From Actinomycetes bacterium (GTDB taxonomy: Bacteria; Actinomycetota; Actinomycetes; JAHEKZ01), in contig DASUFV010000064.1 in the NCBI GenBank assembly GCA_036274415.1, positions 2,064 through 66,063 on the forward strand: DNA of 64,000 nucleotides. Direction: 5' to 3'. Below the pieces are notes generated by a model. That model saw only the letters and a program-made list of their open reading frames with translations, searched no databases and had not been told where the DNA came from. The position numbers and the translations under genes were made by a program. Shown here piece after piece: positions 1 to 64,000 of this stretch (within the stretch, counting starts at the first letter, position 1; every line of letters starts with the position of its first letter).

Positions 1-138
1 GAGGTTGACTGGAGCGAACGGGCGAAGGGTATGATCCACGTCAAGCTCATGGGCCGCACCGGCAAGCTCAAGCAGCGCTTCACCTATGCCCTGATCGCCG
101 TCCGCTCGATCGAGAGCAAGGTGGAGGAAGACGAGTGA
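1..138 (+). CDS. 3' end of a gene of unknown function (partial, continues upstream of the window)
   Basis: Frame 1 is open from base 1 to TGA at 136-138. High GC3. The next gene starts at a GTG overlapping this stop. Confidence 0.45.
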   Translation, partial: EVDWSERAKGMIHVKLMGRTGKLKQRFTYALIAVRSIESKVEEDE

Positions 139-440
139 GGTCCGAGTCCGAGATCCGCTGGGTCCGCGTGCGGAACAACGTGGCTCAGGCCGTCAAGTAC
201 AGCGACTGGCACGCCATCATCCCGGGCTACGGGTCGCTGGACATCCCGCCCGGGACGGCCTGCGGCGTGTCGCTGACGGGCAGTACGCAGTTCGAGCCGC
301 ATAGCGGGATCCGGCACAAGGACGGCAAGATCCACGACCGCTGCATGGCGCTGGCCGAAGCGTGGGTCGCTGGCATCGACCCCGAGCCCGGCCCGTGGAC
401 ACCGGATCCCGAGCCGCCCGAGCTGGCGCCACCGGGATGA
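135..440 (+). CDS. hypothetical protein
   Basis: ORF-track ORF with a GTG start overlapping the upstream stop. Stop overlaps the next ATG (ATGA). Confidence 0.5.
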   Translation: MRSESEIRWVRVRNNVAQAVKYSDWHAIIPGYGSLDIPPGTACGVSLTGSTQFEPHSGIRHKDGKIHDRCMALAEAWVAGIDPEPGPWTPDPEPPELAPPG

Positions 441-739
441 ACGGGCCGTACGTCAATGGCGACGGCGACGTTTGGATCGAGCGCGGGACAGCCCCTTGGC
501 CGCGCATCCAGCGCGAAGCCTTCAATGTGCTCTACGAGATGGGGTGGGGCCGTGCGGATGGGTACTCGATGGAGTACCAAGGCGCCGAGAAAGACGTTCG
601 AGTCTCCGATGAGCACGAGTATCCGCACGGCGACGATGACGGTTGCGCTGACTATCAGGGCAAGGATTACAACGACCCGGGCTTCGAGCCATGCTGCCGA
701 TCCATCGAGGCGCACCACTTCCGGGGAGTCGAACGATGA
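437..739 (+). CDS. hypothetical protein (acidic, D/E/G-rich)
   Basis: ATG at 437 overlaps the upstream stop (ATGA). This is the coding part of track ORF 362..739. Confidence 0.5.
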   Translation: MNGPYVNGDGDVWIERGTAPWPRIQREAFNVLYEMGWGRADGYSMEYQGAEKDVRVSDEHEYPHGDDDGCADYQGKDYNDPGFEPCCRSIEAHHFRGVER

Positions 740-939
740 AACCGATCGATCCTGATGCGACACCCGTCCATATCGCTCGCCAGCGCGGCGGCCGCACCGG
801 GCTCGTCCACGGCCCGGCACCGATGCTCCCCCGGGAGTTCACCCGGGCCCACGCCCTGAAGGACCGCAAGGGTCGGAAGGGCGCCAAGGCCCGAGCCAGG
901 ATGAAGCGCTGCCTGTTGCGGAGGTACGGCATCGCATGA
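736..939 (+). CDS. hypothetical small basic protein
   Basis: ATG at 736 in an ATGA overlap with the previous stop. Part of track ORF 691..939. Confidence 0.45.
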   Translation: MKPIDPDATPVHIARQRGGRTGLVHGPAPMLPREFTRAHALKDRKGRKGAKARARMKRCLLRRYGIA

Positions 940-1178
940 GTCACCCCAACGAGGTCAGCTGGCCCGAGGTGCCCGGAATGATCCAGATGACCCTGGCGAC
1001 TTTTGTCCCCGGGAAGGGCTGGCTGACGACGAAGCGATCAATGATCTACGGCGGTAGGCACGGGGAACCGCCGATGATCGACGACATCGAGAAGGCACAC
1101 GAGATCATGTCGCACGAGTTGAGGACCGGCCTCCGGGCCATGAAGCATCGACTGGACCAGGAAGATGATCTGGCTTGA
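936..1178 (+). CDS. hypothetical protein
   Basis: ATGA overlap at 936-939. 80-aa ORF. Confidence 0.5.
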   Translation: MSHPNEVSWPEVPGMIQMTLATFVPGKGWLTTKRSMIYGGRHGEPPMIDDIEKAHEIMSHELRTGLRAMKHRLDQEDDLA

Positions 1179-1404
1179 CGAGCCGTACCCCGTGCGGCTA
1201 GCGAGCGGCTTCGAGGCGCTGATCCACGGGTTCTACGTGACGTTTGCCCCGAACCAGGTGTTACGCCAGTCGCTTTGCGTGATGCTGGTCGACGAGGAAG
1301 GCGTCCTGTCGGGCTTGCCGGTCGACGAACTCGGGATCGAACTTCCGTGGCGCTACGACCGCCAGGCCCGCAAGTGGGTCAATACTGAACTGGCTGAGAC
1401 GTGA
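1165..1404 (+). CDS. hypothetical protein
   Basis: 79-aa ORF that abuts the next gene. ATG 1405 immediately follows its stop. Confidence 0.5.
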   Translation: MIWLDEPYPVRLASGFEALIHGFYVTFAPNQVLRQSLCVMLVDEEGVLSGLPVDELGIELPWRYDRQARKWVNTELAET

Positions 1405-1596
1405 ATGGACCACTCCCTCTACGATCCGGGCCTTGCGAGCCCGCCGTCGCCCTATGACGATCCGACGCCCTGCCCCGAATGCGGTGTCGAGGACATGGAG
1501 TATGGCGAGCACGAGGAGGATTGCCCGAGCGGCTACCCGACCAAGGAGAGCTACGACTCCAACTGGCACCCCGTTCTCGGGCCAGGTCCCCGATGA
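1405..1596 (+). CDS. small acidic Cys-containing protein (CPECG...C, zinc-ribbon-like)
   Basis: 63-aa ORF with high GC3. The overlapping alternative-frame ORF 1433..1639 looks spurious. Confidence 0.5.
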   Translation: MDHSLYDPGLASPPSPYDDPTPCPECGVEDMEYGEHEEDCPSGYPTKESYDSNWHPVLGPGPR

Positions 1597-1635
1597 GTGT
1601 GCCCGCCTGACCCCACCCGCAGAAGGAGCTGAGAC

Positions 1636-1782
1636 GTGATCCGTTTTCACCATTTGCACCAGAGGCCGGTTAGCGGCATGAATCAAGTGTTGAAGTTCTA
1701 CCGTCCCTTCACGGGTTTCGGACTCGGCATCGTGATCCTGCGCCACGAGTTCTCGGTCACGCTGGCCGAGCGAAGGAGCTGA
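1636..1782 (+). CDS. hypothetical small protein (49 aa), below the ORF-track size cutoff
   Basis: GTG at 1636 is preceded by GAAGGAGCTGAGAC. The frame is open to TGA 1780-1782. GC3 about 79%. Confidence 0.3.
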   Translation: MIRFHHLHQRPVSGMNQVLKFYRPFTGFGLGIVILRHEFSVTLAERRS

Positions 1783-1785
1783 GAC

Positions 1786-1992
1786 GTGAGCGAGACAGCG
1801 CCGGGACCGTGCATTTGGAAGCCGTGCGTGGCGACCTGGAGGCATTGGCACGGCGGGTTCCCCGGCGGCTATGACAACCCCGATGATCCCGAAGGCCCGC
1901 CCATCCCATTCGAGGGCGACGATCCTGAGCCCGGAGCAGTCCGCGACTACAACGGCGCGATCCTAGCCGCCTCCGAAGGAGCTGAGACGTGA
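1786..1992 (+). CDS. hypothetical protein (N-terminus MSETA)
   Basis: GTG start embedded in the repeated cassette CGAAGGAGCTGAGACGTGAGCGAGACAGCG. Confidence 0.5.
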   Translation: MSETAPGPCIWKPCVATWRHWHGGFPGGYDNPDDPEGPPIPFEGDDPEPGAVRDYNGAILAASEGAET

Positions 1993-2252
1993 GCGAGACA
2001 GCGACGGCACAACGATCCATTGACCGTTTCAACGAAGCAGACGAGTACATGCGTGACGCGGATGTCCTGTATGCCGACGTTGACAGGATTGCGGAAGCCC
2101 TCCGACGCGCGGACTACATGAACTGGACGGCGGCTGAGGTCGCCGAAAAGATCGCCGGTACCGTTGAGCACTTGATCTGGAAGGCGTATGACCGCGGAGT
2201 CACACACGGGATTGAGTTCGCCCGCCTCCGAGGAGACACCGATGAGTCCTGA
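1989..2252 (+). CDS. hypothetical protein (N-terminus MSETA)
   Basis: GTG start in the second full copy of the cassette. GTGA overlap with the upstream stop. Confidence 0.5.
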   Translation: MSETATAQRSIDRFNEADEYMRDADVLYADVDRIAEALRRADYMNWTAAEVAEKIAGTVEHLIWKAYDRGVTHGIEFARLRGDTDES

Positions 2253-2493
2253 CGAGCTGGCGGCGATCAGGGAGCGGCATGAAGCCGCGATGGCCGAAAC
2301 GCCGCGCCCCACCAATGAGATGTGGTCTCGCGAGAGGGTCGGGGAGGCGTACCTTCAGGCGATCCTCGACCGCCGCGCCCTCCTCGCCCACATCGACGCG
2401 CTGGAGGCGACCGTAGGCAACCACGACGAGAACTGCGACGATCACTGCACGCTCCGAATGGAACTCGAAGCCCTCCTCCGAGGTTGCCTATGA
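2242..2493 (+). CDS. hypothetical protein
   Basis: ATG at 2242 (MSPDELAAIRE...) overlaps the upstream gene by 11 nt. Coding part of track ORF 2188..2493. Confidence 0.45.
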   Translation: MSPDELAAIRERHEAAMAETPRPTNEMWSRERVGEAYLQAILDRRALLAHIDALEATVGNHDENCDDHCTLRMELEALLRGCL

Positions 2494-2594
2494 CCCGCGA
2501 GCCGCACGACGACCACCGCGACACCCTTCTCCAAGTGGCTGTGGTTTGGCTTGGGTTCCTTGGCATCATGTTCGTTTGGTCGTTGGCACGATGA
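2490..2594 (+). CDS. small membrane protein (34 aa, one TM helix)
   Basis: ATG at 2490 in an ATGA overlap. Hydrophobic stretch VVWLGFLGIMFVWSL. Confidence 0.35.
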   Translation: MTREPHDDHRDTLLQVAVVWLGFLGIMFVWSLAR

Positions 2595-2706
2595 CCCGCG
2601 CGCCGCGGACACTGGAGCAAACCCCCTAGACGCGCCAAACCGCACGCGTGTAGGATCGCGTGCAGCACAACACATAGTCAGCCCGCAAGGGCAGATCCGG
2701 ACGGTC

Positions 2707-2745
2707 GGGTCGGTCGCTCATCTGAGCAGACCGACCCTTCTTTAT
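2707..2745 (+). terminator. candidate intrinsic terminator
   Basis: 9-bp stem GGGTCGGTC/GACCGACCC (2707-2715 and 2729-2737) followed by TTCTTTAT. Confidence 0.4.
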
Positions 2746-2760
2746 GCCACCGAGGAACCG

Positions 2761-3126
2761 ATGGAGCTCTCCGTTACGGTCTCGGCCCACTTCGATGCCC
2801 AGCATCGCATCGCCGATTACCCACCCTGCGCGGATCCGCACGGTCATAGCTGGACGGTCGAGGCCACCGTGTCAGGCGACCTCGACCCGAAGTCGGGCTG
2901 GGTCCCTGGTTCGACGTTTCTCGAGCAGGACGTACGACTCATGGCCGAGGAGCTCAACCGCAGCGATCTCAACGTCTTGCTCCCGGGAACGGTGACCAGC
3001 CCGCTCGGCATCGCCGGGTACTTCCTCGAACGACTCGCTCTGCGCTTCCAGCGCCTGACGAGCGTGCGGGTCTCGTGCTCTGACGGCACGGCGGGAGAAG
3101 TCCGACGGACGCCGCGGCAGTTGTAG
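2761..3126 (+). CDS. queD: 6-pyruvoyl-tetrahydropterin synthase / QueD-like protein
   Basis: ATG 2761 preceded by GAGGAA. Cys...HGH motif (PPCADPHGHSWTVEA) typical of the PTPS/QueD fold. About 121 aa. Confidence 0.55.
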   Translation: MELSVTVSAHFDAQHRIADYPPCADPHGHSWTVEATVSGDLDPKSGWVPGSTFLEQDVRLMAEELNRSDLNVLLPGTVTSPLGIAGYFLERLALRFQRLTSVRVSCSDGTAGEVRRTPRQL

Positions 3127-3182
3127 GCGAACTCCAGTACTTCTCGTCGAGCACGCTCGTTCCCAACACGTGGAACCCGAAC

Positions 3183-3746
3183 GTGATGACCGTCGAGGAG
3201 CGAGATCGCCTGGCGCACGTGATCCGCACATTCGGGTTCCTCGACCCGCTCACTGTGCGGAAGCACCCGGCGATGGCCGGGAAGATGGAGATCATCGACG
3301 GCGAGAACCGCTGGACAGTAGGCATCGGTGAGGGGCTGTCGGAGTTCCCGTGTTGGGTGATCGAGGCAGATGATGCTGTCGCGCGTCAGCTAACCCCGAT
3401 CCTCAACGAGCTCCACGGCACGCCGGACCAGGACAAGCTGCGCGAGCTGCTGACCGACCTGCAGGAACGGGTCGGAGAGGAACGGCTGCGCGAGGCCATG
3501 CCGTTCAGCCGCGAGCGGTTCGACGAGATCATGGGTCAGATCAGCGTCGACTGGGGTGCGCTCGAACAGAAGCGTGCCGCGATTGAGCACGGTGGTGAGG
3601 AGCGCTGGGTGGAGCGGGTGTACCGGATGCCGCTCCTCGTGGCCGAAGTCGTCGACCAGGCCATCGCGAAGGCGAAGGACGAAGCCAACGCCGAGCTCGA
3701 CTGGCAAGGATTGGAGTTCGTCTGTGCAGAATTCATGGGACGGTGA
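3183..3746 (+). CDS. ParB-like nuclease-domain protein
   Basis: N-terminal motif LDPLTVRK...EIIDGENRW resembles the ParB/Srx N-domain. Such genes are common next to phage packaging genes. Confidence 0.55.
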   Translation: MMTVEERDRLAHVIRTFGFLDPLTVRKHPAMAGKMEIIDGENRWTVGIGEGLSEFPCWVIEADDAVARQLTPILNELHGTPDQDKLRELLTDLQERVGEERLREAMPFSRERFDEIMGQISVDWGALEQKRAAIEHGGEERWVERVYRMPLLVAEVVDQAIAKAKDEANAELDWQGLEFVCAEFMGR

Positions 3747-3780
3747 CGACAAGCACGAAGGACCGCACTTCACCCTGACG

Positions 3781-4005
3781 GTGTTCCCCGACGGGAAGGC
3801 GATCCTGACCACACCCGATGACGTCGAGCCCGATCAGTTCGAGTCCATCCAGACGATGATGCGCCAGTGGGTGGCCGACAAGGCCAACCGCCCGCTGTTC
3901 ATCGGCAAGTGCGTCGTCCAAGTCATGGCGCTGCCGCTGCACGAGTTCAACGTCGTGCCGGGATCCATGCAGGCCGACAACTTCGCCCGGCCGGGAGAGG
4001 CATGA
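3781..4005 (+). CDS. hypothetical protein (start uncertain)
   Basis: Coding-looking C-terminal part of track ORF 3556..4005. Its upstream part is the off-frame of the ParB-like gene. The first in-frame GTG after the upstream stop is at 3781. Confidence 0.4.
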   Translation: MFPDGKAILTTPDDVEPDQFESIQTMMRQWVADKANRPLFIGKCVVQVMALPLHEFNVVPGSMQADNFARPGEA

Positions 4006-4601
4006 ACAGCAAGTACGATTGGGAGGCACTCGAGCTCGAGTTCGTCACCGGACCCGAGGACCAGAGCGTCCGGTCGTTCGCTGCAGCCAACGGCATCGAC
4101 TCGTGGAGTGTGGTCAACGACCAGGCCAACAAGCGCGAGTGGAAGCGCAAGCGCGCTGAGCACCACGCCGACAAGCGGCGCAAGTCGATCGTGGCGATCG
4201 AGGATGCGACCGCCGAGAAGATCGCCAAGGTCAAGACCGACGCGCTCGACGTGATCCACGCCGCGATCCTGAAGATGGGTCTCGACCTGCAGGACCGGGT
4301 GGTGCTCGACTACGACCACTCGACCGGCAAGCAGTACCAACGAACCATCCCCGGCCAGACGGTCACGCCCGCCGACCTGGCGAAGCTCGTCGACAAGCTG
4401 CTCGTCCTGACAGGCAGCCCGAGCGCGATCCAGGAGAACCGGAACCTTGGCCTCAACCTCAACGGCGGCGATGCCGGATCCGGAGAAGTACCGCCCACCA
4501 TCCTTGAGCTCCTTGCGAGCGTCGCTGGAGAGCGTGGATCTTCCTCCGGAGACGTGGGACGAGCTACGCTCCCAGGCGCTTCGCGCGCTCGTACGAACTG
4601 A
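4002..4601 (+). CDS. terS: terminase small subunit
   Basis: ATG 4002 in an ATGA overlap. N-terminus MNSKYDWEALELEFVTGPEDQSVRSFAAANGID is a typical TerS HTH-type N-terminus. The 3' 131 nt overlap terL in a frame with poorer GC3. Confidence 0.65.
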   Translation: MNSKYDWEALELEFVTGPEDQSVRSFAAANGIDSWSVVNDQANKREWKRKRAEHHADKRRKSIVAIEDATAEKIAKVKTDALDVIHAAILKMGLDLQDRVVLDYDHSTGKQYQRTIPGQTVTPADLAKLVDKLLVLTGSPSAIQENRNLGLNLNGGDAGSGEVPPTILELLASVAGERGSSSGDVGRATLPGASRARTN

Positions 4602-5961
4602 CGCAGTCGAAGGGCTGATCGCCCACAACGAGTATGTCTTCGGGAACAAGGTCTTTCCGCATCACCGGCAGATGCTCGAGCACATCTTCGAGGGCATCGC
4701 CGAGCGGCGGCACAACGTCAACCTGCTCCCGCGCGGCGCCGCGAAGACGACGCACGGCAACACCGGGCTGTGTTCTTGGCTGATTGGCAACTTCCCCGAC
4801 ATCGCGATCGGCTTGATGTCGAACACGCAGGACATGGCCGATGCCATGAGCAAGGCGGTGCGCGACACCGTCGAGTTCAATCCACGCTTCACCGAGCTGT
4901 ACGGCAACCTGAAGTCCGACAGCAAGTGGACCGACAAGGAATGGACCCGGTCAGGGTCGAAGCTGATCGGCACCAACAACCGCACGATGTTCGCCCGGGG
5001 CGTGGGCGGGTCGATCATCAGCAAGCGCTTCGACATCATCATCCTCGACGACATCCTCGACCCGGAGAACACCGAGACTCCGGAGCAGCGTGCGAAGGTC
5101 ACCGAGTGGTTGCTCAAGGTCGTCCTGCCGTGCCTGAAGCCGGACGGCGTGGTGGTGGTGCTCGGCACCCGGTGGGCCGTCGAGGACACCTACGAGCTGC
5201 TGATCACCCCAGAGGATCAGCTGGTCGGCAACGAGCACGGCAAGGGTTGGGACCTGCTTCTGCTGAAGGCCCTCGAGGGCGACCTGAACGACCCCTCCTC
5301 GTTGACCAGCTACTGGCCTGAGTACTGGCCGGTCGACAAGCTGCTCGCCAAGCGCAAGGACCTCGGCACGCCGCTGTTCCTGTGCGCGTACCAAAATGAC
5401 GTCGAAGGACTGATGACGGGCTCGGTCTTCCCGGGCTCGTTCGAGTACTTCGACAGGCTGCCCGAGGGCAAGAGCTACACGATCCGGATGGGCATCGACC
5501 TGGCCAGCTCCGAGAAGGAGCGCGCCGACTGGACGGCCCGGGTCACGACGGCCGAGGACGAAGACGGCAACTTCTACGTCCTGTCGGTGGTCCGCGACAA
5601 GCGCGAGACGCACCATGCCGAGTTCATTCACGAGGGCTGGCTGGCTTACCCGACGATGGGTCTGGTCATCTGCGAGAGCCAGCAGTTCCAGTCGACCCTG
5701 ATCCAGGAGGTTATGGCCGACTACCCACGGATCCCGATCGAGGGTCGCCAGCAGGACACCGACAAGACCACCCGGGCGCGCGCGGTGGCAGCGAAGTATG
5801 AGGCCGGTCGGGTCAAGCATCGGAGCACCCTCCAGGGGTCCGACTTTGAGACCGAGCTCAAGGCGTTCCCGAAAGGGCACGACGACATGGTCGATGCCCT
5901 CGGGTACTCCATGGACCTCGGCGGCGATGAGTTCTTCTTCGCCGCCGTGCAGCGGAGGTAA
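4471..5961 (+). CDS. terL: terminase large subunit
   Basis: Walker A-like LLPRGAAKTT and Walker B IIILDD. C-terminal nuclease region. ATG 4471 is preferred over TTG 4447. Confidence 0.9.
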   Translation: MPDPEKYRPPSLSSLRASLESVDLPPETWDELRSQALRALVRTDAVEGLIAHNEYVFGNKVFPHHRQMLEHIFEGIAERRHNVNLLPRGAAKTTHGNTGLCSWLIGNFPDIAIGLMSNTQDMADAMSKAVRDTVEFNPRFTELYGNLKSDSKWTDKEWTRSGSKLIGTNNRTMFARGVGGSIISKRFDIIILDDILDPENTETPEQRAKVTEWLLKVVLPCLKPDGVVVVLGTRWAVEDTYELLITPEDQLVGNEHGKGWDLLLLKALEGDLNDPSSLTSYWPEYWPVDKLLAKRKDLGTPLFLCAYQNDVEGLMTGSVFPGSFEYFDRLPEGKSYTIRMGIDLASSEKERADWTARVTTAEDEDGNFYVLSVVRDKRETHHAEFIHEGWLAYPTMGLVICESQQFQSTLIQEVMADYPRIPIEGRQQDTDKTTRARAVAAKYEAGRVKHRSTLQGSDFETELKAFPKGHDDMVDALGYSMDLGGDEFFFAAVQRR

Positions 5962-5963
5962 TC

Positions 5964-6524
5964 GTGAGTTTCGACTGGGCAAGCCGTCAGAACGAGCTGG
6001 GTGGTCACAAGCACCTCGCGGTGGACATCATCGCCGAACCAGAGGCTGGCGAAGCGATCGTTGTCTATCGCAAGGCCATCGTGCTAACGAATGCCCAGAT
6101 CAATGCGCTGCCGACAACACCAATTGAGGTCATTGCCGCGCCTGGCGAGGGGCGCATTCTACAGGTCATCGGAGGTGTGCTGTCGAAACATTTCGTGGCG
6201 ACCCATTCAAACCTCGATAACGCAGCGATCTGGGCGCTTTGGTATGGCTCTGGGTCTGATGTCCTTGACAATTACCAGATGGCGTCGAGTCCCTGGCGGT
6301 TCAACGGATCGAGTGGCGACTCGTATACCTCGCTTGGGACCCCGGTATTTCCAGGCACTGGCGCGACTGACGGCTACATCATCCGCCAGTGGTCTGCTGA
6401 CGCTACCGTTGCGGTGAATCAGCCTGTCGCGCTCGCCATCGATAACGCTTCTGCGGGTGATCTGACAGGCGGCACATCCGATACCGTGACCCTCACGGTG
6501 CACTACACCACGGTGGAGACGTAA
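5964..6524 (+). CDS. hypothetical protein in a compositionally atypical gene (lower GC, AT-rich third positions)
   Basis: GTG 5964 follows GGAGGTAA. 186 aa. Noticeably lower GC than its neighbours. Confidence 0.6.
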   Translation: MSFDWASRQNELGGHKHLAVDIIAEPEAGEAIVVYRKAIVLTNAQINALPTTPIEVIAAPGEGRILQVIGGVLSKHFVATHSNLDNAAIWALWYGSGSDVLDNYQMASSPWRFNGSSGDSYTSLGTPVFPGTGATDGYIIRQWSADATVAVNQPVALAIDNASAGDLTGGTSDTVTLTVHYTTVET

Positions 6525-6528
6525 CTGC

Positions 6529-6879
6529 ATGGCCGGGATCCGGGTGCAGCATCCAGAGCAGCGCAACGTGCGCTACACCGTCGTCGAGCCGAACATCCCC
6601 TATCCGGTCCCCTACGTGTGTACCCCGCCTGAGTTCGGCGGCTGCGGGTCCACGCACCTGTTCAAGACGCATCACCTGAACCTGGACTCAACCGGGGCGG
6701 TGATCGTGTCGACCGGCGTCTTCGCGCGGATCAAGGACCGCCTGGCGCTGGATGGCTTCGTTGTTGCCAACGAGGTCAAGAAGCCGCCGAAGATCGGTAT
6801 CGGTATGAGTGCCGACAAGAGGGGCATGACCCCCGGCATCCAGATCGTCCGCTCACCACACAGCAAGGAGCCTCTCTGA
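6529..6879 (+). CDS. hypothetical protein
   Basis: 116-aa ORF. Stop overlaps the next ATG. Confidence 0.55.
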   Translation: MAGIRVQHPEQRNVRYTVVEPNIPYPVPYVCTPPEFGGCGSTHLFKTHHLNLDSTGAVIVSTGVFARIKDRLALDGFVVANEVKKPPKIGIGMSADKRGMTPGIQIVRSPHSKEPL

Positions 6880-7295
6880 TGGCCAACGCGGTCTACGTTC
6901 CCTTCCGGAATGGTGTCCTTGGTTCGCACACGACCCGTGTGGACCTCGATGCCGACAACATCAAGGCTGTCCTGACCGACCACGGCGCCGACACGCCGAA
7001 CGTCACGACGGACGACTTCCTCAACGACATCAGCGCGGGCACGATCGCGACGTCGGCGAACTTCACCGGCAAGACGATCGGCACGGTCGCAGCTGGCGTG
7101 TTCGATGCCGACAACATCACGTTCACGGCAGTGTCGGGCGCCAGCGTCGAGTCGGTGAACATCTACAAGGACTCGGGCACCGCGGCGACCAGCGACCTGA
7201 TCGCCTACTTCGACACGGGCACAGGACTCCCCGTCACGCCGAACGGTGGCGACATCACGGTCACCTGGAACGCGTCGGGCATCTTCACCTTCTAG
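6879..7295 (+). CDS. hypothetical G/T/S/A-rich protein (fibre or decoration-like)
   Basis: 138 aa. ATGA-type overlap. Confidence 0.55.
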   Translation: MANAVYVPFRNGVLGSHTTRVDLDADNIKAVLTDHGADTPNVTTDDFLNDISAGTIATSANFTGKTIGTVAAGVFDADNITFTAVSGASVESVNIYKDSGTAATSDLIAYFDTGTGLPVTPNGGDITVTWNASGIFTF

Positions 7296-7304
7296 GGGGG
7301 CCTG

Positions 7305-7865
7305 ATGGCTGACAACGTCGGGTATACGCCGGGATCCGGGGTCAGCGTCTCCACCGAGGAGGTGACGACCCTCAATGGTGGCGCTGTTTCCGCCCAGCAC
7401 GTTCAGCGCGTGGCGAATGCGCTGCGCACAGCTGACGGCACGGCGATCGACCTGCCGGGTGACTCGACCAACGGACTCGACGTCGACGTCACCCGGCTTC
7501 CTGTCCCGCACGCCTCGATCGGGACCCCTCTGTCGATCGGACTTGCGACCAGCTCGACCCAAACGAGCGCCAACCTCGTCGCGGGCACGGGCGGTCAGAG
7601 GATCTACGTCACCCATCTGACGATCGCCACCGCGGGGACCACCTCGGGTCGCGTGTCGATCTACTGGGGGACCGGCGCGTTCACGGCGGGCACGAGCCCG
7701 ACCCTGTTCGACGGCGAGTTCAAGCCATCGTCTACCAGGGAGGCCGGAGTGGCGCTGGTATTCCCATTCCCGGTCGGTGGCGCGTCTGCCACCGGCGACA
7801 ACCTGCGCATCACAACCAGTGCCGCGATGACGATCTATGTCACCGGTCAGTGCTACAAGGCGTGA
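7305..7865 (+). CDS. hypothetical G/T/S/A-rich protein
   Basis: 186-aa ORF with the same composition as its neighbours. Confidence 0.55.
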   Translation: MADNVGYTPGSGVSVSTEEVTTLNGGAVSAQHVQRVANALRTADGTAIDLPGDSTNGLDVDVTRLPVPHASIGTPLSIGLATSSTQTSANLVAGTGGQRIYVTHLTIATAGTTSGRVSIYWGTGAFTAGTSPTLFDGEFKPSSTREAGVALVFPFPVGGASATGDNLRITTSAAMTIYVTGQCYKA

Positions 7866-7868
7866 CGC

Positions 7869-8567
7869 GTGGCAATCACGCGAACGGCCAAGGGAACAGC
7901 CTCGCTCAAGACGTCCGGCACGACGCTGACGTTGGCGTCGGTGGCGATGACGACCGGGCATCTCCTTGTCGTCTCGCTGGCCTACGACGACCAGACGCTC
8001 GACTCGGTCACGTGGGGATCTCAGGCCCTGACACTTGGTGACGCCGTCCTCGGAGCCGGGGTACGAACCCGCTTGGCGTGGGGAACGATCGTCTCTGGTG
8101 GGACGCAGACCATCACAGCGACGTGGGCTGCGAGCCTCGTCGCCAAGGCATTCACCGCGTCGTCCTACAACTCGAGCGTAGGCGGGATCGTTCCGACCGA
8201 GGACAGCAACGCGACCAACACCGGGATCGGCACCAGCGCGACTACGGCCGCGCTGGCCGCGATCGTGGGTGGAACCGAGTCAATCCTCGTCGGCGTCGTC
8301 GGCACCGAGGGACCATCTGGCGACACAGCTGGCACGTGGTCAACCCCGAACACCAACGGGCAGCGAGTCGGGACGACCGGCAACCCAGCCGCTGGCAACG
8401 TGACGTGCTCTGAGGCGTATCAGCTCGCGCCGTCCGCGGCCAGCACGCCCTCGCTGTCCAAGACGGGCATGACCAGTCGGGATTGGGGAGCCGCGCTGCG
8501 CGCGTTCTACTGGGCGGCCCCGGCGACCGACACAGGTGGCCTACTCGGTAGTGGCTTCTTCGGCTAA
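7869..8567 (+). CDS. hypothetical G/T/S/A-rich protein
   Basis: GTG start. 232 aa. Confidence 0.55.
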   Translation: MAITRTAKGTASLKTSGTTLTLASVAMTTGHLLVVSLAYDDQTLDSVTWGSQALTLGDAVLGAGVRTRLAWGTIVSGGTQTITATWAASLVAKAFTASSYNSSVGGIVPTEDSNATNTGIGTSATTAALAAIVGGTESILVGVVGTEGPSGDTAGTWSTPNTNGQRVGTTGNPAAGNVTCSEAYQLAPSAASTPSLSKTGMTSRDWGAALRAFYWAAPATDTGGLLGSGFFG

Positions 8568-8578
8568 GGAGGTAATCC

Positions 8579-11500
8579 ATGAGCCTCCTGACGCTGCTCC
8601 AGACGACCGTCACCGCGCCGAGTGATGCCTACGGGGCGGCTGTATTCGAAGACCAGCCTATTGCGTTCCTGCGGCTCGACGAAGCCTCTGGGGCCGCCGA
8701 TGACTACATGTCGCCGGGCCGGACTTGGTCCAACAACGGGACGATCACCCAGGGCGTTAGTGGGGTCTTGAACGCACCTGGTGGCACGGCAGTCGAGTTC
8801 GACGGGGTGAACTCGGGTTACTTCCAGAGCCCAGTATCGACTGCTCTCGACATAGCTGACGTGTTCACGCTTGAGGCGTGGATCAAGCCAGACACGTTCA
8901 GTGGTGGCAAGGTCATCCTCCAGAAGGGCACCGGCACGGGCCGGATCACGTGGGAGATGATCGCGACCACGTCACTGGGCCTGTACGTCAATGGCGTCGA
9001 GGCGGCGCATACAGGCGATGTATTCACGGCGGGCCAGCCGTACCACGTCGCTGTCACCAAGAACGGATCGACGACCAAGCTCTACGTCAACGGCGTCGAT
9101 CAGACGATCTTGGGCACCAACAACACGGTCGGGTCAAGCGGTGACACGTGGCGGATCGGTGAGCACAACTCGGGCGGTGAGCTGTTTGACGGCGTCATCG
9201 ACGAAGTCGCGATCTACAACACGGCGCTGTCCGCGGCCCGGGTCAAGGCTCACTACGACGTCGGTGCGAGCGCGTACGCCCGCGAGGTGTTTAGCGACAG
9301 CCCCGTTGCCTACTACCGCATGGGCGAGCCGTCCGGCGACGTTCTCGACGACATGGGCGGGGACTCCGGCGCCGCCACTGGCTCGCTCACGCGCGATGTC
9401 GTCGGTGGCCTGAATACCAGCAACGACGACGGGGCGATCGACTTCGACGGCTCGACCAGCTACGTCTCGGTGCCCCATCAGTCCAAGCTCAATCTCGGCA
9501 ACGGCCCGATGTCGTTCGAGTTCTGGATCAAGCTCGGGAACCTTGGGCTCACCGAGCAGAAGATCATCGACAAGGACACGACCGGTGCGTACCAGGTCGT
9601 CAAGCTGTCGTCGGGAGCGGTACAGCCGAACGGCATCGCGTTCGGCAAGGCCGATGTCGCGTTCATCGCGTCGTCGACGGTCAGCCTTGACTTGGATTGG
9701 CATCACGTCGTCATCACGAAAAGCGGCTCGACGACGAAGATATACATCGACGCCGTCGATCGAACCGGAACCGTGACCGATCAGACGCTCGGCGACACCG
9801 GCGGATCGCTTTACATCGGCTCGCGGCGCGGCGGTGCATTGGAGTTCCTCGACGGCAGCCTCGACGAGCTCGCGATCTACAACACCGAGCTGAGCTCTGC
9901 TCGCATTGCTGCACACTACGACGCGGGAAAGTCGACCGGCGCGCAGTCGGTCAGCGTTGGACTGATCAACCAGGCGGCGACGACGTTCACGCCGACGGTT
10001 ATCGCAGTACGGAACCTGTCGGTCGGCCTGATCAATCAGGCTGCGGCGACGTTTACGCCGACCGTCCTGCAGCAGCAGTTCGTTTCAGTCGGCCTGATCA
10101 ACCGAATGGCCACAGCCAGCACGCCGACCGTCACCTCGCTGGCGACGGTGTCGGTCGGGCTGATCAACCAGGCGGCTACGGCGTTCGCGCCGACGGTCCT
10201 GCAACAGCGGTTCGTCAGTGTGGCGCTGATCAATCGCACAGCGACAGCGTCGACGCCCACGATCACGTCAGTAGCGACGGTCAGCGTTGGTCTGATCAAC
10301 CGCACAGCGGCCACGTTTGCGCCAACGATCACGACCGGCGCGGCGGCGCTCACGGTCGGGCTGATCAATCAGACAGCGGCCACCTTCGCGCCGACGGTCA
10401 TTCCGGGCGCCGTCAACGTCAGCGTTGCGCTGCTGAGCCAGGCCGCGTCGGCGTTCGCACCGACCGTTGGCCGGAACGTCAGCGTTGCTCTGATCAGCCA
10501 GGCTGCGGCGACGTTCACACCGAACATCGGCCGGAGCCTGTCGGTCGGCCTGATCAACCAGACAGCGGTCACATTCACGCCGAGCGTCGGCCGGAACATC
10601 GGCGTTGGGCTTGTCAACCGGACGGCGGTCGCCTCGGCGCCGACCGTCACGAGCGTCGCCTCGATCTCGCTGGCCCTGATCAACCGGACGGCAGTCGCCT
10701 TGGCGCCGACGATCGACGCCGGGCAGGCGGCGATCAGCACGGGGCTGATCAACCAAGCAGCGGTGGCGCTCACGCCAACGGTGACCTCGCTGGCCACGGT
10801 CAGCGTCGGGCTGATCAACCGGACGGCAACGGCCAGTACGCCGACGATCCAGCAACAGCAGTTCGTCGGGCTTGCGCTGATCGACCGGACGGCGGTTGCC
10901 CAGACGCCAATCGTCACGAGCGTTGCCTCGGTCAGCTTCGGGCTGATCGACAGGACGGCCCAGGCGCACGCGCCAGCGATCAGCTACCAGCAGTTCGTCT
11001 CGCTGGGCTTTGTCAGCCAGACGGCGGTTGCCCAAGAACCGACGATCACGACCGGCGCAGGCAGCGTGGTCGTCGATACGATCAACCAGGCGGCGACGAC
11101 GTTCACGCCGACCGTTACGACGGGCGCAGCGACAGTCAGCGTCGCGCTGATTGATCGAACTGCCGCGGCCTTCGCCCCAACGATCACAACCGGCGCGGTT
11201 GGGATCAGTGTCGAGCCCATCAATCAAACGGCAGCAGCGCTCTCGCCGTCGGTCGCGAACATCTACACGATCAGCGTTGGGCGGATTGATCGAACCGCCA
11301 CAGCGTTCAGCCCGGGGATCGTCCAGGCCGGGTTCATCTCGCTGGGTCGCATCAATCAGGAAGCTGCCACGTTCGCTCCGGCGATCACGTCGGGCGAGGC
11401 GCAGGTCGTTGTCGGACTCGTCAGCCAGTTGGCTGCGACGTTCGCCCCGGCCATCGCCGCTCAGGCGTCGATCAGCCTGGGACAGGTCAACCAGACCGCC

Positions 11501-11737
11501 GCTGCATTCGACCCGACGCTGACGACGTTCGCGACGATCAGCTTCGGGAGGGTCGACCAGCCCACGGCGGCGTTCGCGCCGACCGTGAAGCAGTTCGGCG
11601 ACACGCTGCCGTACCCGGTGGACGTGTCGATCTATGTGGAAGCCAAGCCGAGCGCCAGCCTCACCGTCGAGGACGGCTACAAGGCTGAGCTCGCCGCGGA
11701 CGGCTCAATGCTCGCCACCCTGACGAGAGGAACCTGA
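8579..11737 (+). CDS. large fibre-like protein with 2 LamG (concanavalin A-like lectin) domains and about 25 tandem 22-aa repeats
   Basis: 1052 aa. The two LamG signatures are FTLEAWIKPD...DEVAIYNTALSAARVKAHYD and FEFWIKLG...DELAIYNTELSSARIAAHYD. These are followed by repeats of the form VSVGLINQAAATFAPTV, then a C-terminal unique domain. Confidence 0.85.
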   Translation: MSLLTLLQTTVTAPSDAYGAAVFEDQPIAFLRLDEASGAADDYMSPGRTWSNNGTITQGVSGVLNAPGGTAVEFDGVNSGYFQSPVSTALDIADVFTLEAWIKPDTFSGGKVILQKGTGTGRITWEMIATTSLGLYVNGVEAAHTGDVFTAGQPYHVAVTKNGSTTKLYVNGVDQTILGTNNTVGSSGDTWRIGEHNSGGELFDGVIDEVAIYNTALSAARVKAHYDVGASAYAREVFSDSPVAYYRMGEPSGDVLDDMGGDSGAATGSLTRDVVGGLNTSNDDGAIDFDGSTSYVSVPHQSKLNLGNGPMSFEFWIKLGNLGLTEQKIIDKDTTGAYQVVKLSSGAVQPNGIAFGKADVAFIASSTVSLDLDWHHVVITKSGSTTKIYIDAVDRTGTVTDQTLGDTGGSLYIGSRRGGALEFLDGSLDELAIYNTELSSARIAAHYDAGKSTGAQSVSVGLINQAATTFTPTVIAVRNLSVGLINQAAATFTPTVLQQQFVSVGLINRMATASTPTVTSLATVSVGLINQAATAFAPTVLQQRFVSVALINRTATASTPTITSVATVSVGLINRTAATFAPTITTGAAALTVGLINQTAATFAPTVIPGAVNVSVALLSQAASAFAPTVGRNVSVALISQAAATFTPNIGRSLSVGLINQTAVTFTPSVGRNIGVGLVNRTAVASAPTVTSVASISLALINRTAVALAPTIDAGQAAISTGLINQAAVALTPTVTSLATVSVGLINRTATASTPTIQQQQFVGLALIDRTAVAQTPIVTSVASVSFGLIDRTAQAHAPAISYQQFVSLGFVSQTAVAQEPTITTGAGSVVVDTINQAATTFTPTVTTGAATVSVALIDRTAAAFAPTITTGAVGISVEPINQTAAALSPSVANIYTISVGRIDRTATAFSPGIVQAGFISLGRINQEAATFAPAITSGEAQVVVGLVSQLAATFAPAIAAQASISLGQVNQTAAAFDPTLTTFATISFGRVDQPTAAFAPTVKQFGDTLPYPVDVSIYVEAKPSASLTVEDGYKAELAADGSMLATLTRGT
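9950..11580 (+). repeat. in-frame tandem repeat array (period about 63-66 nt, about 25 copies) inside gene 8579..11737
   Basis: Recurring GGNCTGATCAAYCRGRCNGCNRYNRCNTTYRCNCCNACN units seen directly in the sequence. Confidence 0.85.
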
Positions 11738-12108
11738 TGGCCACGAAGCTGCTTGTAGACCGCGGCGACGACGAGATCATCCACATGGCCATCACCAAGG
11801 ACAACGTCGCTGTCAATCTCGAGAACTGCAAACTGTGGTGGTACATCGGCACCTCGTCTGTCCCAGCCGTCGTTCCGAATGCGATCGTGACCAAGGACAC
11901 CGACGGGGCCGACATGGTCGTGATCGACGAGCCGGGCGGACTGATCGACATCACGCTGCATCCAGAGGACACCAACGACATCGCGGTGGGCTTCCTGAAC
12001 AAGGACCTGCCGTGGGAGGTCCAGATCCTCGATGCCGGGGGCAAGATCCAGACGATCGCCCGGGGCACGATCAAGATCCAGGCAGACATCATCCGAGCGG
12101 AGGCGTAG
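11737..12108 (+). CDS. hypothetical protein
   Basis: ATGA overlap at 11735-11739. 123 aa. Confidence 0.55.
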   Translation: MATKLLVDRGDDEIIHMAITKDNVAVNLENCKLWWYIGTSSVPAVVPNAIVTKDTDGADMVVIDEPGGLIDITLHPEDTNDIAVGFLNKDLPWEVQILDAGGKIQTIARGTIKIQADIIRAEA

Positions 12109-12109
12109 C

Positions 12110-12307
12110 GTGCCGGAGCTGAAGTTCCGCGACGGCAAGCGCGTTGTGCCCGACTACATGGCGCGCCTGATGGCTGGGATCGAGGTCAAGAACATGACCT
12201 ACGAGGAGGCCATTCGCGCGATGAACCACAAGATGGAGAACGACCACGTGGAGCGGGCTATGTCTCGCATCGTGGACCGCCACTTCATGGAGAACCCCCG
12301 CGGATGA
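12110..12307 (+). CDS. hypothetical small protein
   Basis: GTG 12110 two nt after the upstream TAG, preceded by GGAGG. Coding part of track ORF 12032..12307. Confidence 0.45.
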   Translation: MPELKFRDGKRVVPDYMARLMAGIEVKNMTYEEAIRAMNHKMENDHVERAMSRIVDRHFMENPRG

Positions 12308-13602
12308 GCGTGATCGACACGATCCGGGATTACGTCAGCCGCCCGACGCGCGTGCCGAACAACGTGGCGATCGCTGTGGCGTCTACCGAGCGCGGCCGCG
12401 TCGCCAAGACGAACGCGCGTCGGCTTCGGACGTGGTCGGAGCGATCCGAGTGGATCCGTGCTGCGATCAACATCCGCAAGACGCAGGTGTCGGGTGCTGA
12501 GTGGGACATCGTCCCCGCCGACCCGGATGGGCCTGCGATCGACCTCGGGCTGCAGAAGGAGATCCGGGACCGGCTCGAGTTCGCCAACCCGAAGGCCGAG
12601 AACTTCAACGTCCTGATGGACAAGATCGTCGAGGACATCATCGTGCTCGACGCAGGCGTGATCGAGATCGAGCCGAACCTGATCGGTGAGCCGCTGTACT
12701 TCCATGACGTGGCTGGCGAGGAGGTCCGCGTCAGCTCCCTGTGGGACGGCATGGATCCCGACGAGCCGCGCTACTTCTGGTATCCGGACAACTTCGAGCG
12801 GGGACGCTGGACCAACGATCAGATCGTCTACATCATGGAGACCAGCCGGACGAACTCGGTGGTCGGCCTCTCCAAGCTCGAGACGCTCGCGCTGTCGATC
12901 GACAGCGAGCTCGACGGCCACGCGTTCAACGCGCGCCAGGTGCGCAATGCGGCGCCGGACGGCCTGTTGCACCTCGGCAAGGGCGCCAAGCAGGAGAACG
13001 TCGAGAGCTTCCGCGCCTTCTGGCAGGCCGAACAGGGCCGCGGCGCGATGGCCATCACGGGCGGCAGCGATGCCCCGGCGTGGCTCAAGTTCCACGACAG
13101 CAACCGCGACATGCAGTTCCTGGAGTGGCAGATCTACCTCGTCCGCAAGATCGCCGCGGTCATGGGCATGGACCCGGGCGACCTGGGCATCGGCATGGAC
13201 ATCAACCGCTCGACGGCCGAGGTCCGCGACAACCAGACCGAGGACCGCGGCATCCGGCCGCTGATGAACACGCTGGCCAAGCACATCACGCGCGAGATCG
13301 TCTGGCACCCGGGCTTCGGCGGGCAGGACAACAACCTGCGCTTCCACTGGACGAAGCTGAACCTCAAGGAGTCGGCTGCTCGGGCGGCGATCTACAAGAT
13401 CGCGCTCGGCGGCACGCCGTACATGAGCGTCAACGAGGCTCGCAAGGAGACCGGCCGGGATCCGTGGGGCCCCGAGTTCGACGATCCGATCATCACCAAT
13501 CCACAGGGCACGTTCTCACTCAAGGACATCCCGACGATCCGGGAGTTCCTCGACATGAAGAACCAGGCCAAGGAGTTGCCGAGTGGGGCGACGGACGATT
13601 GA
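12304..13602 (+). CDS. portal protein
   Basis: 432 aa with an HK97-type portal region (...QFLEWQIYLVRKIAAVMGMDPGDLG...). ATGA overlap at the start. Confidence 0.85.
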   Translation: MSVIDTIRDYVSRPTRVPNNVAIAVASTERGRVAKTNARRLRTWSERSEWIRAAINIRKTQVSGAEWDIVPADPDGPAIDLGLQKEIRDRLEFANPKAENFNVLMDKIVEDIIVLDAGVIEIEPNLIGEPLYFHDVAGEEVRVSSLWDGMDPDEPRYFWYPDNFERGRWTNDQIVYIMETSRTNSVVGLSKLETLALSIDSELDGHAFNARQVRNAAPDGLLHLGKGAKQENVESFRAFWQAEQGRGAMAITGGSDAPAWLKFHDSNRDMQFLEWQIYLVRKIAAVMGMDPGDLGIGMDINRSTAEVRDNQTEDRGIRPLMNTLAKHITREIVWHPGFGGQDNNLRFHWTKLNLKESAARAAIYKIALGGTPYMSVNEARKETGRDPWGPEFDDPIITNPQGTFSLKDIPTIREFLDMKNQAKELPSGATDD

Positions 13603-13798
13603 CCGCCCGCCGACCAAACGACAGATCGAGTGCTTTGAGACCTACGCCAGGTTCGGCGACGGCGCAGAAGCTGCTCGCAGGCTGGGCATCAGCATTCAGC
13701 AGTTGAAGCGCATGTGCGGCCAGTACTATCGTCGCGTCGGCGCCAACAGTGGCGTCCAGGCCGCCTACCTGACGTGGGGCCCGAAGGACAACGCATGA
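13583..13798 (+). CDS. small HTH protein (sigma-70 region 4 / LuxR-like helix-turn-helix)
   Basis: GTG start after AAGGAG. TKRQIECFETYARFGDGAEAARRLGISIQQLKRM. Confidence 0.55.
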   Translation: MGRRTIDRPPTKRQIECFETYARFGDGAEAARRLGISIQQLKRMCGQYYRRVGANSGVQAAYLTWGPKDNA

Positions 13799-14418
13799 TC
13801 GAACTCGAGCCGGTCGATCCCGAGTTCTACGACCGGGAGTACTACACCAGCGGGACCAAGTCGAACTACGCGCCGTACGGCCCCGGGTCGTGGGCCGACT
13901 GGATCGTCGATATGGCCATGAACCACGTGAAGCCGAGGCCGTCGAGCGTGCTCGATGTCGGTTGCGCGTATGGCTTCCTGGTGGAGCGGTTCTGGAACCG
14001 GCTGGGAGTTCCGGCCTGGGGGTTCGACATCTCCCGGTACGCCATCGAGAAGCAGGGGTTTCTCGGGCGGACATGGGTGGGCGATTGCGCGGATCCGGCT
14101 GCATGGAAGACCGTCGACCTTACGCTCGCGTGCGAGCTTGGTGAGCACCTGACGCCAGCGCAGGCACAGCAGATGCTTCGGAACGCATTCACGTTCAGCA
14201 ACCGAGCGTTGATGCTCATCGCGGTTGACCTGGGCGACTACGACAGTCACGCAGAGACCGATGGATCGCACATCCACGTGGTGCCGATGGCCTGGTGGGA
14301 ACAGGCAGCACGAGAGGCAGGCTGGAGCGTCGCGGACGCCAGCGCGTTCAATGAAGACTGGCGTTCGAGCCAGATGGGTTGGTCGGGCCGCTGGCTCTAC
14401 CTGACAAAGGAGGCGTAA
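13795..14418 (+). CDS. class I SAM-dependent methyltransferase
   Basis: ATGA overlap. Motif I VLDVGCAYGFLVERF. Confidence 0.75.
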   Translation: MIELEPVDPEFYDREYYTSGTKSNYAPYGPGSWADWIVDMAMNHVKPRPSSVLDVGCAYGFLVERFWNRLGVPAWGFDISRYAIEKQGFLGRTWVGDCADPAAWKTVDLTLACELGEHLTPAQAQQMLRNAFTFSNRALMLIAVDLGDYDSHAETDGSHIHVVPMAWWEQAAREAGWSVADASAFNEDWRSSQMGWSGRWLYLTKEA

Positions 14419-14421
14419 GCA

Positions 14422-14979
14422 ATGGCAGCTGCCATCACCGCCCGAACAGGATCGGGCAGCGTCGTCAAGGCCAAGACGGCGGTCCATGTCGAGGTCACCG
14501 GGGCCGAGGCCAACGTCGGCGACACGGGTCCCGTCAGTGTCACCGCAGCGTCGGTGGCGAACCCAACGCAGCTCACCACCGCCACGGCCCACGGGCTGAC
14601 GACGGGCGAGACGGTGACGCTCGCCGGGTTCGACACGACCCCGACGATCAACGGCTCGCGGGTCGTAACCGTGGTCGACACGACGCACTTCACGGTCCCG
14701 GTCAACGTGTCCGCCGTCACCGACGGCACGGGCACCGTGGAGCGGACGAAGAACGTGGCAGGGCTCGAGGTCGGCACCGAGAAGCGCTACTACCTGCTGG
14801 TGGACGCTCCGGCCGGTGTAGATGACGCCCGCAGCCACGTGTTCCAGACGTCCGCCGACGGCAAGCACGTCTGGGACGACTACATCTTCCCCGCGGCCGG
14901 GTCGTACACGATCCGCCTGCGAGACATGCTCGACGACAGCGACGTGGCGACCCTCGCGGTCACCGTCGACGCTGCCTGA
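14422..14979 (+). CDS. hypothetical T/G/V-rich protein (possible virion or decoration protein)
   Basis: 185-aa ORF. Confidence 0.55.
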   Translation: MAAAITARTGSGSVVKAKTAVHVEVTGAEANVGDTGPVSVTAASVANPTQLTTATAHGLTTGETVTLAGFDTTPTINGSRVVTVVDTTHFTVPVNVSAVTDGTGTVERTKNVAGLEVGTEKRYYLLVDAPAGVDDARSHVFQTSADGKHVWDDYIFPAAGSYTIRLRDMLDDSDVATLAVTVDAA

Positions 14980-14991
14980 CCGGAGGGCCAG

Positions 14992-15735
14992 ATGGCAACA
15001 CAGCGCAAGACCACCCGGCGGCAGCCGACCCGGAAGCCTCGGGCTGCTGCCAAGCCGACAGCCGCGGCCGAGACCTCTGCTGATCTCGAAGCGGGCAAGG
15101 TCGCAGCTGAAGTCAACGCCGACCAGCAGGACTCGACGCTCACGACCGATGACGGGCGCGACATCGAGGAGCTTCGCAAGGAGCGTGCCGACCTGATCCG
15201 CGAGATCCAGGAGCTCGAGGAGAAGAAGGTCAAGGCAGCCCAGGACGCCGCCGCGAAGGCGGGCCAGGTTGCCAAGATCGACGACGCCGGGGCGCTGGAG
15301 CAGCAGGAGGCAGCGCGTGACTCCGGTCGCGAGCTGTACGACAGGCTGGGCATCCTCGAAGGTCCGCCTGTCGTTGCTCCTCAGCTCGACAATCTCGACG
15401 GCAAGGTCAAGGTTGTCTCGCGCCGCGAGGGCGACAGCTGGAACAAGTCGGTCAACAAGCTGCGCTTCGTTGGGTTCGTGGCCCACGTCGTGGGCGAGGA
15501 TCTGCCGTGGCCCGCGGAGATCATTGTCGACATCCGCCGCAAGGACGGCAGTGACCACCAGCGCTTCAGCGCGTGGAGCGAGAACGGGACGATCGACGTC
15601 CCGCTTCCGGGGATCACCGGCGTGGGCGACTACGTCCTCCACCTGGAGCACCTGGAGACACGCGTCGGCGAGGGCAGCGACGAGCGGCTGCCGATCGTCC
15701 GCGAGTCCAAGCCCCTCGAGATCAACCTGTACTGA
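14992..15735 (+). CDS. hypothetical protein with a basic N-terminus and a coiled-coil segment
   Basis: 247 aa. EELRKERADLIREIQELEEKKVKAAQD. Confidence 0.55.
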   Translation: MATQRKTTRRQPTRKPRAAAKPTAAAETSADLEAGKVAAEVNADQQDSTLTTDDGRDIEELRKERADLIREIQELEEKKVKAAQDAAAKAGQVAKIDDAGALEQQEAARDSGRELYDRLGILEGPPVVAPQLDNLDGKVKVVSRREGDSWNKSVNKLRFVGFVAHVVGEDLPWPAEIIVDIRRKDGSDHQRFSAWSENGTIDVPLPGITGVGDYVLHLEHLETRVGEGSDERLPIVRESKPLEINLY

Positions 15736-15743
15736 GGTGCCGC

Positions 15744-16037
15744 ATGGCTGACGACGAGAAGCAGGAGGAGGCCCCGAAGGGCTTCGTCTCCACCGCCGAG
15801 GGAGCTGAGACCAACGAGCCACTCGGCTCGGATCAGGAGCGCCCGAAGCAGACCCCGGACCAATTCTTCGACCCGAGTCGCGATCGCCCGGACGCGGCCG
15901 AGGCGCCGAAGAGCCATGCCACCAAAGGCATGACCAGCCTCGGCTACACCGAGGCCAGTCGGCTTGAGAACACCGCCGAGCAGCAGGAGCGCGATCGCAA
16001 GGCCGCCGAAAGGCTGGCCACGAAGTCGAAGGACTGA
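15744..16037 (+). CDS. acidic low-complexity protein
   Basis: ATG 15744 within track ORF 15573..16037. Contains SLGY. Confidence 0.5.
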   Translation: MADDEKQEEAPKGFVSTAEGAETNEPLGSDQERPKQTPDQFFDPSRDRPDAAEAPKSHATKGMTSLGYTEASRLENTAEQQERDRKAAERLATKSKD

Positions 16038-16096
16038 CGCTAGGGCGGCACCGCACTCTGAGTTGGCGTGGGCGTCCACGCCAACAAGGAGGCCAT

Positions 16097-16222
16097 ATGC
16101 CTGAAGTCAAGCGAGAGCAGACCAAGGGCGGCAAGACGGGCTCGACCCCGAAGCTGCCGACCAAGGGCGCCGAGAAGGGCGCGAAGTCGACCGAGGAACG
16201 GGTCGAGAAGCAGGAGCGCTGA
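16097..16222 (+). CDS. small lysine-rich protein (41 aa), below the track cutoff
   Basis: AAGGAGG precedes ATG 16097. MPEVKREQTKGGKTG... Confidence 0.3.
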   Translation: MPEVKREQTKGGKTGSTPKLPTKGAEKGAKSTEERVEKQER

Positions 16223-16519
16223 GTGGCACGCGAGAAGGCCAAGGGCGTCGACAAGCCCGACAAGGATGCCATCGCGGAGGCGGGTGAGGCCGATGTCTCG
16301 ACCGCCGACGGTGGCGACGACGCAGCCGATCTCGAGGGCTACACGGGTCCGGACGGATCCAAGAGCCTCGGCTACCTAAAGCACGCGCCGGTCGAGGACA
16401 ACAGCGGCCTCGGTGCGGATGCCGACGATGCGGGTCGCACGACCCAGGAACCGGGTCAGAACTCGGGCGCCGGGCAGCCGCAGAACGAGAACGAGTCCAA
16501 GCCGGTCAGCGAGGCGTAA
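16223..16519 (+). CDS. acidic low-complexity protein
   Basis: GTG 16223 directly after the upstream TGA. Contains SLGY. Confidence 0.5.
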   Translation: MAREKAKGVDKPDKDAIAEAGEADVSTADGGDDAADLEGYTGPDGSKSLGYLKHAPVEDNSGLGADADDAGRTTQEPGQNSGAGQPQNENESKPVSEA

Positions 16520-16527
16520 CCAACTAA

Positions 16528-16559
16528 GGCCCCCGACCCCCAGCGGGGGCCTTTCCTTT
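16528..16559 (+). terminator. intrinsic terminator
   Basis: GGCCCCCG-acccccag-CGGGGGCC followed by TTTCCTTT. Confidence 0.7.
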
Positions 16560-16780
16560 CCGGCCGTCACCCGCTATCTTGCGGGGGACTAGGGCTCCCG
16601 GGCCCAACGCCGGACGGACGGTGCGCAATGCGCTGTCCGACCGACCCGGTCGATCCCCACGGGAAGACGTGGTTCCCCGAGCCGACGTGATCTCGGCGAG
16701 TGGGGTATGGGACCACGCACCGGGTCTTTCTCTTTCAACCATCAGCCGGGCGTGAGTGCGCGTCCGGCGTGGAGGTATGC

Positions 16781-18049
16781 ATGGCGCGGGTTCTTTGGAT
16801 CGGTGACGCTGGCTCGCACACGGGCTTCGGCCGCGTGACCCGCGAGCTCACCACTGGGCTCCTCGATCGCGGACACGACATCACGGTCCTGGGGCTGAAC
16901 TTCACGGGCGATTACGACCCGGACATCGACCAGCGGCTGAAGGTGTACCGAGCCGACCTGTACGGCTACAACGATATGTTCGGGGTGCGGCGCGTACAGG
17001 AGATGGTCGACCACGTCGAACCCGACGTCAGCGTCGTCATGCACGATCCGGCGGCAGTATGGCAATACCTCTGGGAGAACCCATACGACCCGGGGCAGAG
17101 GCTGTTCAGCCGTCCGGTGCTGGCCTACTGCCCGGTGGATGGGTACGACTACCCCACCGACTGGACCGAGATGCTGCCGCAGGCCACGAACTTCGTGACC
17201 ATGAGCCAGCACGGCGCGAGCATCTTCAAGCCGTCCGCCGTCGTTCCACACGGCGTGCGGTCGGAGTTCTTCTATCCCGTCGCGGAAGGTGAGCTGCTGA
17301 CGGACGACGGGCAGGTGCTGGGCTCCAAGGAGGAGTGCAAGGAGCACCTCGGGATCGACCCGTCTCGGTTCCTGGTCCTTCGCGTCGACGCGAACTCGGG
17401 TCGCAAGGACTTCGCCGCCACGATCCGCGCCGTCGCTCCGCTGTTGGAGCGTCAGCGCGACATGACGATGTGGTTGCACACCAACACAGATCCGCGGTCG
17501 CCGGGCGTGAAGATCCGCTCGATGCTCAACCGCTACGACCTGGCCCCAACCCAGGTGATGCTGTCGGACTTCGGCAACGGCACCAAGGGCTGGCCAGAGA
17601 ACAGATTGCGCATCCTCTACAACGCAGCGGATGTGTTCGTCAGCACGAGCCGGGGAGAGGGCTTTGGCCTGACGATCGCCGAGGCCATGGCCTGCGGCGT
17701 CCCCGTCATCGCGCAGAACGTGTCGGCGATCCCCGAGACCGTCGGGCCAGGCGGCGTCCTGATCGACTCCGACCGGCGCATCACTGTACCCGCGGGCCAG
17801 GACTTGTGCCTGGCCGACATCGACGCCTTCACCGAGGCCCTCGAACGGCTCTACACCAACGAGGTGTGGCGCACCGAGCTCGGGCAGGCAGGCCGGAAGC
17901 ACGTCACCGAGTCCTTCAGATGGGACACCGCGGTGGACAGCTTCCACGACTTCATCGAGCGGATTGCCGCTCGCTGGAGAGCATCGCAGGAGGCACCAAC
18001 CGATGGATCTGAACGAGCAGATCTCCCTGATGAAGGCGCTGGGGGTTGA
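16781..18049 (+). CDS. GT4-family (GT-B fold) glycosyltransferase
   Basis: GGAGGT precedes ATG 16781. EGFGLTIAEAMACGVPVIAQ is the GT4 E-x7-E region. About 422 aa. Preceded by a terminator and a roughly 220-bp leader. Confidence 0.85.
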   Translation: MARVLWIGDAGSHTGFGRVTRELTTGLLDRGHDITVLGLNFTGDYDPDIDQRLKVYRADLYGYNDMFGVRRVQEMVDHVEPDVSVVMHDPAAVWQYLWENPYDPGQRLFSRPVLAYCPVDGYDYPTDWTEMLPQATNFVTMSQHGASIFKPSAVVPHGVRSEFFYPVAEGELLTDDGQVLGSKEECKEHLGIDPSRFLVLRVDANSGRKDFAATIRAVAPLLERQRDMTMWLHTNTDPRSPGVKIRSMLNRYDLAPTQVMLSDFGNGTKGWPENRLRILYNAADVFVSTSRGEGFGLTIAEAMACGVPVIAQNVSAIPETVGPGGVLIDSDRRITVPAGQDLCLADIDAFTEALERLYTNEVWRTELGQAGRKHVTESFRWDTAVDSFHDFIERIAARWRASQEAPTDGSERADLPDEGAGG

Positions 18050-19280
18050 CCTCCAGAAGGACGCCGAGTATCTCGAGCCGGTCGAGGCCACCGAGATCAA
18101 GTTCAAGATCTATGCGCGCGACCACGACGGGCACGGGGCTGCGCTCAAGGCGTGGACCGAGAAGATCGCCGACAGCGACGAGGAAGACTGGCTGCTGTCG
18201 GGCATCGCGTCCTCGACGATCAAGGACCTGCACGGCGACACCATGCTGCCGTCGGCGCTCATCGACATGGAGCGCAGCGCCAAGAACAACCTGACGATCT
18301 TCGGGAACCACGAGTACCATGTCCCCGAGGACGTCTACGGATCGGTGCTCGCGGCGTCGATCGTCGCGTCGGGCGAGGTCGACGAGAAGACCGGCGCCCC
18401 GCTGTACGACCTGAACTTCGAGAAGATCCGCGTCAACAAGCGAAACGAGCGGGCCAAGAACAGCTGGCTGGCCATGAGCGATGGCACCAAGCTCGGCCTG
18501 TCGATCGGCGCGCGGATCCCCGAAGGCGGCGCGATCCGCAACAAGAAGACCGGCACGCTGCTGATCGCCCACGTCGACCTGCTCGAGACGAGCATCGTCG
18601 GCATCCCGGCGAACCCGCGCAGCTGGATCGACAGCGCCACGCGCGCCGTCAAGGCGTACGAGGTGCAGACAGCCAAGACCGCATCCGGTATCGAGGTGCC
18701 GGTCACGGTCAAGGTCGCCACGGTGACCGAGCCAACCGAGACCACGCTCGGAGAGGACGGCGTCGAGGAGGGCAAGACCCCCGAGACCATCGTCTCCGAT
18801 GACAAGGCGGGGGAGCCCGCCGATCCTTCCACCAACACTGACGCACCGTCGCAGGACGCTCAGCTGAGCCAGCCTGAGAACGATGGGGCAGACGCCGCGC
18901 CCGAGGTCATCGCAGCTGCGAACGATCTTCTGGACGAGACCGCCAACGCTCAGGTGCCGGACGAGGCGAAGGAACTCCTGATGAGCCTTCGCGAAACACT
19001 CGCCACCGTCACCGCCGAGTTGATTGATGTGGACGAAGCCCGGAAGGCCGCAGAGCAGCGAGTGGATGAGCTCGAAGCGAAGCGCGTCGAGGAGCACGAG
19101 GAGGCGAAGGACATCGTCACTCGGGCTCTTGATCTGGTCAACCAGGTGGGCAAGCTGCCTGCTGGCCGGATCGCATCGTTCAAGCACATCCAGCGCACCG
19201 CCGACCAGCTCTCGGACGACTACGAGTCGCTCGGGTTCGTGCCGGAGGTCGCCAACATGCTCAGGCAGAGGAACACATGA
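18003..19280 (+). CDS. prohead protease (HK97/S78-like) fused to a coiled-coil scaffold-like C-terminal region
   Basis: AGGAGG precedes ATG 18003. LSGIASSTIKDLHGDTMLPSA. C-terminal ELIDVDEARKAAEQRVDELEAKRVEEHEE. Confidence 0.75.
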   Translation: MDLNEQISLMKALGVDLQKDAEYLEPVEATEIKFKIYARDHDGHGAALKAWTEKIADSDEEDWLLSGIASSTIKDLHGDTMLPSALIDMERSAKNNLTIFGNHEYHVPEDVYGSVLAASIVASGEVDEKTGAPLYDLNFEKIRVNKRNERAKNSWLAMSDGTKLGLSIGARIPEGGAIRNKKTGTLLIAHVDLLETSIVGIPANPRSWIDSATRAVKAYEVQTAKTASGIEVPVTVKVATVTEPTETTLGEDGVEEGKTPETIVSDDKAGEPADPSTNTDAPSQDAQLSQPENDGADAAPEVIAAANDLLDETANAQVPDEAKELLMSLRETLATVTAELIDVDEARKAAEQRVDELEAKRVEEHEEAKDIVTRALDLVNQVGKLPAGRIASFKHIQRTADQLSDDYESLGFVPEVANMLRQRNT

Positions 19281-20686
19281 GCGACATCACCCCGACGGTT
19301 CGGAACGCGGAGGAGTCCCTGGAGAAGATCTCGGGCTTCCTCGGGCTGTCCGGAACGCCTTCCGCCGACCCCGTGGCTCTTGCGGCCCAGCAGGCGGCCG
19401 AGATCCAGGCCCAGGCCGCGCAGGCAGCTGCGCAGGCCGCAGCTGGCTCGGTCCCGACCGAGGGCATCGAGAACCAGTTCCGGTCCTTCATGGACCAGAT
19501 CGCCGCGAAGCAGGCGGCCGCCACCGAGGCGCGGCTCAACGTCAAGCGCGAGCTCCGCAAGCGCGAGACCGACGAGCTGCTCTACATGTTCGCCAAGCAG
19601 GCCCGGGCCAAGAGCGTCGGCACGCCGCTCGACTTCTGGCTCGCCTCGGGCGGCCAGATGCGGATGGACGGCTTCGGCCAGCTTCCGGGCCAGGTCGAGC
19701 CGGACGTCGCCCGCGCGATCGACACGTCGACCGCGACGGCGCTGATCCGGCAGGACCTCGAGCCGATCATGTACGAGCTGTTCGTCCGGGAGTTCCCGGG
19801 CTTCGAGCGGTTCCGTCGTGAACCGGCCAACGGCCTGACCCACACCTGGAACCAGGTGACGAGCTACGGCGACGCCCAGTTCATGGGTGAGCTGGGTACC
19901 GTCACCGACGACCGCAGCAACTACGTCCGGCAGACGACCAACGTCGCGATCATCGCGACGCGGCGCGGCGTCTCGCTCAAGTCGCAGTTCGCGGTCATCG
20001 CGGGCGGCGCCGGGTTCAACCCCGAGCAGCTCGAGCTCCTGGGCGGCAACCGGGCCCTGGCGCACCGGATGCAGTACCAGATCTTCTCCGGCCACTCGAC
20101 GGACAACACGGGCACAGCGAACAACGAGCTGGGTCTCTACGACCCCAACGCGTTCACCGGCCTGCGCTCGATCCTGAACACGGCGCGGGCGAAGAACGTC
20201 GACCCCCTCGCGTCCACGCCGCAGGACATCCGCCGGGCGATCAACCAGGCGGCGGTCGAGGTCATCCAGCAGGGCGGCCGGGTCTCCATGATGTGGGGTT
20301 CGCCCCTCGACAAGGAGGTCTTCGACGCCCAGCAGGACAAGAACGTCCAGTACATCAACAGCCTGGTCAACGTCGCCGTCGGCGTGACCACGAACGCGGT
20401 CAACACCGTGTTCGGCGCGCTGCCGTACGGCGTTCTCGTCGGTGACGCGATCGGGTCGTACGTGCCGGAAGTCCTGCCCTCTGGCTGGACCAACGCGCGG
20501 GACCTGTACCTGCTCGACGAGTCGACGATCACGATGCCGTACCTGGGCTCCGAGGGTCCGACGATCCTCGACATCCCGATCGGCATCAGCGGCCAGCTGA
20601 CGCACCTGTTCATCATCTTCGGGATGTGGGGTCTCGCCGTGAAGGCGCCGACCTTCAACAACAAGGTGCGCATCCGCGCCAGCTGA
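19277..20686 (+). CDS. major capsid protein (HK97-fold type, with an N-terminal Q/A-rich delta-like region)
   Basis: 469 aa immediately after the protease. ATGA overlap. A strong terminator follows. Confidence 0.75.
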   Translation: MSDITPTVRNAEESLEKISGFLGLSGTPSADPVALAAQQAAEIQAQAAQAAAQAAAGSVPTEGIENQFRSFMDQIAAKQAAATEARLNVKRELRKRETDELLYMFAKQARAKSVGTPLDFWLASGGQMRMDGFGQLPGQVEPDVARAIDTSTATALIRQDLEPIMYELFVREFPGFERFRREPANGLTHTWNQVTSYGDAQFMGELGTVTDDRSNYVRQTTNVAIIATRRGVSLKSQFAVIAGGAGFNPEQLELLGGNRALAHRMQYQIFSGHSTDNTGTANNELGLYDPNAFTGLRSILNTARAKNVDPLASTPQDIRRAINQAAVEVIQQGGRVSMMWGSPLDKEVFDAQQDKNVQYINSLVNVAVGVTTNAVNTVFGALPYGVLVGDAIGSYVPEVLPSGWTNARDLYLLDESTITMPYLGSEGPTILDIPIGISGQLTHLFIIFGMWGLAVKAPTFNNKVRIRAS

Positions 20687-20707
20687 TCTGGGCTTCAGCC
20701 TATCTCC

Positions 20708-20750
20708 GGAGGGGCGACCTCTCGCCGCTGGTCGCCCCTCCTTCGCACCC
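20708..20750 (+). terminator. candidate terminator after the capsid gene
   Basis: 12-bp perfect stem GGAGGGGCGACC/GGTCGCCCCTCC. Confidence 0.55.
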
Positions 20751-20761
20751 TCGGAGGGCAG

Positions 20762-21661
20762 ATGTACCTGACGCCTGCCCAGTACCGGGCGCGCAACTAC
20801 GCGGTCGACGTGTCCTCGTGGTCTGACGCCCAGCTGGCTGCTCAGCTCAACCGAAGTGCATCAGCAATCCATGCCTACACGGCGGCGCCGACGCTCCCGA
20901 CCCCCCACGACTTCCGCGGGGGTTCGATCGTTGGCGAGACCCATACCTGGCGGATCAGCGACTACGAGCCGGTCACGCGCCGGGTCTTCCTGTTCCATCG
21001 CCCGGTGAAGGCGGTTAGCACGCTGCGCATCTACGCGACCGACAGCCAGTACGTCGAGTTCGCGGCCGACGAGATCTACTACGAGGCCGCTGAGGGCTGG
21101 ATCGAGCCAGCCAGCGCCAACCTCACGAGCTACGGCCTGTTCGGGGCAGCGGTGATCCCGTTCGTCGGCCTGTCACAGCCGCACGTCTACGCCAGCTACA
21201 CCTACGGGCGCCGGATCCCGATCGAGGAGCAGATCTACCCGATCGGTGGAAACACCTGGCTTGCGTCGATCGGCGCCTGGTCAAGCGATGTCGGCGACGA
21301 GCCGGTCATCGCGGTCGGCGGCGTCGTCAGACCCGACACCGACTACACGATCGACTACCGGTCGGGCCAGGTCACCTTCGTGGTCAACGAGCCCGCCAGC
21401 GCGGCCACCGTCGTCGCGCAGTTCTACACCGGGTTGCACCCGGACATCGCCGAGGCCGAGGGCCTGATCACCACCGGGGCGATCGCCGACCGCTCGTATG
21501 TGGCAACGCTGGGCGGGCTGCGCCGCCTGACGGTTGCCGAGATCACCATCGAGCGGGCTACGGATCGGGCCGGGGGCGGTGCTGCCCAGCCGGTCACGAT
21601 CTCCGAGGAGGCGGCTGCGCTACTCGATCCGTTCATCTTCCGATCGGTGGCGTTCGCATGA
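20762..21661 (+). CDS. hypothetical structural protein (connector or adaptor region)
   Basis: 299 aa. GGAGGG precedes the ATG. Confidence 0.55.
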   Translation: MYLTPAQYRARNYAVDVSSWSDAQLAAQLNRSASAIHAYTAAPTLPTPHDFRGGSIVGETHTWRISDYEPVTRRVFLFHRPVKAVSTLRIYATDSQYVEFAADEIYYEAAEGWIEPASANLTSYGLFGAAVIPFVGLSQPHVYASYTYGRRIPIEEQIYPIGGNTWLASIGAWSSDVGDEPVIAVGGVVRPDTDYTIDYRSGQVTFVVNEPASAATVVAQFYTGLHPDIAEAEGLITTGAIADRSYVATLGGLRRLTVAEITIERATDRAGGGAAQPVTISEEAAALLDPFIFRSVAFA

Positions 21662-22026
21662 TCAACATCGACCTGGGGCCACTGCAGGCGCTCGCCGAGC
21701 AGTTCATGCAGAGCGAGGTGGAGATCGAGCACCGCTCAGCGCCAGCGCAGGACCCGGGCGACCGCACGGGCGACAACACCGTGTCGTACGAGACCAGTAC
21801 GACGACGACCAAGGGCTGGTTCGTCGACCAGGGCACGCACACCTTCAGTGGCGGCCGGATGGTCGAGGTCACCGACCGCCCGCTCCTGCGGGTTCCAGTC
21901 GGTACCGAGATCGCCAAAGGCGACAGGGTGACCATCAACGGCGGTGACACGTGGACCGTGGTCGACGCTTCCAGCGACGAGACGTGGCCGGTAATGGTCA
22001 AGGTCGAGCTCGTCAGGATCGAGTAG
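21658..22026 (+). CDS. head-tail joining / head closure-like protein
   Basis: 122 aa. ATGA overlap. Position and size match this role. Confidence 0.45.
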   Translation: MINIDLGPLQALAEQFMQSEVEIEHRSAPAQDPGDRTGDNTVSYETSTTTTKGWFVDQGTHTFSGGRMVEVTDRPLLRVPVGTEIAKGDRVTINGGDTWTVVDASSDETWPVMVKVELVRIE

Positions 22027-22794
22027 ATGGCCGGGCCCCGGGTCGTCATCGACTTCGCCAAGATCGAGGCAACGTTCGAGCGAGCCATTCGCCGGGCAGG
22101 CGACAACTCGGCGAGCTACGTCGAGGACCGAGCCAAGCACCACGCCCCGGTGCGCAAGCTGTTCCGGGGAACCAGCTATCGAACCAGCACCGCCGGGTTC
22201 CGCGAGCCGCGTATTCGCCAGGTCCGCTTCCGGGACGTGGAGGGTACGCGGACCAGCGGACACGCGAACTCGCTGACGCCGCTGTTCCGAACACGAACGC
22301 GCGGCGGCGGGCGGGCGGTGCTGGCGGGCGACTTCCGAGTCGTCGATCGACGCACTCGGACGCTCAAGGCGGTGAAGGCCGACCTGTTCCTCGGCGTTCG
22401 AGGTGGTAAGGCCGAGACTCATCGCACCGAGGAGATCAGCGCCGAGGATGTGCGCGTCAACGGCGGCAAGGCGCTGACGCGCCGAGGGCGCTACGAGGTC
22501 CGCTCCGGGCGAGCGGACTTCAAGGCCCCGGGCAGCAGGACCACCCGTGTCGGTGGTCGGCTCCGGGGAGAGATCCATGTCGAGGGGCCGGTCGACGAGA
22601 ACGGCACTCTCTGGTGGTACGTCGTGTCGGCGACCAAGGACCCGGAGACGGGCCGCCTGTATCCGAAGGATCAGGAGTTCGGCACACGCCGCCACAAGCC
22701 TCATCCGTTCTTGCGCCCCGGCCTCCACGACGGCCGGGAGACGTTCAGACGGAACGTGCGTCGTGAGATCCGGGAAGTGGCGAGGAAGCGATGA
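22027..22794 (+). CDS. neck protein (HK97 gp10-like?)
   Basis: 255 aa, basic. N-terminus ...EDRAKHHAPVRKL... Confidence 0.45.
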   Translation: MAGPRVVIDFAKIEATFERAIRRAGDNSASYVEDRAKHHAPVRKLFRGTSYRTSTAGFREPRIRQVRFRDVEGTRTSGHANSLTPLFRTRTRGGGRAVLAGDFRVVDRRTRTLKAVKADLFLGVRGGKAETHRTEEISAEDVRVNGGKALTRRGRYEVRSGRADFKAPGSRTTRVGGRLRGEIHVEGPVDENGTLWWYVVSATKDPETGRLYPKDQEFGTRRHKPHPFLRPGLHDGRETFRRNVRREIREVARKR

Positions 22795-23225
22795 CACGCA
22801 CCCAGACCCACCACCCGATCACGAACGCCGTCGTGGCGCGCATTCGCGCCGTCGGCCGCCCGGCTGCTCTGGAAGCCTTGAAGGGCATCTACCAGGGGGT
22901 GGCGCCCGAGAAGACCGAGTACCCGTTCGTCGTCTACAACCTCGCTGCCGCTCCGTACGACTACCTGTTCGGGGACGACACGACGTTGATCGCGATGATC
23001 GATCTCACCGTCTACTCGAGGAAGTCCATCGAGGCTGAAGACCTTGATGCGGCCCTCGCCGGGTGGCTGAGCGATCAGTCTCTGCCGGTGACCGGCCAAA
23101 CCACCCTTCTGTGTCGGCGGGTCGCGACGATCCCAACGTCACCCGACGTCGATGACGAGGGAAACGTCATCTATTCCTGGGGCGGGACCTACGAGGTCCA
23201 GACCGACGCCCCGCCCCTCGCGTAG
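22791..23225 (+). CDS. tail terminator / completion-like protein
   Basis: 144 aa. ATGA overlap. Position just before the major tail gene. Confidence 0.45.
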   Translation: MTRTQTHHPITNAVVARIRAVGRPAALEALKGIYQGVAPEKTEYPFVVYNLAAAPYDYLFGDDTTLIAMIDLTVYSRKSIEAEDLDAALAGWLSDQSLPVTGQTTLLCRRVATIPTSPDVDDEGNVIYSWGGTYEVQTDAPPLA

Positions 23226-23237
23226 AAAGGGAAGTCA

Positions 23238-23654
23238 ATGGCTGCGAACACCGGCACCAAGCTGCACGGCAAGAACGGTGCCATCTACATCGGCGGCCCG
23301 AAGGGCACGGGTATCAAGGTTGCCACCAAGTCCGAATGGACGCTGAGCCTCGGGCGCGACTACGTCGACGCCACGACGTTCGGTGACACCAACCGGACGT
23401 ACCTGGTTGGCCTGCGCGACGTCTCGGGCACCTTCTCGGGCCTGATGGACGTCTCGGGCGACTTGCTCATCAACGCGACCACGTCGGACATCGTGCAGCT
23501 CTACCTGTACGCGGACGACGGCGCGTCGCCGATCCTCCTGGCCTCGGGCCCTGCGCTCGTCGACGGCCAGATCAGCGCCAGCAACGCGGACGCGATCCGG
23601 ATGTCCGGCAACTTCCGCGCGGCAGGCAACTGGACCATCTTCACGGGCGCGTAG
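23238..23654 (+). CDS. major tail (tube) protein
   Basis: KLHGKNGAIYIGG...IKVATKSEWTLSLGRDYVDATTFGD. 138 aa. Confidence 0.7.
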   Translation: MAANTGTKLHGKNGAIYIGGPKGTGIKVATKSEWTLSLGRDYVDATTFGDTNRTYLVGLRDVSGTFSGLMDVSGDLLINATTSDIVQLYLYADDGASPILLASGPALVDGQISASNADAIRMSGNFRAAGNWTIFTGA

Positions 23655-23675
23655 GCGCTTCCCCGCACTGGTAGA

Positions 23676-23703
23676 CTCCGGTCGCCCACCAAAGCGACCG
23701 GAG
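23676..23703 (+). promoter_or_regulatory. hairpin CTCCGGTCGC-ccaccaaa-GCGACCGGAG overlapping the RBS of the next gene
   Basis: 10-bp inverted repeat. Its 3' arm contains GGAGG five nt before ATG 23709. Confidence 0.35.
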
Positions 23704-23708
23704 GCGCC

Positions 23709-24053
23709 ATGGGGATCCTGTGGAACAAGATCGACGGTACGAGAGCTGAGATCCAGATCCCAGCCCTCGGCATCGTCGTCGCTCGACTGATGCCCCCCTT
23801 GGCATTGGTACGACGGCGTGAGGTTGCTTCCCCTGAACTGGGGCGGTACGACCTTCACGCCGTCGTTTCCTATTTCAACCAGCCTCTCTGGGAGGACCCC
23901 GACTACCAGAAGGCGATCAAGTTCTGGATCGGGGGCAGGCCGCGCAAGGTCTTCATGTTCGATGGGACGACGCTCGTCCGACCCGACCCGAAGACACTGC
24001 GGATGGAAGGAGTGGAACCCGAGTGGGACGAGGAGCGGCAGCCGACGACATGA
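23709..24053 (+). CDS. hypothetical protein (tail-assembly region)
   Basis: 114 aa. Stop overlaps ATG 24050 (ATGA). Confidence 0.5.
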   Translation: MGILWNKIDGTRAEIQIPALGIVVARLMPPLALVRRREVASPELGRYDLHAVVSYFNQPLWEDPDYQKAIKFWIGGRPRKVFMFDGTTLVRPDPKTLRMEGVEPEWDEERQPTT

Positions 24054-24439
24054 CCAATCGCTTCTTCAGCGAAGTGGTCCAGCTGCGAGGCAAGGTCTAC
24101 GAGATCCGCGAGCTGTCGGCACAGAAGTACAACAAGACCGTCAAGCAGGCGACGAACATCGACGAGGAGACCAAGGTCGAGAACTTCGACCAGGAGGGTC
24201 ACACCAAGATCCTCATCGCCCAATGCGTGACGGTCGGCAGCAAGGTCGCCAAGGGCGAGGACAAGAAGCTGCATCTGGTCGATGGGCAGCCGATCGACCT
24301 CGATGACCTGCTCGCCGAGGGCAACCGGGTCTGGCGAGCCATCCAGAAGCGCGTCCTGGCCATGAACCTCGACGAGGAGCCCGAGGAGGAGATCGTCGAG
24401 CTCGTGGGGGAAACACAGGAGGCAACGGCGAGTTCGTAG
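24050..24439 (+). CDS. tail assembly chaperone (gpG-like)
   Basis: ATG 24050 in an ATGA overlap. Acidic 129-aa protein immediately upstream of the tape measure gene. Confidence 0.6.
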   Translation: MTNRFFSEVVQLRGKVYEIRELSAQKYNKTVKQATNIDEETKVENFDQEGHTKILIAQCVTVGSKVAKGEDKKLHLVDGQPIDLDDLLAEGNRVWRAIQKRVLAMNLDEEPEEEIVELVGETQEATASS

Positions 24440-24642
24440 GGTTCGCCGACCTCTGCTACATCTTCGGTGAGAAGTTCGGGCTCGACCCCGCCATCGTCGC
24501 GGAGTGGCCCACCCACAAGTTCAACGCGATCAAGCGAGCGCACATCCGTGCTGCCAACCGGCACACCAGGGCGCTCGCTCGAGCTCGCGGCGAAGACGTC
24601 GTTGAGTGGGGCGCTGACGCGTTCACGCGGCCCATGAGCTAG
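24050..24642 (+). CDS. tail assembly chaperone GT-like extension product (inferred programmed -1 frameshift near GUGGGGGAAAC 24404-24414)
   Basis: Frame 1 from 24409 to TAG 24640-24642 has no start codon and no stops. It has about 84% GC3 and reads EFVGFADLCYIFGEKFGLDPAIVAEWPTHKF..., a protein-like sequence. It ends 15 nt before the tape measure RBS. Confidence 0.45.
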
Positions 24643-24657
24643 GAAGGAGGTGCGGTC

Positions 24658-27600
24658 ATGGCTGGCGAGACAATCGACGCGATCCGAGTCGGACTTGGCA
24701 TCGACCGCACCGCCCTCCGGCAGGACATCGCTGCAGCCAACCGCGAGTTCAACGCGCTGCCGTCGCAGAAGACGGTCAACATCCACGTCGCCGTCCACAC
24801 GCCCACTCGAGCTGTGGAGCAGGCGTACGAGAGCATCCAGAAGCAGTTCGACTTTCGGCAGCGCCAGGCTGGGTCCGAGGCGCTCCGGATCAGCCCGCGG
24901 ATGGTCGTCGACCCGCGGGTCATGCGCGACTTCCGGCGCGACATCGAGCGCAACATGCGCCAGTCGGCGCAGCAGGGCCAGGCGATCCGCGTTCCCGTGC
25001 GCTTCAACGGGGATGTGCGCAGCTTCATCGCCAGCGTCCAGCAGGCCGTCCGCAACGAAACGGTCACGATCGGCGTCAAGGGCGACTGGCGGGGCGGCCC
25101 GGGTGGCGGGACCGGCGGTGGTGGAGTAGGCCGCACTGGTCCGAGTCAGCGCCCGCCGACGGGCGGCGCTCCGGCGGCTCAGCCCGAGCCTGCTCGATCG
25201 CGCCCGGCTACCGCTCGTGCCCGCGGCACCGCCACCGAGGTGCGTTCCGGTGACGTCTATGAGGCCCAGGAGCAGCCGCCGCGCACGCCGCGCCAGCAAC
25301 GTCAGACACAGCGGCGTCAGCGCATGGGCGCTGGCGCTCCGGCTGGCGCGCCAGCGCCTCTCCCTGCGGCAGTCATGCCTGCAGACGCGCGTGGCCGCGT
25401 CGACATCGGCAACGTGCGCCAGTCGAGCAGCGGCGTACAGGAGCTGCAGGGCGAGGAGCGCACCGCCTACATCAGCCAGCAGCGCGCCCGCCCGACACGC
25501 CCGATGGGCCAGTTCCGCCAGCGTGGCGAGCGCGTTCTGACGGCAGCCGACCTGCTGCAGATCAGCAACCAGCAGGAGGTCAACGAGTACCGCTCGCAGG
25601 ACGAGCGTCGGCAGGCTGCGCGCGCCCGGGGTATGTCGCCACGCGACGTCGCTACGCGCGAGCACATTCGCTCTGGTTTCCACTCGCTCGATCCCGATCT
25701 GGCGGCCCTCTATGACCGCCTTATGGACCCGGAGCCCAACTTCAGCTTTGACCAGTTCATACAGGCCGCCGAGGCTGGGCGCGAGGCGTACGGCACGGCG
25801 TTCCACGGCTCGCCGAAGCAGGTCCGTCGCCAGCGTGCCGTCGCGCGCGGGACGAAGAAAGGCGACATCAACGAAGTCGACCCGACTCTCCTGGTGTTCG
25901 ACGCCGCGCTCGACGCTGCCCGTGAGTTCCAGCGCAACATGATGGATCCGCTCAACGCGGTTCGAGCGGGCGACAACAAGCGGCGTGGCCGTGGCGGGAA
26001 GGTCGGTCAGATCGGCGGGCGGAACGCAGGCCGACTGGCATCGACGTCGATGGCGCCAGAGGATCTTGAGGAGCGCATTCGCAAGGAGTCGCGGCGAGCA
26101 GCGCGGCTCCGGCAGCAAGCTGCTCCAGACATTGTCGCGGGGCAGGCGTATGGCGGTGGTGCCGAGATCATTGCACAAGGGCTGGCGCCGTCGATCGCGG
26201 GTGGCCAGGGCCTGACGCGTGGGTCGGGGGTCAAGGCCCGGGGTCGAGCACAGATCGACATCGACATCGAGAAGATGAACGCCGGGCAGATGACCCGCGA
26301 GGAGTTTGAGCGGCGCCATCGCGCCCGCATCCAGGGCTTCGCCGAGGGCGGCCGGATGCGCCGCAACTGGGGCGATAACGAGTACATGCGCGGCCTGTAC
26401 GGTCGCGACATCGGCGCCTCGTTCGGGGCGCCCGAGGGGCACGAGAACGTCGCCCGGGCCAACACTACCGAGTGGAAGCGGACGCGCCGGAACCAGCTGC
26501 GCGAGCAGCCCTTCTGCGCTCACTGTGGCATCGGTCGCGCCGAGGCCCGCTCTCGCGGGATCCCGCTCTCGGCCGACAAGATCCGGAGCCAGGCGCAGGG
26601 CGGCAACCCGTTCGACCCGAGCAACCTGCAGACGCTGTGCAGCTCATGCAACAGCCGGAAGTCGGGTTCATCGGCCCAGCCGCTGATGACGTGGACCCAT
26701 CCGCGCCCGAACATCGGCAGTCACCCGAAGTGGAGCCAGGTTCCCGAGGGTGAGTTCCTGCCGACGGGCAAGTTCTTCGGTGTCTCGTCACTGTCCGAGA
26801 TGCTGTCGCGCTCGAAGGGGCAGGGGCAGGTCGAGAAGCGCGCCGAGGGCGGTCAGGTCAAGCACGGCGGCCTACTCCAGCGGATGGCGCAAGCTGGCCA
26901 CCAGCCGTCGATCACGCTGGTCGGCGAGCGCGGCCCGGAGCTGCTCGTCACCGATGAGAAGACGGGCGAGACCGAGGTCGTCCCGACTCACAAGGTCCCG
27001 ACTTGGCTGCAGCGCGCCCAGGGATCTGCCAAGGGTCTCGCGAAGGACATGACCGAGCGTGGCGGTGGCGGTCGCATGGCTCGGATGTGGAAGTGGGGCG
27101 GCGGCTACGCCGAGGGCGGCCAGCTGCGGATGCGTGACACCCTCGGTCGCCCGGCTCGCGCCACAGAGGCGCGGATGACCGGCGGCGTGCTGGCCGGTGG
27201 CGACATCACCCGCGTGTTCGTCGTCAACTGGCCGAACCTGCTGGCCAGCCCGGGGCAGTTCGCTCAGAGCATGGGCCAGGCACAGGCACAGGCGGCGCGG
27301 AGCAACCCACAGCAGGCTCGGGCTGCGTCCCCGCCTCCTGGTCAGCAGCAGAACCAGCAGGGGCCGCAGGGCCCCGGTGCTGGCGCTCCTGCAGGCGCTC
27401 CGGCGCCCGGCGCGACCACGGCTGCGCGTCTCGGCCGCGTCGATCCGCTCCTGCGTGTCCGTGCCCGACGAACGGGCTTCCAGGCGGTCGGCGCCCTCGA
27501 GGAGGAGCTGCAGACCGCGCAGGCCGGGATTGGCGAGGCGCTGCAGCGAACACCTGTCCGCGCCCTGTCGGTTGCCTTCGGGCAGATCGCACAGAACGTC

Positions 27601-30504
27601 ATCGGTGGTCGCGAGCAGATCCTGACCCGCGCCGCGCGGGCTCGTCGTATCGCGGGTCGCGCACAGCAGGAAGTCACCGCCCTGCGCGAGCTCGAGTCGC
27701 AGCGCTCAGAAGCACGTCAGGTGGCGCGCCTCACCCGTAGCGCTGCGCCGGGTACGGATGAAGCGAACCAGTACGCCGCGGCGACCGAGCGGATCCGCGA
27801 GCTTCGGCCCGCGATCGGCGAGCAGCGTGAGGTCGCCGGACGGCGTGTTGCTGAGGCGCAGGTAGCCCAGGGCAAGATCCTCACTACCGGCCAGCAGGTT
27901 ACGGCGCAGGCGGTCGGCCTCGGCGGCATCATCGCCGGTACCGCGACCTTCTCGTCGGCCATCGCGGCGTTCCAGTTGGCCACGCAGGCTGGCGCTGCTG
28001 CGCTCACGCCACTCGTCGACGCTCTGACTGGCTTCCCGGCGGCGATCGAGCGGTCGACCACGGCTGTCCGCGATGCGATCACCCAGTCGCGGGGTCAGGT
28101 TGGCGTTGGCGTTGCGGCGGCCGTAGCGCCGACCGGCCTGTCGGCCCAGTTCCTCGATCAGACCGGCGGCAACTTCGTCCAGACCGCCGTCAACCGCGCC
28201 GCTCAGGCAGCCGCCCAGCAGGCGACCGACATCATCCGGTCGCAGGGCGCTCTCCGTGGTGGCGACCGCGGACTGTACGAGGGTGTTGGCGGCCTGTTCG
28301 GCACCAACATCGGCACGGAGCTGTTCGGCGGTCAGGCAGGCTTCCTGCAGGAGATCCAGGCCCAGCTGGAGGCGCTGGATCCGCGTCGGGCGACGCTGGG
28401 TGGCGGGATCAACCAGCTGCGGGGCCCGAACAACGTCGGGACTGGCACGGACCCTGTTGGCGACCTGCTGTTCGGTCGAGGTGGTGGCGACCGAGGCGTG
28501 CTCGGCCAGTTCACGTCGCCTCCGGCAGAGATCACGAACAACGAGAAGGAACGCCAGCGGCTGGTTATCGAGCAGAACAAGGTCGTCGACGAGCTCAACC
28601 GCAGCCTGCGCTCAGCCGCCGACTACGCTGGCGACGCGTCGGAAGCGTTCCAGCTGACGACTCGGGCGACGAAGGAACAGACCGACGCCATGATCGCGTC
28701 GGCCGCGGCGATCAGCGACGAGGCGAAGACCCGCGCACAGGGCCTTGCTCGCGCTGGCGTCACGGTCCTCGGCCCCGGCGGGCGCGCGCTGCAGGGACGC
28801 GACTTCGAGGCGTTCGCTCGCCAGCAGGCTCGCGGCCAGCTGATCCAGGACCCAGCACTCCTGCTGCGCCAGACTGAGCCGCAGCGCCGGGCGCGCGCGG
28901 AGCAGCTGCGGCGCCAGGGCGAGTTCACCCGCCGTGAGGATCTTCCGGCCGCGTTCGCGCTGCAGCAGCTGGCCAATCCCCCGCTCCGCTTCGGGACGAC
29001 CTTCAACGCGCAAGGCCAGGGGCTGGAGAACAGCGCTGAGGGCCGCGCCACACTCCAGAACATCGCCAAGTACAGCCAGTTGGCTGCCGATGCCTCAGCG
29101 GACAACGCCCGGGTGTTCGACATGGGCATGTCGGCGCTCGAGAAGATCGTCTCGCGGCTCGACAACCCGACGCTCGCGGGCGGGATCACGCCACGAACCA
29201 CGGCCCGGCGTCCGTCGGGTCCGGGCTTCGTGCAGGCCACGCAGCAGCAGGCTGGCCCGAACCTCACCGCATTCCGCGGCCTCATCTCCGACATCGGCGA
29301 GATCGGCACGCAGATCGCCGACATCCAGTCGGGCCTGAACCTGCGCCAGGTCAACCTGCAGGTCAAGGAGTACAACAACCAGATCCGGATCACGCAGCGC
29401 TCGCTGCAGGACGCTAACGACTTCTGGGCGGCGATCCACGGCAACGTCAGCGACACGGTCGGTGGGCTGCAGGGCCAGAACGCCCTGCTGGAACGCCAGA
29501 ACCAGCTCCTCAGCCGTCGCGCCCAGCGGCTGGCGTTCAAGAGCGAGGACATCGGCTTCAAGCAGGCCGACCTGCAGTTCCAGGCTCAGCAGCTGCAGTT
29601 CCAGCTGTCCCAGCGCCAGATCAACTTCCAGCGTGCCGTGGCTGGGTTCAGCGCGCCGGGCTCAACGCCGGAGGAGCGCGCCGCGCGGATCAACGAGGCG
29701 AAGGTCGAGGCCGACTTCGCCCAGAAGCAGCTCGACCTCCAGATCAAGATCGCCGACATGGCTCGCGAGCAGCTCGAGATCGCGAAGCAGCAGGCGGGCG
29801 TCAACCGCGAGATCTTCGCCAACTCGGTCCAGCAGCAGGACAACCAGTTCGCGATCCAGATGATCGAGGCGCAGCGCGCCGTGCAGGACATCGCCGCCCA
29901 GCTGTCGCTGCTGCAGGAAGGTCGCGCGGTGGTCATCGACACAGCCGCGGCCGAGGAGGCGATCGAGCGCCTGCGCAAGCGCCAGGCCCGCCTCATCGAG
30001 GCTGCGCAGAGCTACATCGAGCAGGGTCAGGAGGTCCGCAGCCAGGTGCTGTCCGACATCAACGACCTGCAGGCGGCCACCGGCAAGGGCTTCAGCTCGC
30101 TGGTCAGCAACGTCCAGAAGGCATGGAGCGAGGCGTTCCGCAGCTCGTACACGAACTACCTGCTGCCGCTGATGAACTCGCTCAACCAGCTGGGCAGCGC
30201 CAAGTACGGCAACTACGGTGCGCCGGGCGCCTACCGGCCGCAGGCTGAGGGCGGTATCCACGATGTCAGCACGCCGACGCGGTTCATGGCAGGCGAGGCT
30301 GGCCACGAGAAGGTGCTCGTGATCCGCAATCCGCAGGAGGGCATGTTCATGCCGTCTGGCGGGATGGGTGGCGGCACGGTCGTCAACATCGGCGGGATCA
30401 CGATCTCGGTCGAGGGTGGCGGCGGCACCGAGGAGGATGCCGAGCGCCTCGCCGCGGCCGTTGAGCGCCGGATCTCGACCAAGCTCGCCATGATTGGAGG
30501 TTAG
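24658..30504 (+). CDS. tape measure protein
   Basis: 1948 aa. GGAGGT precedes the ATG. Long Q/A-rich coiled-coil segments. Located between the G/GT chaperones and the minor tail genes. Confidence 0.9.
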   Translation: MAGETIDAIRVGLGIDRTALRQDIAAANREFNALPSQKTVNIHVAVHTPTRAVEQAYESIQKQFDFRQRQAGSEALRISPRMVVDPRVMRDFRRDIERNMRQSAQQGQAIRVPVRFNGDVRSFIASVQQAVRNETVTIGVKGDWRGGPGGGTGGGGVGRTGPSQRPPTGGAPAAQPEPARSRPATARARGTATEVRSGDVYEAQEQPPRTPRQQRQTQRRQRMGAGAPAGAPAPLPAAVMPADARGRVDIGNVRQSSSGVQELQGEERTAYISQQRARPTRPMGQFRQRGERVLTAADLLQISNQQEVNEYRSQDERRQAARARGMSPRDVATREHIRSGFHSLDPDLAALYDRLMDPEPNFSFDQFIQAAEAGREAYGTAFHGSPKQVRRQRAVARGTKKGDINEVDPTLLVFDAALDAAREFQRNMMDPLNAVRAGDNKRRGRGGKVGQIGGRNAGRLASTSMAPEDLEERIRKESRRAARLRQQAAPDIVAGQAYGGGAEIIAQGLAPSIAGGQGLTRGSGVKARGRAQIDIDIEKMNAGQMTREEFERRHRARIQGFAEGGRMRRNWGDNEYMRGLYGRDIGASFGAPEGHENVARANTTEWKRTRRNQLREQPFCAHCGIGRAEARSRGIPLSADKIRSQAQGGNPFDPSNLQTLCSSCNSRKSGSSAQPLMTWTHPRPNIGSHPKWSQVPEGEFLPTGKFFGVSSLSEMLSRSKGQGQVEKRAEGGQVKHGGLLQRMAQAGHQPSITLVGERGPELLVTDEKTGETEVVPTHKVPTWLQRAQGSAKGLAKDMTERGGGGRMARMWKWGGGYAEGGQLRMRDTLGRPARATEARMTGGVLAGGDITRVFVVNWPNLLASPGQFAQSMGQAQAQAARSNPQQARAASPPPGQQQNQQGPQGPGAGAPAGAPAPGATTAARLGRVDPLLRVRARRTGFQAVGALEEELQTAQAGIGEALQRTPVRALSVAFGQIAQNVIGGREQILTRAARARRIAGRAQQEVTALRELESQRSEARQVARLTRSAAPGTDEANQYAAATERIRELRPAIGEQREVAGRRVAEAQVAQGKILTTGQQVTAQAVGLGGIIAGTATFSSAIAAFQLATQAGAAALTPLVDALTGFPAAIERSTTAVRDAITQSRGQVGVGVAAAVAPTGLSAQFLDQTGGNFVQTAVNRAAQAAAQQATDIIRSQGALRGGDRGLYEGVGGLFGTNIGTELFGGQAGFLQEIQAQLEALDPRRATLGGGINQLRGPNNVGTGTDPVGDLLFGRGGGDRGVLGQFTSPPAEITNNEKERQRLVIEQNKVVDELNRSLRSAADYAGDASEAFQLTTRATKEQTDAMIASAAAISDEAKTRAQGLARAGVTVLGPGGRALQGRDFEAFARQQARGQLIQDPALLLRQTEPQRRARAEQLRRQGEFTRREDLPAAFALQQLANPPLRFGTTFNAQGQGLENSAEGRATLQNIAKYSQLAADASADNARVFDMGMSALEKIVSRLDNPTLAGGITPRTTARRPSGPGFVQATQQQAGPNLTAFRGLISDIGEIGTQIADIQSGLNLRQVNLQVKEYNNQIRITQRSLQDANDFWAAIHGNVSDTVGGLQGQNALLERQNQLLSRRAQRLAFKSEDIGFKQADLQFQAQQLQFQLSQRQINFQRAVAGFSAPGSTPEERAARINEAKVEADFAQKQLDLQIKIADMAREQLEIAKQQAGVNREIFANSVQQQDNQFAIQMIEAQRAVQDIAAQLSLLQEGRAVVIDTAAAEEAIERLRKRQARLIEAAQSYIEQGQEVRSQVLSDINDLQAATGKGFSSLVSNVQKAWSEAFRSSYTNYLLPLMNSLNQLGSAKYGNYGAPGAYRPQAEGGIHDVSTPTRFMAGEAGHEKVLVIRNPQEGMFMPSGGMGGGTVVNIGGITISVEGGGGTEEDAERLAAAVERRISTKLAMIGG

Positions 30505-30506
30505 GC

Positions 30507-31082
30507 GTGGCGCCTAGTGTTACCCACGTGTACGTCAGCTCACTGAGCGACGACGCGGATGCCGATACCGTCAGCCCGTCGCACTGGAATGATGGCCATG
30601 TGCTCACCGGGTTTGGCACGGGCCTGGTCGATGCCGCGTATCTCAACTACACCGCTGGCGACATCACCTGCACCGCCAACAACGTCTGGGAGAACATGCC
30701 CAGTGTCGGAACGATCACGCTGAATGCGTCGACGGGCGACCTGATCGAGGCCGGTGCATCGTTCGGCGTGTTCAACACCACCGCCCAGAGCATCTCCTTC
30801 GACATCGCCACGGTCGTGTCGGGCTCGCCCGTCCACCACCTCAGCGATGGTGGCGCCCCCAACGACTCGAACTTCGGCATCTCGGCGTGGCGCGTTCCGG
30901 CGAGCGCCCAGGGTTCGGCGGGCGGCTCAGTCATGTATACGCTGCAGTCGAGCGACATCAGCGGCGGCACGGTGACCCTTCAGCTGCGCGATCACCCAGA
31001 GGGCAGTACGGATCGAGTGGTCAACGCCAGCGCGACTCGTCCACTGCACTTCTGGGCGAAGAACCTCGGGCAGGGCTTCTGA
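30507..31082 (+). CDS. minor tail protein (paralog A, HWNDGHV motif)
   Basis: GTG start after GGAGG. 191 aa. Confidence 0.55.
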   Translation: MAPSVTHVYVSSLSDDADADTVSPSHWNDGHVLTGFGTGLVDAAYLNYTAGDITCTANNVWENMPSVGTITLNASTGDLIEAGASFGVFNTTAQSISFDIATVVSGSPVHHLSDGGAPNDSNFGISAWRVPASAQGSAGGSVMYTLQSSDISGGTVTLQLRDHPEGSTDRVVNASATRPLHFWAKNLGQGF

Positions 31083-31591
31083 TGGCTACTGGCGACATCA
31101 CCCACGCCCTCGTCGCTGACGGGACTCCGCTGGTCGATGACGGTCACTGGAACGACGGCCACGTTGTCGATCTCGCGTTTGCCATCTACACCCGCTCGGC
31201 GGGCAACTACTCGACGAGCAGCACGTCGTTCGTGGACATCGACAGCACGAACCTCGTGTTCACGATTACCACCGGAGCTCACCGCGTCAGGCTGAACCAG
31301 GTGGTGCATGTGCTAAGCGGCGCGACGGCGAACCAGCAGATCTACTTTGACGTGATGATCGACGGCGTCCGGCAGGGTGGTGCGACGGGGTTGTTCGGGT
31401 TCCGAAACGCGAACGACACGACGCAGCGGCGCTGGGGCGCGAACTTCAGCTGGCTGACCGACGTGTTGACCGCCGGATCGCATACGTTCAAGTTCCAGTA
31501 CGCGGTCGGGTCGGGCACGGCGACCCTCGTGACGGACGGTACGAACAGCATCGGCCAGTGGTCGGTCGAAGAAACCCTGTTGACGACGTAG
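31082..31591 (+). CDS. minor tail protein (paralog B, HWNDGHV motif)
   Basis: ATGA overlap. N-terminus MATGDITHALVADGTPLVDDGHWNDGHVVD. Confidence 0.55.
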   Translation: MATGDITHALVADGTPLVDDGHWNDGHVVDLAFAIYTRSAGNYSTSSTSFVDIDSTNLVFTITTGAHRVRLNQVVHVLSGATANQQIYFDVMIDGVRQGGATGLFGFRNANDTTQRRWGANFSWLTDVLTAGSHTFKFQYAVGSGTATLVTDGTNSIGQWSVEETLLTT

Positions 31592-31614
31592 GGTCCTGAT
31601 ACCGGAGGGCCCTC

Positions 31615-34600
31615 ATGCCGACCTTCAACAAGGGGTTCTTCGACCCGAACATCTTCGACACCGGCCCAGTCGGCGAGGCGTTCCAGAACAACGCCTTCCA
31701 GCACGACGCGTTCCAGGTCGGAGACGTCGTCGTCGGGTTCATCAACCAGACGGCGACGCCCTTTGCCCCGACGATCTCGACTGTCGGAGCGCAGACCTAC
31801 AGCGCGCCACTGATCGATCGAACAGCGGTCGCGTTCGCCCCGACGGTGTCGCTCAGCCTCTCGGTCGGGTTGATCAACCAGGCCGCGGTTGCGTTCGCTC
31901 CGCTGGTAGCGAAGAAGCAGACCGTCACGGTCGCGCGGATCAACCAGAATGCGGTCGCCAATGCGCCAGCCGTCGTTCTGGGCGAGTACGCGGTCCTGAT
32001 CGTGTCGCACACCCCGGTCGCCTACTGGCGACTCGGAGAGGCATCCGGCACCACCGCCGGGGACTCGTGGGACAGCCATCCCGGCTTCTACGAGAACACG
32101 CCGACGCTGGGCGTTACAGGCGCCCTGGCCAACGACACGAACAAGGCGGTCACGCTCAATGGCACCAACGAGTGGATCAGCGTCGCCGATCACTCGGACT
32201 TCGACTACGAGGGTGACTTCACCTTCGAGGCGTGGGTCAAGCACTCGGGCGTCTTCGGCACCTTCCACGACGCACTAATCGGCAAGGGGCCGGGCAATGT
32301 CCCGTTCTGGTGGATCGCGCCCGACGGCGACATGGTCCTGCGCGACGGCAGCCTGTCGACGAACGTCAGCAGGACCGTGGATCCGGTCATCACCGACACG
32401 AACTGGCACCACCTTGTCGTCACCTACGAGAAGGGCGTCGAGTGTCGGATGTTCGTGGACGGCGTCGAGGTGGCCGTCGACGGGTTCAACGATGCGACGT
32501 TCGTCAACGGCTCCGGGTCGGTGGGCCTGGGCTCCGGCTGGGGTTCGGTCTGGTCCGATGGCTGGCATGGGTCGCTCGACGAGATCGCGATCTACAACTA
32601 CGTCCTGACCCCGACGCAGGTCACCCAGCACTACCTCGTCGGGGCTGGCGTCGACGTCATCCTGCCGCGGATCAACCAGGCCGCCGTCGCGTTCAGCCCG
32701 TCCGTGGTTGGCGGCACGCTGTTCGTCACCCTGCCGCTGATCAATCAGGCCGCCGCTACGTTCGCGCCGACCGTGGCCGGGCCGCAGGACGTCGCCCTGG
32801 GGCTGATCAACCAGGCGGCGGCGACCTTCGCGCCCACGATCACCGGCGGCACGGTCTTCACCGATGCGTCAGCGAGCTTGGCGGTCTCGCTGGACATGAC
32901 AGCCACCGCCTCGAGCGACGTGGTGGGCGGCGCCAGCCTGGGGATCGACGTCAACCTGACCGCCACAGCTGAGCGCGACCTGCCGTTGCCGACCCCGCCT
33001 GGTGGCGGCGGCAGTGGCGGGACGGGCGGCAACTCAGGCGGCCCCTATCCACCGTCTATCACCGTGATCAAGGTCAACGGTGTAGATGTGTCTGACGACG
33101 TCCGCTATCGGGACGCCACGTTCACGTCCCAGGTCAACGGCACTCCCGGCGAGTGCTCGTTCGCCATCCGCGATCTCGGCCACGAGCACGGTTTCAAGTT
33201 CGGCCAGACGATCACCGTCGACGTGAACGGGAAGCGCCAGTGGCGCGGCTTCGTCCGCCAGGTCAAGCGCCAGTACACGGCGCCGGTCGTCGATACCACC
33301 GATCCCGACACAACCGCGCGCTGGTTCCTGATCATCGGCTGGGACATCAACGTCCTGCTTCAGAAGCGGATCGTCTGGAACAAGTCCAACCCGACCAAGG
33401 GTCTGCTCACGCCGCCCTCGAGCCTGCGCGATCCGAAGCACGCTGGCCAGTGGGTCGAGGACTCCCCTGTCGAGGACGTCGTCCGCTATTGCCTGCAGAA
33501 CTACACCGACCTACCCGCGGACGGCGTGTCACTGTCGGGCATCGACATGGCGGGAACGCCCAACCCCGACTTCGCCGCAGCCTACTCGGGCGCGATGCCG
33601 ATTGATGCGTTCATGCACGACCTCAATCGCCTGCTGTCGGGGATCTACTACATCACCCCGCACATGCGGTTCTGCTACCACAGCGTCGAGAAGACGACGA
33701 CGCCGTACATCATCTCTGATGCGCCACACCTGGCCGGGAGCTATGGCGTAGGTCCGCGCGAGTATGAGCTGGTCAGCGACGGCGCGCAGATGGTCAACGA
33801 CGCGATGCTGTGGGGCACGGCGCCGGGCGTTGATGTGCCCGGTGGCGGCGTGGCTGTGTTCAGCCGGACGACGGACTCCGACTCGATCGACCGTCACGGC
33901 CGCTGGCAGTTGGGCGATACGAACTTCGGGATCTACAAGCAGACGAGTGCCGACCAGCGCACCGAGTCAATGGTGTATGGCAACGACGCCTCGCGGATCG
34001 CGCCGAAGGACGACCGCATCAGCGTGCTTGCGACCGTGTTCGAGCCGCTATTCGAGCTCGGCGACGTGGTGCGCTGTGAGCAGCGCGTGTTCGACGGCAC
34101 GCCGGACACTCCGTTCGAGACCGACGAGGACTACGTCGCGATCAACCTGCCCGTCCGGCGGATGACGCTGACGTTCCCAACCAAGACCGCGACCCGCTGG
34201 CAAGTGCTCCTCACCCAGGAGCTCGACGAGCCGTGGTCGATCTACGAGTACATCTTCCCGAAGATCCCGGGGTTCCGGTTCCCGCCGTGGCCGCCGTTCG
34301 GCCCTTGGCCCCCTCTCCCGTGGCCGGATATCCCGGAAGGCTGGGGACCGGGTGATGGCGGCTGCACTGACGAGGTCTGCGGCATCACCGATACGTTCAG
34401 CCGGACGGTGCTCGGCGGTTGGGGCACCAGCGATGCTGGAGTTGCCTGGACGACGGCTGTGCTTGGAAGCGGGACGACCTCGATAAACGTGCTCGGGAAT
34501 GTGTATGGGTCGCTCCTGAACTCAGGGTCTTCCGCCGGTACGAGTGTCGTTGCCACGCTCGGCGGCACTGTCCCGAACGAGTACGTCACGAGGTGGGATC

Positions 34601-36654
34601 CCACGAAGGTCAAGACCATCCGGTTCCAGTGGGCTAACGTGGACCCGATCTACTCGGACGATCACTTCTACATCAACTGGGGCGTCTTCAGGGCGGTTGG
34701 GCAGCCACTCCCGAGCATCGTGTGGCGTGGCGACCTCGGCGGGGCCAGCGGCGGTACGAGCGGCTCGTGGCACATCCGCACGACTGGCGGCCTGCTTGAC
34801 GGAACGCTGATCCCCAACAGCTTCTGGAACGACTTCACGATCTATACGTGGACGTGCTACGACGACGGCGGGACGTTCTACACCTCGATTACCGATGGCG
34901 TCGACACGTATACGGCAAGCCAGGGGTACAGCGGCGACCAGGACATGCGACTCGGGCTCACGTTCCATTCCGCCCTGCAGTTCCCCTTCGACGAGACCGG
35001 ACGATCGATCGCGATCCACGACATCGACATCCCTGAGATCAACGCTTGCTCCGAGTACCGCTTCGACAACTTCAACCGGACGGTGTCTGGCAACTGGGGC
35101 GTCTCAGATCAGGGTGATCCGTGGACTAATACTGGCCCCGGTGGCTATACGGCCAAAGCGGTTGCCGATGGTTACGGCAAGATCGAGCAAGGTCCGGGCT
35201 TCACGGGTGGTCTGACCGGGGTCAAGGTCAACGGCAGCCAGTCCGGCTCCGGTCGCTGGAAAGACACCATATTCTCCTGTCTCACCAGACTAAAGATCCA
35301 AGCGTCCAGCGCGGGCAGTAACGGCACAGCTGGGTTCTTCTTCGATCAAACTGCGAGCCCGTTTGGCAGAACCGGCTTCGGGATCAACAAAGGCACCGAT
35401 GTAATCGAGCTGTTCTTCGGTGACGCCTTCTCGTCGAGCACCTCCATCAGTGCGGCAACGACCCTGACGGTCGGTAGCCACTACCTGATCCGCTATGAGC
35501 GCACGGAAGACAGCCATCGCGTGAAGATCTGGGCAGATGGCACAGCCGAACCGACCAGCTGGACGCTGGAAGACGACGGGATCACGTGGGGTGGCGCAGA
35601 CGACTTCACGATCTACCACCAGCGCAGTTCCTCGTCCAGCCTCGACTGGAAGGTCTGGTACGACTACATCGACTTCGACTACGAGGGCAAGCCGTGCCAC
35701 TGCTCCGAGATCGGCGAGACCGTCGTTCTTGACGACTTCAATCGGTCGAGTGGGGGCCCTGGATGGGGCGTAGCCAGTTCGGGCTTTGAGTGGTTCGAGC
35801 ATTTCGACTGGTCCGGGTTGTCGGTTGACGGCACGCGAGCGGTGGCGCACTGGGGATCGTCAGACAGCGATACATTCGGCACCTGGCTAGGCAGCCCGCT
35901 CTCTGCGGGTGGGACCGGCCCGTGGGCGACGTACCCATCGTGGGAGATGACGGCCCGCTGGAGGTTTGACGTAGTAGCGAGCATCCCCAGCATCGGTGGC
36001 GGATCGCCTGACGCTGCCCTTCAGTTCGTGATTGCGAATACGCCTGGGTCGATCAGGCTCCGCGTCGACGTCACTGATACGTCGAGCTACGATCCGATCA
36101 TCTACATCGACAACGCTTCGGGTGGGAACTCAGCCGTTGCGAACTGGGTAGCCCTCGCGAACACCGATTACCTGATCAAGTGGCAGTACGCCAGCGGAGT
36201 TCATCGAGCAAAGATCTGGCAGGCAAGCGCGGCTGAACCTCCATGGATGGTCACCGCTGTGGCGCCTGCGACGCTCAACCCGACCTCGTTCACGGTGAAT
36301 CAGACCTACAAAGACTCGATTACGCTGACGACTCCGTGGAGAGAACGCAATCAGTGGATCGACTACATCTCCTTCACCGAAGTTGGGTGCGTCGAGGGCG
36401 GGGGCGGCGACGGCCTGCCAAACAGCGGCTTTGTGTGCGAGACCCTTGAGCACTCAGGCGGCAACGGCCCGTTCTTCGCCAGCCGCAGCTTCGGATATGG
36501 CACGCTCGAGGTCTACATCAACGGGGAGCTGCTGTTCCCTGACCAGTACACCTCCACCAGCGCGTCGTTCACCCTGGAGGCGACGATCGCGTCGAACGCG
36601 CAGCTTCGGATCTGCTACAACGCCCTCGGCCCAACCGCACTGGGAGACGTCTGA
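31615..36654 (+). CDS. large multi-domain minor tail / fibre protein
   Basis: 1679 aa. Domain order: 7 copies of the LINQAAATFAPTV repeat, a LamG domain, a module homologous to the N-terminus of gene 36654, then three roughly 230-aa repeated C-terminal modules (F-R-V-GWG-SD-G-W). Confidence 0.85.
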   Translation: MPTFNKGFFDPNIFDTGPVGEAFQNNAFQHDAFQVGDVVVGFINQTATPFAPTISTVGAQTYSAPLIDRTAVAFAPTVSLSLSVGLINQAAVAFAPLVAKKQTVTVARINQNAVANAPAVVLGEYAVLIVSHTPVAYWRLGEASGTTAGDSWDSHPGFYENTPTLGVTGALANDTNKAVTLNGTNEWISVADHSDFDYEGDFTFEAWVKHSGVFGTFHDALIGKGPGNVPFWWIAPDGDMVLRDGSLSTNVSRTVDPVITDTNWHHLVVTYEKGVECRMFVDGVEVAVDGFNDATFVNGSGSVGLGSGWGSVWSDGWHGSLDEIAIYNYVLTPTQVTQHYLVGAGVDVILPRINQAAVAFSPSVVGGTLFVTLPLINQAAATFAPTVAGPQDVALGLINQAAATFAPTITGGTVFTDASASLAVSLDMTATASSDVVGGASLGIDVNLTATAERDLPLPTPPGGGGSGGTGGNSGGPYPPSITVIKVNGVDVSDDVRYRDATFTSQVNGTPGECSFAIRDLGHEHGFKFGQTITVDVNGKRQWRGFVRQVKRQYTAPVVDTTDPDTTARWFLIIGWDINVLLQKRIVWNKSNPTKGLLTPPSSLRDPKHAGQWVEDSPVEDVVRYCLQNYTDLPADGVSLSGIDMAGTPNPDFAAAYSGAMPIDAFMHDLNRLLSGIYYITPHMRFCYHSVEKTTTPYIISDAPHLAGSYGVGPREYELVSDGAQMVNDAMLWGTAPGVDVPGGGVAVFSRTTDSDSIDRHGRWQLGDTNFGIYKQTSADQRTESMVYGNDASRIAPKDDRISVLATVFEPLFELGDVVRCEQRVFDGTPDTPFETDEDYVAINLPVRRMTLTFPTKTATRWQVLLTQELDEPWSIYEYIFPKIPGFRFPPWPPFGPWPPLPWPDIPEGWGPGDGGCTDEVCGITDTFSRTVLGGWGTSDAGVAWTTAVLGSGTTSINVLGNVYGSLLNSGSSAGTSVVATLGGTVPNEYVTRWDPTKVKTIRFQWANVDPIYSDDHFYINWGVFRAVGQPLPSIVWRGDLGGASGGTSGSWHIRTTGGLLDGTLIPNSFWNDFTIYTWTCYDDGGTFYTSITDGVDTYTASQGYSGDQDMRLGLTFHSALQFPFDETGRSIAIHDIDIPEINACSEYRFDNFNRTVSGNWGVSDQGDPWTNTGPGGYTAKAVADGYGKIEQGPGFTGGLTGVKVNGSQSGSGRWKDTIFSCLTRLKIQASSAGSNGTAGFFFDQTASPFGRTGFGINKGTDVIELFFGDAFSSSTSISAATTLTVGSHYLIRYERTEDSHRVKIWADGTAEPTSWTLEDDGITWGGADDFTIYHQRSSSSSLDWKVWYDYIDFDYEGKPCHCSEIGETVVLDDFNRSSGGPGWGVASSGFEWFEHFDWSGLSVDGTRAVAHWGSSDSDTFGTWLGSPLSAGGTGPWATYPSWEMTARWRFDVVASIPSIGGGSPDAALQFVIANTPGSIRLRVDVTDTSSYDPIIYIDNASGGNSAVANWVALANTDYLIKWQYASGVHRAKIWQASAAEPPWMVTAVAPATLNPTSFTVNQTYKDSITLTTPWRERNQWIDYISFTEVGCVEGGGGDGLPNSGFVCETLEHSGGNGPFFASRSFGYGTLEVYINGELLFPDQYTSTSASFTLEATIASNAQLRICYNALGPTALGDV

Positions 36655-38240
36655 TGCCGACCGGCTCCACGATCGCCATCAAGATCGCGGGCGTGAACGT
36701 CACGAGCTATGTGCTGCCGTCGACGTGCCGCTTCGAGAGCCAGCTCAACGCCGTTGCTGGGACGTGGCAGTTCACGCTCAAGGACGTCGACCACACGCTG
36801 GGTCCGTTCGAGACCGGCTCGATCATGGACCTGACCGTTGACGGGACGCAGCTGTACCTCGGCTTCTTGCTCCAGGTGAGCCGGACCTACCCGTTCCCGG
36901 CGATGGACACGGTCAATACGCCGCCTGACGAGACCCCTCGCTACTGGACGTTGCGCGGCGTCGACTTCAACCGGCTGTTCGACAAGCGGGTGCTGCGCAA
37001 CCCGGCCGACTTCTATCACCAGCTGCCGAACTTCCCGAGCACGTCGATGGACGGCGACCTGATCCAGCAGCTGTGTGATGACTTCCTCGACCTCGACGGG
37101 CTGGTCGACTACACCACCCATGTCGAGAACATCCGACCGCCGTTCGAGGGGCAGGACGAGGGCGCCTGGCTGGCGCAGGGCACGCCGTGGCGCAAGCAGA
37201 TGGAGGACTTCGCCCAGTTCTCGGGCGCCGTCTGGTACCTCGGCCCGAAGAACGCCACGACGGCGTACCTCTGGTACAAGGAGATCGAGGACGCTGTGCA
37301 TCGCTGGGGGTTCAGCGACAACCCCAACTACAACTCGATCAGCGCGTCTCCGACGAGCTTCCAAGGCGCCACGATCGGCCCGCGCGAGATCGAGGCGACC
37401 GAGGCAGGTGACCACATGGTCAACGACGCCCTGATCTGGGGAGGCAGCTCGTGGGCGGGCGGCACCGGCGGCATCGTGTTCGCCCGGGAGACCAACGCGA
37501 CCTCGATCACCGAGCACGGCCGCTGGCAGTACGCCGAGGTCCACATCGGCGAGGAGGGCTACAAGCTGCAGGAGGGCGTTGACGTTCGCGCCGACGTCAT
37601 CGTCAACGGTCCCCCTGGTGCGGTCGATGCCGACCAACAGCGCGGTCTGCGCTACCCCCAATGGAACGTGCGCCTGACGTGGTTCGCCCATCAAGTGCCG
37701 ACCATCTCAGGCGTTCCGGATCACCTCTACCCGGGCGCGCTGTCGACGATCGAGCTGCAGGTGTTCGAGGACGGCGATCCACTCACGCTGCTGTTGCCGT
37801 GCCGCCAGATCACGATCACGATCCCATCGCTCGATCCGAATGGCGATGGCTACGTGCAGTTCGGCGGGTTCTTCGGCCTGCAGCCTGACGATCCGTACAC
37901 GCTCTGGCGGTTCCTGCTCAAGGCTCAGCGGACGGCGCAGCAGGCGCTCATCGCAGTCGTCGACGAGAACTCAGATGCGACCCAGTACGGCGCAATCGGC
38001 AACTTCATCCCGACACCGGCGCCGAACGGGTCCGCAACTGTGTTCACCTGCGCGTTCGGCTACATCGCGGGGACCACGAGGGTCTACCTCAAGCCAGCCG
38101 GATCCACTGGCGGCGGCCTGCTGCTCTATCCGGGCCTCGACTACACCGAGTCGGACCCGATCGCGGGGCAGATCACCCTCAACGTGGCGCCCGCCACGGG
38201 CTCGCAGCTGATGGTCAACTGCCGGACGCTCGGCTCGTAG
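36654..38240 (+). CDS. minor tail protein (N-terminal module shared with 31615..36654; Dit-like?)
   Basis: 528 aa. ATGA overlap. IAIKIAGVNV...FTLKDVDH...GF.LQV.RTY aligns to an internal segment of the upstream protein. Confidence 0.65.
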   Translation: MPTGSTIAIKIAGVNVTSYVLPSTCRFESQLNAVAGTWQFTLKDVDHTLGPFETGSIMDLTVDGTQLYLGFLLQVSRTYPFPAMDTVNTPPDETPRYWTLRGVDFNRLFDKRVLRNPADFYHQLPNFPSTSMDGDLIQQLCDDFLDLDGLVDYTTHVENIRPPFEGQDEGAWLAQGTPWRKQMEDFAQFSGAVWYLGPKNATTAYLWYKEIEDAVHRWGFSDNPNYNSISASPTSFQGATIGPREIEATEAGDHMVNDALIWGGSSWAGGTGGIVFARETNATSITEHGRWQYAEVHIGEEGYKLQEGVDVRADVIVNGPPGAVDADQQRGLRYPQWNVRLTWFAHQVPTISGVPDHLYPGALSTIELQVFEDGDPLTLLLPCRQITITIPSLDPNGDGYVQFGGFFGLQPDDPYTLWRFLLKAQRTAQQALIAVVDENSDATQYGAIGNFIPTPAPNGSATVFTCAFGYIAGTTRVYLKPAGSTGGGLLLYPGLDYTESDPIAGQITLNVAPATGSQLMVNCRTLGS

Positions 38241-38292
38241 GCGACTATCGTCTCCCTGTCGCAAGACACCTACCTCGTCGCACCATAGGGTC

Positions 38293-38517
38293 ATGTCCTA
38301 CCCCGTTGAGGTTGAGGTCGTCCTCGAACGCAACGCGCGGACCTTCGAGGTCCACCGCCGCGTCCGCCTCCCAGGTCGCCCGGGGTTGATGTCGTACGAA
38401 CAGTGCAACCGTGACGCCACGGACACTTTCCTCGAGATCCCCGATCTCACCGAGATCAAGACCAAAGAGGAGCTCTGCGGCATCTGCTTCGACCTCTCTG
38501 AGCTGATCGAGGAGTAG
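38293..38517 (+). CDS. hypothetical small protein
   Basis: 74-aa ORF between the tail genes and the lysis genes. Confidence 0.45.
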   Translation: MSYPVEVEVVLERNARTFEVHRRVRLPGRPGLMSYEQCNRDATDTFLEIPDLTEIKTKEELCGICFDLSELIEE

Positions 38518-38521
38518 CCCC

Positions 38522-39646
38522 ATGGGCGCGTACGAGCCGATGAGCGCGGTCATGTCGAAGGCCGTCTCGCTTGCCGAGAAGAACCTCTCCTTCCAGCAGT
38601 TCGGCCAGGTCGACGACGAGAGCGCGTGGGACGGCGCCGCGGCCTGTACGCACGTCGTGTGCCAGTTCCTCGCGTTGCTGTGGACGGGGCGGCGCCTGAC
38701 GATCGACCAGGTGAGCGCCAAGGCTGGCTACCCGTACCGGCCGCGCAACAGCGCCGGTCAACCGCGCGGCATGAACAACACCGAGCTCGCCCGGTTCTTC
38801 TCGAACATGGGCCTGCCATACGTCATCCGCTTCGGCCAGACGTTCGACACGATGGCGTCGTTCCTCAAGTACGGCCCGGTGTTCCTAGGTGTCCGCCACG
38901 GCTCGATCCCCGAGTGGAAGGACTTCGTCTACTTCGGCACTCGCGCCGACGGCAGCCCCAACGGCTATGCGCGCCGGTACGGCAGGACGCAGCTGACGGG
39001 CTTCGAGAACGGCCGCCACGCGGTGCTGCTGCTCGGGCGGCGGCAGTACGTGAGCGACTCGGCTTCGGCCACCGTGACGTGCGACACGATCGTCAGGCGC
39101 GGCGCGACGATCTCGTCCCAGAAGCTCGGTGCGATCAGCAAGGGCGCGACGGTCCACATCACGGCCACCGTGGACGGCAGCCATTGGTCCGGGTGTGGCA
39201 AGGACGGCACGCGGTGGCACCGGATCACCTCGATCAATGGCAAGTCGACCAGGGCGCGCTACGGGCGCGCGTACGCCTACATCGCGTCTGGCCTGACGAC
39301 GTCGCCCGGCCCGGTGGTGCTTCGCACTGACGTGTGGCGCAAGGATCCCAATCACAACAGCGGGTCGCGGCCTGAGAACCCGCCCTACGACGTCATCCGC
39401 AATGGCCAGTCCGAGGTCGAGTACCTGCACTACCGGACCAAGCTCGGGTCGACGCTGTACGGAGCGATCCCAACACGGCGACTCGGCGTGGTAGGGCTCA
39501 GCGAGGCCGAGGACATTGCCGCGGAGCTTGGGCTTGATGACGAGCCTCTGACCATCCCCGAGAACCTCGGGGAACCACCCGACGAGGACGGTGCAGATGA
39601 TGCCGTTCCGAGCGACGAAGCAGTAGGGAGTGAACTTCATGGATGA
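38522..39646 (+). CDS. putative endolysin: N-terminal Cys/His peptidase-like domain plus central SH3b-like domain
   Basis: AAACTHVVCQ...GRHAVLLLG suggests a catalytic Cys/His pair. TVHITATVDGSHWSG...WHRITSINGKSTRARYG is SH3b-like. Confidence 0.55.
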   Translation: MGAYEPMSAVMSKAVSLAEKNLSFQQFGQVDDESAWDGAAACTHVVCQFLALLWTGRRLTIDQVSAKAGYPYRPRNSAGQPRGMNNTELARFFSNMGLPYVIRFGQTFDTMASFLKYGPVFLGVRHGSIPEWKDFVYFGTRADGSPNGYARRYGRTQLTGFENGRHAVLLLGRRQYVSDSASATVTCDTIVRRGATISSQKLGAISKGATVHITATVDGSHWSGCGKDGTRWHRITSINGKSTRARYGRAYAYIASGLTTSPGPVVLRTDVWRKDPNHNSGSRPENPPYDVIRNGQSEVEYLHYRTKLGSTLYGAIPTRRLGVVGLSEAEDIAAELGLDDEPLTIPENLGEPPDEDGADDAVPSDEAVGSELHG

Positions 39647-39896
39647 GCGATATGTGCAGGCGGGGATCAGGTTCGTCATCGCGTTGATCCTGGGCGCCGT
39701 GGGCGCTGGGGCCGCGAACTACACGATCCTGTCGAGCCTCGTCAGCGATCCGATCTACTCGACCATCGTGGTCGCGGTGATCTTCGGCGTGCTGAACTTC
39801 ATCAGCAAGGCCGTCGGCGGGCCGACGGTGCCGTCCCCGATCAACGTGGGGCTCGGTGCCGCAAAGCCGGAGCGCCCCAACCCTCTGTCGGTGTAG
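39630..39896 (+). CDS. holin-like membrane protein (2 TM)
   Basis: Hydrophobic segments IRFVIALILGAVGAGAA and IYSTIVVAVIFGVLNFI. Overlaps the 3' end of the lysin gene. Confidence 0.5.
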   Translation: MNFMDERYVQAGIRFVIALILGAVGAGAANYTILSSLVSDPIYSTIVVAVIFGVLNFISKAVGGPTVPSPINVGLGAAKPERPNPLSV

Positions 39897-40057
39897 ATGG
39901 ATGCCGGAGCGGCGCGCCAGCGGGAACCGTTCGGCTGGCCGCTCCGGTGTCCAACTTGCACCGGGGGGTCATACTTCGGGAGGCTGAAGGTCCCCGGTGA
40001 TGCCGCCGGGAACAAGATCAGTTTGAAGTGCCCTAACTGCGGGTCGAGGCTGGTGGC

Positions 40058-40381
40058 ATGTCGCCCGAACAGCTGATCACGACCGGCAGCGGCATCCTCA
40101 TCCTCGCGGCAATCGTGATCGCGTTCTACACCGACCGTGTTCTGACGAAGTCAAACCACGAGGCGTCGATCAAGGCCCTGACTGAGATGTGGGCCGACCG
40201 GTTCGCCGATGAGCGAGCTGAGAAGGAAGCCTGGAAAGCCCAGGCTCAGCAGCTTGCCCCGGCCGTCGCCGAGATGGCCGAGGAGCTGGAGGCAGCCAAT
40301 GCACGAGACGAGGCGTGGAAGACCGCGTTCCTGTCGAAGATTGACTCGCCCGAAGGCGCGCCCGATCGGCGTCAGCGATGA
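40058..40381 (+). CDS. membrane-anchored coiled-coil protein (lysis accessory or spanin-like?)
   Basis: N-terminal TM ILILAAIVIAFY, then EAWKAQAQQLAPAVAEMAEELEAANARDEAWK. Confidence 0.45.
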   Translation: MSPEQLITTGSGILILAAIVIAFYTDRVLTKSNHEASIKALTEMWADRFADERAEKEAWKAQAQQLAPAVAEMAEELEAANARDEAWKTAFLSKIDSPEGAPDRRQR

Positions 40382-40599
40382 GTTGGCTCAGCCGACTGAT
40401 CCTCGCTAGGGTCGCCCGGATGCATCAGGAGCCGCCCGTGCGCAACCCGGATCCAGAACTGGTCGACCACGCGATCAAGACATCGCGCGCGCTGTCCAAG
40501 TCAGACCGTGCGCTGGAGGCTCGCCGTCGCCTGAACCTCGAGCTCGAATATGCCGAGGATGTCATTCGGAGAGCACGTGTCGATCGAGCTTCTGGTTAG
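40378..40599 (+). CDS. hypothetical protein
   Basis: ATGA overlap. 73 aa. Confidence 0.4.
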   Translation: MSWLSRLILARVARMHQEPPVRNPDPELVDHAIKTSRALSKSDRALEARRRLNLELEYAEDVIRRARVDRASG

Positions 40600-40939
40600 C
40601 CTTGCGAGCACCGTCATCCTCGCCCTCCTCGTACTTCGTGGGATCCGGGCGACCTACAAGATCCACCTCATCTACGCGCAGGACGAGCGCCACCCGAAGT
40701 CGTCGATCCTGGCCACGATCCGCTACGGGTCGCTCATCAAGGTCCTCGCTGCGCTGTGGTTTCTGATCTGGGCGATGGTGGGTATCTTCCTCACGCCCGA
40801 CAACGAGGTTCTACTGTTTGCCCGGGTAGGTGGCGTCGTGTGGGCGGCCTTCGTGCTGGATCTGCCGACCCGCTACCTGAACATGATCCATTCCATCCAG
40901 GACGGGGCAACGGTTCCGCCAGGAGACACCCATGACTGA
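40550..40939 (+). CDS. integral membrane protein (3-4 TM)
   Basis: Hydrophobic segments ELLVSLASTVILALLVL, AALWFLIWAMVGIFL and GGVVWAAFVL. Start could be ATG 40550 or 40559. Confidence 0.5.
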   Translation: MPRMSFGEHVSIELLVSLASTVILALLVLRGIRATYKIHLIYAQDERHPKSSILATIRYGSLIKVLAALWFLIWAMVGIFLTPDNEVLLFARVGGVVWAAFVLDLPTRYLNMIHSIQDGATVPPGDTHD

Positions 40940-41624
40940 CAGCATGATCCAGCTGAAGGGGCGGCACGTCACTGCTGACCGGCGCCTGGATCGGATCCCC
41001 GAGTTCGATCCGAAGTCGCGTCGCTTCGGGGTTGCCCCCGTGCTGCCCGACAAGCCACCGCGCTCCTTCACGTGGCGCACCTCGTTCGTGCTCGACCAGG
41101 GGCAGGAAGGCGCTTGCGTGGGCTTCGGCTGGAGCCACGAGCTGCTGGCGCGCCCGATCATCCAGCCCGGAGTCAACAACGCCTTCGCCCAGCAGCTGTA
41201 TCGCGAGGCGCAGCAGCTCGACGAGTGGCCCGGCGAGGACTACTCGGGCACGTCGCTGCTGGCAGGCGCCAAGGCGGTCCAGGCGCGCGGGCACATGAAG
41301 GAGTACCGCTGGGGCTTCAGCATCGACGACCTGATCATGGCCCTCGGCTACCAGGGGCCAGTCGTGCTCGGGCTCAACTGGTACACGGGCATGATGAACA
41401 CCGATGCCGAGGGCTACATCCGGCCGACCGGCCAGGTCGAGGGCGGCCACTGCATCGCCGCGCTCGGGTGGAACGTCCGGCTCAACCGGGCCGAGCTGGT
41501 CAACAGCTGGGGAGTCGACTGGGGCAACGGTGGCTTCTGCTACATCGGCCGCGATGACCTCGAGCGCCTGCTCCACGAGCAGGGTGAGCAGTGCATCCCG
41601 GTGGGGCGCGTCAAGGTCGTCTAG
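40932..41624 (+). CDS. papain-family (C1A) cysteine peptidase
   Basis: QGQEGACVGFGWS carries the Gln and the Cys-Trp active site. GGHCIAALGW carries the His. NSWGVDWGNGGFCYI is the Asn-Ser-Trp-Gly motif. Confidence 0.75.
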   Translation: MTDSMIQLKGRHVTADRRLDRIPEFDPKSRRFGVAPVLPDKPPRSFTWRTSFVLDQGQEGACVGFGWSHELLARPIIQPGVNNAFAQQLYREAQQLDEWPGEDYSGTSLLAGAKAVQARGHMKEYRWGFSIDDLIMALGYQGPVVLGLNWYTGMMNTDAEGYIRPTGQVEGGHCIAALGWNVRLNRAELVNSWGVDWGNGGFCYIGRDDLERLLHEQGEQCIPVGRVKVV

Positions 41625-42023
41625 GTGGACGCATCCGACTACTTCGAGAACGCCATCCTCAACTGGTTCCGCGGGACAGCGTTCCCGGCGGCAACCGGCT
41701 CGGTCTGGGTCGCAGCCTTCATCACAGCCACCACCGATGCTGGCGGCGGTACGGAGGTCAGCGGCGGTTCATACGCCCGCGTGGAGATCCCGAAGGCATC
41801 GGGCGAGTGGTCGGCGCCGTCAGGGGGCACGATCAACCAAGTCGACGACGTCGTGTTCCCGACCGCCACCGCCAACTGGGGAACGATCACCCACATCGCC
41901 CTGTTCGACGCATCGTCGGGCGGCAACATGCTCGTCCATGGCGCCCTGAACGCCTCCCGAACGATCAACAGCGGAGACACCCTCAGACTGCCGTCAGGAG
42001 AACTGTCACTCGCCGCAGCGTAA
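41625..42023 (+). CDS. hypothetical Gly-rich protein
   Basis: GTG start directly after the upstream TAG. 132 aa. Confidence 0.5.
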   Translation: MDASDYFENAILNWFRGTAFPAATGSVWVAAFITATTDAGGGTEVSGGSYARVEIPKASGEWSAPSGGTINQVDDVVFPTATANWGTITHIALFDASSGGNMLVHGALNASRTINSGDTLRLPSGELSLAAA

Positions 42024-42042
42024 TAGGGTCGCCCAGAGAAAA

Positions 42043-42084
42043 CCCGCCGGGTCCATGGAGGGGCACCCGGCGGGTTTCCTGTTT
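42043..42084. terminator. strong bidirectional intrinsic terminator at the junction of the two arms
   Basis: AAA-CCCGCCGGGT-ccatggaggggc-ACCCGGCGGG-TTTCCTGTTT. Confidence 0.7.
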
Positions 42085-42266
42085 GAGGGGCCGGACTTCA
42101 GCCGTTGGCCCCGGTCTCCTCCACGATCCCGGGACGGCCTCCCGCTCCTGTCACGGTCACGGGCGACTCCTCGGCTGCAATGTACTTGACAGGCACCCCG
42201 AGACGCAAGTAGCCTACGCAGCGTTCCCGATGGCCGTCGGGGACATCGAGATGACGGAATGCCCCT

Positions 42267-42434
42267 CTAATCCGGGGGCAACGTAGCGCCGGACTTCATT
42301 CGCGGGTCCACCCCGAGCACGATCGCCCCCGTGTTGTAGGTCATCCCCTCGGTCTGGATGATCTGGCTCTGGCCATTCAGCCAGGTGACCTCGATCTGCC
42401 CCTTCTTCAACTCGACCGGCTTCTTCGCCGCCAT
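42267..42434 (-). CDS. hypothetical small protein (55 aa)
   Basis: AGGAGGtggaacgATG on the minus strand. Coding part of track ORF 42267..42518. Confidence 0.45.
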   Translation of the reverse strand: MAAKKPVELKKGQIEVTWLNGQSQIIQTEGMTYNTGAIVLGVDPRMKSGATLPPD

Positions 42435-42460
42435 CGTTCCACCTCCTGCTGCCTGATACC

Positions 42461-42481
42461 AAAAAGCCCCGGCGAACCGGG
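42461..42481 (-). terminator. candidate minus-strand terminator
   Basis: Minus-strand reading CCCGG-ttcg-CCGGG followed by GCTTTTT. Confidence 0.3.
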
Positions 42482-42745
42482 ACTTCTGGCTCGAGGCGGG
42501 ACTCCTGTATACCCGCACCGGGGCCGACGTCCTACAGTCGCTAGGACGACCCCAGACTCACCGTTACCGTGGCACCCGCCAGGCTCTTACCCCTGACGGC
42601 GGATTGACCTCTTTGACCCTGCCCGGGCCCGCTCGTCCACTCTGACCGGCCATCCTCATCGGCGTGGCTTGTTCCTCGAGACGCCGCCCGACAAGACGAT
42701 CATCCCGATGTTCGCCGTGAAGCAGTTCCGGGTGCCAGCCGTTCG

Positions 42746-43147
42746 CTAGTACCAGTCGCGGATCTTGTCGACCGCTGCGTAGAGGATCACCATGACATCG
42801 CGCGCGGTGTAGCGTTCGGCGTGCCCACGTGTCGCTGCCCGCGCGCATAGCCACTCGGCGGTGTCGGGGATCGGCTCACCGAGGACCATCACCCGGTAGA
42901 GCACTTCGTATTCGCGTAGTGAACGCTCGCGCAGGCGCTTGACGGCCCGCTTGAGCCGCGCTCGGTCCTCGTCGCCGTCACGGCTCGTCGTTCCGTCCAG
43001 CCAGTGGACGAACTGCGGGTGGAGCTCGGGATTGCCGTCGTCTCCTAGGTCTCGCAAGTGGAGCCTGAGCGGGACGTTGCTCGTCCAGAGATCGCGAAAC
43101 CAGCCGATCCACTGAGCGGTTTCCGACAGGTGCGTGCCCGTGATCAC
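42746..43147 (-). CDS. hypothetical protein, possible HTH DNA-binding protein
   Basis: 133 aa. C-terminal RERSLREYEVLYRVMVLGEPIPDTAEWL. Confidence 0.5.
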   Translation of the reverse strand: MITGTHLSETAQWIGWFRDLWTSNVPLRLHLRDLGDDGNPELHPQFVHWLDGTTSRDGDEDRARLKRAVKRLRERSLREYEVLYRVMVLGEPIPDTAEWLCARAATRGHAERYTARDVMVILYAAVDKIRDWY

Positions 43148-43539
43148 AGTTCCTCCTCCGCGTCGAAGTATGCGCGGACTTGCTGCTGCCAGATCGCATC
43201 CGGATCGTGCTCGCCTACTCGGGCCAGCGTCTCTCCCAGGATGAAGCTGTAAACGGGGACGTTCTTGTCGATGGCCGACTCGACGACGTGGCCTGTGCCC
43301 CCCTCCATCATGCGGCCTGGCGCGAAGAACGCGAGCACCAGATCTGACGCCGCAACCATCTCGTTGTCACGCAGGAACGCTGCCCCTGGGCCAGCCGCGG
43401 GATCCGGCATGACCCAGCGGTACTCGAGGTGGACGGCATATGACCGGATGATCTCGCGGACGAGCCGCTCGAAACGCCCGGGATCCGACGCGTTGCCGCG
43501 GCGCAGCAGGACCGTCGTTTGGGCCGGGAGGGCGTCCAT
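43144..43539 (-). CDS. hypothetical protein (start uncertain)
   Basis: Track ORF 43144..43695 overlaps rusA for 124 nt, but GC3 is about 51% in that frame versus about 79% in the rusA frame. The gene is therefore placed at the first ATG after the rusA stop. Confidence 0.4.
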   Translation of the reverse strand: MDALPAQTTVLLRRGNASDPGRFERLVREIIRSYAVHLEYRWVMPDPAAGPGAAFLRDNEMVAASDLVLAFFAPGRMMEGGTGHVVESAIDKNVPVYSFILGETLARVGEHDPDAIWQQQVRAYFDAEEEL

Positions 43540-43571
43540 GAGGAAGTGGTACAGGCGGTCGGGGATTGCGT

Positions 43572-44003
43572 TCAGGGAGGTGGCACCAACGATGCATACG
43601 CGGAGAGGTCGGGCTGGTCGTCGAGGATAACCACGATCTTCCTCTGGCTCGGTCGGAGCCCAGTCGTCTTGAAGATCGCTCTCGGCAAGAACCACTTGTC
43701 ATCGACTCCTGTTGCGGCTTCGATCCCGTCGTTGACCAGCTTCATCACATTGTCGCAGTCGATGTCGCGGCCGAGGAAGTAGTAGAACTCGACGACCACG
43801 AGGCCGGTCGGCGACCAGCCCCTGGGGCGCTTCTCCTGGCAGCGTCGCATGGCCAGCCCGGTGTACGCCACGGCCTTGTCGGTCTTGACGATCGTGCGCA
43901 CCTCGCGCGGCCGCCGGTTGTACGCCCTGCGATTGACGACGCCGATCCCGTAGGCGGCGTTCCAGCTGACCGGCTGACCCTCGACCTGGAAGCCCCATCT
44001 CAC
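43572..44003 (-). CDS. rusA: RusA-family Holliday junction resolvase
   Basis: LVVVEFYYFLGRDIDCDNVMKLVNDGI matches the RusA signature region. 143 aa. Confidence 0.7.
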   Translation of the reverse strand: MRWGFQVEGQPVSWNAAYGIGVVNRRAYNRRPREVRTIVKTDKAVAYTGLAMRRCQEKRPRGWSPTGLVVVEFYYFLGRDIDCDNVMKLVNDGIEAATGVDDKWFLPRAIFKTTGLRPSQRKIVVILDDQPDLSAYASLVPPP

Positions 44004-44197
44004 CGCTGCCCCTCGTGCCAGTTCGGACAGGACGGCTCATGCTGGTACGACAGGGTCGACTGACAGCAGCGTCGCATGATCCCCTGACAGGACGGGCAGC
44101 GCAGGTCCTTCGGGCCAGCGTACGGGTGCTCGCAAGTCGCCCGGTCGGCAAGAAGGACCTGCTGCGCCTCTTGCACGGCGTCCTCAGCCGACGTCAA
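44000..44197 (-). CDS. small Cys-rich protein
   Basis: ATGA overlap with rusA. CEHP...CPSCQG...CC...CPNWHE. Confidence 0.45.
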   Translation of the reverse strand: MTSAEDAVQEAQQVLLADRATCEHPYAGPKDLRCPSCQGIMRRCCQSTLSYQHEPSCPNWHEGQR

Positions 44198-44272
44198 CCC
44201 GGATGCCCACGAGCCACAGGATGGCGAGGATGACGAGGATCGCGATCAGGATCCAGAGCCAGGAGGGGGAGT

Positions 44273-44728
44273 TCACGGAGTCTCCGATCGTTCTGACTGG
44301 CCGCCCTTGGTGCCCGAGCACTTTCTCGAGCACGTGCGGCCGTAGCCCCTAATGTAGTCTGCCCAGCGGGGCCGGAACAACTTCTTGCACACCTCGCACG
44401 GTACCTGCATGTCCTTCGCCTGGGCCCACTCACCCGGCGTCTTGGTGAACTTCCCGCGCTGGCAGGTGATGCAGCTGGCCGCCAGATTGCTCGCAACGTT
44501 GGTGCCACCCTTGGCGAAGGGTATGACGTGGTCGAAGCTGACGCCCTTCCAGTCGAGGTCGATCCTGCAGTAGGCGCACCTACGGCCAGCGCCGGTGAAG
44601 ACGACCGCCAGCTGCGCGGCGGTGACGCGACCCGTGGCACCGAGCTTCGCCGCCTTCTGGTTGATCGCCGCCGCGAGCTTGCTGAACCGCCGCTCAGGGC
44701 CGCTCTGCTTTGAGCGCACGGAGCTCAC
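44273..44728 (-). CDS. HNH endonuclease (start uncertain)
   Basis: CAYCRIDLDWKGVSFDHVIPFAKGGTNVASNLAASCITCQRGK is a complete HNH motif. The N-terminal region of the track ORF is S/T-rich and competes with the 44694..44786 frame. Confidence 0.6.
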   Translation of the reverse strand: MSSVRSKQSGPERRFSKLAAAINQKAAKLGATGRVTAAQLAVVFTGAGRRCAYCRIDLDWKGVSFDHVIPFAKGGTNVASNLAASCITCQRGKFTKTPGEWAQAKDMQVPCEVCKKLFRPRWADYIRGYGRTCSRKCSGTKGGQSERSETP

Positions 44729-44790
44729 AGACCCAGCAGCAGGTCCAGACCTCGTAGTCGATGAGCCCGCCGTATTCGTCATACATGGGC

Positions 44791-45168
44791 TCACAGAACG
44801 TTTCGGTTGCGTGGACCCCAATGTGGTGCAGCGCAATATCCTTCAGGTCGCGCAGCAACAAGCGCAAGGAGTCGAGGGCGCCAGGTCTGCCCGCCTTCGC
44901 GATGGACCTGCTCGTGGTGCTCTCGGCAGAGCGCGATCCCGTTGGCGAGCTCATCCTTCCCTCCTTGGCTCCGGTACAGGATGTGGTGCGCGTCGGTCGC
45001 GCGGCGGGAGCACCCAGGCATCCGGCAACGCCCCCCGTCCCGCGCCATGACGTCGGCTCTCCACTTCGATCGCCGCTCGGAGCGGCGTGTGGCGATGGCC
45101 TTGGCGCTGACAGGACGGATCCTTGAGCGCTTCAGCGGGGTGCGTCGCTGCAGCGAGCCGGGCTTCAC
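44791..45168 (-). CDS. HNH endonuclease
   Basis: CRMPGC...DAHHILYRSQGGKDELANGIALCREHHEQVH. 125 aa. Confidence 0.75.
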   Translation of the reverse strand: MKPGSLQRRTPLKRSRIRPVSAKAIATRRSERRSKWRADVMARDGGRCRMPGCSRRATDAHHILYRSQGGKDELANGIALCREHHEQVHREGGQTWRPRLLALVAARPEGYCAAPHWGPRNRNVL

Positions 45169-45338
45169 GCCACGAAGTGTAACGAGAGCCTTGCGGAGAC
45201 GAAAGTCTCGGGTGTAGGATCACGGTCCCTCAGACGTGAAGGCGCCGCCTCGGAACTACCTCCCCCAGAGGAGCTGCAACAAGGCGGCGCAGGCACGGAG
45301 GGTCGCCAAACTCGACCGTGCGCGCCGATCGTACCGTC

Positions 45339-45350
45339 ACAAGTACTTGT
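45339..45350. promoter_or_regulatory. perfect palindrome ACAAGTACTTGT (operator-like), copy 1
   Basis: Self-complementary 12-mer. The 14-mer CACAAGTACTTGTG is also palindromic. Lies in a 590-bp ORF-poor region. Confidence 0.45.
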
Positions 45351-45378
45351 GCGCAAGAGGTAAGTTTCGCGGACAGCA

Positions 45379-45407
45379 TTGAGCCCCGACACAGGGCCGG
45401 GGCTCAA
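45379..45407. other. 10-bp perfect stem hairpin TTGAGCCCCG-acacagggc-CGGGGCTCAA
   Basis: Seen directly in the sequence. No U-tract on either strand. Confidence 0.4.
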
Positions 45408-45450
45408 GATCGCGTTGTTGCTACCGCGCGATCTCCAGAATGAGCCTTCG

Positions 45451-45462
45451 ACAAGTACTTGT
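45451..45462. promoter_or_regulatory. perfect palindrome ACAAGTACTTGT, copy 2 (within the 14-mer GACAAGTACTTGTC)
   Basis: Second identical 12-mer, 112 bp from copy 1. Confidence 0.45.
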
Positions 45463-45761
45463 CAAGGCGGCAGTTACAGCCCCCCTTGCTGCGAGGGAAC
45501 CGGCGACCTGAAGGCCGGAGGCTCCTGAAAGAACGGAGCTGAGCGCCGGTCCTCGTGGGCCGGATGAGCCCATCGAAGAAACGTCCTGGTCCCCGCGAGG
45601 GGAGGCAGCGACAGGTGTGGGTCTTCCCGCCGGGGCCAAACGAGCGGGGCAAACGCCAGACACGAGCCCGAGTACCTGTCGATCCGTGCTGAAGCGCGAC
45701 GCGATCCGTCGTACGGCACGCACTGTCCACCGGCAAGGTGGCAGTGTGCCTCGCGCTCGCT

Positions 45762-46049
45762 CTACGTCACCGGCAATGAAGGCAGCTCGTCCTCGCTGTA
45801 GACAATCTCACCGTCGACCTTGATCACGACGCTGTACCGCTCCATCCCGCAGTCCTGATCTTCGCCCTCGTAGTCCGCTGCGTTAGGATCTTTCCCGGCC
45901 GCTCGCTCGAACCACAGGAAGCGGTTGCAGTCGCAGGCGAAGTTGCCGTCTTCCCAGAGGAACTCAGCCGTCTCGTCCCAGCGACCCTGCTCAACGTGTT
46001 CGCGGGTTTCGCCGGTCGTCGCATCGGTGATGTGTACCGTGTAGGCCAT
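45762..46049 (-). CDS. hypothetical acidic protein
   Basis: 95-aa ORF with typical codon bias. Confidence 0.5.
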   Translation of the reverse strand: MAYTVHITDATTGETREHVEQGRWDETAEFLWEDGNFACDCNRFLWFERAAGKDPNAADYEGEDQDCGMERYSVVIKVDGEIVYSEDELPSLPVT

Positions 46050-46120
46050 GGCGGAATGATAGAGGCCCGCCGTTCCTCCAACGACGGGCCTCTTGCCGGG
46101 TCAGGCTAACGGGGGTCGGG

Positions 46121-46567
46121 TTAGCCTCCCTCGGCTGTTTCCTCGTACTCCGGCTTGTAGGTTTCCCACGCTGGGAGATCACGGCTGGGCTCGAGGGCAA
46201 AGGCCACTTGTCCGGCCCTCACCCCGGCCCAGTGGGTGCGTTCGTAGGGACGCGCAACCCTGACTCGGCGCTCGTGGTATTCACGCTCCGACTCGGGAAA
46301 CTGCCCAAACCGATGTTGGACGCGTGATTGGACGGGCGGAAGAACAACCCAGCCTGCCTGCAGTGCGTCGGTGATGGCCCAGCCGATTGCCATGTCGAGC
46401 TCCCAGTCAACGAACTGACGATGGTCGTCGATCCGCTCCTGTGGCTGGCCCTCGTAGATCGGTAGCGAGTACGCGACGTGAAGCCACAACTCCCCGGTGT
46501 ACTGGCTCGTGACGACCGCCTCGTCGAGGTTCGTCTTCTTGCGGAGCTTCACTCCGAGACCTCCCAC
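46121..46567 (-). CDS. hypothetical protein (start uncertain, GTG?)
   Basis: Coding part of track ORF 46121..46639. Its N-terminal stretch overlaps the upstream gene's 3' end. Confidence 0.4.
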   Translation of the reverse strand: MGGLGVKLRKKTNLDEAVVTSQYTGELWLHVAYSLPIYEGQPQERIDDHRQFVDWELDMAIGWAITDALQAGWVVLPPVQSRVQHRFGQFPESEREYHERRVRVARPYERTHWAGVRAGQVAFALEPSRDLPAWETYKPEYEETAEGG

Positions 46568-46571
46568 GCGG

Positions 46572-47312
46572 TCATGTCGGCGGCACCACACCGAAGCCGT
46601 TGCAGCGCGGGCACTCCTGGCTGGGCTTCTTCGGGTCACGGGTGAACGACTCGTAGCCGAGCACCCTGCTGTCCTTTCGTGGCTTGCCTGTCACCGGGTC
46701 AGCCTCCTTGATCGCTCGTCGGACGTTGTGACAGCGCGGGCATGGGACCGTGGAGCCGAGCCCGAGCTTCTCGGGCATCTTGGTGAACCGCGCCGCGTCC
46801 TCGACCTTGACGCCCATGCTGATCTGACCGTCGGCGATGGCCTGCTTCGTGGCGAGGACCGCCTGTGTCTCCTCGGACACCACGGCCACGTACTGGCCGG
46901 TGGCCTCGTCGTAGGCAAGGCCGCCACCGAAGCGCTGCTTGCCTGGATTGGGCGGCGCGTGGGGCACCTCCGGCGGCCGCTCTCGAGCTGCTGGTAGGTG
47001 TTCGGCGTCGATCGGCTCGACCGGCCACACCTCGGTGAGGCGATACTGGTAGATGTCCAGCTGAGGGTTCGGGTGCTTCCGCATCTGGATCTCGTATCGC
47101 CCCTGCGACTCGAGGTCGACGCGCAGTTCACGCAGTCGCTTCAGCCCCTCCGAGCCGCCGATCTGTTCGTTGGCGATGTCAGGTCCGTCGACCCATGCGT
47201 TGAGCCTGGCCTTCAGATAGGCAAAGACCTGCTCCTTACGTGTCAGATCGCTCTTGTTGGCCACTGTGTGCCTCCTGCCAGCCCTGCTCGGCCTGGGTCC
47301 TGATCGCTTCAT
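46572..47312 (-). CDS. putative DNA-binding protein with a C-terminal zinc ribbon (CPRC...CPRC)
   Basis: 246 aa. N-terminal winged-helix-like LTRKEQVFAYLKARLNAW. Confidence 0.45.
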   Translation of the reverse strand: MKRSGPRPSRAGRRHTVANKSDLTRKEQVFAYLKARLNAWVDGPDIANEQIGGSEGLKRLRELRVDLESQGRYEIQMRKHPNPQLDIYQYRLTEVWPVEPIDAEHLPAARERPPEVPHAPPNPGKQRFGGGLAYDEATGQYVAVVSEETQAVLATKQAIADGQISMGVKVEDAARFTKMPEKLGLGSTVPCPRCHNVRRAIKEADPVTGKPRKDSRVLGYESFTRDPKKPSQECPRCNGFGVVPPT

Positions 47313-47496
47313 CGAGGACCCGCCGAGTGGCCTTGATCCTTGCGTTGAACCTGTTCACCGGATCAGCTCCGGTACCACGCACTGTGTCCCTGCCATCGAG
47401 GAGGTCTTCGACGTGCTTCCCCAGCGCCTCGATGACCTCCTCCAGCCCTTCACGGTAGACGCGGATCCGAGCCCTGCCGGTCTTGGCGTCCTCCAT
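47236..47496 (-). CDS. hypothetical protein
   Basis: 86 aa. Overlaps its neighbours at both ends. Confidence 0.4.
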   Translation of the reverse strand: MEDAKTGRARIRVYREGLEEVIEALGKHVEDLLDGRDTVRGTGADPVNRFNARIKATRRVLDEAIRTQAEQGWQEAHSGQQERSDT

Positions 47497-48479
47497 CAGT
47501 GAGCGTCGGTGTCTTCGTCGTACGTCGCCAGCGCCACGGCGTCTGCTTCGCCGACCGGTTGATCCTTGGCGTCGACGAGATCGCTGATCAGGGCGCCAGC
47601 GTCATCGCCGGACATCTTGGCCAGGGCGCCCTTGATGACGTCCTGCACGTCGCCATCCTCGGGAAGGACGAGCTTAGCAGGCAAGTACTTGTTGAGGAAG
47701 CGGTCGACGAATGTCTCGGGCGTCAGCTCGAGGTCCTTGATCAGGCTCCCGATCTGGGCCATCTGCGCCCGGGTGATGGCCTCCGACTTGCCGCCGCGCC
47801 GGACGCCGGTGATCTCCCGGCCCTCGACGCGGACGCCGCGGTCGGCAGCAGACCCGGCCTCGCGGTCGGCAGCACGCAGGTCGGCTCGGTTGTCGGACTC
47901 CAGGTCATCCTCGCCGCCGATCTGGAACAGCTTGATCAGCCAGTACTTCATGGCGGCGGTGAACGCCTTGTTAGCGCCCTTGTCGCCGGTGTCGTCGCCG
48001 TAGCCGAAGCCGACACCCGTGATCGAGTCGCCCGAGTCGCCGTCGATCACAGTGAAGCGGATCTTCAGCTTGGTGACCCAGCTGGTCCCACCCTTGGCGG
48101 TCTTGGTCTCGACCCACGACTCCTCGACAACGTCGGGGACGACCATGAGCCGGAGCGCCGCCATTCGGGGCCGGATGACGCCGTTGACCTGCTTATCGGT
48201 GATGTACTTGTAGCCGAAGTGCCTGTTCTCACCGGCAGGTTCCAGGGTCGGCAGCTCGGCCATGATCTGGGCGAGCTTGATGATCACCGGCCGCTTAGCC
48301 GTTTCGTCGAGGCTCGCCATGTCGTCCTTGAAGATACGCTCAGCCTCGGCCTTCGGGTCGATGAACTTGTGCTCGACTGTTTCGTCGTGAGGCTTGAGAT
48401 TGCACATCCCGTCCGGCGTCATCACGCCGCAGATCTGGCTCTCCAGCGGTTCCTTGGCCGCTGTCTTACGTGCGGGCAT
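47496..48479 (-). CDS. ERF-family single-strand annealing protein (putative)
   Basis: GVGFGYGDDTGDKGANKAFTAAMKYWLIKLFQIGGEDD resembles the ERF core. Sits next to an exonuclease. Confidence 0.55.
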   Translation of the reverse strand: MPARKTAAKEPLESQICGVMTPDGMCNLKPHDETVEHKFIDPKAEAERIFKDDMASLDETAKRPVIIKLAQIMAELPTLEPAGENRHFGYKYITDKQVNGVIRPRMAALRLMVVPDVVEESWVETKTAKGGTSWVTKLKIRFTVIDGDSGDSITGVGFGYGDDTGDKGANKAFTAAMKYWLIKLFQIGGEDDLESDNRADLRAADREAGSAADRGVRVEGREITGVRRGGKSEAITRAQMAQIGSLIKDLELTPETFVDRFLNKYLPAKLVLPEDGDVQDVIKGALAKMSGDDAGALISDLVDAKDQPVGEADAVALATYDEDTDAH

Positions 48480-48693
48480 TGGCCTCCTCGATCTTCAGGA
48501 TGAAGCTGCGGCGCGTCATATAGGGCTCCCACTGGCCCTGGTAGTCGTCGGGCATATTCCAGCCGCCGTCGTATTGCCACGTGTCTCCGGCCACGAACCG
48601 GCCGCGCGGGTTCGGATTGCCGAAACGATCAACGTATCGAGCGTGTTCCAGCCAGAGCGATCCATTGCCTGGCTCAATGACGAGGACGTTCAT
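48466..48693 (-). CDS. hypothetical small protein
   Basis: Internal ATG (MNVLVIEPG...) in an ATGA overlap with the exonuclease gene's stop. Confidence 0.4.
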   Translation of the reverse strand: MNVLVIEPGNGSLWLEHARYVDRFGNPNPRGRFVAGDTWQYDGGWNMPDDYQGQWEPYMTRRSFILKIEEANART

Positions 48694-49517
48694 CCGGTGT
48701 TCCTTGCCATGGGTGACTCCTTGTAGGCGGGGCAGATGTCGCGGTAGCCGCACCAACTGCACGCCCCTGACTTCAGTCCGTTGGCCGGGAAGATCCCGGC
48801 CTTGATCGACCGCATTGCGGTCTCTGCGATGTCAGCGAAGGCGATGATCGAGGCGTCCGAGACGGGGCCAGCGCTCTTGATCGGCACCATCTTGGGTTCC
48901 TTGGTCATCACCACGTGATCGAGTTCGACTCCCGACTCGATCTCGCCCGTCAGCTTCCGGTAGCCGATCGCGTAGCCGACCATGTTCAGCACGTATGCGT
49001 CGGCGCTCGACGGGCTCTTGGACGTGAACTTGTGGTCGATGACGGTGCGTCCCTTGGTCGCCAGGTCGAGCGTGCCGGTCCACGGGATGTCGTTGATCAC
49101 GAAGCTGATCGGCTGCTCGACGTACTCGGGGTCGATGGTCGGTGCCACCTCCTTGTGCCAGAGCTTGACGCCCCTGGCCCCCTTGTCCTTCCAGTCGCCC
49201 TTCTCGTTCTTGGTGTCCTCGGCGTCCTGCGCCTCGATGTCAAACGAGTCGCTGAACGCGTCGAGCACGACGTCGAGGGGCGCGTCCTGCGCCGTCTCGA
49301 GCTTGCCCACCATGTGGACCTCGATGGCGCGATGTCCGGCGGTGCCGGTGACCATCCGGAGTGCCGGTGGTCGCTTGAAGCGGTAGACGTACGCGTACTC
49401 CCACTGCCGTGCGCAGCGGAGGAAGGTGTTGAGGCTGGATCCGGACAGGACGTCGATTGGGCCGTCATCGACAGTGGGGAACAGGTCGATGCCGTCAAAC
49501 AGGTCCAGGTCGGTCAT
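48690..49517 (-). CDS. Cas4/RecB-like PD-(D/E)xK exonuclease with Fe-S cluster cysteines
   Basis: N-terminal FLRCARQWEY, VIDHKFTSKS and C-terminal CSWCGYRDICPAY, giving one N-terminal plus three C-terminal Cys. Confidence 0.65.
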   Translation of the reverse strand: MTDLDLFDGIDLFPTVDDGPIDVLSGSSLNTFLRCARQWEYAYVYRFKRPPALRMVTGTAGHRAIEVHMVGKLETAQDAPLDVVLDAFSDSFDIEAQDAEDTKNEKGDWKDKGARGVKLWHKEVAPTIDPEYVEQPISFVINDIPWTGTLDLATKGRTVIDHKFTSKSPSSADAYVLNMVGYAIGYRKLTGEIESGVELDHVVMTKEPKMVPIKSAGPVSDASIIAFADIAETAMRSIKAGIFPANGLKSGACSWCGYRDICPAYKESPMARNTG

Positions 49518-49550
49518 GCCAAGTAGTCTGGCTCCTATGCGTGACAGCTA

Positions 49551-49601
49551 GGGTGTCGCGGCCCCCGGGTCAGCGAAAACATCGGTGGCGCCGCGACACC
49601 C
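49551..49601. other. large hairpin, 12-bp stem GGGTGTCGCGGC/GCCGCGACACCC with a 27-nt loop
   Basis: In a 345-bp ORF-poor region immediately upstream (minus-strand sense) of the exonuclease gene. Confidence 0.4.
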
Positions 49602-49862
49602 CCGGATTATCTCACACGCGCTGGCTGAGAACGTGCCGAAACTCGCGGCCGTGTGGCCTCAGCTCACACCGTGCGCTCGACTCCGGACGCCCGTTCTCGG
49701 GCCACAGCGCTTCACAGCGCGGGCCCTCACCGGTCCACTCAGCCGGGTGGTCAACGGACGAACGGAACTCCCAGGTGGGCTTGGGCCGCGCGGCGCCGAT
49801 TGGAATGGCCCGAGCACGCTCACCGGTGGCGGCGTCCAGCGTGCTCGGCCGGGGAGGCTGGG

Positions 49863-50144
49863 TCACGCCTCGGGGAAGTCGGGCAGGTCGGGGTTGTCGT
49901 TCCCGGGGTTGCCCGCTTCGAAGTCGGGGTTGTCGCTCAGCTGCGGTAGAGGATACGTCGCCTCTCGGGCGTCGTTGCGCCACTGCTGGGCGATCTCCTC
50001 GCGGAGCGTGACGAGCGGCGTGGTCTCCCAGCCGTCGATCCCGTAGTCCTGCGCGATAGCTCGGACATCGGCCTCGTCCATCGCGGCCAGGTCCCCGTCG
50101 CGGAATGTTTTGGTGGCTTGCTGGATGCGGATGTCGAGCGCCAC
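49863..50144 (-). CDS. hypothetical protein
   Basis: GTG 50144 one nt after the upstream TGA. AAGGAGGG sits upstream. Confidence 0.45.
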   Translation of the reverse strand: MALDIRIQQATKTFRDGDLAAMDEADVRAIAQDYGIDGWETTPLVTLREEIAQQWRNDAREATYPLPQLSDNPDFEAGNPGNDNPDLPDFPEA

Positions 50145-50145
50145 G

Positions 50146-50343
50146 TCAGCCCTCCTTGTCGACCGACCCGACGTCGGCCCGGATGTCGATCGGATCGAGG
50201 TTGCGCTCATAGCGCTCGGCCTCGGGGTAGGCGGTCTCGAACCGGGCGTGCCCGGTCTTCTCGAGCTCCTCGCTGAGGATCGGGCTCTGCTCCTGGTCGA
50301 AGCCCTTGGTCTCGGGCAGGTTGTCGTTCTTGCGAACCATCAC
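50146..50343 (-). CDS. hypothetical small protein
   Basis: 65 aa. ATGA-type overlap. Confidence 0.45.
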   Translation of the reverse strand: MMVRKNDNLPETKGFDQEQSPILSEELEKTGHARFETAYPEAERYERNLDPIDIRADVGSVDKEG

Positions 50344-50897
50344 GTCTCCTCAAACCGTCGGAGCCACTCGCGTACCTCCTCGGTTGACATCTTACTGAGC
50401 CTGTCACGCACTTCGCGCAGCATGTCGTCTGACGCACGCTGCGACGCTGCCTCAGACGCACGCCGGAACAGGTCCGACGCTTCGCCAGCGCGGTGAGTGA
50501 ACTCAGCTTCGAACCCGGCGTCGCTCGGGAACGTGAATCCCTCGCGGCGCAGGGCCTCTTGTGCCTTGGCCTTGCGAAGCACCTCGTCCAAAGGTGAAGC
50601 ATCACGTGCATCGGCCGTGAAGAACTCTGCCTTGAAGAAGTCGCCGTCGAAGTCGAAGCTGCCGTCAAAGGCAGGCCAGTCGGTGGTACCGTACACGCGA
50701 GAGGTCGCTTGACGTCCAGCGGGTCGTGCGGCCGGGCCCGTGGGTGGAGCATAGTCGACTCGGATGTTCCGCCGCTCCCTCTCCGGCTTCATCTTCGCGA
50801 GCAGCGAACGAGCGTTGGCTCGCTCACCCTCAGTGGCGCCGGATCCCGGTGCGATGACGGCCTCGAGCTTCTGGCGGCGTGTCCTCGTGTCAGGCAT
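50340..50897 (-). CDS. hypothetical protein (start at internal ATG)
   Basis: Coding-looking part of track ORF 50340..51050 begins at MPDTRTRRQKLEAV. Confidence 0.45.
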   Translation of the reverse strand: MPDTRTRRQKLEAVIAPGSGATEGERANARSLLAKMKPERERRNIRVDYAPPTGPAARPAGRQATSRVYGTTDWPAFDGSFDFDGDFFKAEFFTADARDASPLDEVLRKAKAQEALRREGFTFPSDAGFEAEFTHRAGEASDLFRRASEAASQRASDDMLREVRDRLSKMSTEEVREWLRRFEET

Positions 50898-51117
50898 CGG
50901 GTTTCTCCGAACGAGCCGAACGAGCGGTCGCGGCGAGATAACGGTCGAGCGCGCGCGAGCGCGCCCGACCCAGATTGTGCGTGATGTGTCGAGACCGCAT
51001 GGCGGCCGGGTGGGACCGGGCGAGCGTCGCCGCCCGGTCCATCCAGCCACGGTCGATCATGGCGCGCAGCTCGTACACGAGGCGCCGCTGCGAGAGCGGC
51101 TCAACGGGCCGTCTCAT
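50890..51117 (-). CDS. hypothetical small protein, HTH-like?
   Basis: MRRPVEPLSQRRLVYELRAMIDRGW... ATGA overlap with the upstream gene. Confidence 0.35.
   Translation of the reverse strand: MRRPVEPLSQRRLVYELRAMIDRGWMDRAATLARSHPAAMRSRHITHNLGRARSRALDRYLAATARSARSEKPDA
50905..50975. repeat. GC-alternating repeat family, copy 4 (variant with a roughly 20-bp insertion)
   Basis: GAGCCGAACGAGCGG...GAGCGCGCGCGAGCGCGCCCGACCC. Confidence 0.5.
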
Positions 51118-51362
51118 CTGAGCGCTCGCGCGATGTGTCCGGCGTAGGTGGCGGTCGCCTTCCAGTAGGCGGCCATCGGCCCCTTCGACCGGCGCCAGGA
51201 GTCCTCGGCCTTGGCGCGCGCGTCTGCTCGGATGTCGAGCAGAACGGCCCGCAGCGCGGCCCGTGAGGGTTCGTCCAACTCCGTCAGGGCTGCCGCTGCG
51301 GGCAGCCCGAGGACGGGGTTGCGAACGATGGTGGCGTCTCGCATTAGTCGTCGTAGCTCCAT
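51114..51362 (-). CDS. hypothetical protein
   Basis: 82 aa, helical-looking. Confidence 0.4.
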   Translation of the reverse strand: MELRRLMRDATIVRNPVLGLPAAAALTELDEPSRAALRAVLLDIRADARAKAEDSWRRSKGPMAAYWKATATYAGHIARALR

Positions 51363-51742
51363 CTGATGATCGCGTCTCGCAGGTCCGGCCCGACCGACCC
51401 AGGATGGGCGGCAAGCGCAGCCCGCACCCGAGACCGATCCTCGTGTGCGAAGGACCGCGGGAAGCGGACCCCGATGTTCTCACCGAGGTCCACCGCCGTC
51501 ACGTTCTCGAGCCAGATGCGCTCGGCAGTCGGCAGGGCCAGGCTGCCGAGCTTCACCTGGGCCACCAGCTTGAGGAAGTTCCACAGCCCGCGCCGGACCA
51601 CGATCCGGGGCTTCCAGTGGACCGTGGTCGCGTCGGTGTAGCCCCTCGTGTGCTGCTCCAGCGCGTACTCCTGACAGCGCCGGTTGCAGAGGTTGACGCG
51701 CAGCTTCTCGGCGACCTCCTGATATGTCTGGGGCAGGCTCAC
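51344..51742 (-). CDS. hypothetical protein
   Basis: GTG in a GTGA overlap with the upstream stop. Confidence 0.45.
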   Translation of the reverse strand: MSLPQTYQEVAEKLRVNLCNRRCQEYALEQHTRGYTDATTVHWKPRIVVRRGLWNFLKLVAQVKLGSLALPTAERIWLENVTAVDLGENIGVRFPRSFAHEDRSRVRAALAAHPGSVGPDLRDAIIRWSYDD

Positions 51743-51939
51743 AGCTCCTCGCTCTTGCGTACGCAGTCGTCGTGGAAGACGTCCATGAAGCTCGGCTCGG
51801 TGCCGGGCTTGCGTGGTGCGTCGACGTCGAACGTCTTGCCGCACCACGTCACGTAGATTAGCGTCGTCCCCGACTGCTGCGTCTCCCAGATCAGGTGCCA
51901 GACGTCTCTGATCACGTCGTGGACCCACATGCCCTTCAT
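51739..51939 (-). CDS. hypothetical small protein
   Basis: Internal ATG (MKGMWVHD...) in an ATGA overlap. Confidence 0.4.
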   Translation of the reverse strand: MKGMWVHDVIRDVWHLIWETQQSGTTLIYVTWCGKTFDVDAPRKPGTEPSFMDVFHDDCVRKSEEL

Positions 51940-52106
51940 CCCGCTGCCACCGTGTCGCCTTTCTTCTCGTGTGCGCGTCGATGCGCCTCGGCGATCCACG
52001 ACAGGTTGTCCTCGTGGACCTTCTTCGCGTTGAGCTTGAGCGGGCCGCAGACCGAACAGGTCACGCTGGACGGCGCCACGGTGTACTCGATTTCGACAGG
52101 TTTCAC
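51936..52106 (-). CDS. small C2H2-like zinc-finger protein (56 aa), absent from the ORF track
   Basis: GGAGGAAGCG precedes a GTG start. VKPVEIEYTVAPSSVTCSVCGPLKLNAKKVHEDNLSWIAEAHRRAH. Confidence 0.35.
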   Translation of the reverse strand: MKPVEIEYTVAPSSVTCSVCGPLKLNAKKVHEDNLSWIAEAHRRAHEKKGDTVAAG

Positions 52107-52591
52107 CGCTTCCTCCGTGACGCAGCCTTTGGTGTCTTGCGCTCGTCGCCGATGATGCGGCCAGCCTCCCGGTAGCTGTACCAGTCGCCGCCGGGCTCGA
52201 CGACGACGTGGTCCTCGAACACCAGTCCGAGGGCGTTCGCGCCGGTCATCACCTTCTCGGTGAGGTTGTTGTCGCTCACGCTGGGGATGGCCAGCATGGT
52301 CGGGTGGTTGTGGGCGATGCTGAACATCGGCGCCGATGTGGCGACGACGGCGGTGAACAGCGACGACAGGTCGAGATCGACGTGGTTGTGGAAGCCCCGG
52401 TTGACCTCGATGATCCGGTACAGGTTGCCGTTCTCGCCGTAGGTGATGGCCCAGACCACCTCCTGGGTCTGCGTGTGGAGGCCGAGCTCCTTCACCAGCT
52501 CGGCGATGGCCAGGCCGCCACGGTGCAGCCGTTTGGTGCGCTCGACGTCGAGGTGCAGGCGCACGAACTCGATGTCAGTTGTCATGGGCAA
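52103..52591 (-). CDS. RadC-like JAB/MPN domain protein
   Basis: IAHNHPTMLAIPSVSDNNLT carries the H-x-H...S-x-x-D JAMM motif. Confidence 0.7.
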   Translation of the reverse strand: MPMTTDIEFVRLHLDVERTKRLHRGGLAIAELVKELGLHTQTQEVVWAITYGENGNLYRIIEVNRGFHNHVDLDLSSLFTAVVATSAPMFSIAHNHPTMLAIPSVSDNNLTEKVMTGANALGLVFEDHVVVEPGGDWYSYREAGRIIGDERKTPKAASRRKR

Positions 52592-52808
52592 TGGACTCCC
52601 AGAAGTTGTGGCATGGGCGGCACTGCCCGTCGTCGAGCACCGGATCGGCCGGGCTCAGGCACTGGTCCTTGTGGTTCATGCAGGCCCGGCACAGGCAGTG
52701 GCCGATCCGCTTCGCCTTGCATGGCGGACACTCCTGCGTCCGGGGGAAGATGGCCCCCCGGTTCATCCCACAGGTGGCGCACACCATGCTCGTCATGGCG
52801 ACGTTCAC
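52575..52808 (-). CDS. small Cys-rich protein
   Basis: CATCG...CPPC...CLCRAC...CRPC. Confidence 0.45.
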   Translation of the reverse strand: MNVAMTSMVCATCGMNRGAIFPRTQECPPCKAKRIGHCLCRACMNHKDQCLSPADPVLDDGQCRPCHNFWESIAHDN

Positions 52809-53143
52809 GCGTGCTCGAGGTGGTCGAGGTACGCCGACGTGTCGCCAGCCTCGTCGTCGTTGACCGCCACGATCCCCTGTGCGCCGAGGATCTCGAAGCG
52901 GTCGATCACGAAGTAGTCAGGCTCGCCGAGGCTGGTGTCACCGCGAACCTCGTCACCGACATTGAAGTCGCCGATCGACGTCCGGCCGGTGAGCAGGACG
53001 TTCTCGCCGTCCTCGACCTTGATGCGTTCCCCGCCCTGGCAACCGTCGAGCTGCTCGTGGGCCCACTCCTCCCCGGCGTCGTCGCTGAACCAGTCGCTGC
53101 GGTCCCCGCAGCTGAGGCAATACAGCACGTACTCGGTGGTCAC
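52805..53143 (-). CDS. hypothetical acidic protein
   Basis: GTG in a GTGA overlap. Coding part of track ORF 52805..53350. Confidence 0.45.
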   Translation of the reverse strand: MTTEYVLYCLSCGDRSDWFSDDAGEEWAHEQLDGCQGGERIKVEDGENVLLTGRTSIGDFNVGDEVRGDTSLGEPDYFVIDRFEILGAQGIVAVNDDEAGDTSAYLDHLEHA

Positions 53144-53418
53144 TGGCGATCCCTCCAGCTGGACAGCGCCCACTCCACGATGTCGGGATGGGCGCCTCGT
53201 CGTGCGGCGTCGTCGATCTCGGCCTTGGTGATGTCCCAGCGGATCAGCGGCGGCCCGACGTACACGTCGTCGCCGAAGAACGGGTGTAGCTCCGGGCATA
53301 CCCGGCTGAAGCGAAGCTCGCCGGTCACCGCGGACACGTCGAGCCCGCACTCGTGCCCGTCCATGCAGACGCCCTGGTCCTCGTCGATCAGGGACATCGT
53401 CGCGTCGATGCTGGTCAT
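53140..53418 (-). CDS. hypothetical protein
   Basis: 92-aa ORF. Confidence 0.45.
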   Translation of the reverse strand: MTSIDATMSLIDEDQGVCMDGHECGLDVSAVTGELRFSRVCPELHPFFGDDVYVGPPLIRWDITKAEIDDAARRGAHPDIVEWALSSWRDRQ

Positions 53419-53473
53419 ACCAGCGGCACCGACTCGATGTGCTCGAGCTCGATGCCGAGGTCTTCGAGGTAGC

Positions 53474-53733
53474 TCACAGGTCGCCTTTGGCCTCGCGCCA
53501 GGCGATCACCTTCTCGATCGAGCCCCACGCCTTGCGCGGGCACTCGTTGTAGAGCCATTGGGCGTACGACTCCATGGCTGCCTTGTTGGTCTGATCGGCG
53601 TAGCCGAAGGCGTCCACGAGGTTGTTTGACAGCACCGCCGTCAGGAACCCGCCTACCGCCTCGCCCCGCTCGACGTAGTCGCGCAAGGGCTCGCGCATGT
53701 GTTCGGGCAGCATGTCGTAGTTGACGTCCATCA
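53474..53733 (-). CDS. hypothetical protein
   Basis: Internal ATG (MDVNYDML...). Its stop overlaps the FtsK-like gene's ATG. Confidence 0.45.
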
Positions 53734-54474
53734 GCGGACCTCCGTTCGCTGCTTGATGACCTTCTCGACGTCCTCGATCGAGACGTTCCGGCCCTTGAGC
53801 CGCTGTAGCCCGCGCACTCCCGGGATGCGGGCGAGCATGTCGCCAGCGCCCAGCAGGTTTTCGGCTCCGGGCTGATCGAGGATGACCCGGCTGTCGATCT
53901 GGCTGACCACCTGGAAGCTGACGCGAGCCGGGATGTTCGCCTTCAGCAGCCCCGTCACGACGTCCGTGGTCGGACGCTGCGTGGCGAGCACAAGGTGGAT
54001 GCCAACCGCACGCGCCATCTGCGCGAGGCGCGTGAGCGGCAGCTGGACCCGATCCTTGGCGGGCCCGAGCATCAGGTTGGCGAGCTCGTCGATGACGATC
54101 ACCAGCCGGGGCAGCTGATCGTCGAGCGGGCTGATCTCGTTGTACGTGTCGAGGTCCCGGCAGTGCCGTCGCTCCAGGCGCTCGAACCGCTCGTCCATCT
54201 CCTGCGCCGCCCACGTCAGGATGGCCACCACGTCGTCGTCCTCGACGTAGACGTAGGTGACGAACGGCTTGTACGGGGCGAACTCGACCCGCTTCGGGTC
54301 GATCAGGATGTAGCGTGCCTCGGCGCCGTCGCCGATCAGGTCGAGCAGCAGGCTGTTGAGGAACACGCTCTTGCCTGACCCGGTCGTGCCAGCCACCAGC
54401 AGGTGCGGCAGCTTGGCCAGATCGAGCCAGGTATCCCGGCCATCAGCTGTCCCGAGCTTGAACTTCAGGCTCAT
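53731..54474 (-). CDS. FtsK/SpoIIIE-family ATPase (motor domain only, 247 aa)
   Basis: Walker A GTTGSGKS, Walker B LVIVIDELANLM, and LATQRP. Confidence 0.8.
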   Translation of the reverse strand: MSLKFKLGTADGRDTWLDLAKLPHLLVAGTTGSGKSVFLNSLLLDLIGDGAEARYILIDPKRVEFAPYKPFVTYVYVEDDDVVAILTWAAQEMDERFERLERRHCRDLDTYNEISPLDDQLPRLVIVIDELANLMLGPAKDRVQLPLTRLAQMARAVGIHLVLATQRPTTDVVTGLLKANIPARVSFQVVSQIDSRVILDQPGAENLLGAGDMLARIPGVRGLQRLKGRNVSIEDVEKVIKQRTEVR

Positions 54475-54737
54475 TCGTCGCCGTCGATCTCCGGGTAGTA
54501 CTGCGGGTCGTCCTTAGCGATGGCGTAGTAGCCCTCGTCGTTCTGGTAGATCGAGCTGTCGAACTCGGTCGGGTCAATCACTTGCTGACGTACGTCGGAG
54601 AACTTCAACGACCCGGCGTCATTCCAGTCGTCGATGACCAAGTCGGCTGCGAGCTCGAGCGCCTTGTCCAGCGACTCGGCCTCGACCTTCACGATGACGG
54701 ATCCGCCGATCTCGTTGCGGATGTGGTACTCGGCCAT
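54471..54737 (-). CDS. hypothetical acidic protein
   Basis: ATGA overlap. 88 aa. Confidence 0.45.
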   Translation of the reverse strand: MAEYHIRNEIGGSVIVKVEAESLDKALELAADLVIDDWNDAGSLKFSDVRQQVIDPTEFDSSIYQNDEGYYAIAKDDPQYYPEIDGDE

Positions 54738-54774
54738 CAGTCGTACCTCGGGTCTGCGATCTCGTCGTAGCGGT

Positions 54775-55044
54775 TCATTCGCCGAACACCACCTTGGTGC
54801 GTGCCGTGCTGGCCTCCAGCGCCTGGGGCCAGCGCAGCAGGGAGGAGCGCAGGTCGAGGGTCAGCTCGCCCGGCGCGATGTCCTTGATGCGGAACCACTT
54901 GATCTGGCCGGTCAGGTACGCCCGCATCAGCGTTTCACCCAACCCGTAGGCGCCGCCATAGGGCGCCTTGACGTAGAACCGGGCGACCCGGCCGTTGACG
55001 CCCGACTTGTACTCGACCTTGAAGACGAACTTAGACTGGGTCAC
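54775..55044 (-). CDS. hypothetical protein (start uncertain)
   Basis: Coding part of track ORF 54775..55149. Confidence 0.4.
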   Translation of the reverse strand: MTQSKFVFKVEYKSGVNGRVARFYVKAPYGGAYGLGETLMRAYLTGQIKWFRIKDIAPGELTLDLRSSLLRWPQALEASTARTKVVFGE

Positions 55045-55267
55045 CTTCGCCCTCCAGTGACAGGTCGTACCTGATCTGCTCGTCAAGCTGCTCGAAGGTG
55101 GCTGTTGGGGAAACTTCCCAGACCTGCGGGTCCACGGCCTTGCGGACATCCAGCAGGCTCTTGATGTACATGGCCTCGGAACCAGTCAGGTTCGCGAACT
55201 CCTGGTGCTGGTCCATGCCGTCGTCGTGCGTCCACTCGACGATGTAGAGGTACCTCTCGACTGTCAC
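55031..55267 (-). CDS. hypothetical protein
   Basis: GTG start. 78 aa. Confidence 0.45.
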   Translation of the reverse strand: MTVERYLYIVEWTHDDGMDQHQEFANLTGSEAMYIKSLLDVRKAVDPQVWEVSPTATFEQLDEQIRYDLSLEGEGDPV

Positions 55268-55436
55268 TCAGTCCTCCGGGAACTCAGGAACACCGGCCCA
55301 CTGGAGCAACACGACGTCGCCCGGGTCGATGTACTCGGCCAGGGTCTGCAGCTCGTAGAGCTCGCCGTAGCTGATGTCCTCGGCCTCGATCGCACTGCGC
55401 AGGTATTCGAGGCGCTCCTTGATGTCGGCCGGGTTC
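55268..55436 (-). CDS. hypothetical small protein (56 aa), absent from the ORF track
   Basis: GTG start VNPADIKERLEYLRSAIEAEDISYGELYEL... Fills the gap between flanking genes. Confidence 0.3.
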
Positions 55437-55647
55437 ACTCTCGCCTCGCTAGTTGCAGGGAAACCACAGTCACGCCCTCGTCGTCCTCGCCGAGGGTGTC
55501 GAAGTCGGCGTGATAGAGCCCGGTGTCGATTGCCTCACGTGCCGTCGAGTTCTCGACGACGGCCTGTACGGCGAGGTCGAGCTCATCGTCGGCAACCTTG
55601 TCAGGAGCCTCGACCACTAGGTCGAGCGTGTAGTACGCGGTCTTCAT
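55435..55647 (-). CDS. hypothetical protein
   Basis: Internal ATG (MKTAYYTLDLVVEAPDK...). Confidence 0.4.
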   Translation of the reverse strand: MKTAYYTLDLVVEAPDKVADDELDLAVQAVVENSTAREAIDTGLYHADFDTLGEDDEGVTVVSLQLARRE

Positions 55648-55844
55648 CAGACCTCCCCATCTGCCACGCACACGGCGCAGCTGTGTTCCTGCCAGCAGTC
55701 CACACTCATGCAGCGCAGCACGCAATCTGCGTTGTGGCCGTCCTCGTCGAGAGCGTTGGCGAGCTTGTCGTAGGCGGCCCACGCTTTCTCGCGCAGCTTG
55801 TCGATCTGCACGCGCCGTGCGTCAGTCGTGTTCGTAGGGGGCAC
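55647..55844 (-). CDS. small Cys-rich protein
   Basis: ATGA overlap. CVLRCMSVDCWQEHSCAVC. Confidence 0.4.
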   Translation of the reverse strand: MPPTNTTDARRVQIDKLREKAWAAYDKLANALDEDGHNADCVLRCMSVDCWQEHSCAVCVADGEV

Positions 55845-56229
55845 GAGACTCGGACTCCTGCCAGCGCAAGGCGTGGTCGAGCGAGCTCTGGATGTCGGCC
55901 CGGAGTCGCTCGGGCAGCCACGGCTGGGCCAGAATCTCCCGGACGTCGGGGATGGCGTACTGCTGGTTGGGCGGGTCGTCAGCCTCGCCCTCGACGTTGT
56001 CCCAGTCGATCAGGATGAACTCGTACGGGAGGTCCTCGTGCGCGAGGTCGTAGTAGCTGCCGTCCGACTTGTAGTGCCCGTCCTCGGCCACCCCGCCCGA
56101 GACGGACACGTAGATGATCGGGCGCGCGTCAGCTGCTGCCGACGCCTCGCGCTCCTCCATCCACTCGTCGAACTCGAGCGGGTGTTTGCGCACGATGTCG
56201 CTGAGCAGCCCCTTGACATTGGCGCTCAT
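55822..56229 (-). CDS. hypothetical acidic protein
   Basis: Internal ATG (MSANVKGLLSD...). Confidence 0.45.
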   Translation of the reverse strand: MSANVKGLLSDIVRKHPLEFDEWMEEREASAAADARPIIYVSVSGGVAEDGHYKSDGSYYDLAHEDLPYEFILIDWDNVEGEADDPPNQQYAIPDVREILAQPWLPERLRADIQSSLDHALRWQESESRAPYEHD

Positions 56230-56239
56230 CGTTTCGGTC

Positions 56240-56494
56240 TCAGCCACGGTAAGCCTCCACCTCGTCACCCGCGCCCAGCGGGGCGTCGTTCGCCGGGTGG
56301 GCGGCGAGCCAGTCGATGTACTCGTTGCCCGTCCCTGCGTTCCGGGCATTGATGAACTGGAGCACCTCACCGTAGGTCAGGTCTGGCTCCAGCAGGATCT
56401 GGCGGATGATCGAAAACTGGGTGTCCGTGATCCGGCGTTCCATCTCGAGCGAGAGCAGGCTCCCGCGTCGGCGGATGGTCAGTTCGAGGGTCAT
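56240..56494 (-). CDS. hypothetical protein
   Basis: 84-aa ORF. Confidence 0.45.
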   Translation of the reverse strand: MTLELTIRRRGSLLSLEMERRITDTQFSIIRQILLEPDLTYGEVLQFINARNAGTGNEYIDWLAAHPANDAPLGAGDEVEAYRG

Positions 56495-56896
56495 TCAGCC
56501 CTCCAGCTTCTGGCGGGACTCGAAGGCGAGGATCGACTCGACGTTCTTGCGGAACTGCCGTGCTCGCCCGTTGTAGTTGTCGCCCGGCACGGCCTGGCCG
56601 GGCAGCAGCAGCTTGTGGACCGCCCTCGACAACGCGAGCGCGTCGATCAGGCGCCCCTTGTCGGGGATGTCGGTGTCGAGGATGTTCCCGGTGCTGCTCC
56701 GAGCCATGTCCTCGATCATCTCGTCGCGGCTCAGCACGCCGAGCTTCTCGACACCGCCCTTGAACTGCAGCCTGTCGGTGGCCCGGTTGTACCGGAAGCC
56801 GAACTTCGGCAGCTGCTCGTCGACGAGCGCGACGTCGTAGACGCCGTGCCCGGTCAGTCGATCGAGCAGCTCCCCCACCGTCTGTGGATCGTTCAT
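56495..56896 (-). CDS. hypothetical protein
   Basis: 133-aa ORF. Confidence 0.5.
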   Translation of the reverse strand: MNDPQTVGELLDRLTGHGVYDVALVDEQLPKFGFRYNRATDRLQFKGGVEKLGVLSRDEMIEDMARSSTGNILDTDIPDKGRLIDALALSRAVHKLLLPGQAVPGDNYNGRARQFRKNVESILAFESRQKLEG

Positions 56897-57111
56897 CGGG
56901 GCAGTCGCTCCATCTCCTCCTCCGTCAGCCAGTTGGCCGGATGCGTCAACGTCACGGCGTCACTGTCGAGCCGGGCGTCGTTGTTCTCGACGTCGTCGAG
57001 GATTGCCTGACGATGTGCCTCGTCGTCGTAGCCGCGGCTCATCGCAAGGGCGAGGATGTCGGGCTGATAGATCGAACCGGTCAGGTAAGACGCAACATCA
57101 GACATCGTCAC
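56893..57111 (-). CDS. hypothetical protein
   Basis: ATGA overlap. 72 aa. Confidence 0.45.
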   Translation of the reverse strand: MTMSDVASYLTGSIYQPDILALAMSRGYDDEAHRQAILDDVENNDARLDSDAVTLTHPANWLTEEEMERLPR

Positions 57112-57322
57112 CCTCCTGAACGATCGTCACCGGCGCCTCCCAGTGGTCGGCCCAGTCACGAGCGCCCTGTGTCGCTTCCTCGCGAGTGCTGTACGGCCCG
57201 CTGTACCCGCCCCGGCGCTCCATGGCCGGGAAGTTGGACCAGTAGATGCCGAACGTCGTACCGACGGACGTCCGGCGGATCGTGGCGATGCCGGGGTTGT
57301 CGGCGGTGGGCCAGTCAGACAC
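57098..57322 (-). CDS. hypothetical protein
   Basis: 74 aa. Confidence 0.45.
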   Translation of the reverse strand: MSDWPTADNPGIATIRRTSVGTTFGIYWSNFPAMERRGGYSGPYSTREEATQGARDWADHWEAPVTIVQEGDDV

Positions 57323-57587
57323 CGTCCTCCTCCGATGCGGCGATCATGGCGATCGACCAGTCGCGTAGCTGGGCGAGGTCGCCCGCCGTCAGTTCCACCC
57401 CAACTGTGAGGCTGGCGCGGTCCTCGACGTTCGTGGCCGTCAGGATTACCGCCGCGACGGTCGATCCCTCGCCGCGCGGCGCGTACACCATCTCGAGTTC
57501 GACGTCGGCGCTGAGTTCGTTCGGGTAGATCGGGTCGCCGACGAACCCCGGCCCAGACGGGATTACGTTGCGTGCGTCAGTCATGCG
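57315..57587 (-). CDS. hypothetical protein
   Basis: Internal ATG (MTDARNVIPSG...). Confidence 0.4.
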   Translation of the reverse strand, partial: RMTDARNVIPSGPGFVGDPIYPNELSADVELEMVYAPRGEGSTVAAVILTATNVEDRASLTVGVELTAGDLAQLRDWSIAMIAASEEDGV

Positions 57588-57749
57588 GTGGCGTCCACTT
57601 TCTCCACGAGGTCGATCGCCTCCTGTTCGGTGATGTCCTCCTCGAGCGTCTCGAACGCAAGCAGGCCAGGCAGCGAAGTCACCGCCTCCCACGTGTCGGT
57701 GGTGTCCTCGACGGCGACGATGTAGACGGCGAAGCTCACGAATATGCCC

Positions 57750-58145
57750 TCATCGGTACCAGAACTCGCGGCCTTCGATCTCGATCGACGTGTAGTCCTG
57801 CTTGAGCTGTTCGGCGGCCTTGGCCCAGTCGATCGGCGGCCAGCTGCTCTCGCGCTGGGCGGCACCGATGTCGTAGGCGAACTCCTCGGCATAGGCCGGG
57901 AAGTAGTGGTCGGCATACAGGTAGGTGTGCCGCACCTTGTCTTCGGCGTAGCCCTCGATCTCGTCGATGATCTCGATCAGCTTCTGCCGTTCAGCGACGA
58001 GATCCTGATCGGCGCCGACCATGATCGTCTCGCCGTCCGGGTCCATGATCTCGTCCTCGATGTCTTCGAGGCGCTTCTCCAGATCTTCGCCGTCGATGTA
58101 GTCGCTGCGCGACATCTCGTAGAGGTCACGCTGGAGGATATTCAC
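57750..58145 (-). CDS. hypothetical acidic protein
   Basis: GTG in a GTGA overlap. Coding part of track ORF 57750..58409. Confidence 0.45.
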   Translation of the reverse strand: MNILQRDLYEMSRSDYIDGEDLEKRLEDIEDEIMDPDGETIMVGADQDLVAERQKLIEIIDEIEGYAEDKVRHTYLYADHYFPAYAEEFAYDIGAAQRESSWPPIDWAKAAEQLKQDYTSIEIEGREFWYR

Positions 58146-58375
58146 TGCGGCAGGCCCTCGAAGATCACGATGTCGGACCAGTGGCTGCCGTCGTCGTCCT
58201 TGATCCAGTCGCCGCTCGTCGTGATGTGCGCGATGTCGCGGTCGTTGAGCGTGTCGCGCATCAGCGCGTAGGTCAGCTGCACTGCCTCGGGCAGCTGTAC
58301 GCCAACCTCGTCCGGCTCGTTCGGATACTGCTCGGCCATCGCGTCCGACTTGAGGAATGACACCATCAGCGCCAT
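58142..58375 (-). CDS. hypothetical protein
   Basis: Internal ATG (MALMVSFLKSD...). Confidence 0.4.
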   Translation of the reverse strand: MALMVSFLKSDAMAEQYPNEPDEVGVQLPEAVQLTYALMRDTLNDRDIAHITTSGDWIKDDDGSHWSDIVIFEGLPQ

Positions 58376-58674
58376 CACCGTCCCTCCTGCGGGTGCTGTC
58401 CTGTGCCACTGCACGTCTTGATCTCGTAGGGCTCCCCGCGAAGCTGGATGATCCATGCGGCCGGGTTGCCCTTGAGCCCGCCCTGCACAGCGACGTGGAA
58501 CATGCCGTTCGGCCCGTCAGCCACGAGGGCTGGAACGCCCGACCGTGCCAGGTTCCAGAGGTAGAACTGCGCGTCCTTCTTGGTGCCCTCGCCGATGCAC
58601 GTCCACGTGTCAGCGAAGATGCCGAGCGCCTCGTATGGGTCGCGCGCGTCAGTTGCTTGCGATGCTTCGCTCAC
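58375..58674 (-). CDS. hypothetical protein
   Basis: 99 aa. Confidence 0.45.
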   Translation of the reverse strand: MSEASQATDARDPYEALGIFADTWTCIGEGTKKDAQFYLWNLARSGVPALVADGPNGMFHVAVQGGLKGNPAAWIIQLRGEPYEIKTCSGTGQHPQEGR

Positions 58675-59063
58675 CCGAACACCACCTCTCCAAACACGCC
58701 TAGCTGTATGACGCAGTCGGCTGCGTCAGCGTCCATTGCCGCGCGCTCCTCGACGTCGCGCATCTGGTCTTCGAGGTCCCGCCGGATCTTGCCGCCCTGA
58801 AGGGCAAGCTCGATGCCGCGCCGGATCACCTTCGGCGTGATGGTCGAGTTCTGGCGGCCAGGCCCGATCGGGTTCTCGAGCGTGATCAGGTAGAACACGA
58901 ACGAGTCCCCGACATCGAGGGTGTCCAGCCAGTCCTCGGTGTGCCAGCGCCTCGGGTCGTAGTTGGGGATGCGTGCCCAGTAGTTGATGCCGCCCTCGGC
59001 GGCCGTCACGGCGATGTCGCCGCATTCCTTGCCCGTGAGATCGGGCACCTCAATCAGCATCAT
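58671..59063 (-). CDS. hypothetical protein
   Basis: ATGA overlap. 130 aa. Confidence 0.5.
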   Translation of the reverse strand: MMLIEVPDLTGKECGDIAVTAAEGGINYWARIPNYDPRRWHTEDWLDTLDVGDSFVFYLITLENPIGPGRQNSTITPKVIRRGIELALQGGKIRRDLEDQMRDVEERAAMDADAADCVIQLGVFGEVVFG

Positions 59064-59398
59064 TCGCCCTCCCCATTGCGATAGCGCGTCCAGGTTGTGT
59101 CGTCGGCTGGATCGACCACCTCCGCAATGTCTTCGAGCTTCGGTGCTGTCTCGAACAGCAGCGCAGGCTGCTGGTCACGGTTCATCGGGTGTCCCCACGA
59201 GCCGTGCCAGTACTCGCACTTGTCGTTGTCGCAGCCAACGCCGATGATCGTCTCCTCCTCCCAGTAGCACTCGTCGCCCCAGCCACGGCTGAGATACTCA
59301 CCGTCCGGCCTGATGCCCACCGAGCGAGGGACGAGGCTGATCTCGTGGATCGTGTCGATCTCGCCACAGCCCTTGCAGCGGTAGAGCTTGTCAGCCAA
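59060..59398 (-). CDS. zinc-ribbon protein
   Basis: CKGCG...CDNDKCEYWHGSW. Confidence 0.5.
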   Translation of the reverse strand: MADKLYRCKGCGEIDTIHEISLVPRSVGIRPDGEYLSRGWGDECYWEEETIIGVGCDNDKCEYWHGSWGHPMNRDQQPALLFETAPKLEDIAEVVDPADDTTWTRYRNGEGE

Positions 59399-59600
59399 GT
59401 GGCACGCTCCAATTGCCGCAGATCAGGTGGGTCGGCGTCTCTTGCACGAGGTCGTCGTACTTGGCGTACGTCCACGTGTTGTAGTCACCGAGTTCGTCTT
59501 GCGCATAGGCGTTGCGAACGGCCTCACGAGGCGTGATGCCGACGTACATCCTCTGCTTGTCCTCGTGCATGTGGAACACCCACACTGGTTCGTAGCTCAT
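59391..59600 (-). CDS. hypothetical protein
   Basis: 69 aa. Confidence 0.45.
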   Translation of the reverse strand: MSYEPVWVFHMHEDKQRMYVGITPREAVRNAYAQDELGDYNTWTYAKYDDLVQETPTHLICGNWSVPLG

Positions 59601-59640
59601 GCGAACGTAAGCTCACGCATCCTTCCAACAGCAGTCGTGC

Positions 59641-60417
59641 TCAGTCACGCCAGAGACTCCCGTTCTCGGTGAACCGATACTCGTTGGCCTCGGCCATCTC
59701 CAGCAGCGCCTCCTCGCTGGTGGCGTACTCGATCTCGTCGCGCATCAGCGCGATCACCTCGTGGCACAGGTCCGACAGCAACGAGTTGCAGTCGTCCTTC
59801 GTCTGCTCGCTGAGTCCGTCGTAGTGGTAGTCGAGATCGAACTCGCTTGGCAGACGGCCACCCCACAGGCTGTTGACCGAGTGGATCACCAAGCCCTGCT
59901 CGCGGATGATCCGGGCGTCCCTCGAGCGCAGGTCGAACACACGCTGCTCGCGCGGGCTCGCCGCGAGCGGCCTCGGTGGCGTTGGCTGGCCCCACTGCAA
60001 CTCGGGCAGGTCCCGGATGTCCTTGCCAGCGAGGTACCACTGAAGCGCGCGCAGGAACGCCCGCTCATCGACGACGGCACGGCGGTTCAGCGTGAACTCG
60101 CCTCGGTCCACGTCGTACGACTCCCAGATCGTGTCGTCGCGCGTGACCATCTTGGTGATCGGCTTGTGGTGCTCGTCCCAGGTGAACTTGCCGTTCTCCT
60201 TGACATGCACGACCTCGGTCTTCTGCGGGACCGTGATGCCAACAGCCTTGAACAGCTCCACCGCGTCGTTGTCGAGCGTCGACTCGACTACGTAGTCGTC
60301 CATCAGGACGTGTTCACGCAGCGTGTCCAGCGCACGCTCATAGCCCCCGCTGGCGCCCTCCTCCTCAAGCTCGGGGAGGGCGTACGTTGTGACCTCGATC
60401 ACGTGTGTCTCAGGCAT
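59641..60417 (-). CDS. hypothetical protein
   Basis: 258-aa ORF with good codon bias. Confidence 0.55.
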   Translation of the reverse strand: MPETHVIEVTTYALPELEEEGASGGYERALDTLREHVLMDDYVVESTLDNDAVELFKAVGITVPQKTEVVHVKENGKFTWDEHHKPITKMVTRDDTIWESYDVDRGEFTLNRRAVVDERAFLRALQWYLAGKDIRDLPELQWGQPTPPRPLAASPREQRVFDLRSRDARIIREQGLVIHSVNSLWGGRLPSEFDLDYHYDGLSEQTKDDCNSLLSDLCHEVIALMRDEIEYATSEEALLEMAEANEYRFTENGSLWRD

Positions 60418-60616
60418 CGCGTGCCTCCTGCTCGAAGCGCTTGCCGTGGATGTCGCAGTGTTCGCCGTTGAGTCCGCACGGGCGACAACGATCTGTGCGC
60501 GGGTGTGTGTCCGCGAGCCAGCGTTCCTGTTTGGGCGTCAACGAGCGCGCGCGCGAGCCAGGTAGCTGCGACCCCTCGCGCGCGCTACGAATGAGCGGGT
60601 TGCCGTCCATCACCAC
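60410..60616 (-). CDS. hypothetical small Cys/His protein carrying one copy of the GC-alternating repeat
   Basis: 68 aa. GC3 about 78%. CRPCGLNGEHCDIHGK. Confidence 0.35.
   Translation of the reverse strand: MVMDGNPLIRSAREGSQLPGSRARSLTPKQERWLADTHPRTDRCRPCGLNGEHCDIHGKRFEQEARDA
60541..60600. repeat. GC-alternating repeat family, copy A
   Basis: AACGAGCGCGCGCGCGAGCCAGGTAGCTGCGACCCCTCGCGCGCGCT, an imperfect inverted repeat around a 17-18-nt loop. Confidence 0.6.
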
Positions 60617-60873
60617 GAATGCTCCTGCTCGAAGGCGAAGTACGCCTCGTCCTGCGGGAACACGCCCAGGATCAGGTCACCATTGGCGAGCCTGATCCAC
60701 AGGTACTCCGAGCGCGTGAACCCATCTTCGAGATCAGGATTGGCGGCGAAGATCGCCACCGCAGCGTCGATGCTGGCGGGCTTCATCCACCCGATCTCGG
60801 GTAGCGATGCTCGGTCGTCAGGGTGGTCGAGTACCAATGTCTTCTCGCCAAGTCGTGCCATATCAGTACCCAT
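60610..60873 (-). CDS. hypothetical protein
   Basis: 87 aa. Confidence 0.45.
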   Translation of the reverse strand: MGTDMARLGEKTLVLDHPDDRASLPEIGWMKPASIDAAVAIFAANPDLEDGFTRSEYLWIRLANGDLILGVFPQDEAYFAFEQEHSW

Positions 60874-61065
60874 CCGCTACGATGCCGCTCCGCGTCACAT
60901 AGAGCGCGTACCTGAATAGGTAGCCATCCGCGTCCGTCGCCACCACGCGCAGGATCCCTGGCTCGTAGGGCTCGATGCGGATGGACTGGAGCCGGAACCG
61001 TTCCTCGTTCTCGTCGTCGATCAGCTCAAGCAGCTCGCTGACTGCGTTGGGCACGAGCGTCCAGT

Positions 61066-61617
61066 TCACAGCCGCTCGACCTCGTAGAGCAGCGCCTGGT
61101 AGGCGGCGTTGCCGAGGAAGTGACGCAGGCTCTTGGCGACCTCGCCGCACGCGTTGTAGATCTTCTCGGCCTTGCGGCTGTCGGTGTCGTAGCCGAGGTC
61201 GTTTGCGAAGTCCTCGAAGTTGCGTGCGTTCTCCCATGCCGAGGCATCGGACGCCAACGAGTCGAGCACGTCGGCGGCTGTCGGTGGCGTGGGCTGGTAG
61301 AGCGGCAGGCTCTCGGCCCACTGGCTGAAGTACTGCAGCTTGCGCGTGCGCTTGACGTGTGCGATGCCGCTTCGGAACGGCGTTGCGATCCCTTGATGAT
61401 CGACGCCGGGCGTGCCGCGGTTGAGCGTCACGCTCCACGCGAAGTGCCGCCATCCGTCCTCGTCGGCCGAGGGCGTCGGCATCATGCCGGACGGGCGGCG
61501 CTGGAACGGTTCGACGTACGGAACGAAGCCGGGCTTCTCGTCCACCCGGATCGTCTCGATCGTGATCCCGTGATCCTCGATGAACCGATCGAGCGGGATC
61601 AGCTCCGTGTCAGTCAA
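61066..61617 (-). CDS. hypothetical protein (TTG start inferred)
   Basis: GGAGGG, a 7-nt spacer, then TTG in a TTGA overlap with the upstream stop. Coding part of track ORF 61066..61890. Confidence 0.4.
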   Translation of the reverse strand: MTDTELIPLDRFIEDHGITIETIRVDEKPGFVPYVEPFQRRPSGMMPTPSADEDGWRHFAWSVTLNRGTPGVDHQGIATPFRSGIAHVKRTRKLQYFSQWAESLPLYQPTPPTAADVLDSLASDASAWENARNFEDFANDLGYDTDSRKAEKIYNACGEVAKSLRHFLGNAAYQALLYEVERL

Positions 61618-62096
61618 CGAAAGTCCCTCCTGTGGCGCCAGGCATAGGCGATTTCGTCCGCGTCGTTCTCGGAGCGGAACTTGCCGCAGATGTAGCCGTC
61701 GCTCGTGCCTTCGAGCCCTCGGTGCTGTTCGCGCGTGCCGCTGTTGCAGCGCACGCACCATTCCTCGTCCCACTCGAGCATCCCGAGCGCCTCCTCGTCG
61801 GCGATCGGGTAACGATCGAGGCGTTCGGCCCACGCGCGCATGGCGTGCTCGGCGTTGGATCCTGGGCGCACGAGCAGGTGGTCGATCCACCCGACAGCCC
61901 AGTTGTTCATGCGCTCGATCGCCGCATCCTCGGGATGCGCTTCGAGGATGGCCGGAACGATCACGTCCCAGTTGCTGCGTTCGATGGTGTCCGAATCCCG
62001 GTGGACCGAGAGCGTGATCAGCCAGCCTTCGCGCGCACCGTAGTAGACGAAGCTCGCGCGGTGGTCGGTGTGGATCGGCTCGAAGTCGATCACCAC
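61614..62096 (-). CDS. hypothetical protein
   Basis: 160 aa. Confidence 0.5.
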   Translation of the reverse strand: MVIDFEPIHTDHRASFVYYGAREGWLITLSVHRDSDTIERSNWDVIVPAILEAHPEDAAIERMNNWAVGWIDHLLVRPGSNAEHAMRAWAERLDRYPIADEEALGMLEWDEEWCVRCNSGTREQHRGLEGTSDGYICGKFRSENDADEIAYAWRHRRDFR

Positions 62097-62304
62097 GTCA
62101 CCGAACGCCAGCGATCTTCGGCGTAGAGCTGAGCCCAGCGCCGGTAGACGCGCGCCCAGTAGTCGCGTGTTTCATCGTTCGAGCGAGCGTGGAAGAACAG
62201 CCGTGCGCCATACACGGCCTCCATCCACGCATCGCGGACGAGCTGGTCCATCAGTAGTCGCCTCCGTTCTCCTGTAGAGCATCTGGTGCCCGCATGTGGT
62301 CATC

Positions 62305-62365
62305 ACGCCAAACGAGCGAACGAGCGCGCGCGAGGCAGTTGGCTGCGACGCCTCGCGTACGACGT
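62305..62365. repeat. GC-alternating repeat family, copy B
   Basis: AACGAGCGAACGAGCGCGCGCGAGGCAGTTGGCTGCGACGCCTCGCG. Confidence 0.6.
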
Positions 62366-62389
62366 TGATCGCGTCCTCGTAAGCGCTCA

Positions 62390-63067
62390 TCAGTCGATGA
62401 TCCCGAACGCGCCATTGAACTCGGGCTGACCCTCACGCCAGCCGCCGTCCTCGTTCGCCTCATCGAGCCAGTCGTTGTAGGCGTGCTGGTCGTTGTCGAA
62501 TGCGATCTCGGCCGCCTCGGCGTTGAGCGCGTGGTAGGCGTAGACGAACCCCGAGCTGTCCTCGCTCAGCATCCAGCTCTCGGGCTCACGCGACCACGGC
62601 ACGTCGAGGTCGAGGAACACGCCGAACCACAACCCGTACTCGTAGGTGTCGCCGTCGCTGGCGTGCATGTACTCGCTGTGGTCGTACAGCCAGCGAGCCT
62701 TGAGCTGATCGCTGCGAGCGACGCCCTCGAACTTGCCCGGCCCAACGTAGGGCGCAAAGCGAGACAAAATCCTGAGCGCGAGAGATCGAGGCCACACGCG
62801 CCAGAAGAACGGCCGTGTCACGAGCCGCCTGATCCAGACCCTGCGATAGCCACGAGCGCCGTCCCACGGGCTCAGCCGATCAACGAATGCCATCAGCCGA
62901 GGACGTTGGTCGAGCGTGTAGTAGGCCCGTGCAGACAGGCCATCGATGCGCCATTCGAGGCGTTCCTTGGTCTCGACGAGCCACAGGCGAATGGCCCATC
63001 GAACGAGGTCGAGGTAACGAGTCACTGTGCGCCTCCGGGCTGAGAGTTCAGTATACGTGTGGAACAT
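62390..63067 (-). CDS. hypothetical protein (start uncertain)
   Basis: Coding part of track ORF 62390..63373 (MFHTYTELSARRR...). Confidence 0.45.
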   Translation of the reverse strand: MFHTYTELSARRRTVTRYLDLVRWAIRLWLVETKERLEWRIDGLSARAYYTLDQRPRLMAFVDRLSPWDGARGYRRVWIRRLVTRPFFWRVWPRSLALRILSRFAPYVGPGKFEGVARSDQLKARWLYDHSEYMHASDGDTYEYGLWFGVFLDLDVPWSREPESWMLSEDSSGFVYAYHALNAEAAEIAFDNDQHAYNDWLDEANEDGGWREGQPEFNGAFGIID

Positions 63068-63093
63068 CCACACGCCAAGGTATTCGCCGCCGG

Positions 63094-63297
63094 TCAGTCG
63101 GTGAACCTGACGCCAACCGCGCGAGAATGTGCGATCGAGGAGTTCACGTACGAGCGTTGCGACATGCTCGATCCGCGGTACGTGCCGAGCATCATGTCGA
63201 TGAACTCGCGCGCCTCCTTGCGGGCTTCGGCGCGCGTCAGCGGGCCAGAGCCGCTGTTTACCTCGACGGTGATGACGAGCGCGACCTTTCGTTTCAT
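63094..63297 (-). CDS. hypothetical protein
   Basis: Internal ATG (MKRKVALVITVEVNSG...). Confidence 0.4.
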   Translation of the reverse strand: MKRKVALVITVEVNSGSGPLTRAEARKEAREFIDMMLGTYRGSSMSQRSYVNSSIAHSRAVGVRFTD

Positions 63298-63500
63298 GGC
63301 CGCGCGACCTGGGTGACGAGCTCGCGCACCGCGCGCTCGACATCCTTGCCGAACGCCTCGGCCCACTCACCATCCGGGCGAGTGGTCCAGACCTTGACGC
63401 CGTCGGGCGTGACCGTGCCCTCGGGCTTGGCGAAGTCGCGGAACGCGAGCGCCATCTGCTGCTGTGGTGTGAGAACGGGCAGGATCGTGGGCGTGGTCAT
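63294..63500 (-). CDS. hypothetical protein
   Basis: Internal ATG (MTTPTILPVL...). Confidence 0.4.
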   Translation of the reverse strand: MTTPTILPVLTPQQQMALAFRDFAKPEGTVTPDGVKVWTTRPDGEWAEAFGKDVERAVRELVTQVARP

Positions 63501-63790
63501 CAGTTGACCTCCTCTGCTGTGACACCGAGCACGATGTCGCTGTAGGTGACGCCGTTGTTGAGGCCGATGAGCGGGACCCATTCGGAGGACTCACGCTCGA
63601 GGAACGCGAGCGAAGCTCCCTCGGACACGAGGATGAACTTGCCGAGGTAGAAGTTGGGGTCGAGCGACTCGATCCAACCAGCGTCAACCGAGCGGAGATC
63701 GACGCGCGTGAGTTGCAGTTCACCGGGCACGGTGAACGGGCCTATCGGCGGGTTATTGCCGATCTTGTCCACGAACGTGAACGTCATCAT
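63500..63790 (-). CDS. hypothetical protein
   Basis: 96 aa. Confidence 0.45.
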   Translation of the reverse strand: MMTFTFVDKIGNNPPIGPFTVPGELQLTRVDLRSVDAGWIESLDPNFYLGKFILVSEGASLAFLERESSEWVPLIGLNNGVTYSDIVLGVTAEEVN

Positions 63791-63957
63791 CGGTAGCCCT
63801 CCGGGTGCGCCTGATAGCGCGAGCTGTGGCGCGCGTAATGGAGCCGAACGAGCGCGCGCGCGAGCAGTTGCCTGCGACCCTCACGCGTGCGCTCCAACCA
63901 CTGGTCGAGCGTGGCCAAGATGGCCACGCACGCCAGGAAGATCGCTACCTCGCCCAT
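63787..63957 (-). CDS. hypothetical small protein (56 aa, N-terminal hydrophobic segment), absent from the track. Contains repeat copy C
   Basis: ATG 63957. ATGA overlap with the downstream gene at 63787-63790. Confidence 0.3.
   Translation of the reverse strand: MGEVAIFLACVAILATLDQWLERTREGRRQLLARALVRLHYARHSSRYQAHPEGYR
63847..63895. repeat. GC-alternating repeat family, copy C
   Basis: GAGCCGAACGAGCGCGCGCGCGAGCAGTTGCCTGCGACCCTCACGCGTGCGCTC. Confidence 0.6.
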
Positions 63958-64000
63958 GCCTGGGCCCGGGCGGACGACGATCCACCCTGCTCCCGGTCGA

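What the first reader, a model, noticed from the sequence alone, without database searches (positions are those of the whole stretch)
40932..41624. Papain-family C1 cysteine peptidase in the lysis cassette
The 230-aa protein carries all three C1A signatures: QGQEGACVGFGWS, GGHCIAALGW and NSWGVDWGNGGFCYI. It lies downstream of a Cys-peptidase/SH3b endolysin, a holin-like protein and two further membrane proteins, at the very end of the late operon.

C1A peptidases are unusual in phage lysis modules. It might cleave a cell-envelope protein or peptide cross-link (an alternative to the LysB esterase used by mycolic-acid-host phages), process a virion or host protein, or be a moron toxin or effector.
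Basis: partly seen in the sequence, partly recalled or inferred. Interest (0 to 1): 0.6.

Follow-up and report, generated by a model that had tools for sequence, protein, structure and literature searches.

The report
Papain-type protease in phage lysis cassette
A phage gene sitting among the cell-bursting genes really does encode an intact papain-family (C1A) cysteine protease, but the same gene family is already annotated in dozens of phages, and its role in lysis is a reasonable, still untested guess.

Summary
Window 40932-41624 (+) encodes a 230-aa protein that passes Pfam's Peptidase_C1 cut-off. It keeps Gln56/Cys62/His173/Asn191/Trp193 and models confidently (pLDDT 91.6) as a papain fold closest to xylellain, a short bacterial C1A peptidase.

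It is the second-to-last gene of the rightward late operon. Upstream lie a putative endolysin, a 2-TM holin-like protein and other small proteins. It overlaps the upstream membrane-protein gene by 8 nt and has no secretion signal.

It is not new. NCBI already names the identical protein "C1 family peptidase". Homologues in 56 cultured-phage records are annotated "cysteine protease/peptidase". A 2015 paper counted the Gordonia phage GMA2 homologue as a fourth putative lysin.

Most likely it is an accessory, holin-dependent lysis enzyme acting on peptide bonds of the cell envelope. It recurs in the lysis cassettes of several unrelated actinophage lineages. Relatives are fused to GH25 muramidase, VanY or peptidoglycan-binding domains, two of them in the endolysin position of phage contigs.

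Family-wide, however, the context is heterogeneous (ribonucleotide reductase, replication, terminase genes; nuclease fusions), so an intracellular protease role stays open. The LysB-substitute and moron ideas are not supported.

The parts
40932..41624 (+). C1A (xylellain-type) cysteine peptidase gene, 230 aa, with no signal peptide or TM segment
   Evidence: ORF; Pfam PF00112 above cut-off; phrog_16701 at 1e-54; AF2 pLDDT 91.6; Foldseek top hit xylellain 3OIS, TMq 0.68; maximum 19-residue hydropathy 1.1, so no TM segment
40921..40925 (+). Shine-Dalgarno AGGAG, 6 nt before the ATG. The start overlaps the stop of the upstream gene by 8 nt (ATGACTGA), which suggests translational coupling
   Evidence: Sequence read directly
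40932..41081 (+). Conserved N-terminal extension (residues 1-50) with the motif RLDRxPxFDxxSR...W. Asp26 is invariant, Ser29 is kept in 84/92 and Trp48 in 90/92. It may be a pro-region or regulatory segment by analogy with xylellain (inference)
   Evidence: Alignments; pLDDT 66-92 over this stretch
41097..41135 (+). Active-site motif QGQEGACVGFGWS, with oxyanion-hole Gln56 and catalytic Cys62
   Evidence: Positions; invariant in 92/92; aligned with cathepsin B QSRCGSCWAFG
41442..41471 (+). GGHCIAALGW, containing catalytic His173
41502..41546 (+). NSWGVDWGNGGFCYI, containing Asn191 (papain Asn175 equivalent) and Trp193
38522..39646 (+). Putative endolysin, 374 aa. The N-terminal domain is probably a papain-superfamily (C39/C70-like) Cys peptidase with invariant Cys42 and His166. 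The C-terminal part is an SH3b-like domain
   Evidence: SH3_3 E 6e-4; NCBI name 'SH3 domain-containing protein', and one homologue carries PF13529; 7/31 homologues hit C70 or C39_2; fold search not significant; no match in cultured phages
39630..39896 (+). Holin-like protein, 88 aa, about 2 TM segments
   Evidence: Hydropathy; weak Phage_holin_4_2 and Phage_holin_3_6 hits
39897..40076 (+). 59-aa zinc-ribbon-like protein (CxxC...CxxC)
   Evidence: Weak zinc-ribbon Pfam hits
40058..40381 (+). 107-aa protein with an N-terminal TM anchor and a charged helical tail
   Evidence: Hydropathy
40378..40599 (+). 73-aa soluble protein of unknown function
40550..40939 (+). 129-aa membrane protein with 3-4 TM segments; its gene overlaps the start of the peptidase gene
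   Evidence: Hydropathy. It is conserved in the same position in the syntenic relatives L009 (127 aa) and L012 (157 aa)
41625..42023 (+). Gp80-like (PF23140) small structural-type protein, the last gene of the rightward block
   Evidence: Pfam 1.4e-42 and phrog_240
42040..42084 (+). Terminator-like hairpin (13-bp G+C-rich stem, then CCTGTTT) that closes the late operon
   Evidence: Sequence; MFE -36.4 kcal/mol, z -2.6. The pattern scan missed it because the loop exceeds 8 nt

Best explanation
The gene encodes a catalytically intact, cytoplasmically made, xylellain-type C1A cysteine peptidase that acts as an accessory lysis enzyme. It is expressed with the late operon and translationally coupled to the upstream membrane-protein gene. 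It has no export signal, so it would reach the wall only once the holin has permeabilised the membrane. There it would cut peptide bonds of the envelope (peptidoglycan stem or cross-bridge, or wall-bound protein) alongside the main endolysin. Shown: the fold, the catalytic residues, the lack of an export signal, the operon position, recurrence in lysis cassettes, and fusion of relatives to cell-wall hydrolase and wall-binding domains. Inferred: holin dependence, the substrate, and possible latency through the conserved N-terminal extension.
For: Identity as a C1A peptidase. Position: between the holin-like and membrane genes and the operon terminator, with an 8-nt overlap and a good SD. The same gene lies inside lysis cassettes with different endolysin types: M23 in Mufasa8; C39 plus GH or amidase plus LysB in Lilbeanie, Aleemily, Mareelih and GMA2; GH25-like plus LysM in L011; Amidase_2 directly upstream with a 4-nt overlap in L015; beside a peptidoglycan-binding protein in ZL12; and in the syntenic relatives L009 and L012. 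Relatives 40-52% identical are fused to Glyco_hydro_25 (three proteins, one with G5), VanY and PG_binding_1. Two of these fusions lie in phage contigs, after the large tail-like ORFs in L095 and after a 536-aa ORF in L096. Viral structure hits include C1-like domains in proteins named 'Peptidoglycan binding-like', 'N acetylmuramidase' and 'Lysozyme'. Fused and lysis-located members are scattered over the family tree, implying repeated recruitment. There are no conserved disulfides, which fits folding in the cytoplasm. Dyson et al. 2015 reached the same 'putative lysin' reading for GMA2 Orf38.
Against: No member has been tested, and no MEROPS C1 enzyme is known to cleave peptidoglycan; the wall-active papain-like enzymes reviewed in PMC10318531 are NlpC/P60 and CHAP. 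Family-wide, only about 6 of 64 non-redundant viral loci have a Pfam-recognisable wall hydrolase within three genes. That is roughly the chance level, while ribonucleotide reductase, NrdI, Thy1, terminase and replication genes are commoner neighbours. This count is a lower bound, because Pfam also fails to recognise this window's own putative endolysin. Other fusions are to SNase (two proteins) and DUF1353. The neighbouring 'endolysin' of this window is itself only weakly identified.
Confidence: 0.45

Rival explanations
1. It is an intracellular protease that degrades or cleaves host cytoplasmic proteins, for host takeover, amino-acid recycling or inactivation of a defence or regulatory protein. 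On this view its place next to the lysis genes in this lineage is just late-operon cargo.
For: There is no export signal and no conserved disulfides. In most of the wider family the gene lies among ribonucleotide reductase, nucleotide-metabolism, replication or terminase genes or tRNA islands. Two relatives are fused to SNase nuclease, a degradative pairing. C1A enzymes are ordinarily protein- and peptide-directed (established knowledge of MEROPS C1).
Against: It does not explain the five independent fusions to wall hydrolase or wall-binding domains, nor the repeated placement between lysin A and holin. There is no PADLOC or NCBIfam link to defence or counter-defence. An unrestrained cytoplasmic papain would be toxic during virion assembly.
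Confidence: 0.3
2. It is a processing protease for phage proteins. It might activate or release the endolysin, holin or antiholin, or one of the membrane proteins, or mature the adjacent Gp80-like or fibre proteins.
For: It is tightly coupled to the upstream membrane-protein gene. In relatives L009 and L012 it is followed by Gp80-like and large fibre-like (Laminin_G_3) genes. Gordonia phages have a conserved ~123-aa partner directly upstream.
Against: The partners differ between lineages while the protease is conserved. Many family members stand alone, far from lysis or tail genes. Fusion to GH25 or VanY is not expected for a maturation protease.
Confidence: 0.12
3. It is a functional substitute for LysB, acting on an outer mycolate or lipid layer, or it is a moron toxin/effector expressed from the prophage.
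For: No LysB-like gene was noticed in this cassette. Shaeky's homologue sits in a tRNA island with its own RBS and terminator, which looks moron-like.
Against: It co-occurs with lysin B in Lilbeanie and Aleemily. It has a peptidase fold, not an esterase fold. Here it is embedded in the late operon, with no promoter-like site in 38000-43500 and translational coupling. There is no secretion signal for an effector.
Confidence: 0.04

Closest known systems
Xylellain (Xylella fastidiosa C1A cysteine protease, PDB 3OIS) and the 'short bacterial, xylellain-type' C1A group
   Same: It is the best structural match (Foldseek E 8e-10, TMq 0.68). Both are short single-domain enzymes without the eukaryotic I29 prodomain, both have a short N-terminal extension, and both keep the Gln/Cys/His/Asn catalytic set. 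Kordis & Turk 2023 state that this type was acquired by tailed phages (PMC10380794).
   Different: Sequence identity is only about 15%. At 230 aa it is shorter than the 267-residue xylellain chain. It is phage-encoded and late-expressed. Whether the N-terminal extension blocks the cleft as reported for xylellain (my recollection of Leite et al. 2013, cited) could not be checked, because no model coordinates were available.
Actinophage 'cysteine protease/peptidase' genes (phrog_16701): GMA2 Orf38, Mufasa8 gp26, Lilbeanie gp40, Aleemily gp29, Mareelih gp109, Barnyard gp94, Wakanda gp80
   Same: They belong to the same family (28-50% identity over at least 88% of the length for most; phrog E 1e-54), with the same size and catalytic residues. 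In Gordonia and Arthrobacter phages the gene is likewise in the lysis cassette. GMA2 Orf38 has already been called a putative lysin.
   Different: No cultured phage is more than 50% identical, and there is no nucleotide match. The upstream partner here is a multi-TM protein, whereas in Gordonia phages it is a conserved soluble ~123-aa protein. In cluster H mycobacteriophages and Streptomyces BE-type phages the gene lies outside the lysis cassette.
Cysteine-peptidase catalytic domains of endolysins (CHAP/C51, NlpC-P60/C40, and the LysA N4 RipA-like and N5 C39-like domains of Payne & Hatfull 2012)
   Same: They share the papain superfamily (clan CA) and Cys-His chemistry. They occur in lysis cassettes and are combined with glycosidase or amidase and wall-binding modules, as relatives of this protein are.
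   Different: This protein belongs to a different family (C1, not C40, C51 or C39). It is stand-alone, without a wall-binding domain. Peptidoglycan cleavage has never been shown for a C1 enzyme.
Cathepsin B and other eukaryotic C1A peptidases
   Same: Cathepsin B gives the best sequence matches in the PDB over the His/Asn half (E 1e-9). The catalytic residues are the same.
   Different: This protein has no signal peptide, no I29 prodomain, no occluding loop match and none of the conserved disulfides. It is about 16% identical in structural alignment.

Membership tests
Peptidase family C1 (papain family; Pfam PF00112, MEROPS C1A) | Profile score above the curated family threshold | tested here: met
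   26.6 bits against a gathering cut-off of 20.7, E 7.7e-6. Only the C-terminal 80 residues align to the HMM. NCBI independently names the identical protein 'C1 family peptidase'.
Peptidase family C1 (papain family; Pfam PF00112, MEROPS C1A) | Catalytic residues in the papain order: Gln (oxyanion hole), Cys, His, Asn, plus the Trp after Asn | tested here: met
   Gln56, Cys62, His173, Asn191 and Trp193 are aligned with the cathepsin B motifs. They are invariant or nearly invariant in 92 relatives.
Peptidase family C1 (papain family; Pfam PF00112, MEROPS C1A) | Two-lobed papain fold (helical L domain carrying Cys, beta-barrel R domain carrying His/Asn) | tested here: met
   AF2 pLDDT 91.6 with helix 62-72 starting at Cys62 and C-terminal beta strands. 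There are 269 PDB hits at E<=1e-3; all 50 listed are C1A enzymes.
Peptidase family C1 (papain family; Pfam PF00112, MEROPS C1A) | Proteolytic activity sensitive to E-64 or abolished by a Cys mutation | not testable with these tools
   This needs purified protein.
Classical secreted/lysosomal C1A (papain, cathepsins) | Signal peptide, I29-type prodomain and conserved disulfides | tested here: not met
   No hydrophobic N-terminus, no I29 hit, and no conserved Cys other than the catalytic one. The protein is therefore filed with the short bacterial/xylellain type, not the classical type.
Phage endolysin (peptidoglycan hydrolase of the lysis cassette) | Encoded in the lysis cassette next to a holin | tested here: met
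   It lies about 1 kb downstream of the 2-TM holin-like gene in the same operon. The same holds in Gordonia, Arthrobacter and metagenomic relatives.
Phage endolysin (peptidoglycan hydrolase of the lysis cassette) | Catalytic domain belongs to a family with demonstrated peptidoglycan-cleaving activity | tested here: not met
   The only family matched is Peptidase_C1. The wall-active papain-like families reviewed are NlpC/P60 and CHAP. No paper on a C1 endolysin was found.
Phage endolysin (peptidoglycan hydrolase of the lysis cassette) | Domain occurs in modular lysins together with other wall hydrolase or wall-binding modules | tested here: inconclusive
   This is true for relatives: GH25(+G5)+C1 in three proteins, VanY+C1 and C1+PG_binding_1, with two of them in phage contigs. 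It is not true for this single-domain protein. SNase and DUF1353 fusions also exist.
Phage endolysin (peptidoglycan hydrolase of the lysis cassette) | Degrades host sacculi or causes lysis when given access to the wall | not testable with these tools
   This is an experiment.
Lysin B (mycolylarabinogalactan esterase) | Serine esterase/cutinase fold, taking the place of LysB | tested here: not met
   The fold is papain. The homologue coexists with lysin B in Lilbeanie and Aleemily.

The most novel reading that the evidence does not exclude
The xylellain-type C1A domain is an unrecognised class of endolysin catalytic module. It would be the first MEROPS C1 enzyme to cut peptidoglycan peptides or wall-anchored proteins, used either as a stand-alone second lysin (as here) or fused to GH25, VanY or wall-binding domains. 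It may be held latent in the cytoplasm by its conserved N-terminal extension until the holin fires.
Probability: 0.35. Interest if true: 0.6.

Novelty: new member of a known kind. Interest (0 to 1): 0.33.

Why it matters
If the C1A domain does act on the cell wall, it would add a new catalytic family to the endolysin toolbox. That matters for enzybiotic design against Actinobacteria. It would also explain why many actinophages carry an extra 'cysteine protease' in their lysis cassettes. If instead it is an intracellular protease, it would point to a widespread, unstudied phage strategy of host-protein cleavage: the family has about 635 clusters (50% identity) at E<=1e-30 and occurs in phages of GC 0.34-0.73. 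Either way, this particular gene is one more member of a family that public annotation already names correctly, so the gain from this window alone is modest.

Tried and rejected
1. Nucleotide similarity of 38000-43000 to cultured phages gave no match. tblastn of the putative endolysin against phages also gave none, so the host could not be named beyond 'Actinomycetes' (NCBI label).
2. I tested for a universal two-gene module of a small upstream protein plus the protease, and rejected it. The Gordonia ~123-aa partners are homologous to each other but not to this window's 129-aa membrane protein or to Mufasa8 gp25.
3. I tested whether lysis-cassette linkage is a family-wide property. It is not supported: about 6 of 64 viral loci have a Pfam-recognisable wall hydrolase within three genes.
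4. I tried to prove that the 374-aa neighbour is a C39-type lysin. phmmer against Gordonia C39 lysins, hhalign (probability 1.3%), a PDB profile search and a fold search all failed or were non-significant. Only weak C70 and C39_2 hits among homologues remain.
5. A conserved C203-C221 disulfide (possible extracytoplasmic stabilisation) was rejected for lack of covariation.
6. NCBIfam and PADLOC gave no hits.
7. The afdb50 fold library was unavailable, and model coordinates could not be read. So I could not check whether the N-terminal extension occupies the active-site cleft.
8. I considered complementarity between the C1 gene and a LysA lacking a peptidase domain. It fits Barnyard and L011, but not Mufasa8 (M23 + C1), the Gordonia phages (C39 + C1) or this window.

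Full report
**1. The observation**

Window 40932-41624 (+) is an ATG-initiated ORF of 230 codons. It has an AGGAG Shine-Dalgarno 6 nt upstream. Its start overlaps the stop codon of the preceding ORF (40550-40939) by 8 nt.

The protein passes Pfam's curated threshold for Peptidase_C1 (26.6 against 20.7 bits). It matches PHROG 16701 'peptidase' end to end (E 1e-54). Over its His/Asn half it matches cathepsin B chains in the PDB (E 1e-9), with the Gln/Cys motif aligned in register though weakly.

An AlphaFold2 model built on 65 homologues is confident (pLDDT 91.6, pTM 0.89). Its PDB neighbours are C1A enzymes in all 50 listed hits, led by xylellain, a short bacterial C1A protease (E 8e-10, TMq 0.68).

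In an alignment of 92 family members, Gln56, Cys62 and His173 are invariant. Asn191 is kept in 90/92 and Trp193 in 91/92.

**2. The surroundings**

The window is essentially a siphovirus-type phage genome. It carries a terminase, portal, major head protein, a 1948-aa probable tape-measure ORF (by size and position only) and large tail proteins on the + strand. Leftward Erf and exonuclease genes follow from about 42 kb, and there are no tRNAs. An identical protein is deposited as 'MAG TPA: C1 family peptidase [Actinomycetes bacterium]' on a 66.6-kb contig.

After the tail genes come:
- a 374-aa protein (38522-39646);
- an 88-aa protein with about 2 TM segments and weak holin-family hits;
- a 59-aa zinc-ribbon-like protein;
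- a 107-aa protein with an N-terminal TM anchor;
- a 73-aa soluble protein;
- a 129-aa protein with 3-4 TM segments;
- the C1 peptidase;
- a Gp80-like protein (PF23140, E 1e-42);
- a -36.4 kcal/mol hairpin followed by a T-rich tail.

The peptidase is thus the second-to-last gene of the late operon. It has no hydrophobic segment.

The 374-aa protein is only a probable endolysin:
- Its SH3_3 hit is below Pfam's cut-off.
- Its N-domain family has invariant Cys42 and His166.
- Seven of 31 members weakly hit Peptidase_C70 or C39_2.
- Profile-profile, PDB and fold searches were not significant.
- It has no relative in cultured phages.

The proteins in the same position in the syntenic relatives L009 and L012 are unrelated to it. 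The position is therefore mosaic, as endolysin positions often are.

**3. Distribution of the family**

The exhaustive search finds 4973 cluster representatives at E<=1e-3 and 635 at E<=1e-30. Fifty-six cultured-phage records carry a homologue, all below 50% identity. They are 20 Mycobacterium, 15 Streptomyces, 15 Gordonia, 2 Arthrobacter and 3 jumbo Xanthomonas/Stenotrophomonas phages, plus one mangrove phage. Most are already annotated 'cysteine protease' or 'peptidase'. Eighty IMG/VR loci span GC 0.34-0.73, so the hosts are of many phyla.

The literature already records both facts:
- Kordis & Turk 2023 note that short xylellain-type bacterial C1A peptidases were acquired by Myoviridae and Siphoviridae (PMC10380794).
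- Dyson et al. 2015 listed GMA2 Orf38 (cd02619 peptidase) as one of four putative lysin genes (PMC4524720).

I found no experimental study.

**4. Evidence bearing on function: gene context**

The homologue lies inside the lysis cassette in these phages:
- Arthrobacter phage Mufasa8: M23 lysin A, two small proteins, then the protease.
- Gordonia phages Lilbeanie, Aleemily, Mareelih and GMA2: C39 lysin A, amidase or glycosidase lysin A, a ~123-aa protein, the protease, the holin, and in two of them lysin B.
- Streptomyces phage ZL12: after the tail genes, two genes from a peptidoglycan-binding protein.
- Metagenomic L011: a GH25-like plus LysM endolysin.
- L015: Amidase_2 directly upstream, with a 4-nt overlap.
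- The syntenic relatives L009 and L012.

It lies elsewhere in these:
- cluster H mycobacteriophages;
- Streptomyces Wakanda, next to the terminase;
- GX15bay;
- Shaeky, in a tRNA island;
- XacN1, next to RNR;
- L013, among early genes;
- L014, among replication genes.

**5. A systematic context test**

I took 64 non-redundant IMG/VR loci and scanned 191 neighbours (within three genes, 120-650 aa) against Pfam. Amidase_2 appeared 4 times, Phage_lysozyme once and PG_binding_1 once. By comparison, the RNR small subunit appeared 9 times, the RNR large subunit 4, NrdI 3, Thy1 3, several terminase subunits, and DUF1353 3 times.

About 9% of loci with a recognisable wall hydrolase is close to what a random gene of a 60-70-gene phage would show. 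Lysis linkage is therefore lineage-specific, not family-wide. The count is a lower bound, because Pfam also misses this window's own putative endolysin.

**6. Evidence bearing on function: domain fusions**

Among longer relatives (40-52% identical in the C1 part by BLASTP) I found these architectures:
- GH25+G5+C1, and GH25+C1 in two further proteins;
- VanY+C1;
- C1+PG_binding_1;
- C1 with SNase, in two proteins;
- C1+DUF1353.

The GH25+G5+C1 protein lies in a phage contig after large tail-like ORFs and is followed by small genes (L095). The VanY+C1 protein lies in a phage-like contig after a 536-aa ORF, a few genes before the strand switch (L096). The viral structure library also returns C1-like domains in proteins named 'Peptidoglycan binding-like', 'N acetylmuramidase' and 'Lysozyme'.

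In a neighbour-joining tree the wall-related fusions and the lysis-located genes are scattered. This suggests repeated recruitment. The tree is star-like and has no support values, so this point is suggestive only.

**7. Protein features**

There is no signal peptide or TM segment. No cysteine is conserved other than Cys62, and C203 and C221 do not covary. The enzyme is therefore built for the cytoplasm.

The N-terminal 50 residues are as conserved as the active site: Asp26 in 92/92, Ser29 in 84/92 and Trp48 in 90/92. Xylellain is reported to be regulated by an N-terminal segment; this is my recollection of Leite et al. 2013, a paper cited. I could not test whether the extension occupies the cleft here, because no coordinates were available.

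**8. Most likely mechanism**

I favour an accessory, holin-dependent lysis enzyme (confidence 0.45). It would be made late in the cytoplasm, possibly latent. It would gain access to the wall when the holin fires, and there cleave peptide bonds of peptidoglycan or of wall-bound proteins beside the main endolysin.

The main rival (0.30) is an intracellular protease acting on host proteins. The non-lysis contexts and the SNase fusions favour it. A processing role for phage proteins (0.12) is possible. The LysB-substitute and moron/effector ideas (0.04) are disfavoured by co-occurrence with lysin B, the peptidase fold, translational coupling and the lack of a promoter-like site.

**9. Comparison and novelty**

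The protein is a member of MEROPS/Pfam family C1; score, catalytic residues and fold were all tested and met. It belongs to the short xylellain type, not the classical secreted type: it has no signal peptide, I29 prodomain or disulfides.

It may work like the cysteine-peptidase modules of endolysins (CHAP, NlpC/P60, LysA N4/N5). It cannot be filed as an endolysin, because no C1 enzyme has demonstrated wall activity.

It is a new member of a known, already annotated kind. Interest is modest (0.33). The open and testable point is whether C1A is a genuine endolysin catalytic class (probability about 0.35; interest if true 0.6).

Noticed in passing
Relatives P0130, P0195, P0235, P0249 (site A) and P0172, P0122 (site B); equivalent to window residues 61/62 (about nt 41112-41117) and about 102/103: Inteins (Hint plus LAGLIDADG domains) interrupt this phage C1 peptidase at two different sites. 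One is immediately before the catalytic Cys62, which serves as the +1 splice nucleophile (…EGA|CLPAGTLV…VHN|CVGF). The other is before the conserved YxGTS motif. Inteins are unusual in a protease.
   Followed up: partly
window 41625-42023 (+): The last gene of the late operon is a 132-aa Gp80-like protein (PF23140 'Podophage GP4 fiber I protein', E 1e-42; phrog_240 'head protein'). In relatives L009 and L012 it is followed by further large fibre-like genes (Laminin_G_3, 1058 aa). In that lineage the lysis cassette is therefore embedded among tail/fibre genes.
   Followed up: partly
L003:4615-4986, L004:4597-4980, L007:4627-4995, L008:4609-4980: Gordonia phages of four groups share a conserved soluble ~123-aa protein directly upstream of the C1 gene, with a 4-nt overlap (36-54% identity to each other). 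It could be a partner or inhibitor of the protease. It is unrelated to this window's upstream 129-aa membrane protein.
   Followed up: partly
window 38522-39646 (+) compared with L009:4706-6510 and L012:4551-5366: The 'endolysin' position is mosaic. Closely syntenic relatives carry unrelated proteins there, none recognised by Pfam. The window's N-domain defines a family of about 235-aa stand-alone proteins with invariant Cys42 and His166 and only faint C39/C70 similarity. It may be an undescribed papain-superfamily lysin domain.
   Followed up: partly
window 1-64000: The window is a near-complete siphovirus-like phage genome (terminase 4447-5961, portal 12304-13602, major head 19277-20686, a 1948-aa probable tape-measure ORF at 24658-30504, Erf 47496-48479, exonuclease 48690-49517). 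It is deposited as part of an 'Actinomycetes bacterium' MAG, so it is probably a phage contig binned with its host. No cultured phage has nucleotide similarity to the 38000-43000 segment tested.
   Followed up: partly
window 16700-18049 (+): A 449-aa glycosyltransferase (phrog_2170, E 1e-37) lies inside the head/structural gene block, between the portal and major head genes.
   Followed up: no
window 39897-40076 (+): A 59-aa zinc-ribbon-like protein (CxxC…CxxC) is encoded between the holin-like gene and the membrane-anchored 107-aa protein. That is an odd component for a lysis cassette.
   Followed up: no
IMG/VR loci L015-L094; XacN1 (L100): In larger phages the C1 peptidase gene is repeatedly found near ribonucleotide reductase genes (small subunit 9 times, large subunit 4, NrdI 3, among 64 loci; also XacN1). 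DUF1353 recurs both as a neighbour (3 times) and as a fusion partner (P0169).
   Followed up: partly
Mycobacterium phage Barnyard / cluster H (H29-H50): Payne & Hatfull 2012 single out Barnyard gp39 as the only mycobacteriophage lysin A without an N-terminal peptidase domain. All 20 mycobacteriophage records carrying this stand-alone C1 gene resemble Barnyard in genome size (69-72 kb) and gene position, and Barnyard gp94 is one of them. The C1 enzyme may supply the missing peptidase in trans, although the gene lies far from the lysis cassette there.
   Followed up: partly

Follow-up and report, generated by a model that had tools for sequence, protein, structure and literature searches.

A co-oriented GC-rich sequence element repeated along the early arm of an uncultured phage and conserved at orthologous sites in a relative

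Results

Copies of the element in the early arm

The window, the whole 64,000-nucleotide stretch of DNA that was analyzed, belongs to an uncultured high-GC phage and contains three full and three partial copies of a GC-rich element of ~50 bases. All copies lie between 50.9 and 63.9 kb and are co-directional with the early genes, i.e. on the - (sense) strand. Motif patterns and nhmmer returned zero copies in the 42-kb structural arm; the element is restricted to the early arm. The three full copies on the - strand, A (60537..60588), B (62315..62364), and C (63844..63895), were found by both motif pattern and nhmmer (E about 1e-10 to 1e-13 overall, with profile values of 4e-12 to 9e-13), in agreement with an earlier note on this DNA, which had reported these three. 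The pattern GAGCGCGCGCG-N0-12-CAG-N3-8-CTGCGAC gives three matches compared with 0.00 expected from shuffles. Pairwise identity among A, B, and C is 81–84% over a 43-column core, with no mutual similarity of their flanks beyond it, and the copies differ by the 1–2-nt indels that had been described. Each comprises an imperfect inverted repeat, with CG tracts around a 13–17-nt center.

Copy C (CGCGTGAGGGTCGCAGGCAACTGCTCGCGCGCGCGCTCGTTCGG) is positioned within a 56-aa ORF (63787-63957) encoding a hydrophobic helix and a basic tail, ~50 nt past the stop of an upstream 97-aa gene and 57 nt ahead of the ATG of a 96-aa gene. Copy B has (CG)4 as well as a tail of tandem CTCGTTCG-CTCGTTTG and occupies a 138-nt gap between the stop of a 212-aa gene (62390) and the ATG of a 53-aa gene (62251), in which gene calling on the Logan contig predicted no gene. 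Copy A has an 11-bp perfect CG arm pair and begins 20 nt past the start of a 66-aa ORF (60410-60610, with a CxxC...HCxxH tail) that overlaps both the stop of an 87-aa gene and the start of a 258-aa gene. For these three copies, the described location at early-gene junctions, mostly in very short ORFs, holds.

The partial copies are also on the - strand. Copy E (58641..58670; GAAGCATCGCAAGCAACTGACGCGCGCG) consists of the 5' module only, was detected by nhmmer (E = 0.006), and begins 4 nt past the GTG start of a 99-aa gene (58375-58674). Copy F (56117..56151; GAGGCGTCGGCAGCAGCTGACGCGCG), ~100 nt inside a 141-aa gene, has the 5' module and CG tract without the CTCGTT box; it was recovered, at 56123-56148, by the family pattern GAGGNNTCG-N7-CTG-N1-5-CGCGCG, which gives five overlapping matches at three sites (A, B, and F) compared with 0.01 expected. 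Region D (50905..50975) is at the 3' end of a 75-aa ORF. It contains a 12-bp GC hairpin, GGTCGGGCGCGC-TCGC-GCGCGCTCGACC, at about 50938-50968 and, 20 nt after it, a tandem 3' box, CGCTCGTTCGG-CTCGTTCGG, at 50905-50931, immediately adjacent to the ribosome-binding site of a 185-aa gene with its ATG at 50897. Region D shares the exact 14-mer CGCTCGTTCGGCTC with copy C (two matches compared with 0.09 expected) and the 14-mer CTCGCGCGCGCTCG with copy B. The nhmmer search gave E = 7 for D with the three-copy profile and no hit at E<=1 with the six-copy profile. The earlier total of four copies is thus correct for three full ones; the presumed fourth, D, is a partial relative with a GC hairpin and two 3' boxes (CGCTCGTTCGG), and partial copies E and F had been overlooked.

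At least five unrelated gene contexts host the element. Half of the copies begin 4–25 nt past a start codon overlapping the stop of the preceding gene, and the remaining half lie 13–117 nt past the stop of a substantial gene. The invariant sequence comprises a 5' block, CGCG-nGAGG-n-TCG-N7-CTG, and a 3' block, (CG)4-CTCGTTCG. The GAGG within the 5' block is Shine-Dalgarno-like. Overall, the window has no excess of (CG)4 runs (14 compared with 16 expected), so the proposed role as Z-DNA gains nothing, and the other roles suggested in the earlier note were not confirmed either. The element has no match in Rfam.

Conservation at orthologous sites in a related phage

No relatives of this phage were found in phage and IMG/VR collections. 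A syntenic relative, L156/L157, was obtained from Logan assemblies, with homologous proteins 33–61% identical, and the motif search in relatives proposed in the earlier note shows that it carries the element at orthologous sites. L156/L157 has four copies, three or four of which are orthologous in position to copies in the window. Its counterparts of C, A, and E have core identities of 79–88%, and the DNA flanking orthologous copies has diverged to alignment background. The counterpart of copy C is L156 3517-3564 (core 88% identical), and that of copy A is L156 7186-7231, in a 104-aa gene directly upstream of a 251-aa homologue. The site syntenic with copy E (L156 9285-9317) holds a similar sequence, and the tandem box of D matches L156 2617-2640 with 96% identity over 24 nt; copy B has no orthologous gene context in L156. 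The element is therefore conserved at orthologous sites in a second phage, to a degree comparable with a nearby promoter/operator island (90% identical between the window and L156/L157). Among 222 fetched loci, the 5'-module pattern is confined to this phage and the L156/L157 phage and is always on the sense strand. The clear form of the element occurs in these two phage lineages only; other relatives with the 258-aa gene have just a looser motif, ..CTCGGGaCGgACTGGC..CTCGTTACGCGCG, located in non-coding gaps.

The element adjoins places where the window and L156 have non-homologous genes in place of one another, such as the 96-aa versus 72-aa gene after C and the different genes around B and L156-2. 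It could in principle be a ~45-nt linker at which an ERF-type recombinase swaps early-gene cassettes between co-infecting relatives, or a MITE-like inverted-repeat insertion. The unrelated gene contexts, the terminal inverted CG arms, the TCGT(T/A)CGC-like direct repeats flanking several copies, and the ERF and PD-(D/E)XK module of the phage are in line with this. However, exchange at conserved islands would be a consequence of conservation and not its reason, neither a transposase nor a clear target-site duplication was found, and the retention of the element at orthologous sites in such deeply diverged phages points to purifying selection for some other function. We consider a recombination or insertion origin quite unlikely.

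Constraint on nucleotides and reading frame

Across copies the 3' box CTCGTT falls in each of frames 0, 1, and 2, and orthologous copy pairs have compensating 1-nt indel differences. Of the seven copies in which TCG is read as Ser, six retain a third-codon T while the amino acid is Pro, Thr, or Ala, the invariant CT of CTG forming codon positions 2-3 of CCT, ACT, and GCT. The genome has a GC3 of about 0.85, and the retained T runs against this bias. Because of this retention and the three frames of the 3' box, selection acts on nucleotides, and the constraint is at the nucleotide rather than the amino acid level. Since L156/L157 has this sequence at matching positions also where the frame is another, it is most likely a regulatory signal in DNA or mRNA. 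The 5' box, by contrast, is in a single frame (GAG followed by G.., Glu-Gly/Ala) in 10/10 copies examined, and the element is therefore not fully frame-independent. This constant frame fits a link to translation but could stem from in-frame duplication instead of selection. The earlier view that selection acts on DNA or RNA and not on peptides thus stands with regard to the L156/L157 islands, the varied frames, and the third-codon T, whereas the 5' box does not conform to it.

The shared frame of the 5' box in all 10 copies, with TCG read as Ser in 7/10, gives similar peptides (EASQPTASRA, EASQATDAR, EASAAADAR, and GGSGEPDSRALVR), as would be expected if several small early proteins shared a paralogous motif, R-E-[AG]-[SR]-x4-5-[AS]-R-A..., with DNA similarity as a by-product. 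Orthologous copies, however, differ in frame at the middle and 3' box, the third-position T is retained while the amino acid varies, an ORF over the gap of copy B would overlap the next gene by 80 nt, and the looser motif of other relatives is non-coding. The shared-peptide explanation is largely refuted by the frame and third-position data and appears highly improbable.

Folding and transcription signals

The imperfect inverted CG repeat noted earlier is present, but its reading as a hairpin is not supported by shuffles or covariation. Compared with dinucleotide shuffles the hairpin has no extra stability (z = -1.6, +0.3, and -2.0), a second set of shuffles gave z-scores of +1.0 to -3.6, and RNAalifold provided no covariation support (covariation term +0.83, one compensatory pair). 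A two-tier hairpin is the minimum-free-energy fold in 5/6 strong copies, with varying apical stems (GCAG/CUGC, UCGGG/CCUGA, and GCUCG/CGAGC); the orthologous copy L156-1 folds differently, and the sense strand folds about as stably as the antisense strand. No copy shows variation in the CG arms, which favors sequence recognition and could equally indicate a double-stranded DNA site. In several cases the copy is within what seems to be a real gene, and translating ribosomes would there unfold an RNA structure.

A sigma70 promoter scan found none at the element. ECF-type sigma factors recognize the pattern AAC-N16-CGT, which copy C (GCAAC-N16-CGTT), copy B (CCAAC-N15-CGTT), and L156-2 (GGAAC-N16-CGTT) fit. 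The element is co-oriented with transcription, 54–123 nt upstream of the next gene, as would suit a promoter for such a non-sigma70 holoenzyme repeated ahead of early gene blocks. This possibility is nevertheless very unlikely: conservation of the element is lowest in the would-be -35 pentamer, with no AAC in A, L156-1, and L156-3, the supposed spacer is unexpectedly invariant, several copies are deep within genes, and protein-family searches found no encoded sigma factor.

The GC-rich stem-loop directly 3' of upstream genes might alternatively act in nascent RNA, as a terminator/attenuator hairpin or as a nut-like antitermination site in which the hairpin precedes a boxA-like CGCUCGUU. This invariant sequence agrees at 7/9 positions with the lambda/rrn boxA (CGCUCUUA, UGCUCUUUA; PMC2724277). 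The order of hairpin then box is that of rrn antiterminators, and D and the first gap of L156 have a hairpin followed by tandem boxes. A terminator scan was empty at the copies, which have no U-tract. Loops and apical stems vary, giving no boxB-like loop identity, and most copies are in sequence that is or could be translated, a situation known to impair nut function. With four to six sites per operon, unlike nut, and no N-like protein found, such a signal seems unlikely.

Discussion

Taken together, the sequence comparisons lead us to favor, tentatively, the explanation that the element is a co-oriented, orientation-specific cis-acting signal of the early (- strand) transcription unit that modulates the early message at junctions. 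It would most likely work in the sense mRNA where early genes meet, as a loosely structured, GC-clamped sequence whose two invariant blocks may be recognized by a host or phage factor, the ribosome, or both. At each junction it would set the extent of translation, stabilization, or read-through of the polycistronic early message. We infer action on RNA rather than double-stranded DNA, and modulation of translation, mRNA fate, or elongation.

A reasonable rival by analogy is a DNA-level array of asymmetric operator or stoperator-like sites, at which a bound phage regulator would either block RNA polymerase or let it elongate across the early arm. The two long invariant blocks without covariation, spaced constantly to +/-1 nt, the cross-phage conservation equal to that of the neighboring promoter/operator island, and the strict co-orientation with transcription at short junctions, as for cluster A stoperators (PMC9283540), are consistent with such an array. 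On the other hand, Pfam and PHROGs reveal no recognizable repressor, HTH protein, or sigma factor among the early proteins, there are only 3–6 copies within about 13 kb, the element is ~45 nt compared with 13–14 nt for stoperators, and a DNA site would not be expected to keep the 5' box in one constant reading frame. We regard this array as possible but rather doubtful.

Comparison with known systems

Judged by analogy, the best reading of the element is an ESAS, stoperator, or REP-like cis-regulatory element. Bacterial REP (repetitive extragenic palindromic) elements are GC-rich imperfect palindromes of ~35–45 nt, with many copies of one sequence co-transcribed at operon gene junctions, where they act as mRNA decay barriers or attenuators. 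They occur outside genes in hundreds of chromosomal copies, have a 5' GT(A/G)G, and are mobilized by RAYT transposases. The phage element resembles them as a GC-rich imperfect palindrome with a shared sequence at gene junctions, but it is phage-borne, has few copies, is often within ORFs, and has no RAYT present. Sense-strand stem-loops of related sequence are also found repeatedly at early-gene junctions, in the RNase III sites of T7 early mRNA and in T4-type promoter-stem-loop cassettes, and the latter coincide with the borders at which gene cassettes are shuffled. For RNase III, a substrate stem of ~20 bp is needed, compared with 8–13 bp in the element, which also has no early promoter consensus attached.

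The lambda nut and rrn antiterminators likewise have a hairpin adjoining a short conserved box starting CGCUC, in early phage transcripts (PMC2724277). The element box is CGCUCGUUC compared with CGCUCUU(U)A in nut/rrn, with an unconserved loop, and unlike nut the element has many copies per operon, in translated sequence, and lacks a detectable N-like protein. Cluster A stoperators are 13-mers, present at >20 per genome and bound by a known monomeric repressor (PMC9283540). They share with the element asymmetric repeats oriented with transcription in short intergenic spaces (PMC9283540), whereas the element is ~45 nt, has 3–6 copies with no repressor identified, and has its 5' half locked to one frame. 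The extended start-associated sequences (ESAS) of cluster K mycobacteriophages, whose function is still unknown, have 17-bp arms and a 4–13-bp spacer and lie directly upstream of a 13-bp SAS with a ribosome-binding site and start codon (PMC3203893). The element differs from ESAS in its unrelated sequence, CG-tract arms, 13–17-nt center, 3' CTCGTTCG box, and position downstream of, or between, start codons. Both are nonetheless imperfect inverted repeats with a variable spacer and one arm better conserved than the other, present in multiple copies of nearly all one orientation in the non-structural arm, tied to gene starts, and conserved at orthologous genes across related phages.

The element and its copies in the early arm

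Three copies of the element were recovered from the window by a motif regular expression (three matches against 0.00 expected), and nhmmer scored them at E = 4e-12 to 9e-13, so that copies A, B and C exist as the earlier note had claimed. All three lie on the - strand. Copy A (60537–60588) is within an ORF of 66 aa that lies between the genes of 87 and 258 aa, copy B (62315–62364) occupies a 138-nt gap in which gene calling on the Logan contig placed no gene, and copy C (63844–63895) is within a 56-aa ORF between genes of 97 and 96 aa, the latter being an orphan. The cores show 81–84% pairwise identity, with flanks that are unalignable. The earlier note had counted four copies; its fourth, at 50905–50975 (site D), is not a full copy (nhmmer E = 7), the GC hairpin there, of 12 bp, being a separate one that precedes a tandem of the element's 3' box, and the count had overlooked two partial copies, E (58641–58670, nhmmer E = 0.006) and F (56123–56148, family pattern, 0.01 expected). 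Site D has an exact 14-mer in common with copy C (0.09 expected) and another with copy B, and matches a relative over 24 nt at 96% identity.

The element is about 45 nt long and has 3–6 copies, in the early arm only. The copies sit 4–125 nt 3' of ORF starts and 54–190 nt 5' of the next start, and half of them begin 4–25 nt past a start codon that overlaps the preceding stop. An 8-nt overlap, ATGCCTGA, which holds the downstream gene's start plus the upstream small ORF's stop, is used twice on the - strand, at 60410–60417 and 50890–50897; at both sites an element-bearing small ORF is followed by a larger gene (258 aa with an MPET.. start and 185 aa with an MPDT.. start, respectively). In the ORF of copy C (63787–63957, - strand) the -1 frame (GSQATARARARS...) has a TGA directly before the 5' box and is open past it, in frame with the downstream 96-aa gene, which is compatible with chance (about 0.17 by rough estimate).

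The host of these copies is a tailed-phage genome of 65% GC, with structural genes on the + strand to about 42 kb and the leftward early arm at 42–64 kb. Megablast of 59–64 kb retrieved no nucleotide relative from 50,697 phage records, and the terminase relatives reach 30% identity at best. Family matches in Pfam and PHROGs were almost nil for about 25 early proteins, with the exception of ERF, PD-(D/E)XK, a weak RusA, FtsK-like and RadC, and none could be recognised as a regulator, repressor or sigma factor. Among the structural genes, a 22-aa (66–69-nt) repeat is present on the + strand in more than 20 copies at 9936–11587, within a 1052-aa ORF (8579–11737), with more copies at 31720–32845, within a 1679-aa ORF (31615–36654); the repeats probably represent reiterated domains in proteins of the tail or fibre.

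Orthologous copies in related phages

Searches with the exact motif in IMG/VR, JGI metagenomes and GTDB genomes returned nothing beyond single unrelated chance matches, and the looser patterns CTGGC-N6-16-CTCGTTACGCGCG and CGCGCGCGCTCGTTCG gave only chance matches, none with the full element or common proteins. Relatives were found by protein searches, only in Logan, ENA and JGI assemblies. One of these, represented by L156 and L157, is syntenic with the early arm of the window, with homologous proteins 33–61% identical, and carries four copies of the element. L156-1 is at the position of copy C, within a small ORF encoding a hydrophobic helix and a basic tail; L156-3 is at the position of copy A, within a small Cys-rich gene immediately 5' of the 251-aa homologue; L156-2 is at the N-terminus of an 85-aa gene, whose orthologue in the locus L020 also bears a copy; and the fourth is at L157 7681–7707. 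An E-like sequence at L156 9285 is syntenic with copy E, giving the orthologous pairs C/L156-1, A/L156-3 and E/L156-9285. When the orthologous regions are aligned, identity peaks at 83–86% for C against L156-1 and at 73% for A against L156-3, over a background of about 50%. Every copy in both phages is in the sense orientation. We discarded the possibility that copy B represents the N-terminus, frameshifted, of a gene of the L156 85-aa type, as the homology ends with the element.

Among 222 fetched loci, the 5'-module pattern is confined to the window phage and L156/L157. The element is missing from the loci L018–L026, which share the 258-aa gene at 65–77% identity. A looser motif, ..CTCGGGaCGgACTGGC..CTCGTTACGCGCG (nhmmer E = 0.01–0.1), is present in several of the gaps between their genes, and its kinship with the element is plausible though marginal. 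A recurrent gap motif of the form ..ACTGGCA/G..AC..CTCGTTACGCGCG is found, for example, in L026 (~700 and ~3585), L025 (~30), L018 (~1425) and L019 (5, 1870 and 4018), often after a terminator-like hairpin and 20–80 nt 5' of a ribosome-binding site, and is perhaps the element in a diverged state. Three other loci were rejected: L007, an IMG/VR match to the 258-aa protein, has no genes in common with the window and no motif, and L222 and L154 lack the element and differ in their motif sets.

Four ends of independently assembled Logan contigs fall within or no more than 10 nt from element copies. Copy A (window 60539–60562) is where L016 ends and L017 begins, and L157 begins (nt 1) in L156-1 and ends just past another copy (7681–7717). 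These phages are present in the public runs SRR25158403/431 and SRR26541664–69. This suggests coverage drop-out at GC hairpins or heterogeneity of (CG)n length in phage populations. L156 also contains a divergent control region with GATC-rich repeats (1714–2293), and its first early gap (2556–2786) combines four boxes of the CTCGT type with a canonical U-tract terminator and a GC hairpin of 12 bp capped by a UUCG tetraloop.

Anatomy and reading frame of the element

The six strong copies have two invariant blocks, CGCG-n-GAGG-n-TCG-N7-CTG and (CG)4-CTCGTT(C/G)G, which are separated by a variable centre at a spacing constant to ±1 nt. The copies read the CTCGTT box in frames 0, 1 and 2 and the TCG in two frames, and orthologous copy pairs carry compensating 1-nt indels. 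In the seven copies where TCG encodes Ser, the CT of the CTG position occupies codon positions 2–3, and six of the seven have CCT, ACT or GCT there, so that the residue changes but the codon still ends in T, in a genome whose GC3 is about 0.85. This retention of a third-position T with varying residues is the reverse of a coding signature and, together with the 3' box being read in all three frames, supports the main inference of the earlier note, that selection acts on DNA or RNA and not on the peptides. A shared peptide motif would place the copies in one frame, with residues conserved and synonymous sites varying, a pattern that the copies do not show. The GAGG-containing 5' box, read as GAG|G.. 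in 10 of 10 copies examined, has such a constant frame, but two or three frames are used for the middle and the 3' box and the third-position T is invariant despite varying residues, making a peptide motif highly improbable. The frame independence that had been described for the element therefore applies to its middle and 3' box but not to its 5' box, for which either translation phase matters or the copies multiplied through duplication in frame, along with a start codon close by.

RNA folding and comparison with known signal classes

A, B and C each have the inverted CG arms of the hairpin proposed earlier, but neither predicted stability nor covariation lends the hairpin support. Fold energies are no better than those of dinucleotide shuffles (z = -1.6, +0.3 and -2.0 for A, B and C), z for the L156 copies lies between -3.6 and +1.0, with L156-1 favouring another fold, and sense and antisense folds are equally stable. 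RNAalifold with six sequences gave 12 pairs, one of them compensatory, and a covariation term of +0.83, a weak consensus without covariation support. In covariance-model cross-validation the column-wise structure was inconsistent between copies because of slippage in the CG tract. The CG arms never vary and are thus uninformative on pairing, which points to sequence recognition. A two-tier hairpin is predicted in five of the six strong copies with apical stems that differ in sequence, which is suggestive, but the independent cases are too few. No Rfam 15 family matched at gathering score in the whole window, and none of relevance at E<=5 in 58–64 kb. The window contains 14 (CG)4 runs against ~16 expected, and this lack of enrichment lends the suggested Z-DNA role no support.

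With regard to a nut- or terminator-like signal, stems of 8–13 bp are possible, with a loop of 4–8 nt in the two-tier folds only and of 13–17 nt otherwise; CGCUCGUUC agrees with the lambda-type boxA consensus CGCUCUU(U)A at seven of nine positions, and CGCUCGUU resembles boxA. Against such a signal, the tail of the element is CUCGUUC/G with no U-tract, a terminator scan of 50000–64000 gave no site at any copy, and in place of the conserved loop and the untranslated RNA just past an early promoter that characterize boxB, the apical loops are unconserved (CCAA, GCAA, CGCA, GGAA and CCC) and the copies lie in translatable sequence within ORFs. We consider such a signal very unlikely. For a recombination linker or a MITE-like mobile unit, which we judge about equally unlikely, the element shows inverted CG arms, and TCGT(T/A)CGC-like direct repeats stand beside A, B and L156-3; these repeats do not accompany C or L156-2, and no transposase was seen.

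A promoter has an even smaller chance of explaining the element. An ECF-sigma reading, AAC-N16-CGT, was rejected, as the AAC is present in only three of the six strong copies and falls on the most variable segment of the alignment, and no sigma70 promoter, with -35 and -10 hexamers spaced by 16–18 nt, matches at the copies, the sole match in 50–64 kb being off-element at 63078–63050. This match belongs to an island at 63027–63078 (- strand), 5' of a 212-aa gene, where the sigma70-like TTGGCG-17-TATACT overlaps a perfect palindrome, CGTGTGGA-TGT-TCCACACG. Because the island is 90% identical to L156 4294–4341 across 48 nt, it is likely, by sequence comparison, to be a conserved early promoter with its operator.

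Interpretation and relation to described systems

The element is a nucleotide-level, co-oriented cis signal of the early arm in a small, previously unsampled phage clade. Its most likely mechanism, which we favour tentatively, is action on the sense mRNA at gene junctions, where it might influence translation, coupling, decay or read-through, and its recogniser would read the two invariant blocks. A more far-reaching reading, which we regard as quite unlikely, is that the element serves as operator for a dedicated regulon of post-transcriptional or elongation control in an unsampled actinobacterial phage clade. Frame-locked sites in early coding sequence, 4–6 in number, would then be acted on either by a translational regulator that binds RNA or by an antitermination complex of the nut type (hairpin plus boxA-like CGCUCGUU), and slippage in (CG)n might in addition change the frames of overlapping small ORFs.

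The timing of actinobacteriophage expression offers few handles; repeated, oriented early-arm motifs (stoperators, SAS/ESAS and palindromes, for example) belong to them, and several are unexplained. To these the element contributes a sequence and an architecture that are new, from a phage clade missing in isolate and IMG/VR collections, with unusually clear comparative evidence for a nucleotide signal kept inside translated sequence. Its mechanism, if worked out, could reveal how, at gene junctions, an RNA or DNA signal and translation are coupled; for now, the practical impact is modest.

The closest described phenomena are the ESAS of cluster K and the stoperators of cluster A. The element resembles cluster A stoperators in that orientation follows transcription, all copies in both phages being sense. 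However, stoperators are asymmetric 13–14-bp sites with more than 20 copies genome-wide and a cognate repressor, whereas the element is ~45 nt, has 3–6 copies in the early arm only, and is accompanied by no repressor-like protein in Pfam or PHROGs searches; a DNA-level stoperator-like site is unlikely, if less so than the nut-like, mobile-unit and promoter alternatives. With the ESAS the element has in common imperfect inverted repeats, a variable spacer and conservation at orthologous genes of related phages. In contrast to the ESAS, which lies immediately 5' of the start-associated sequence and start codon, the element has no SAS. Lacking defining features of each, it is of the same general kind as the ESAS and the stoperators but belongs to neither class.
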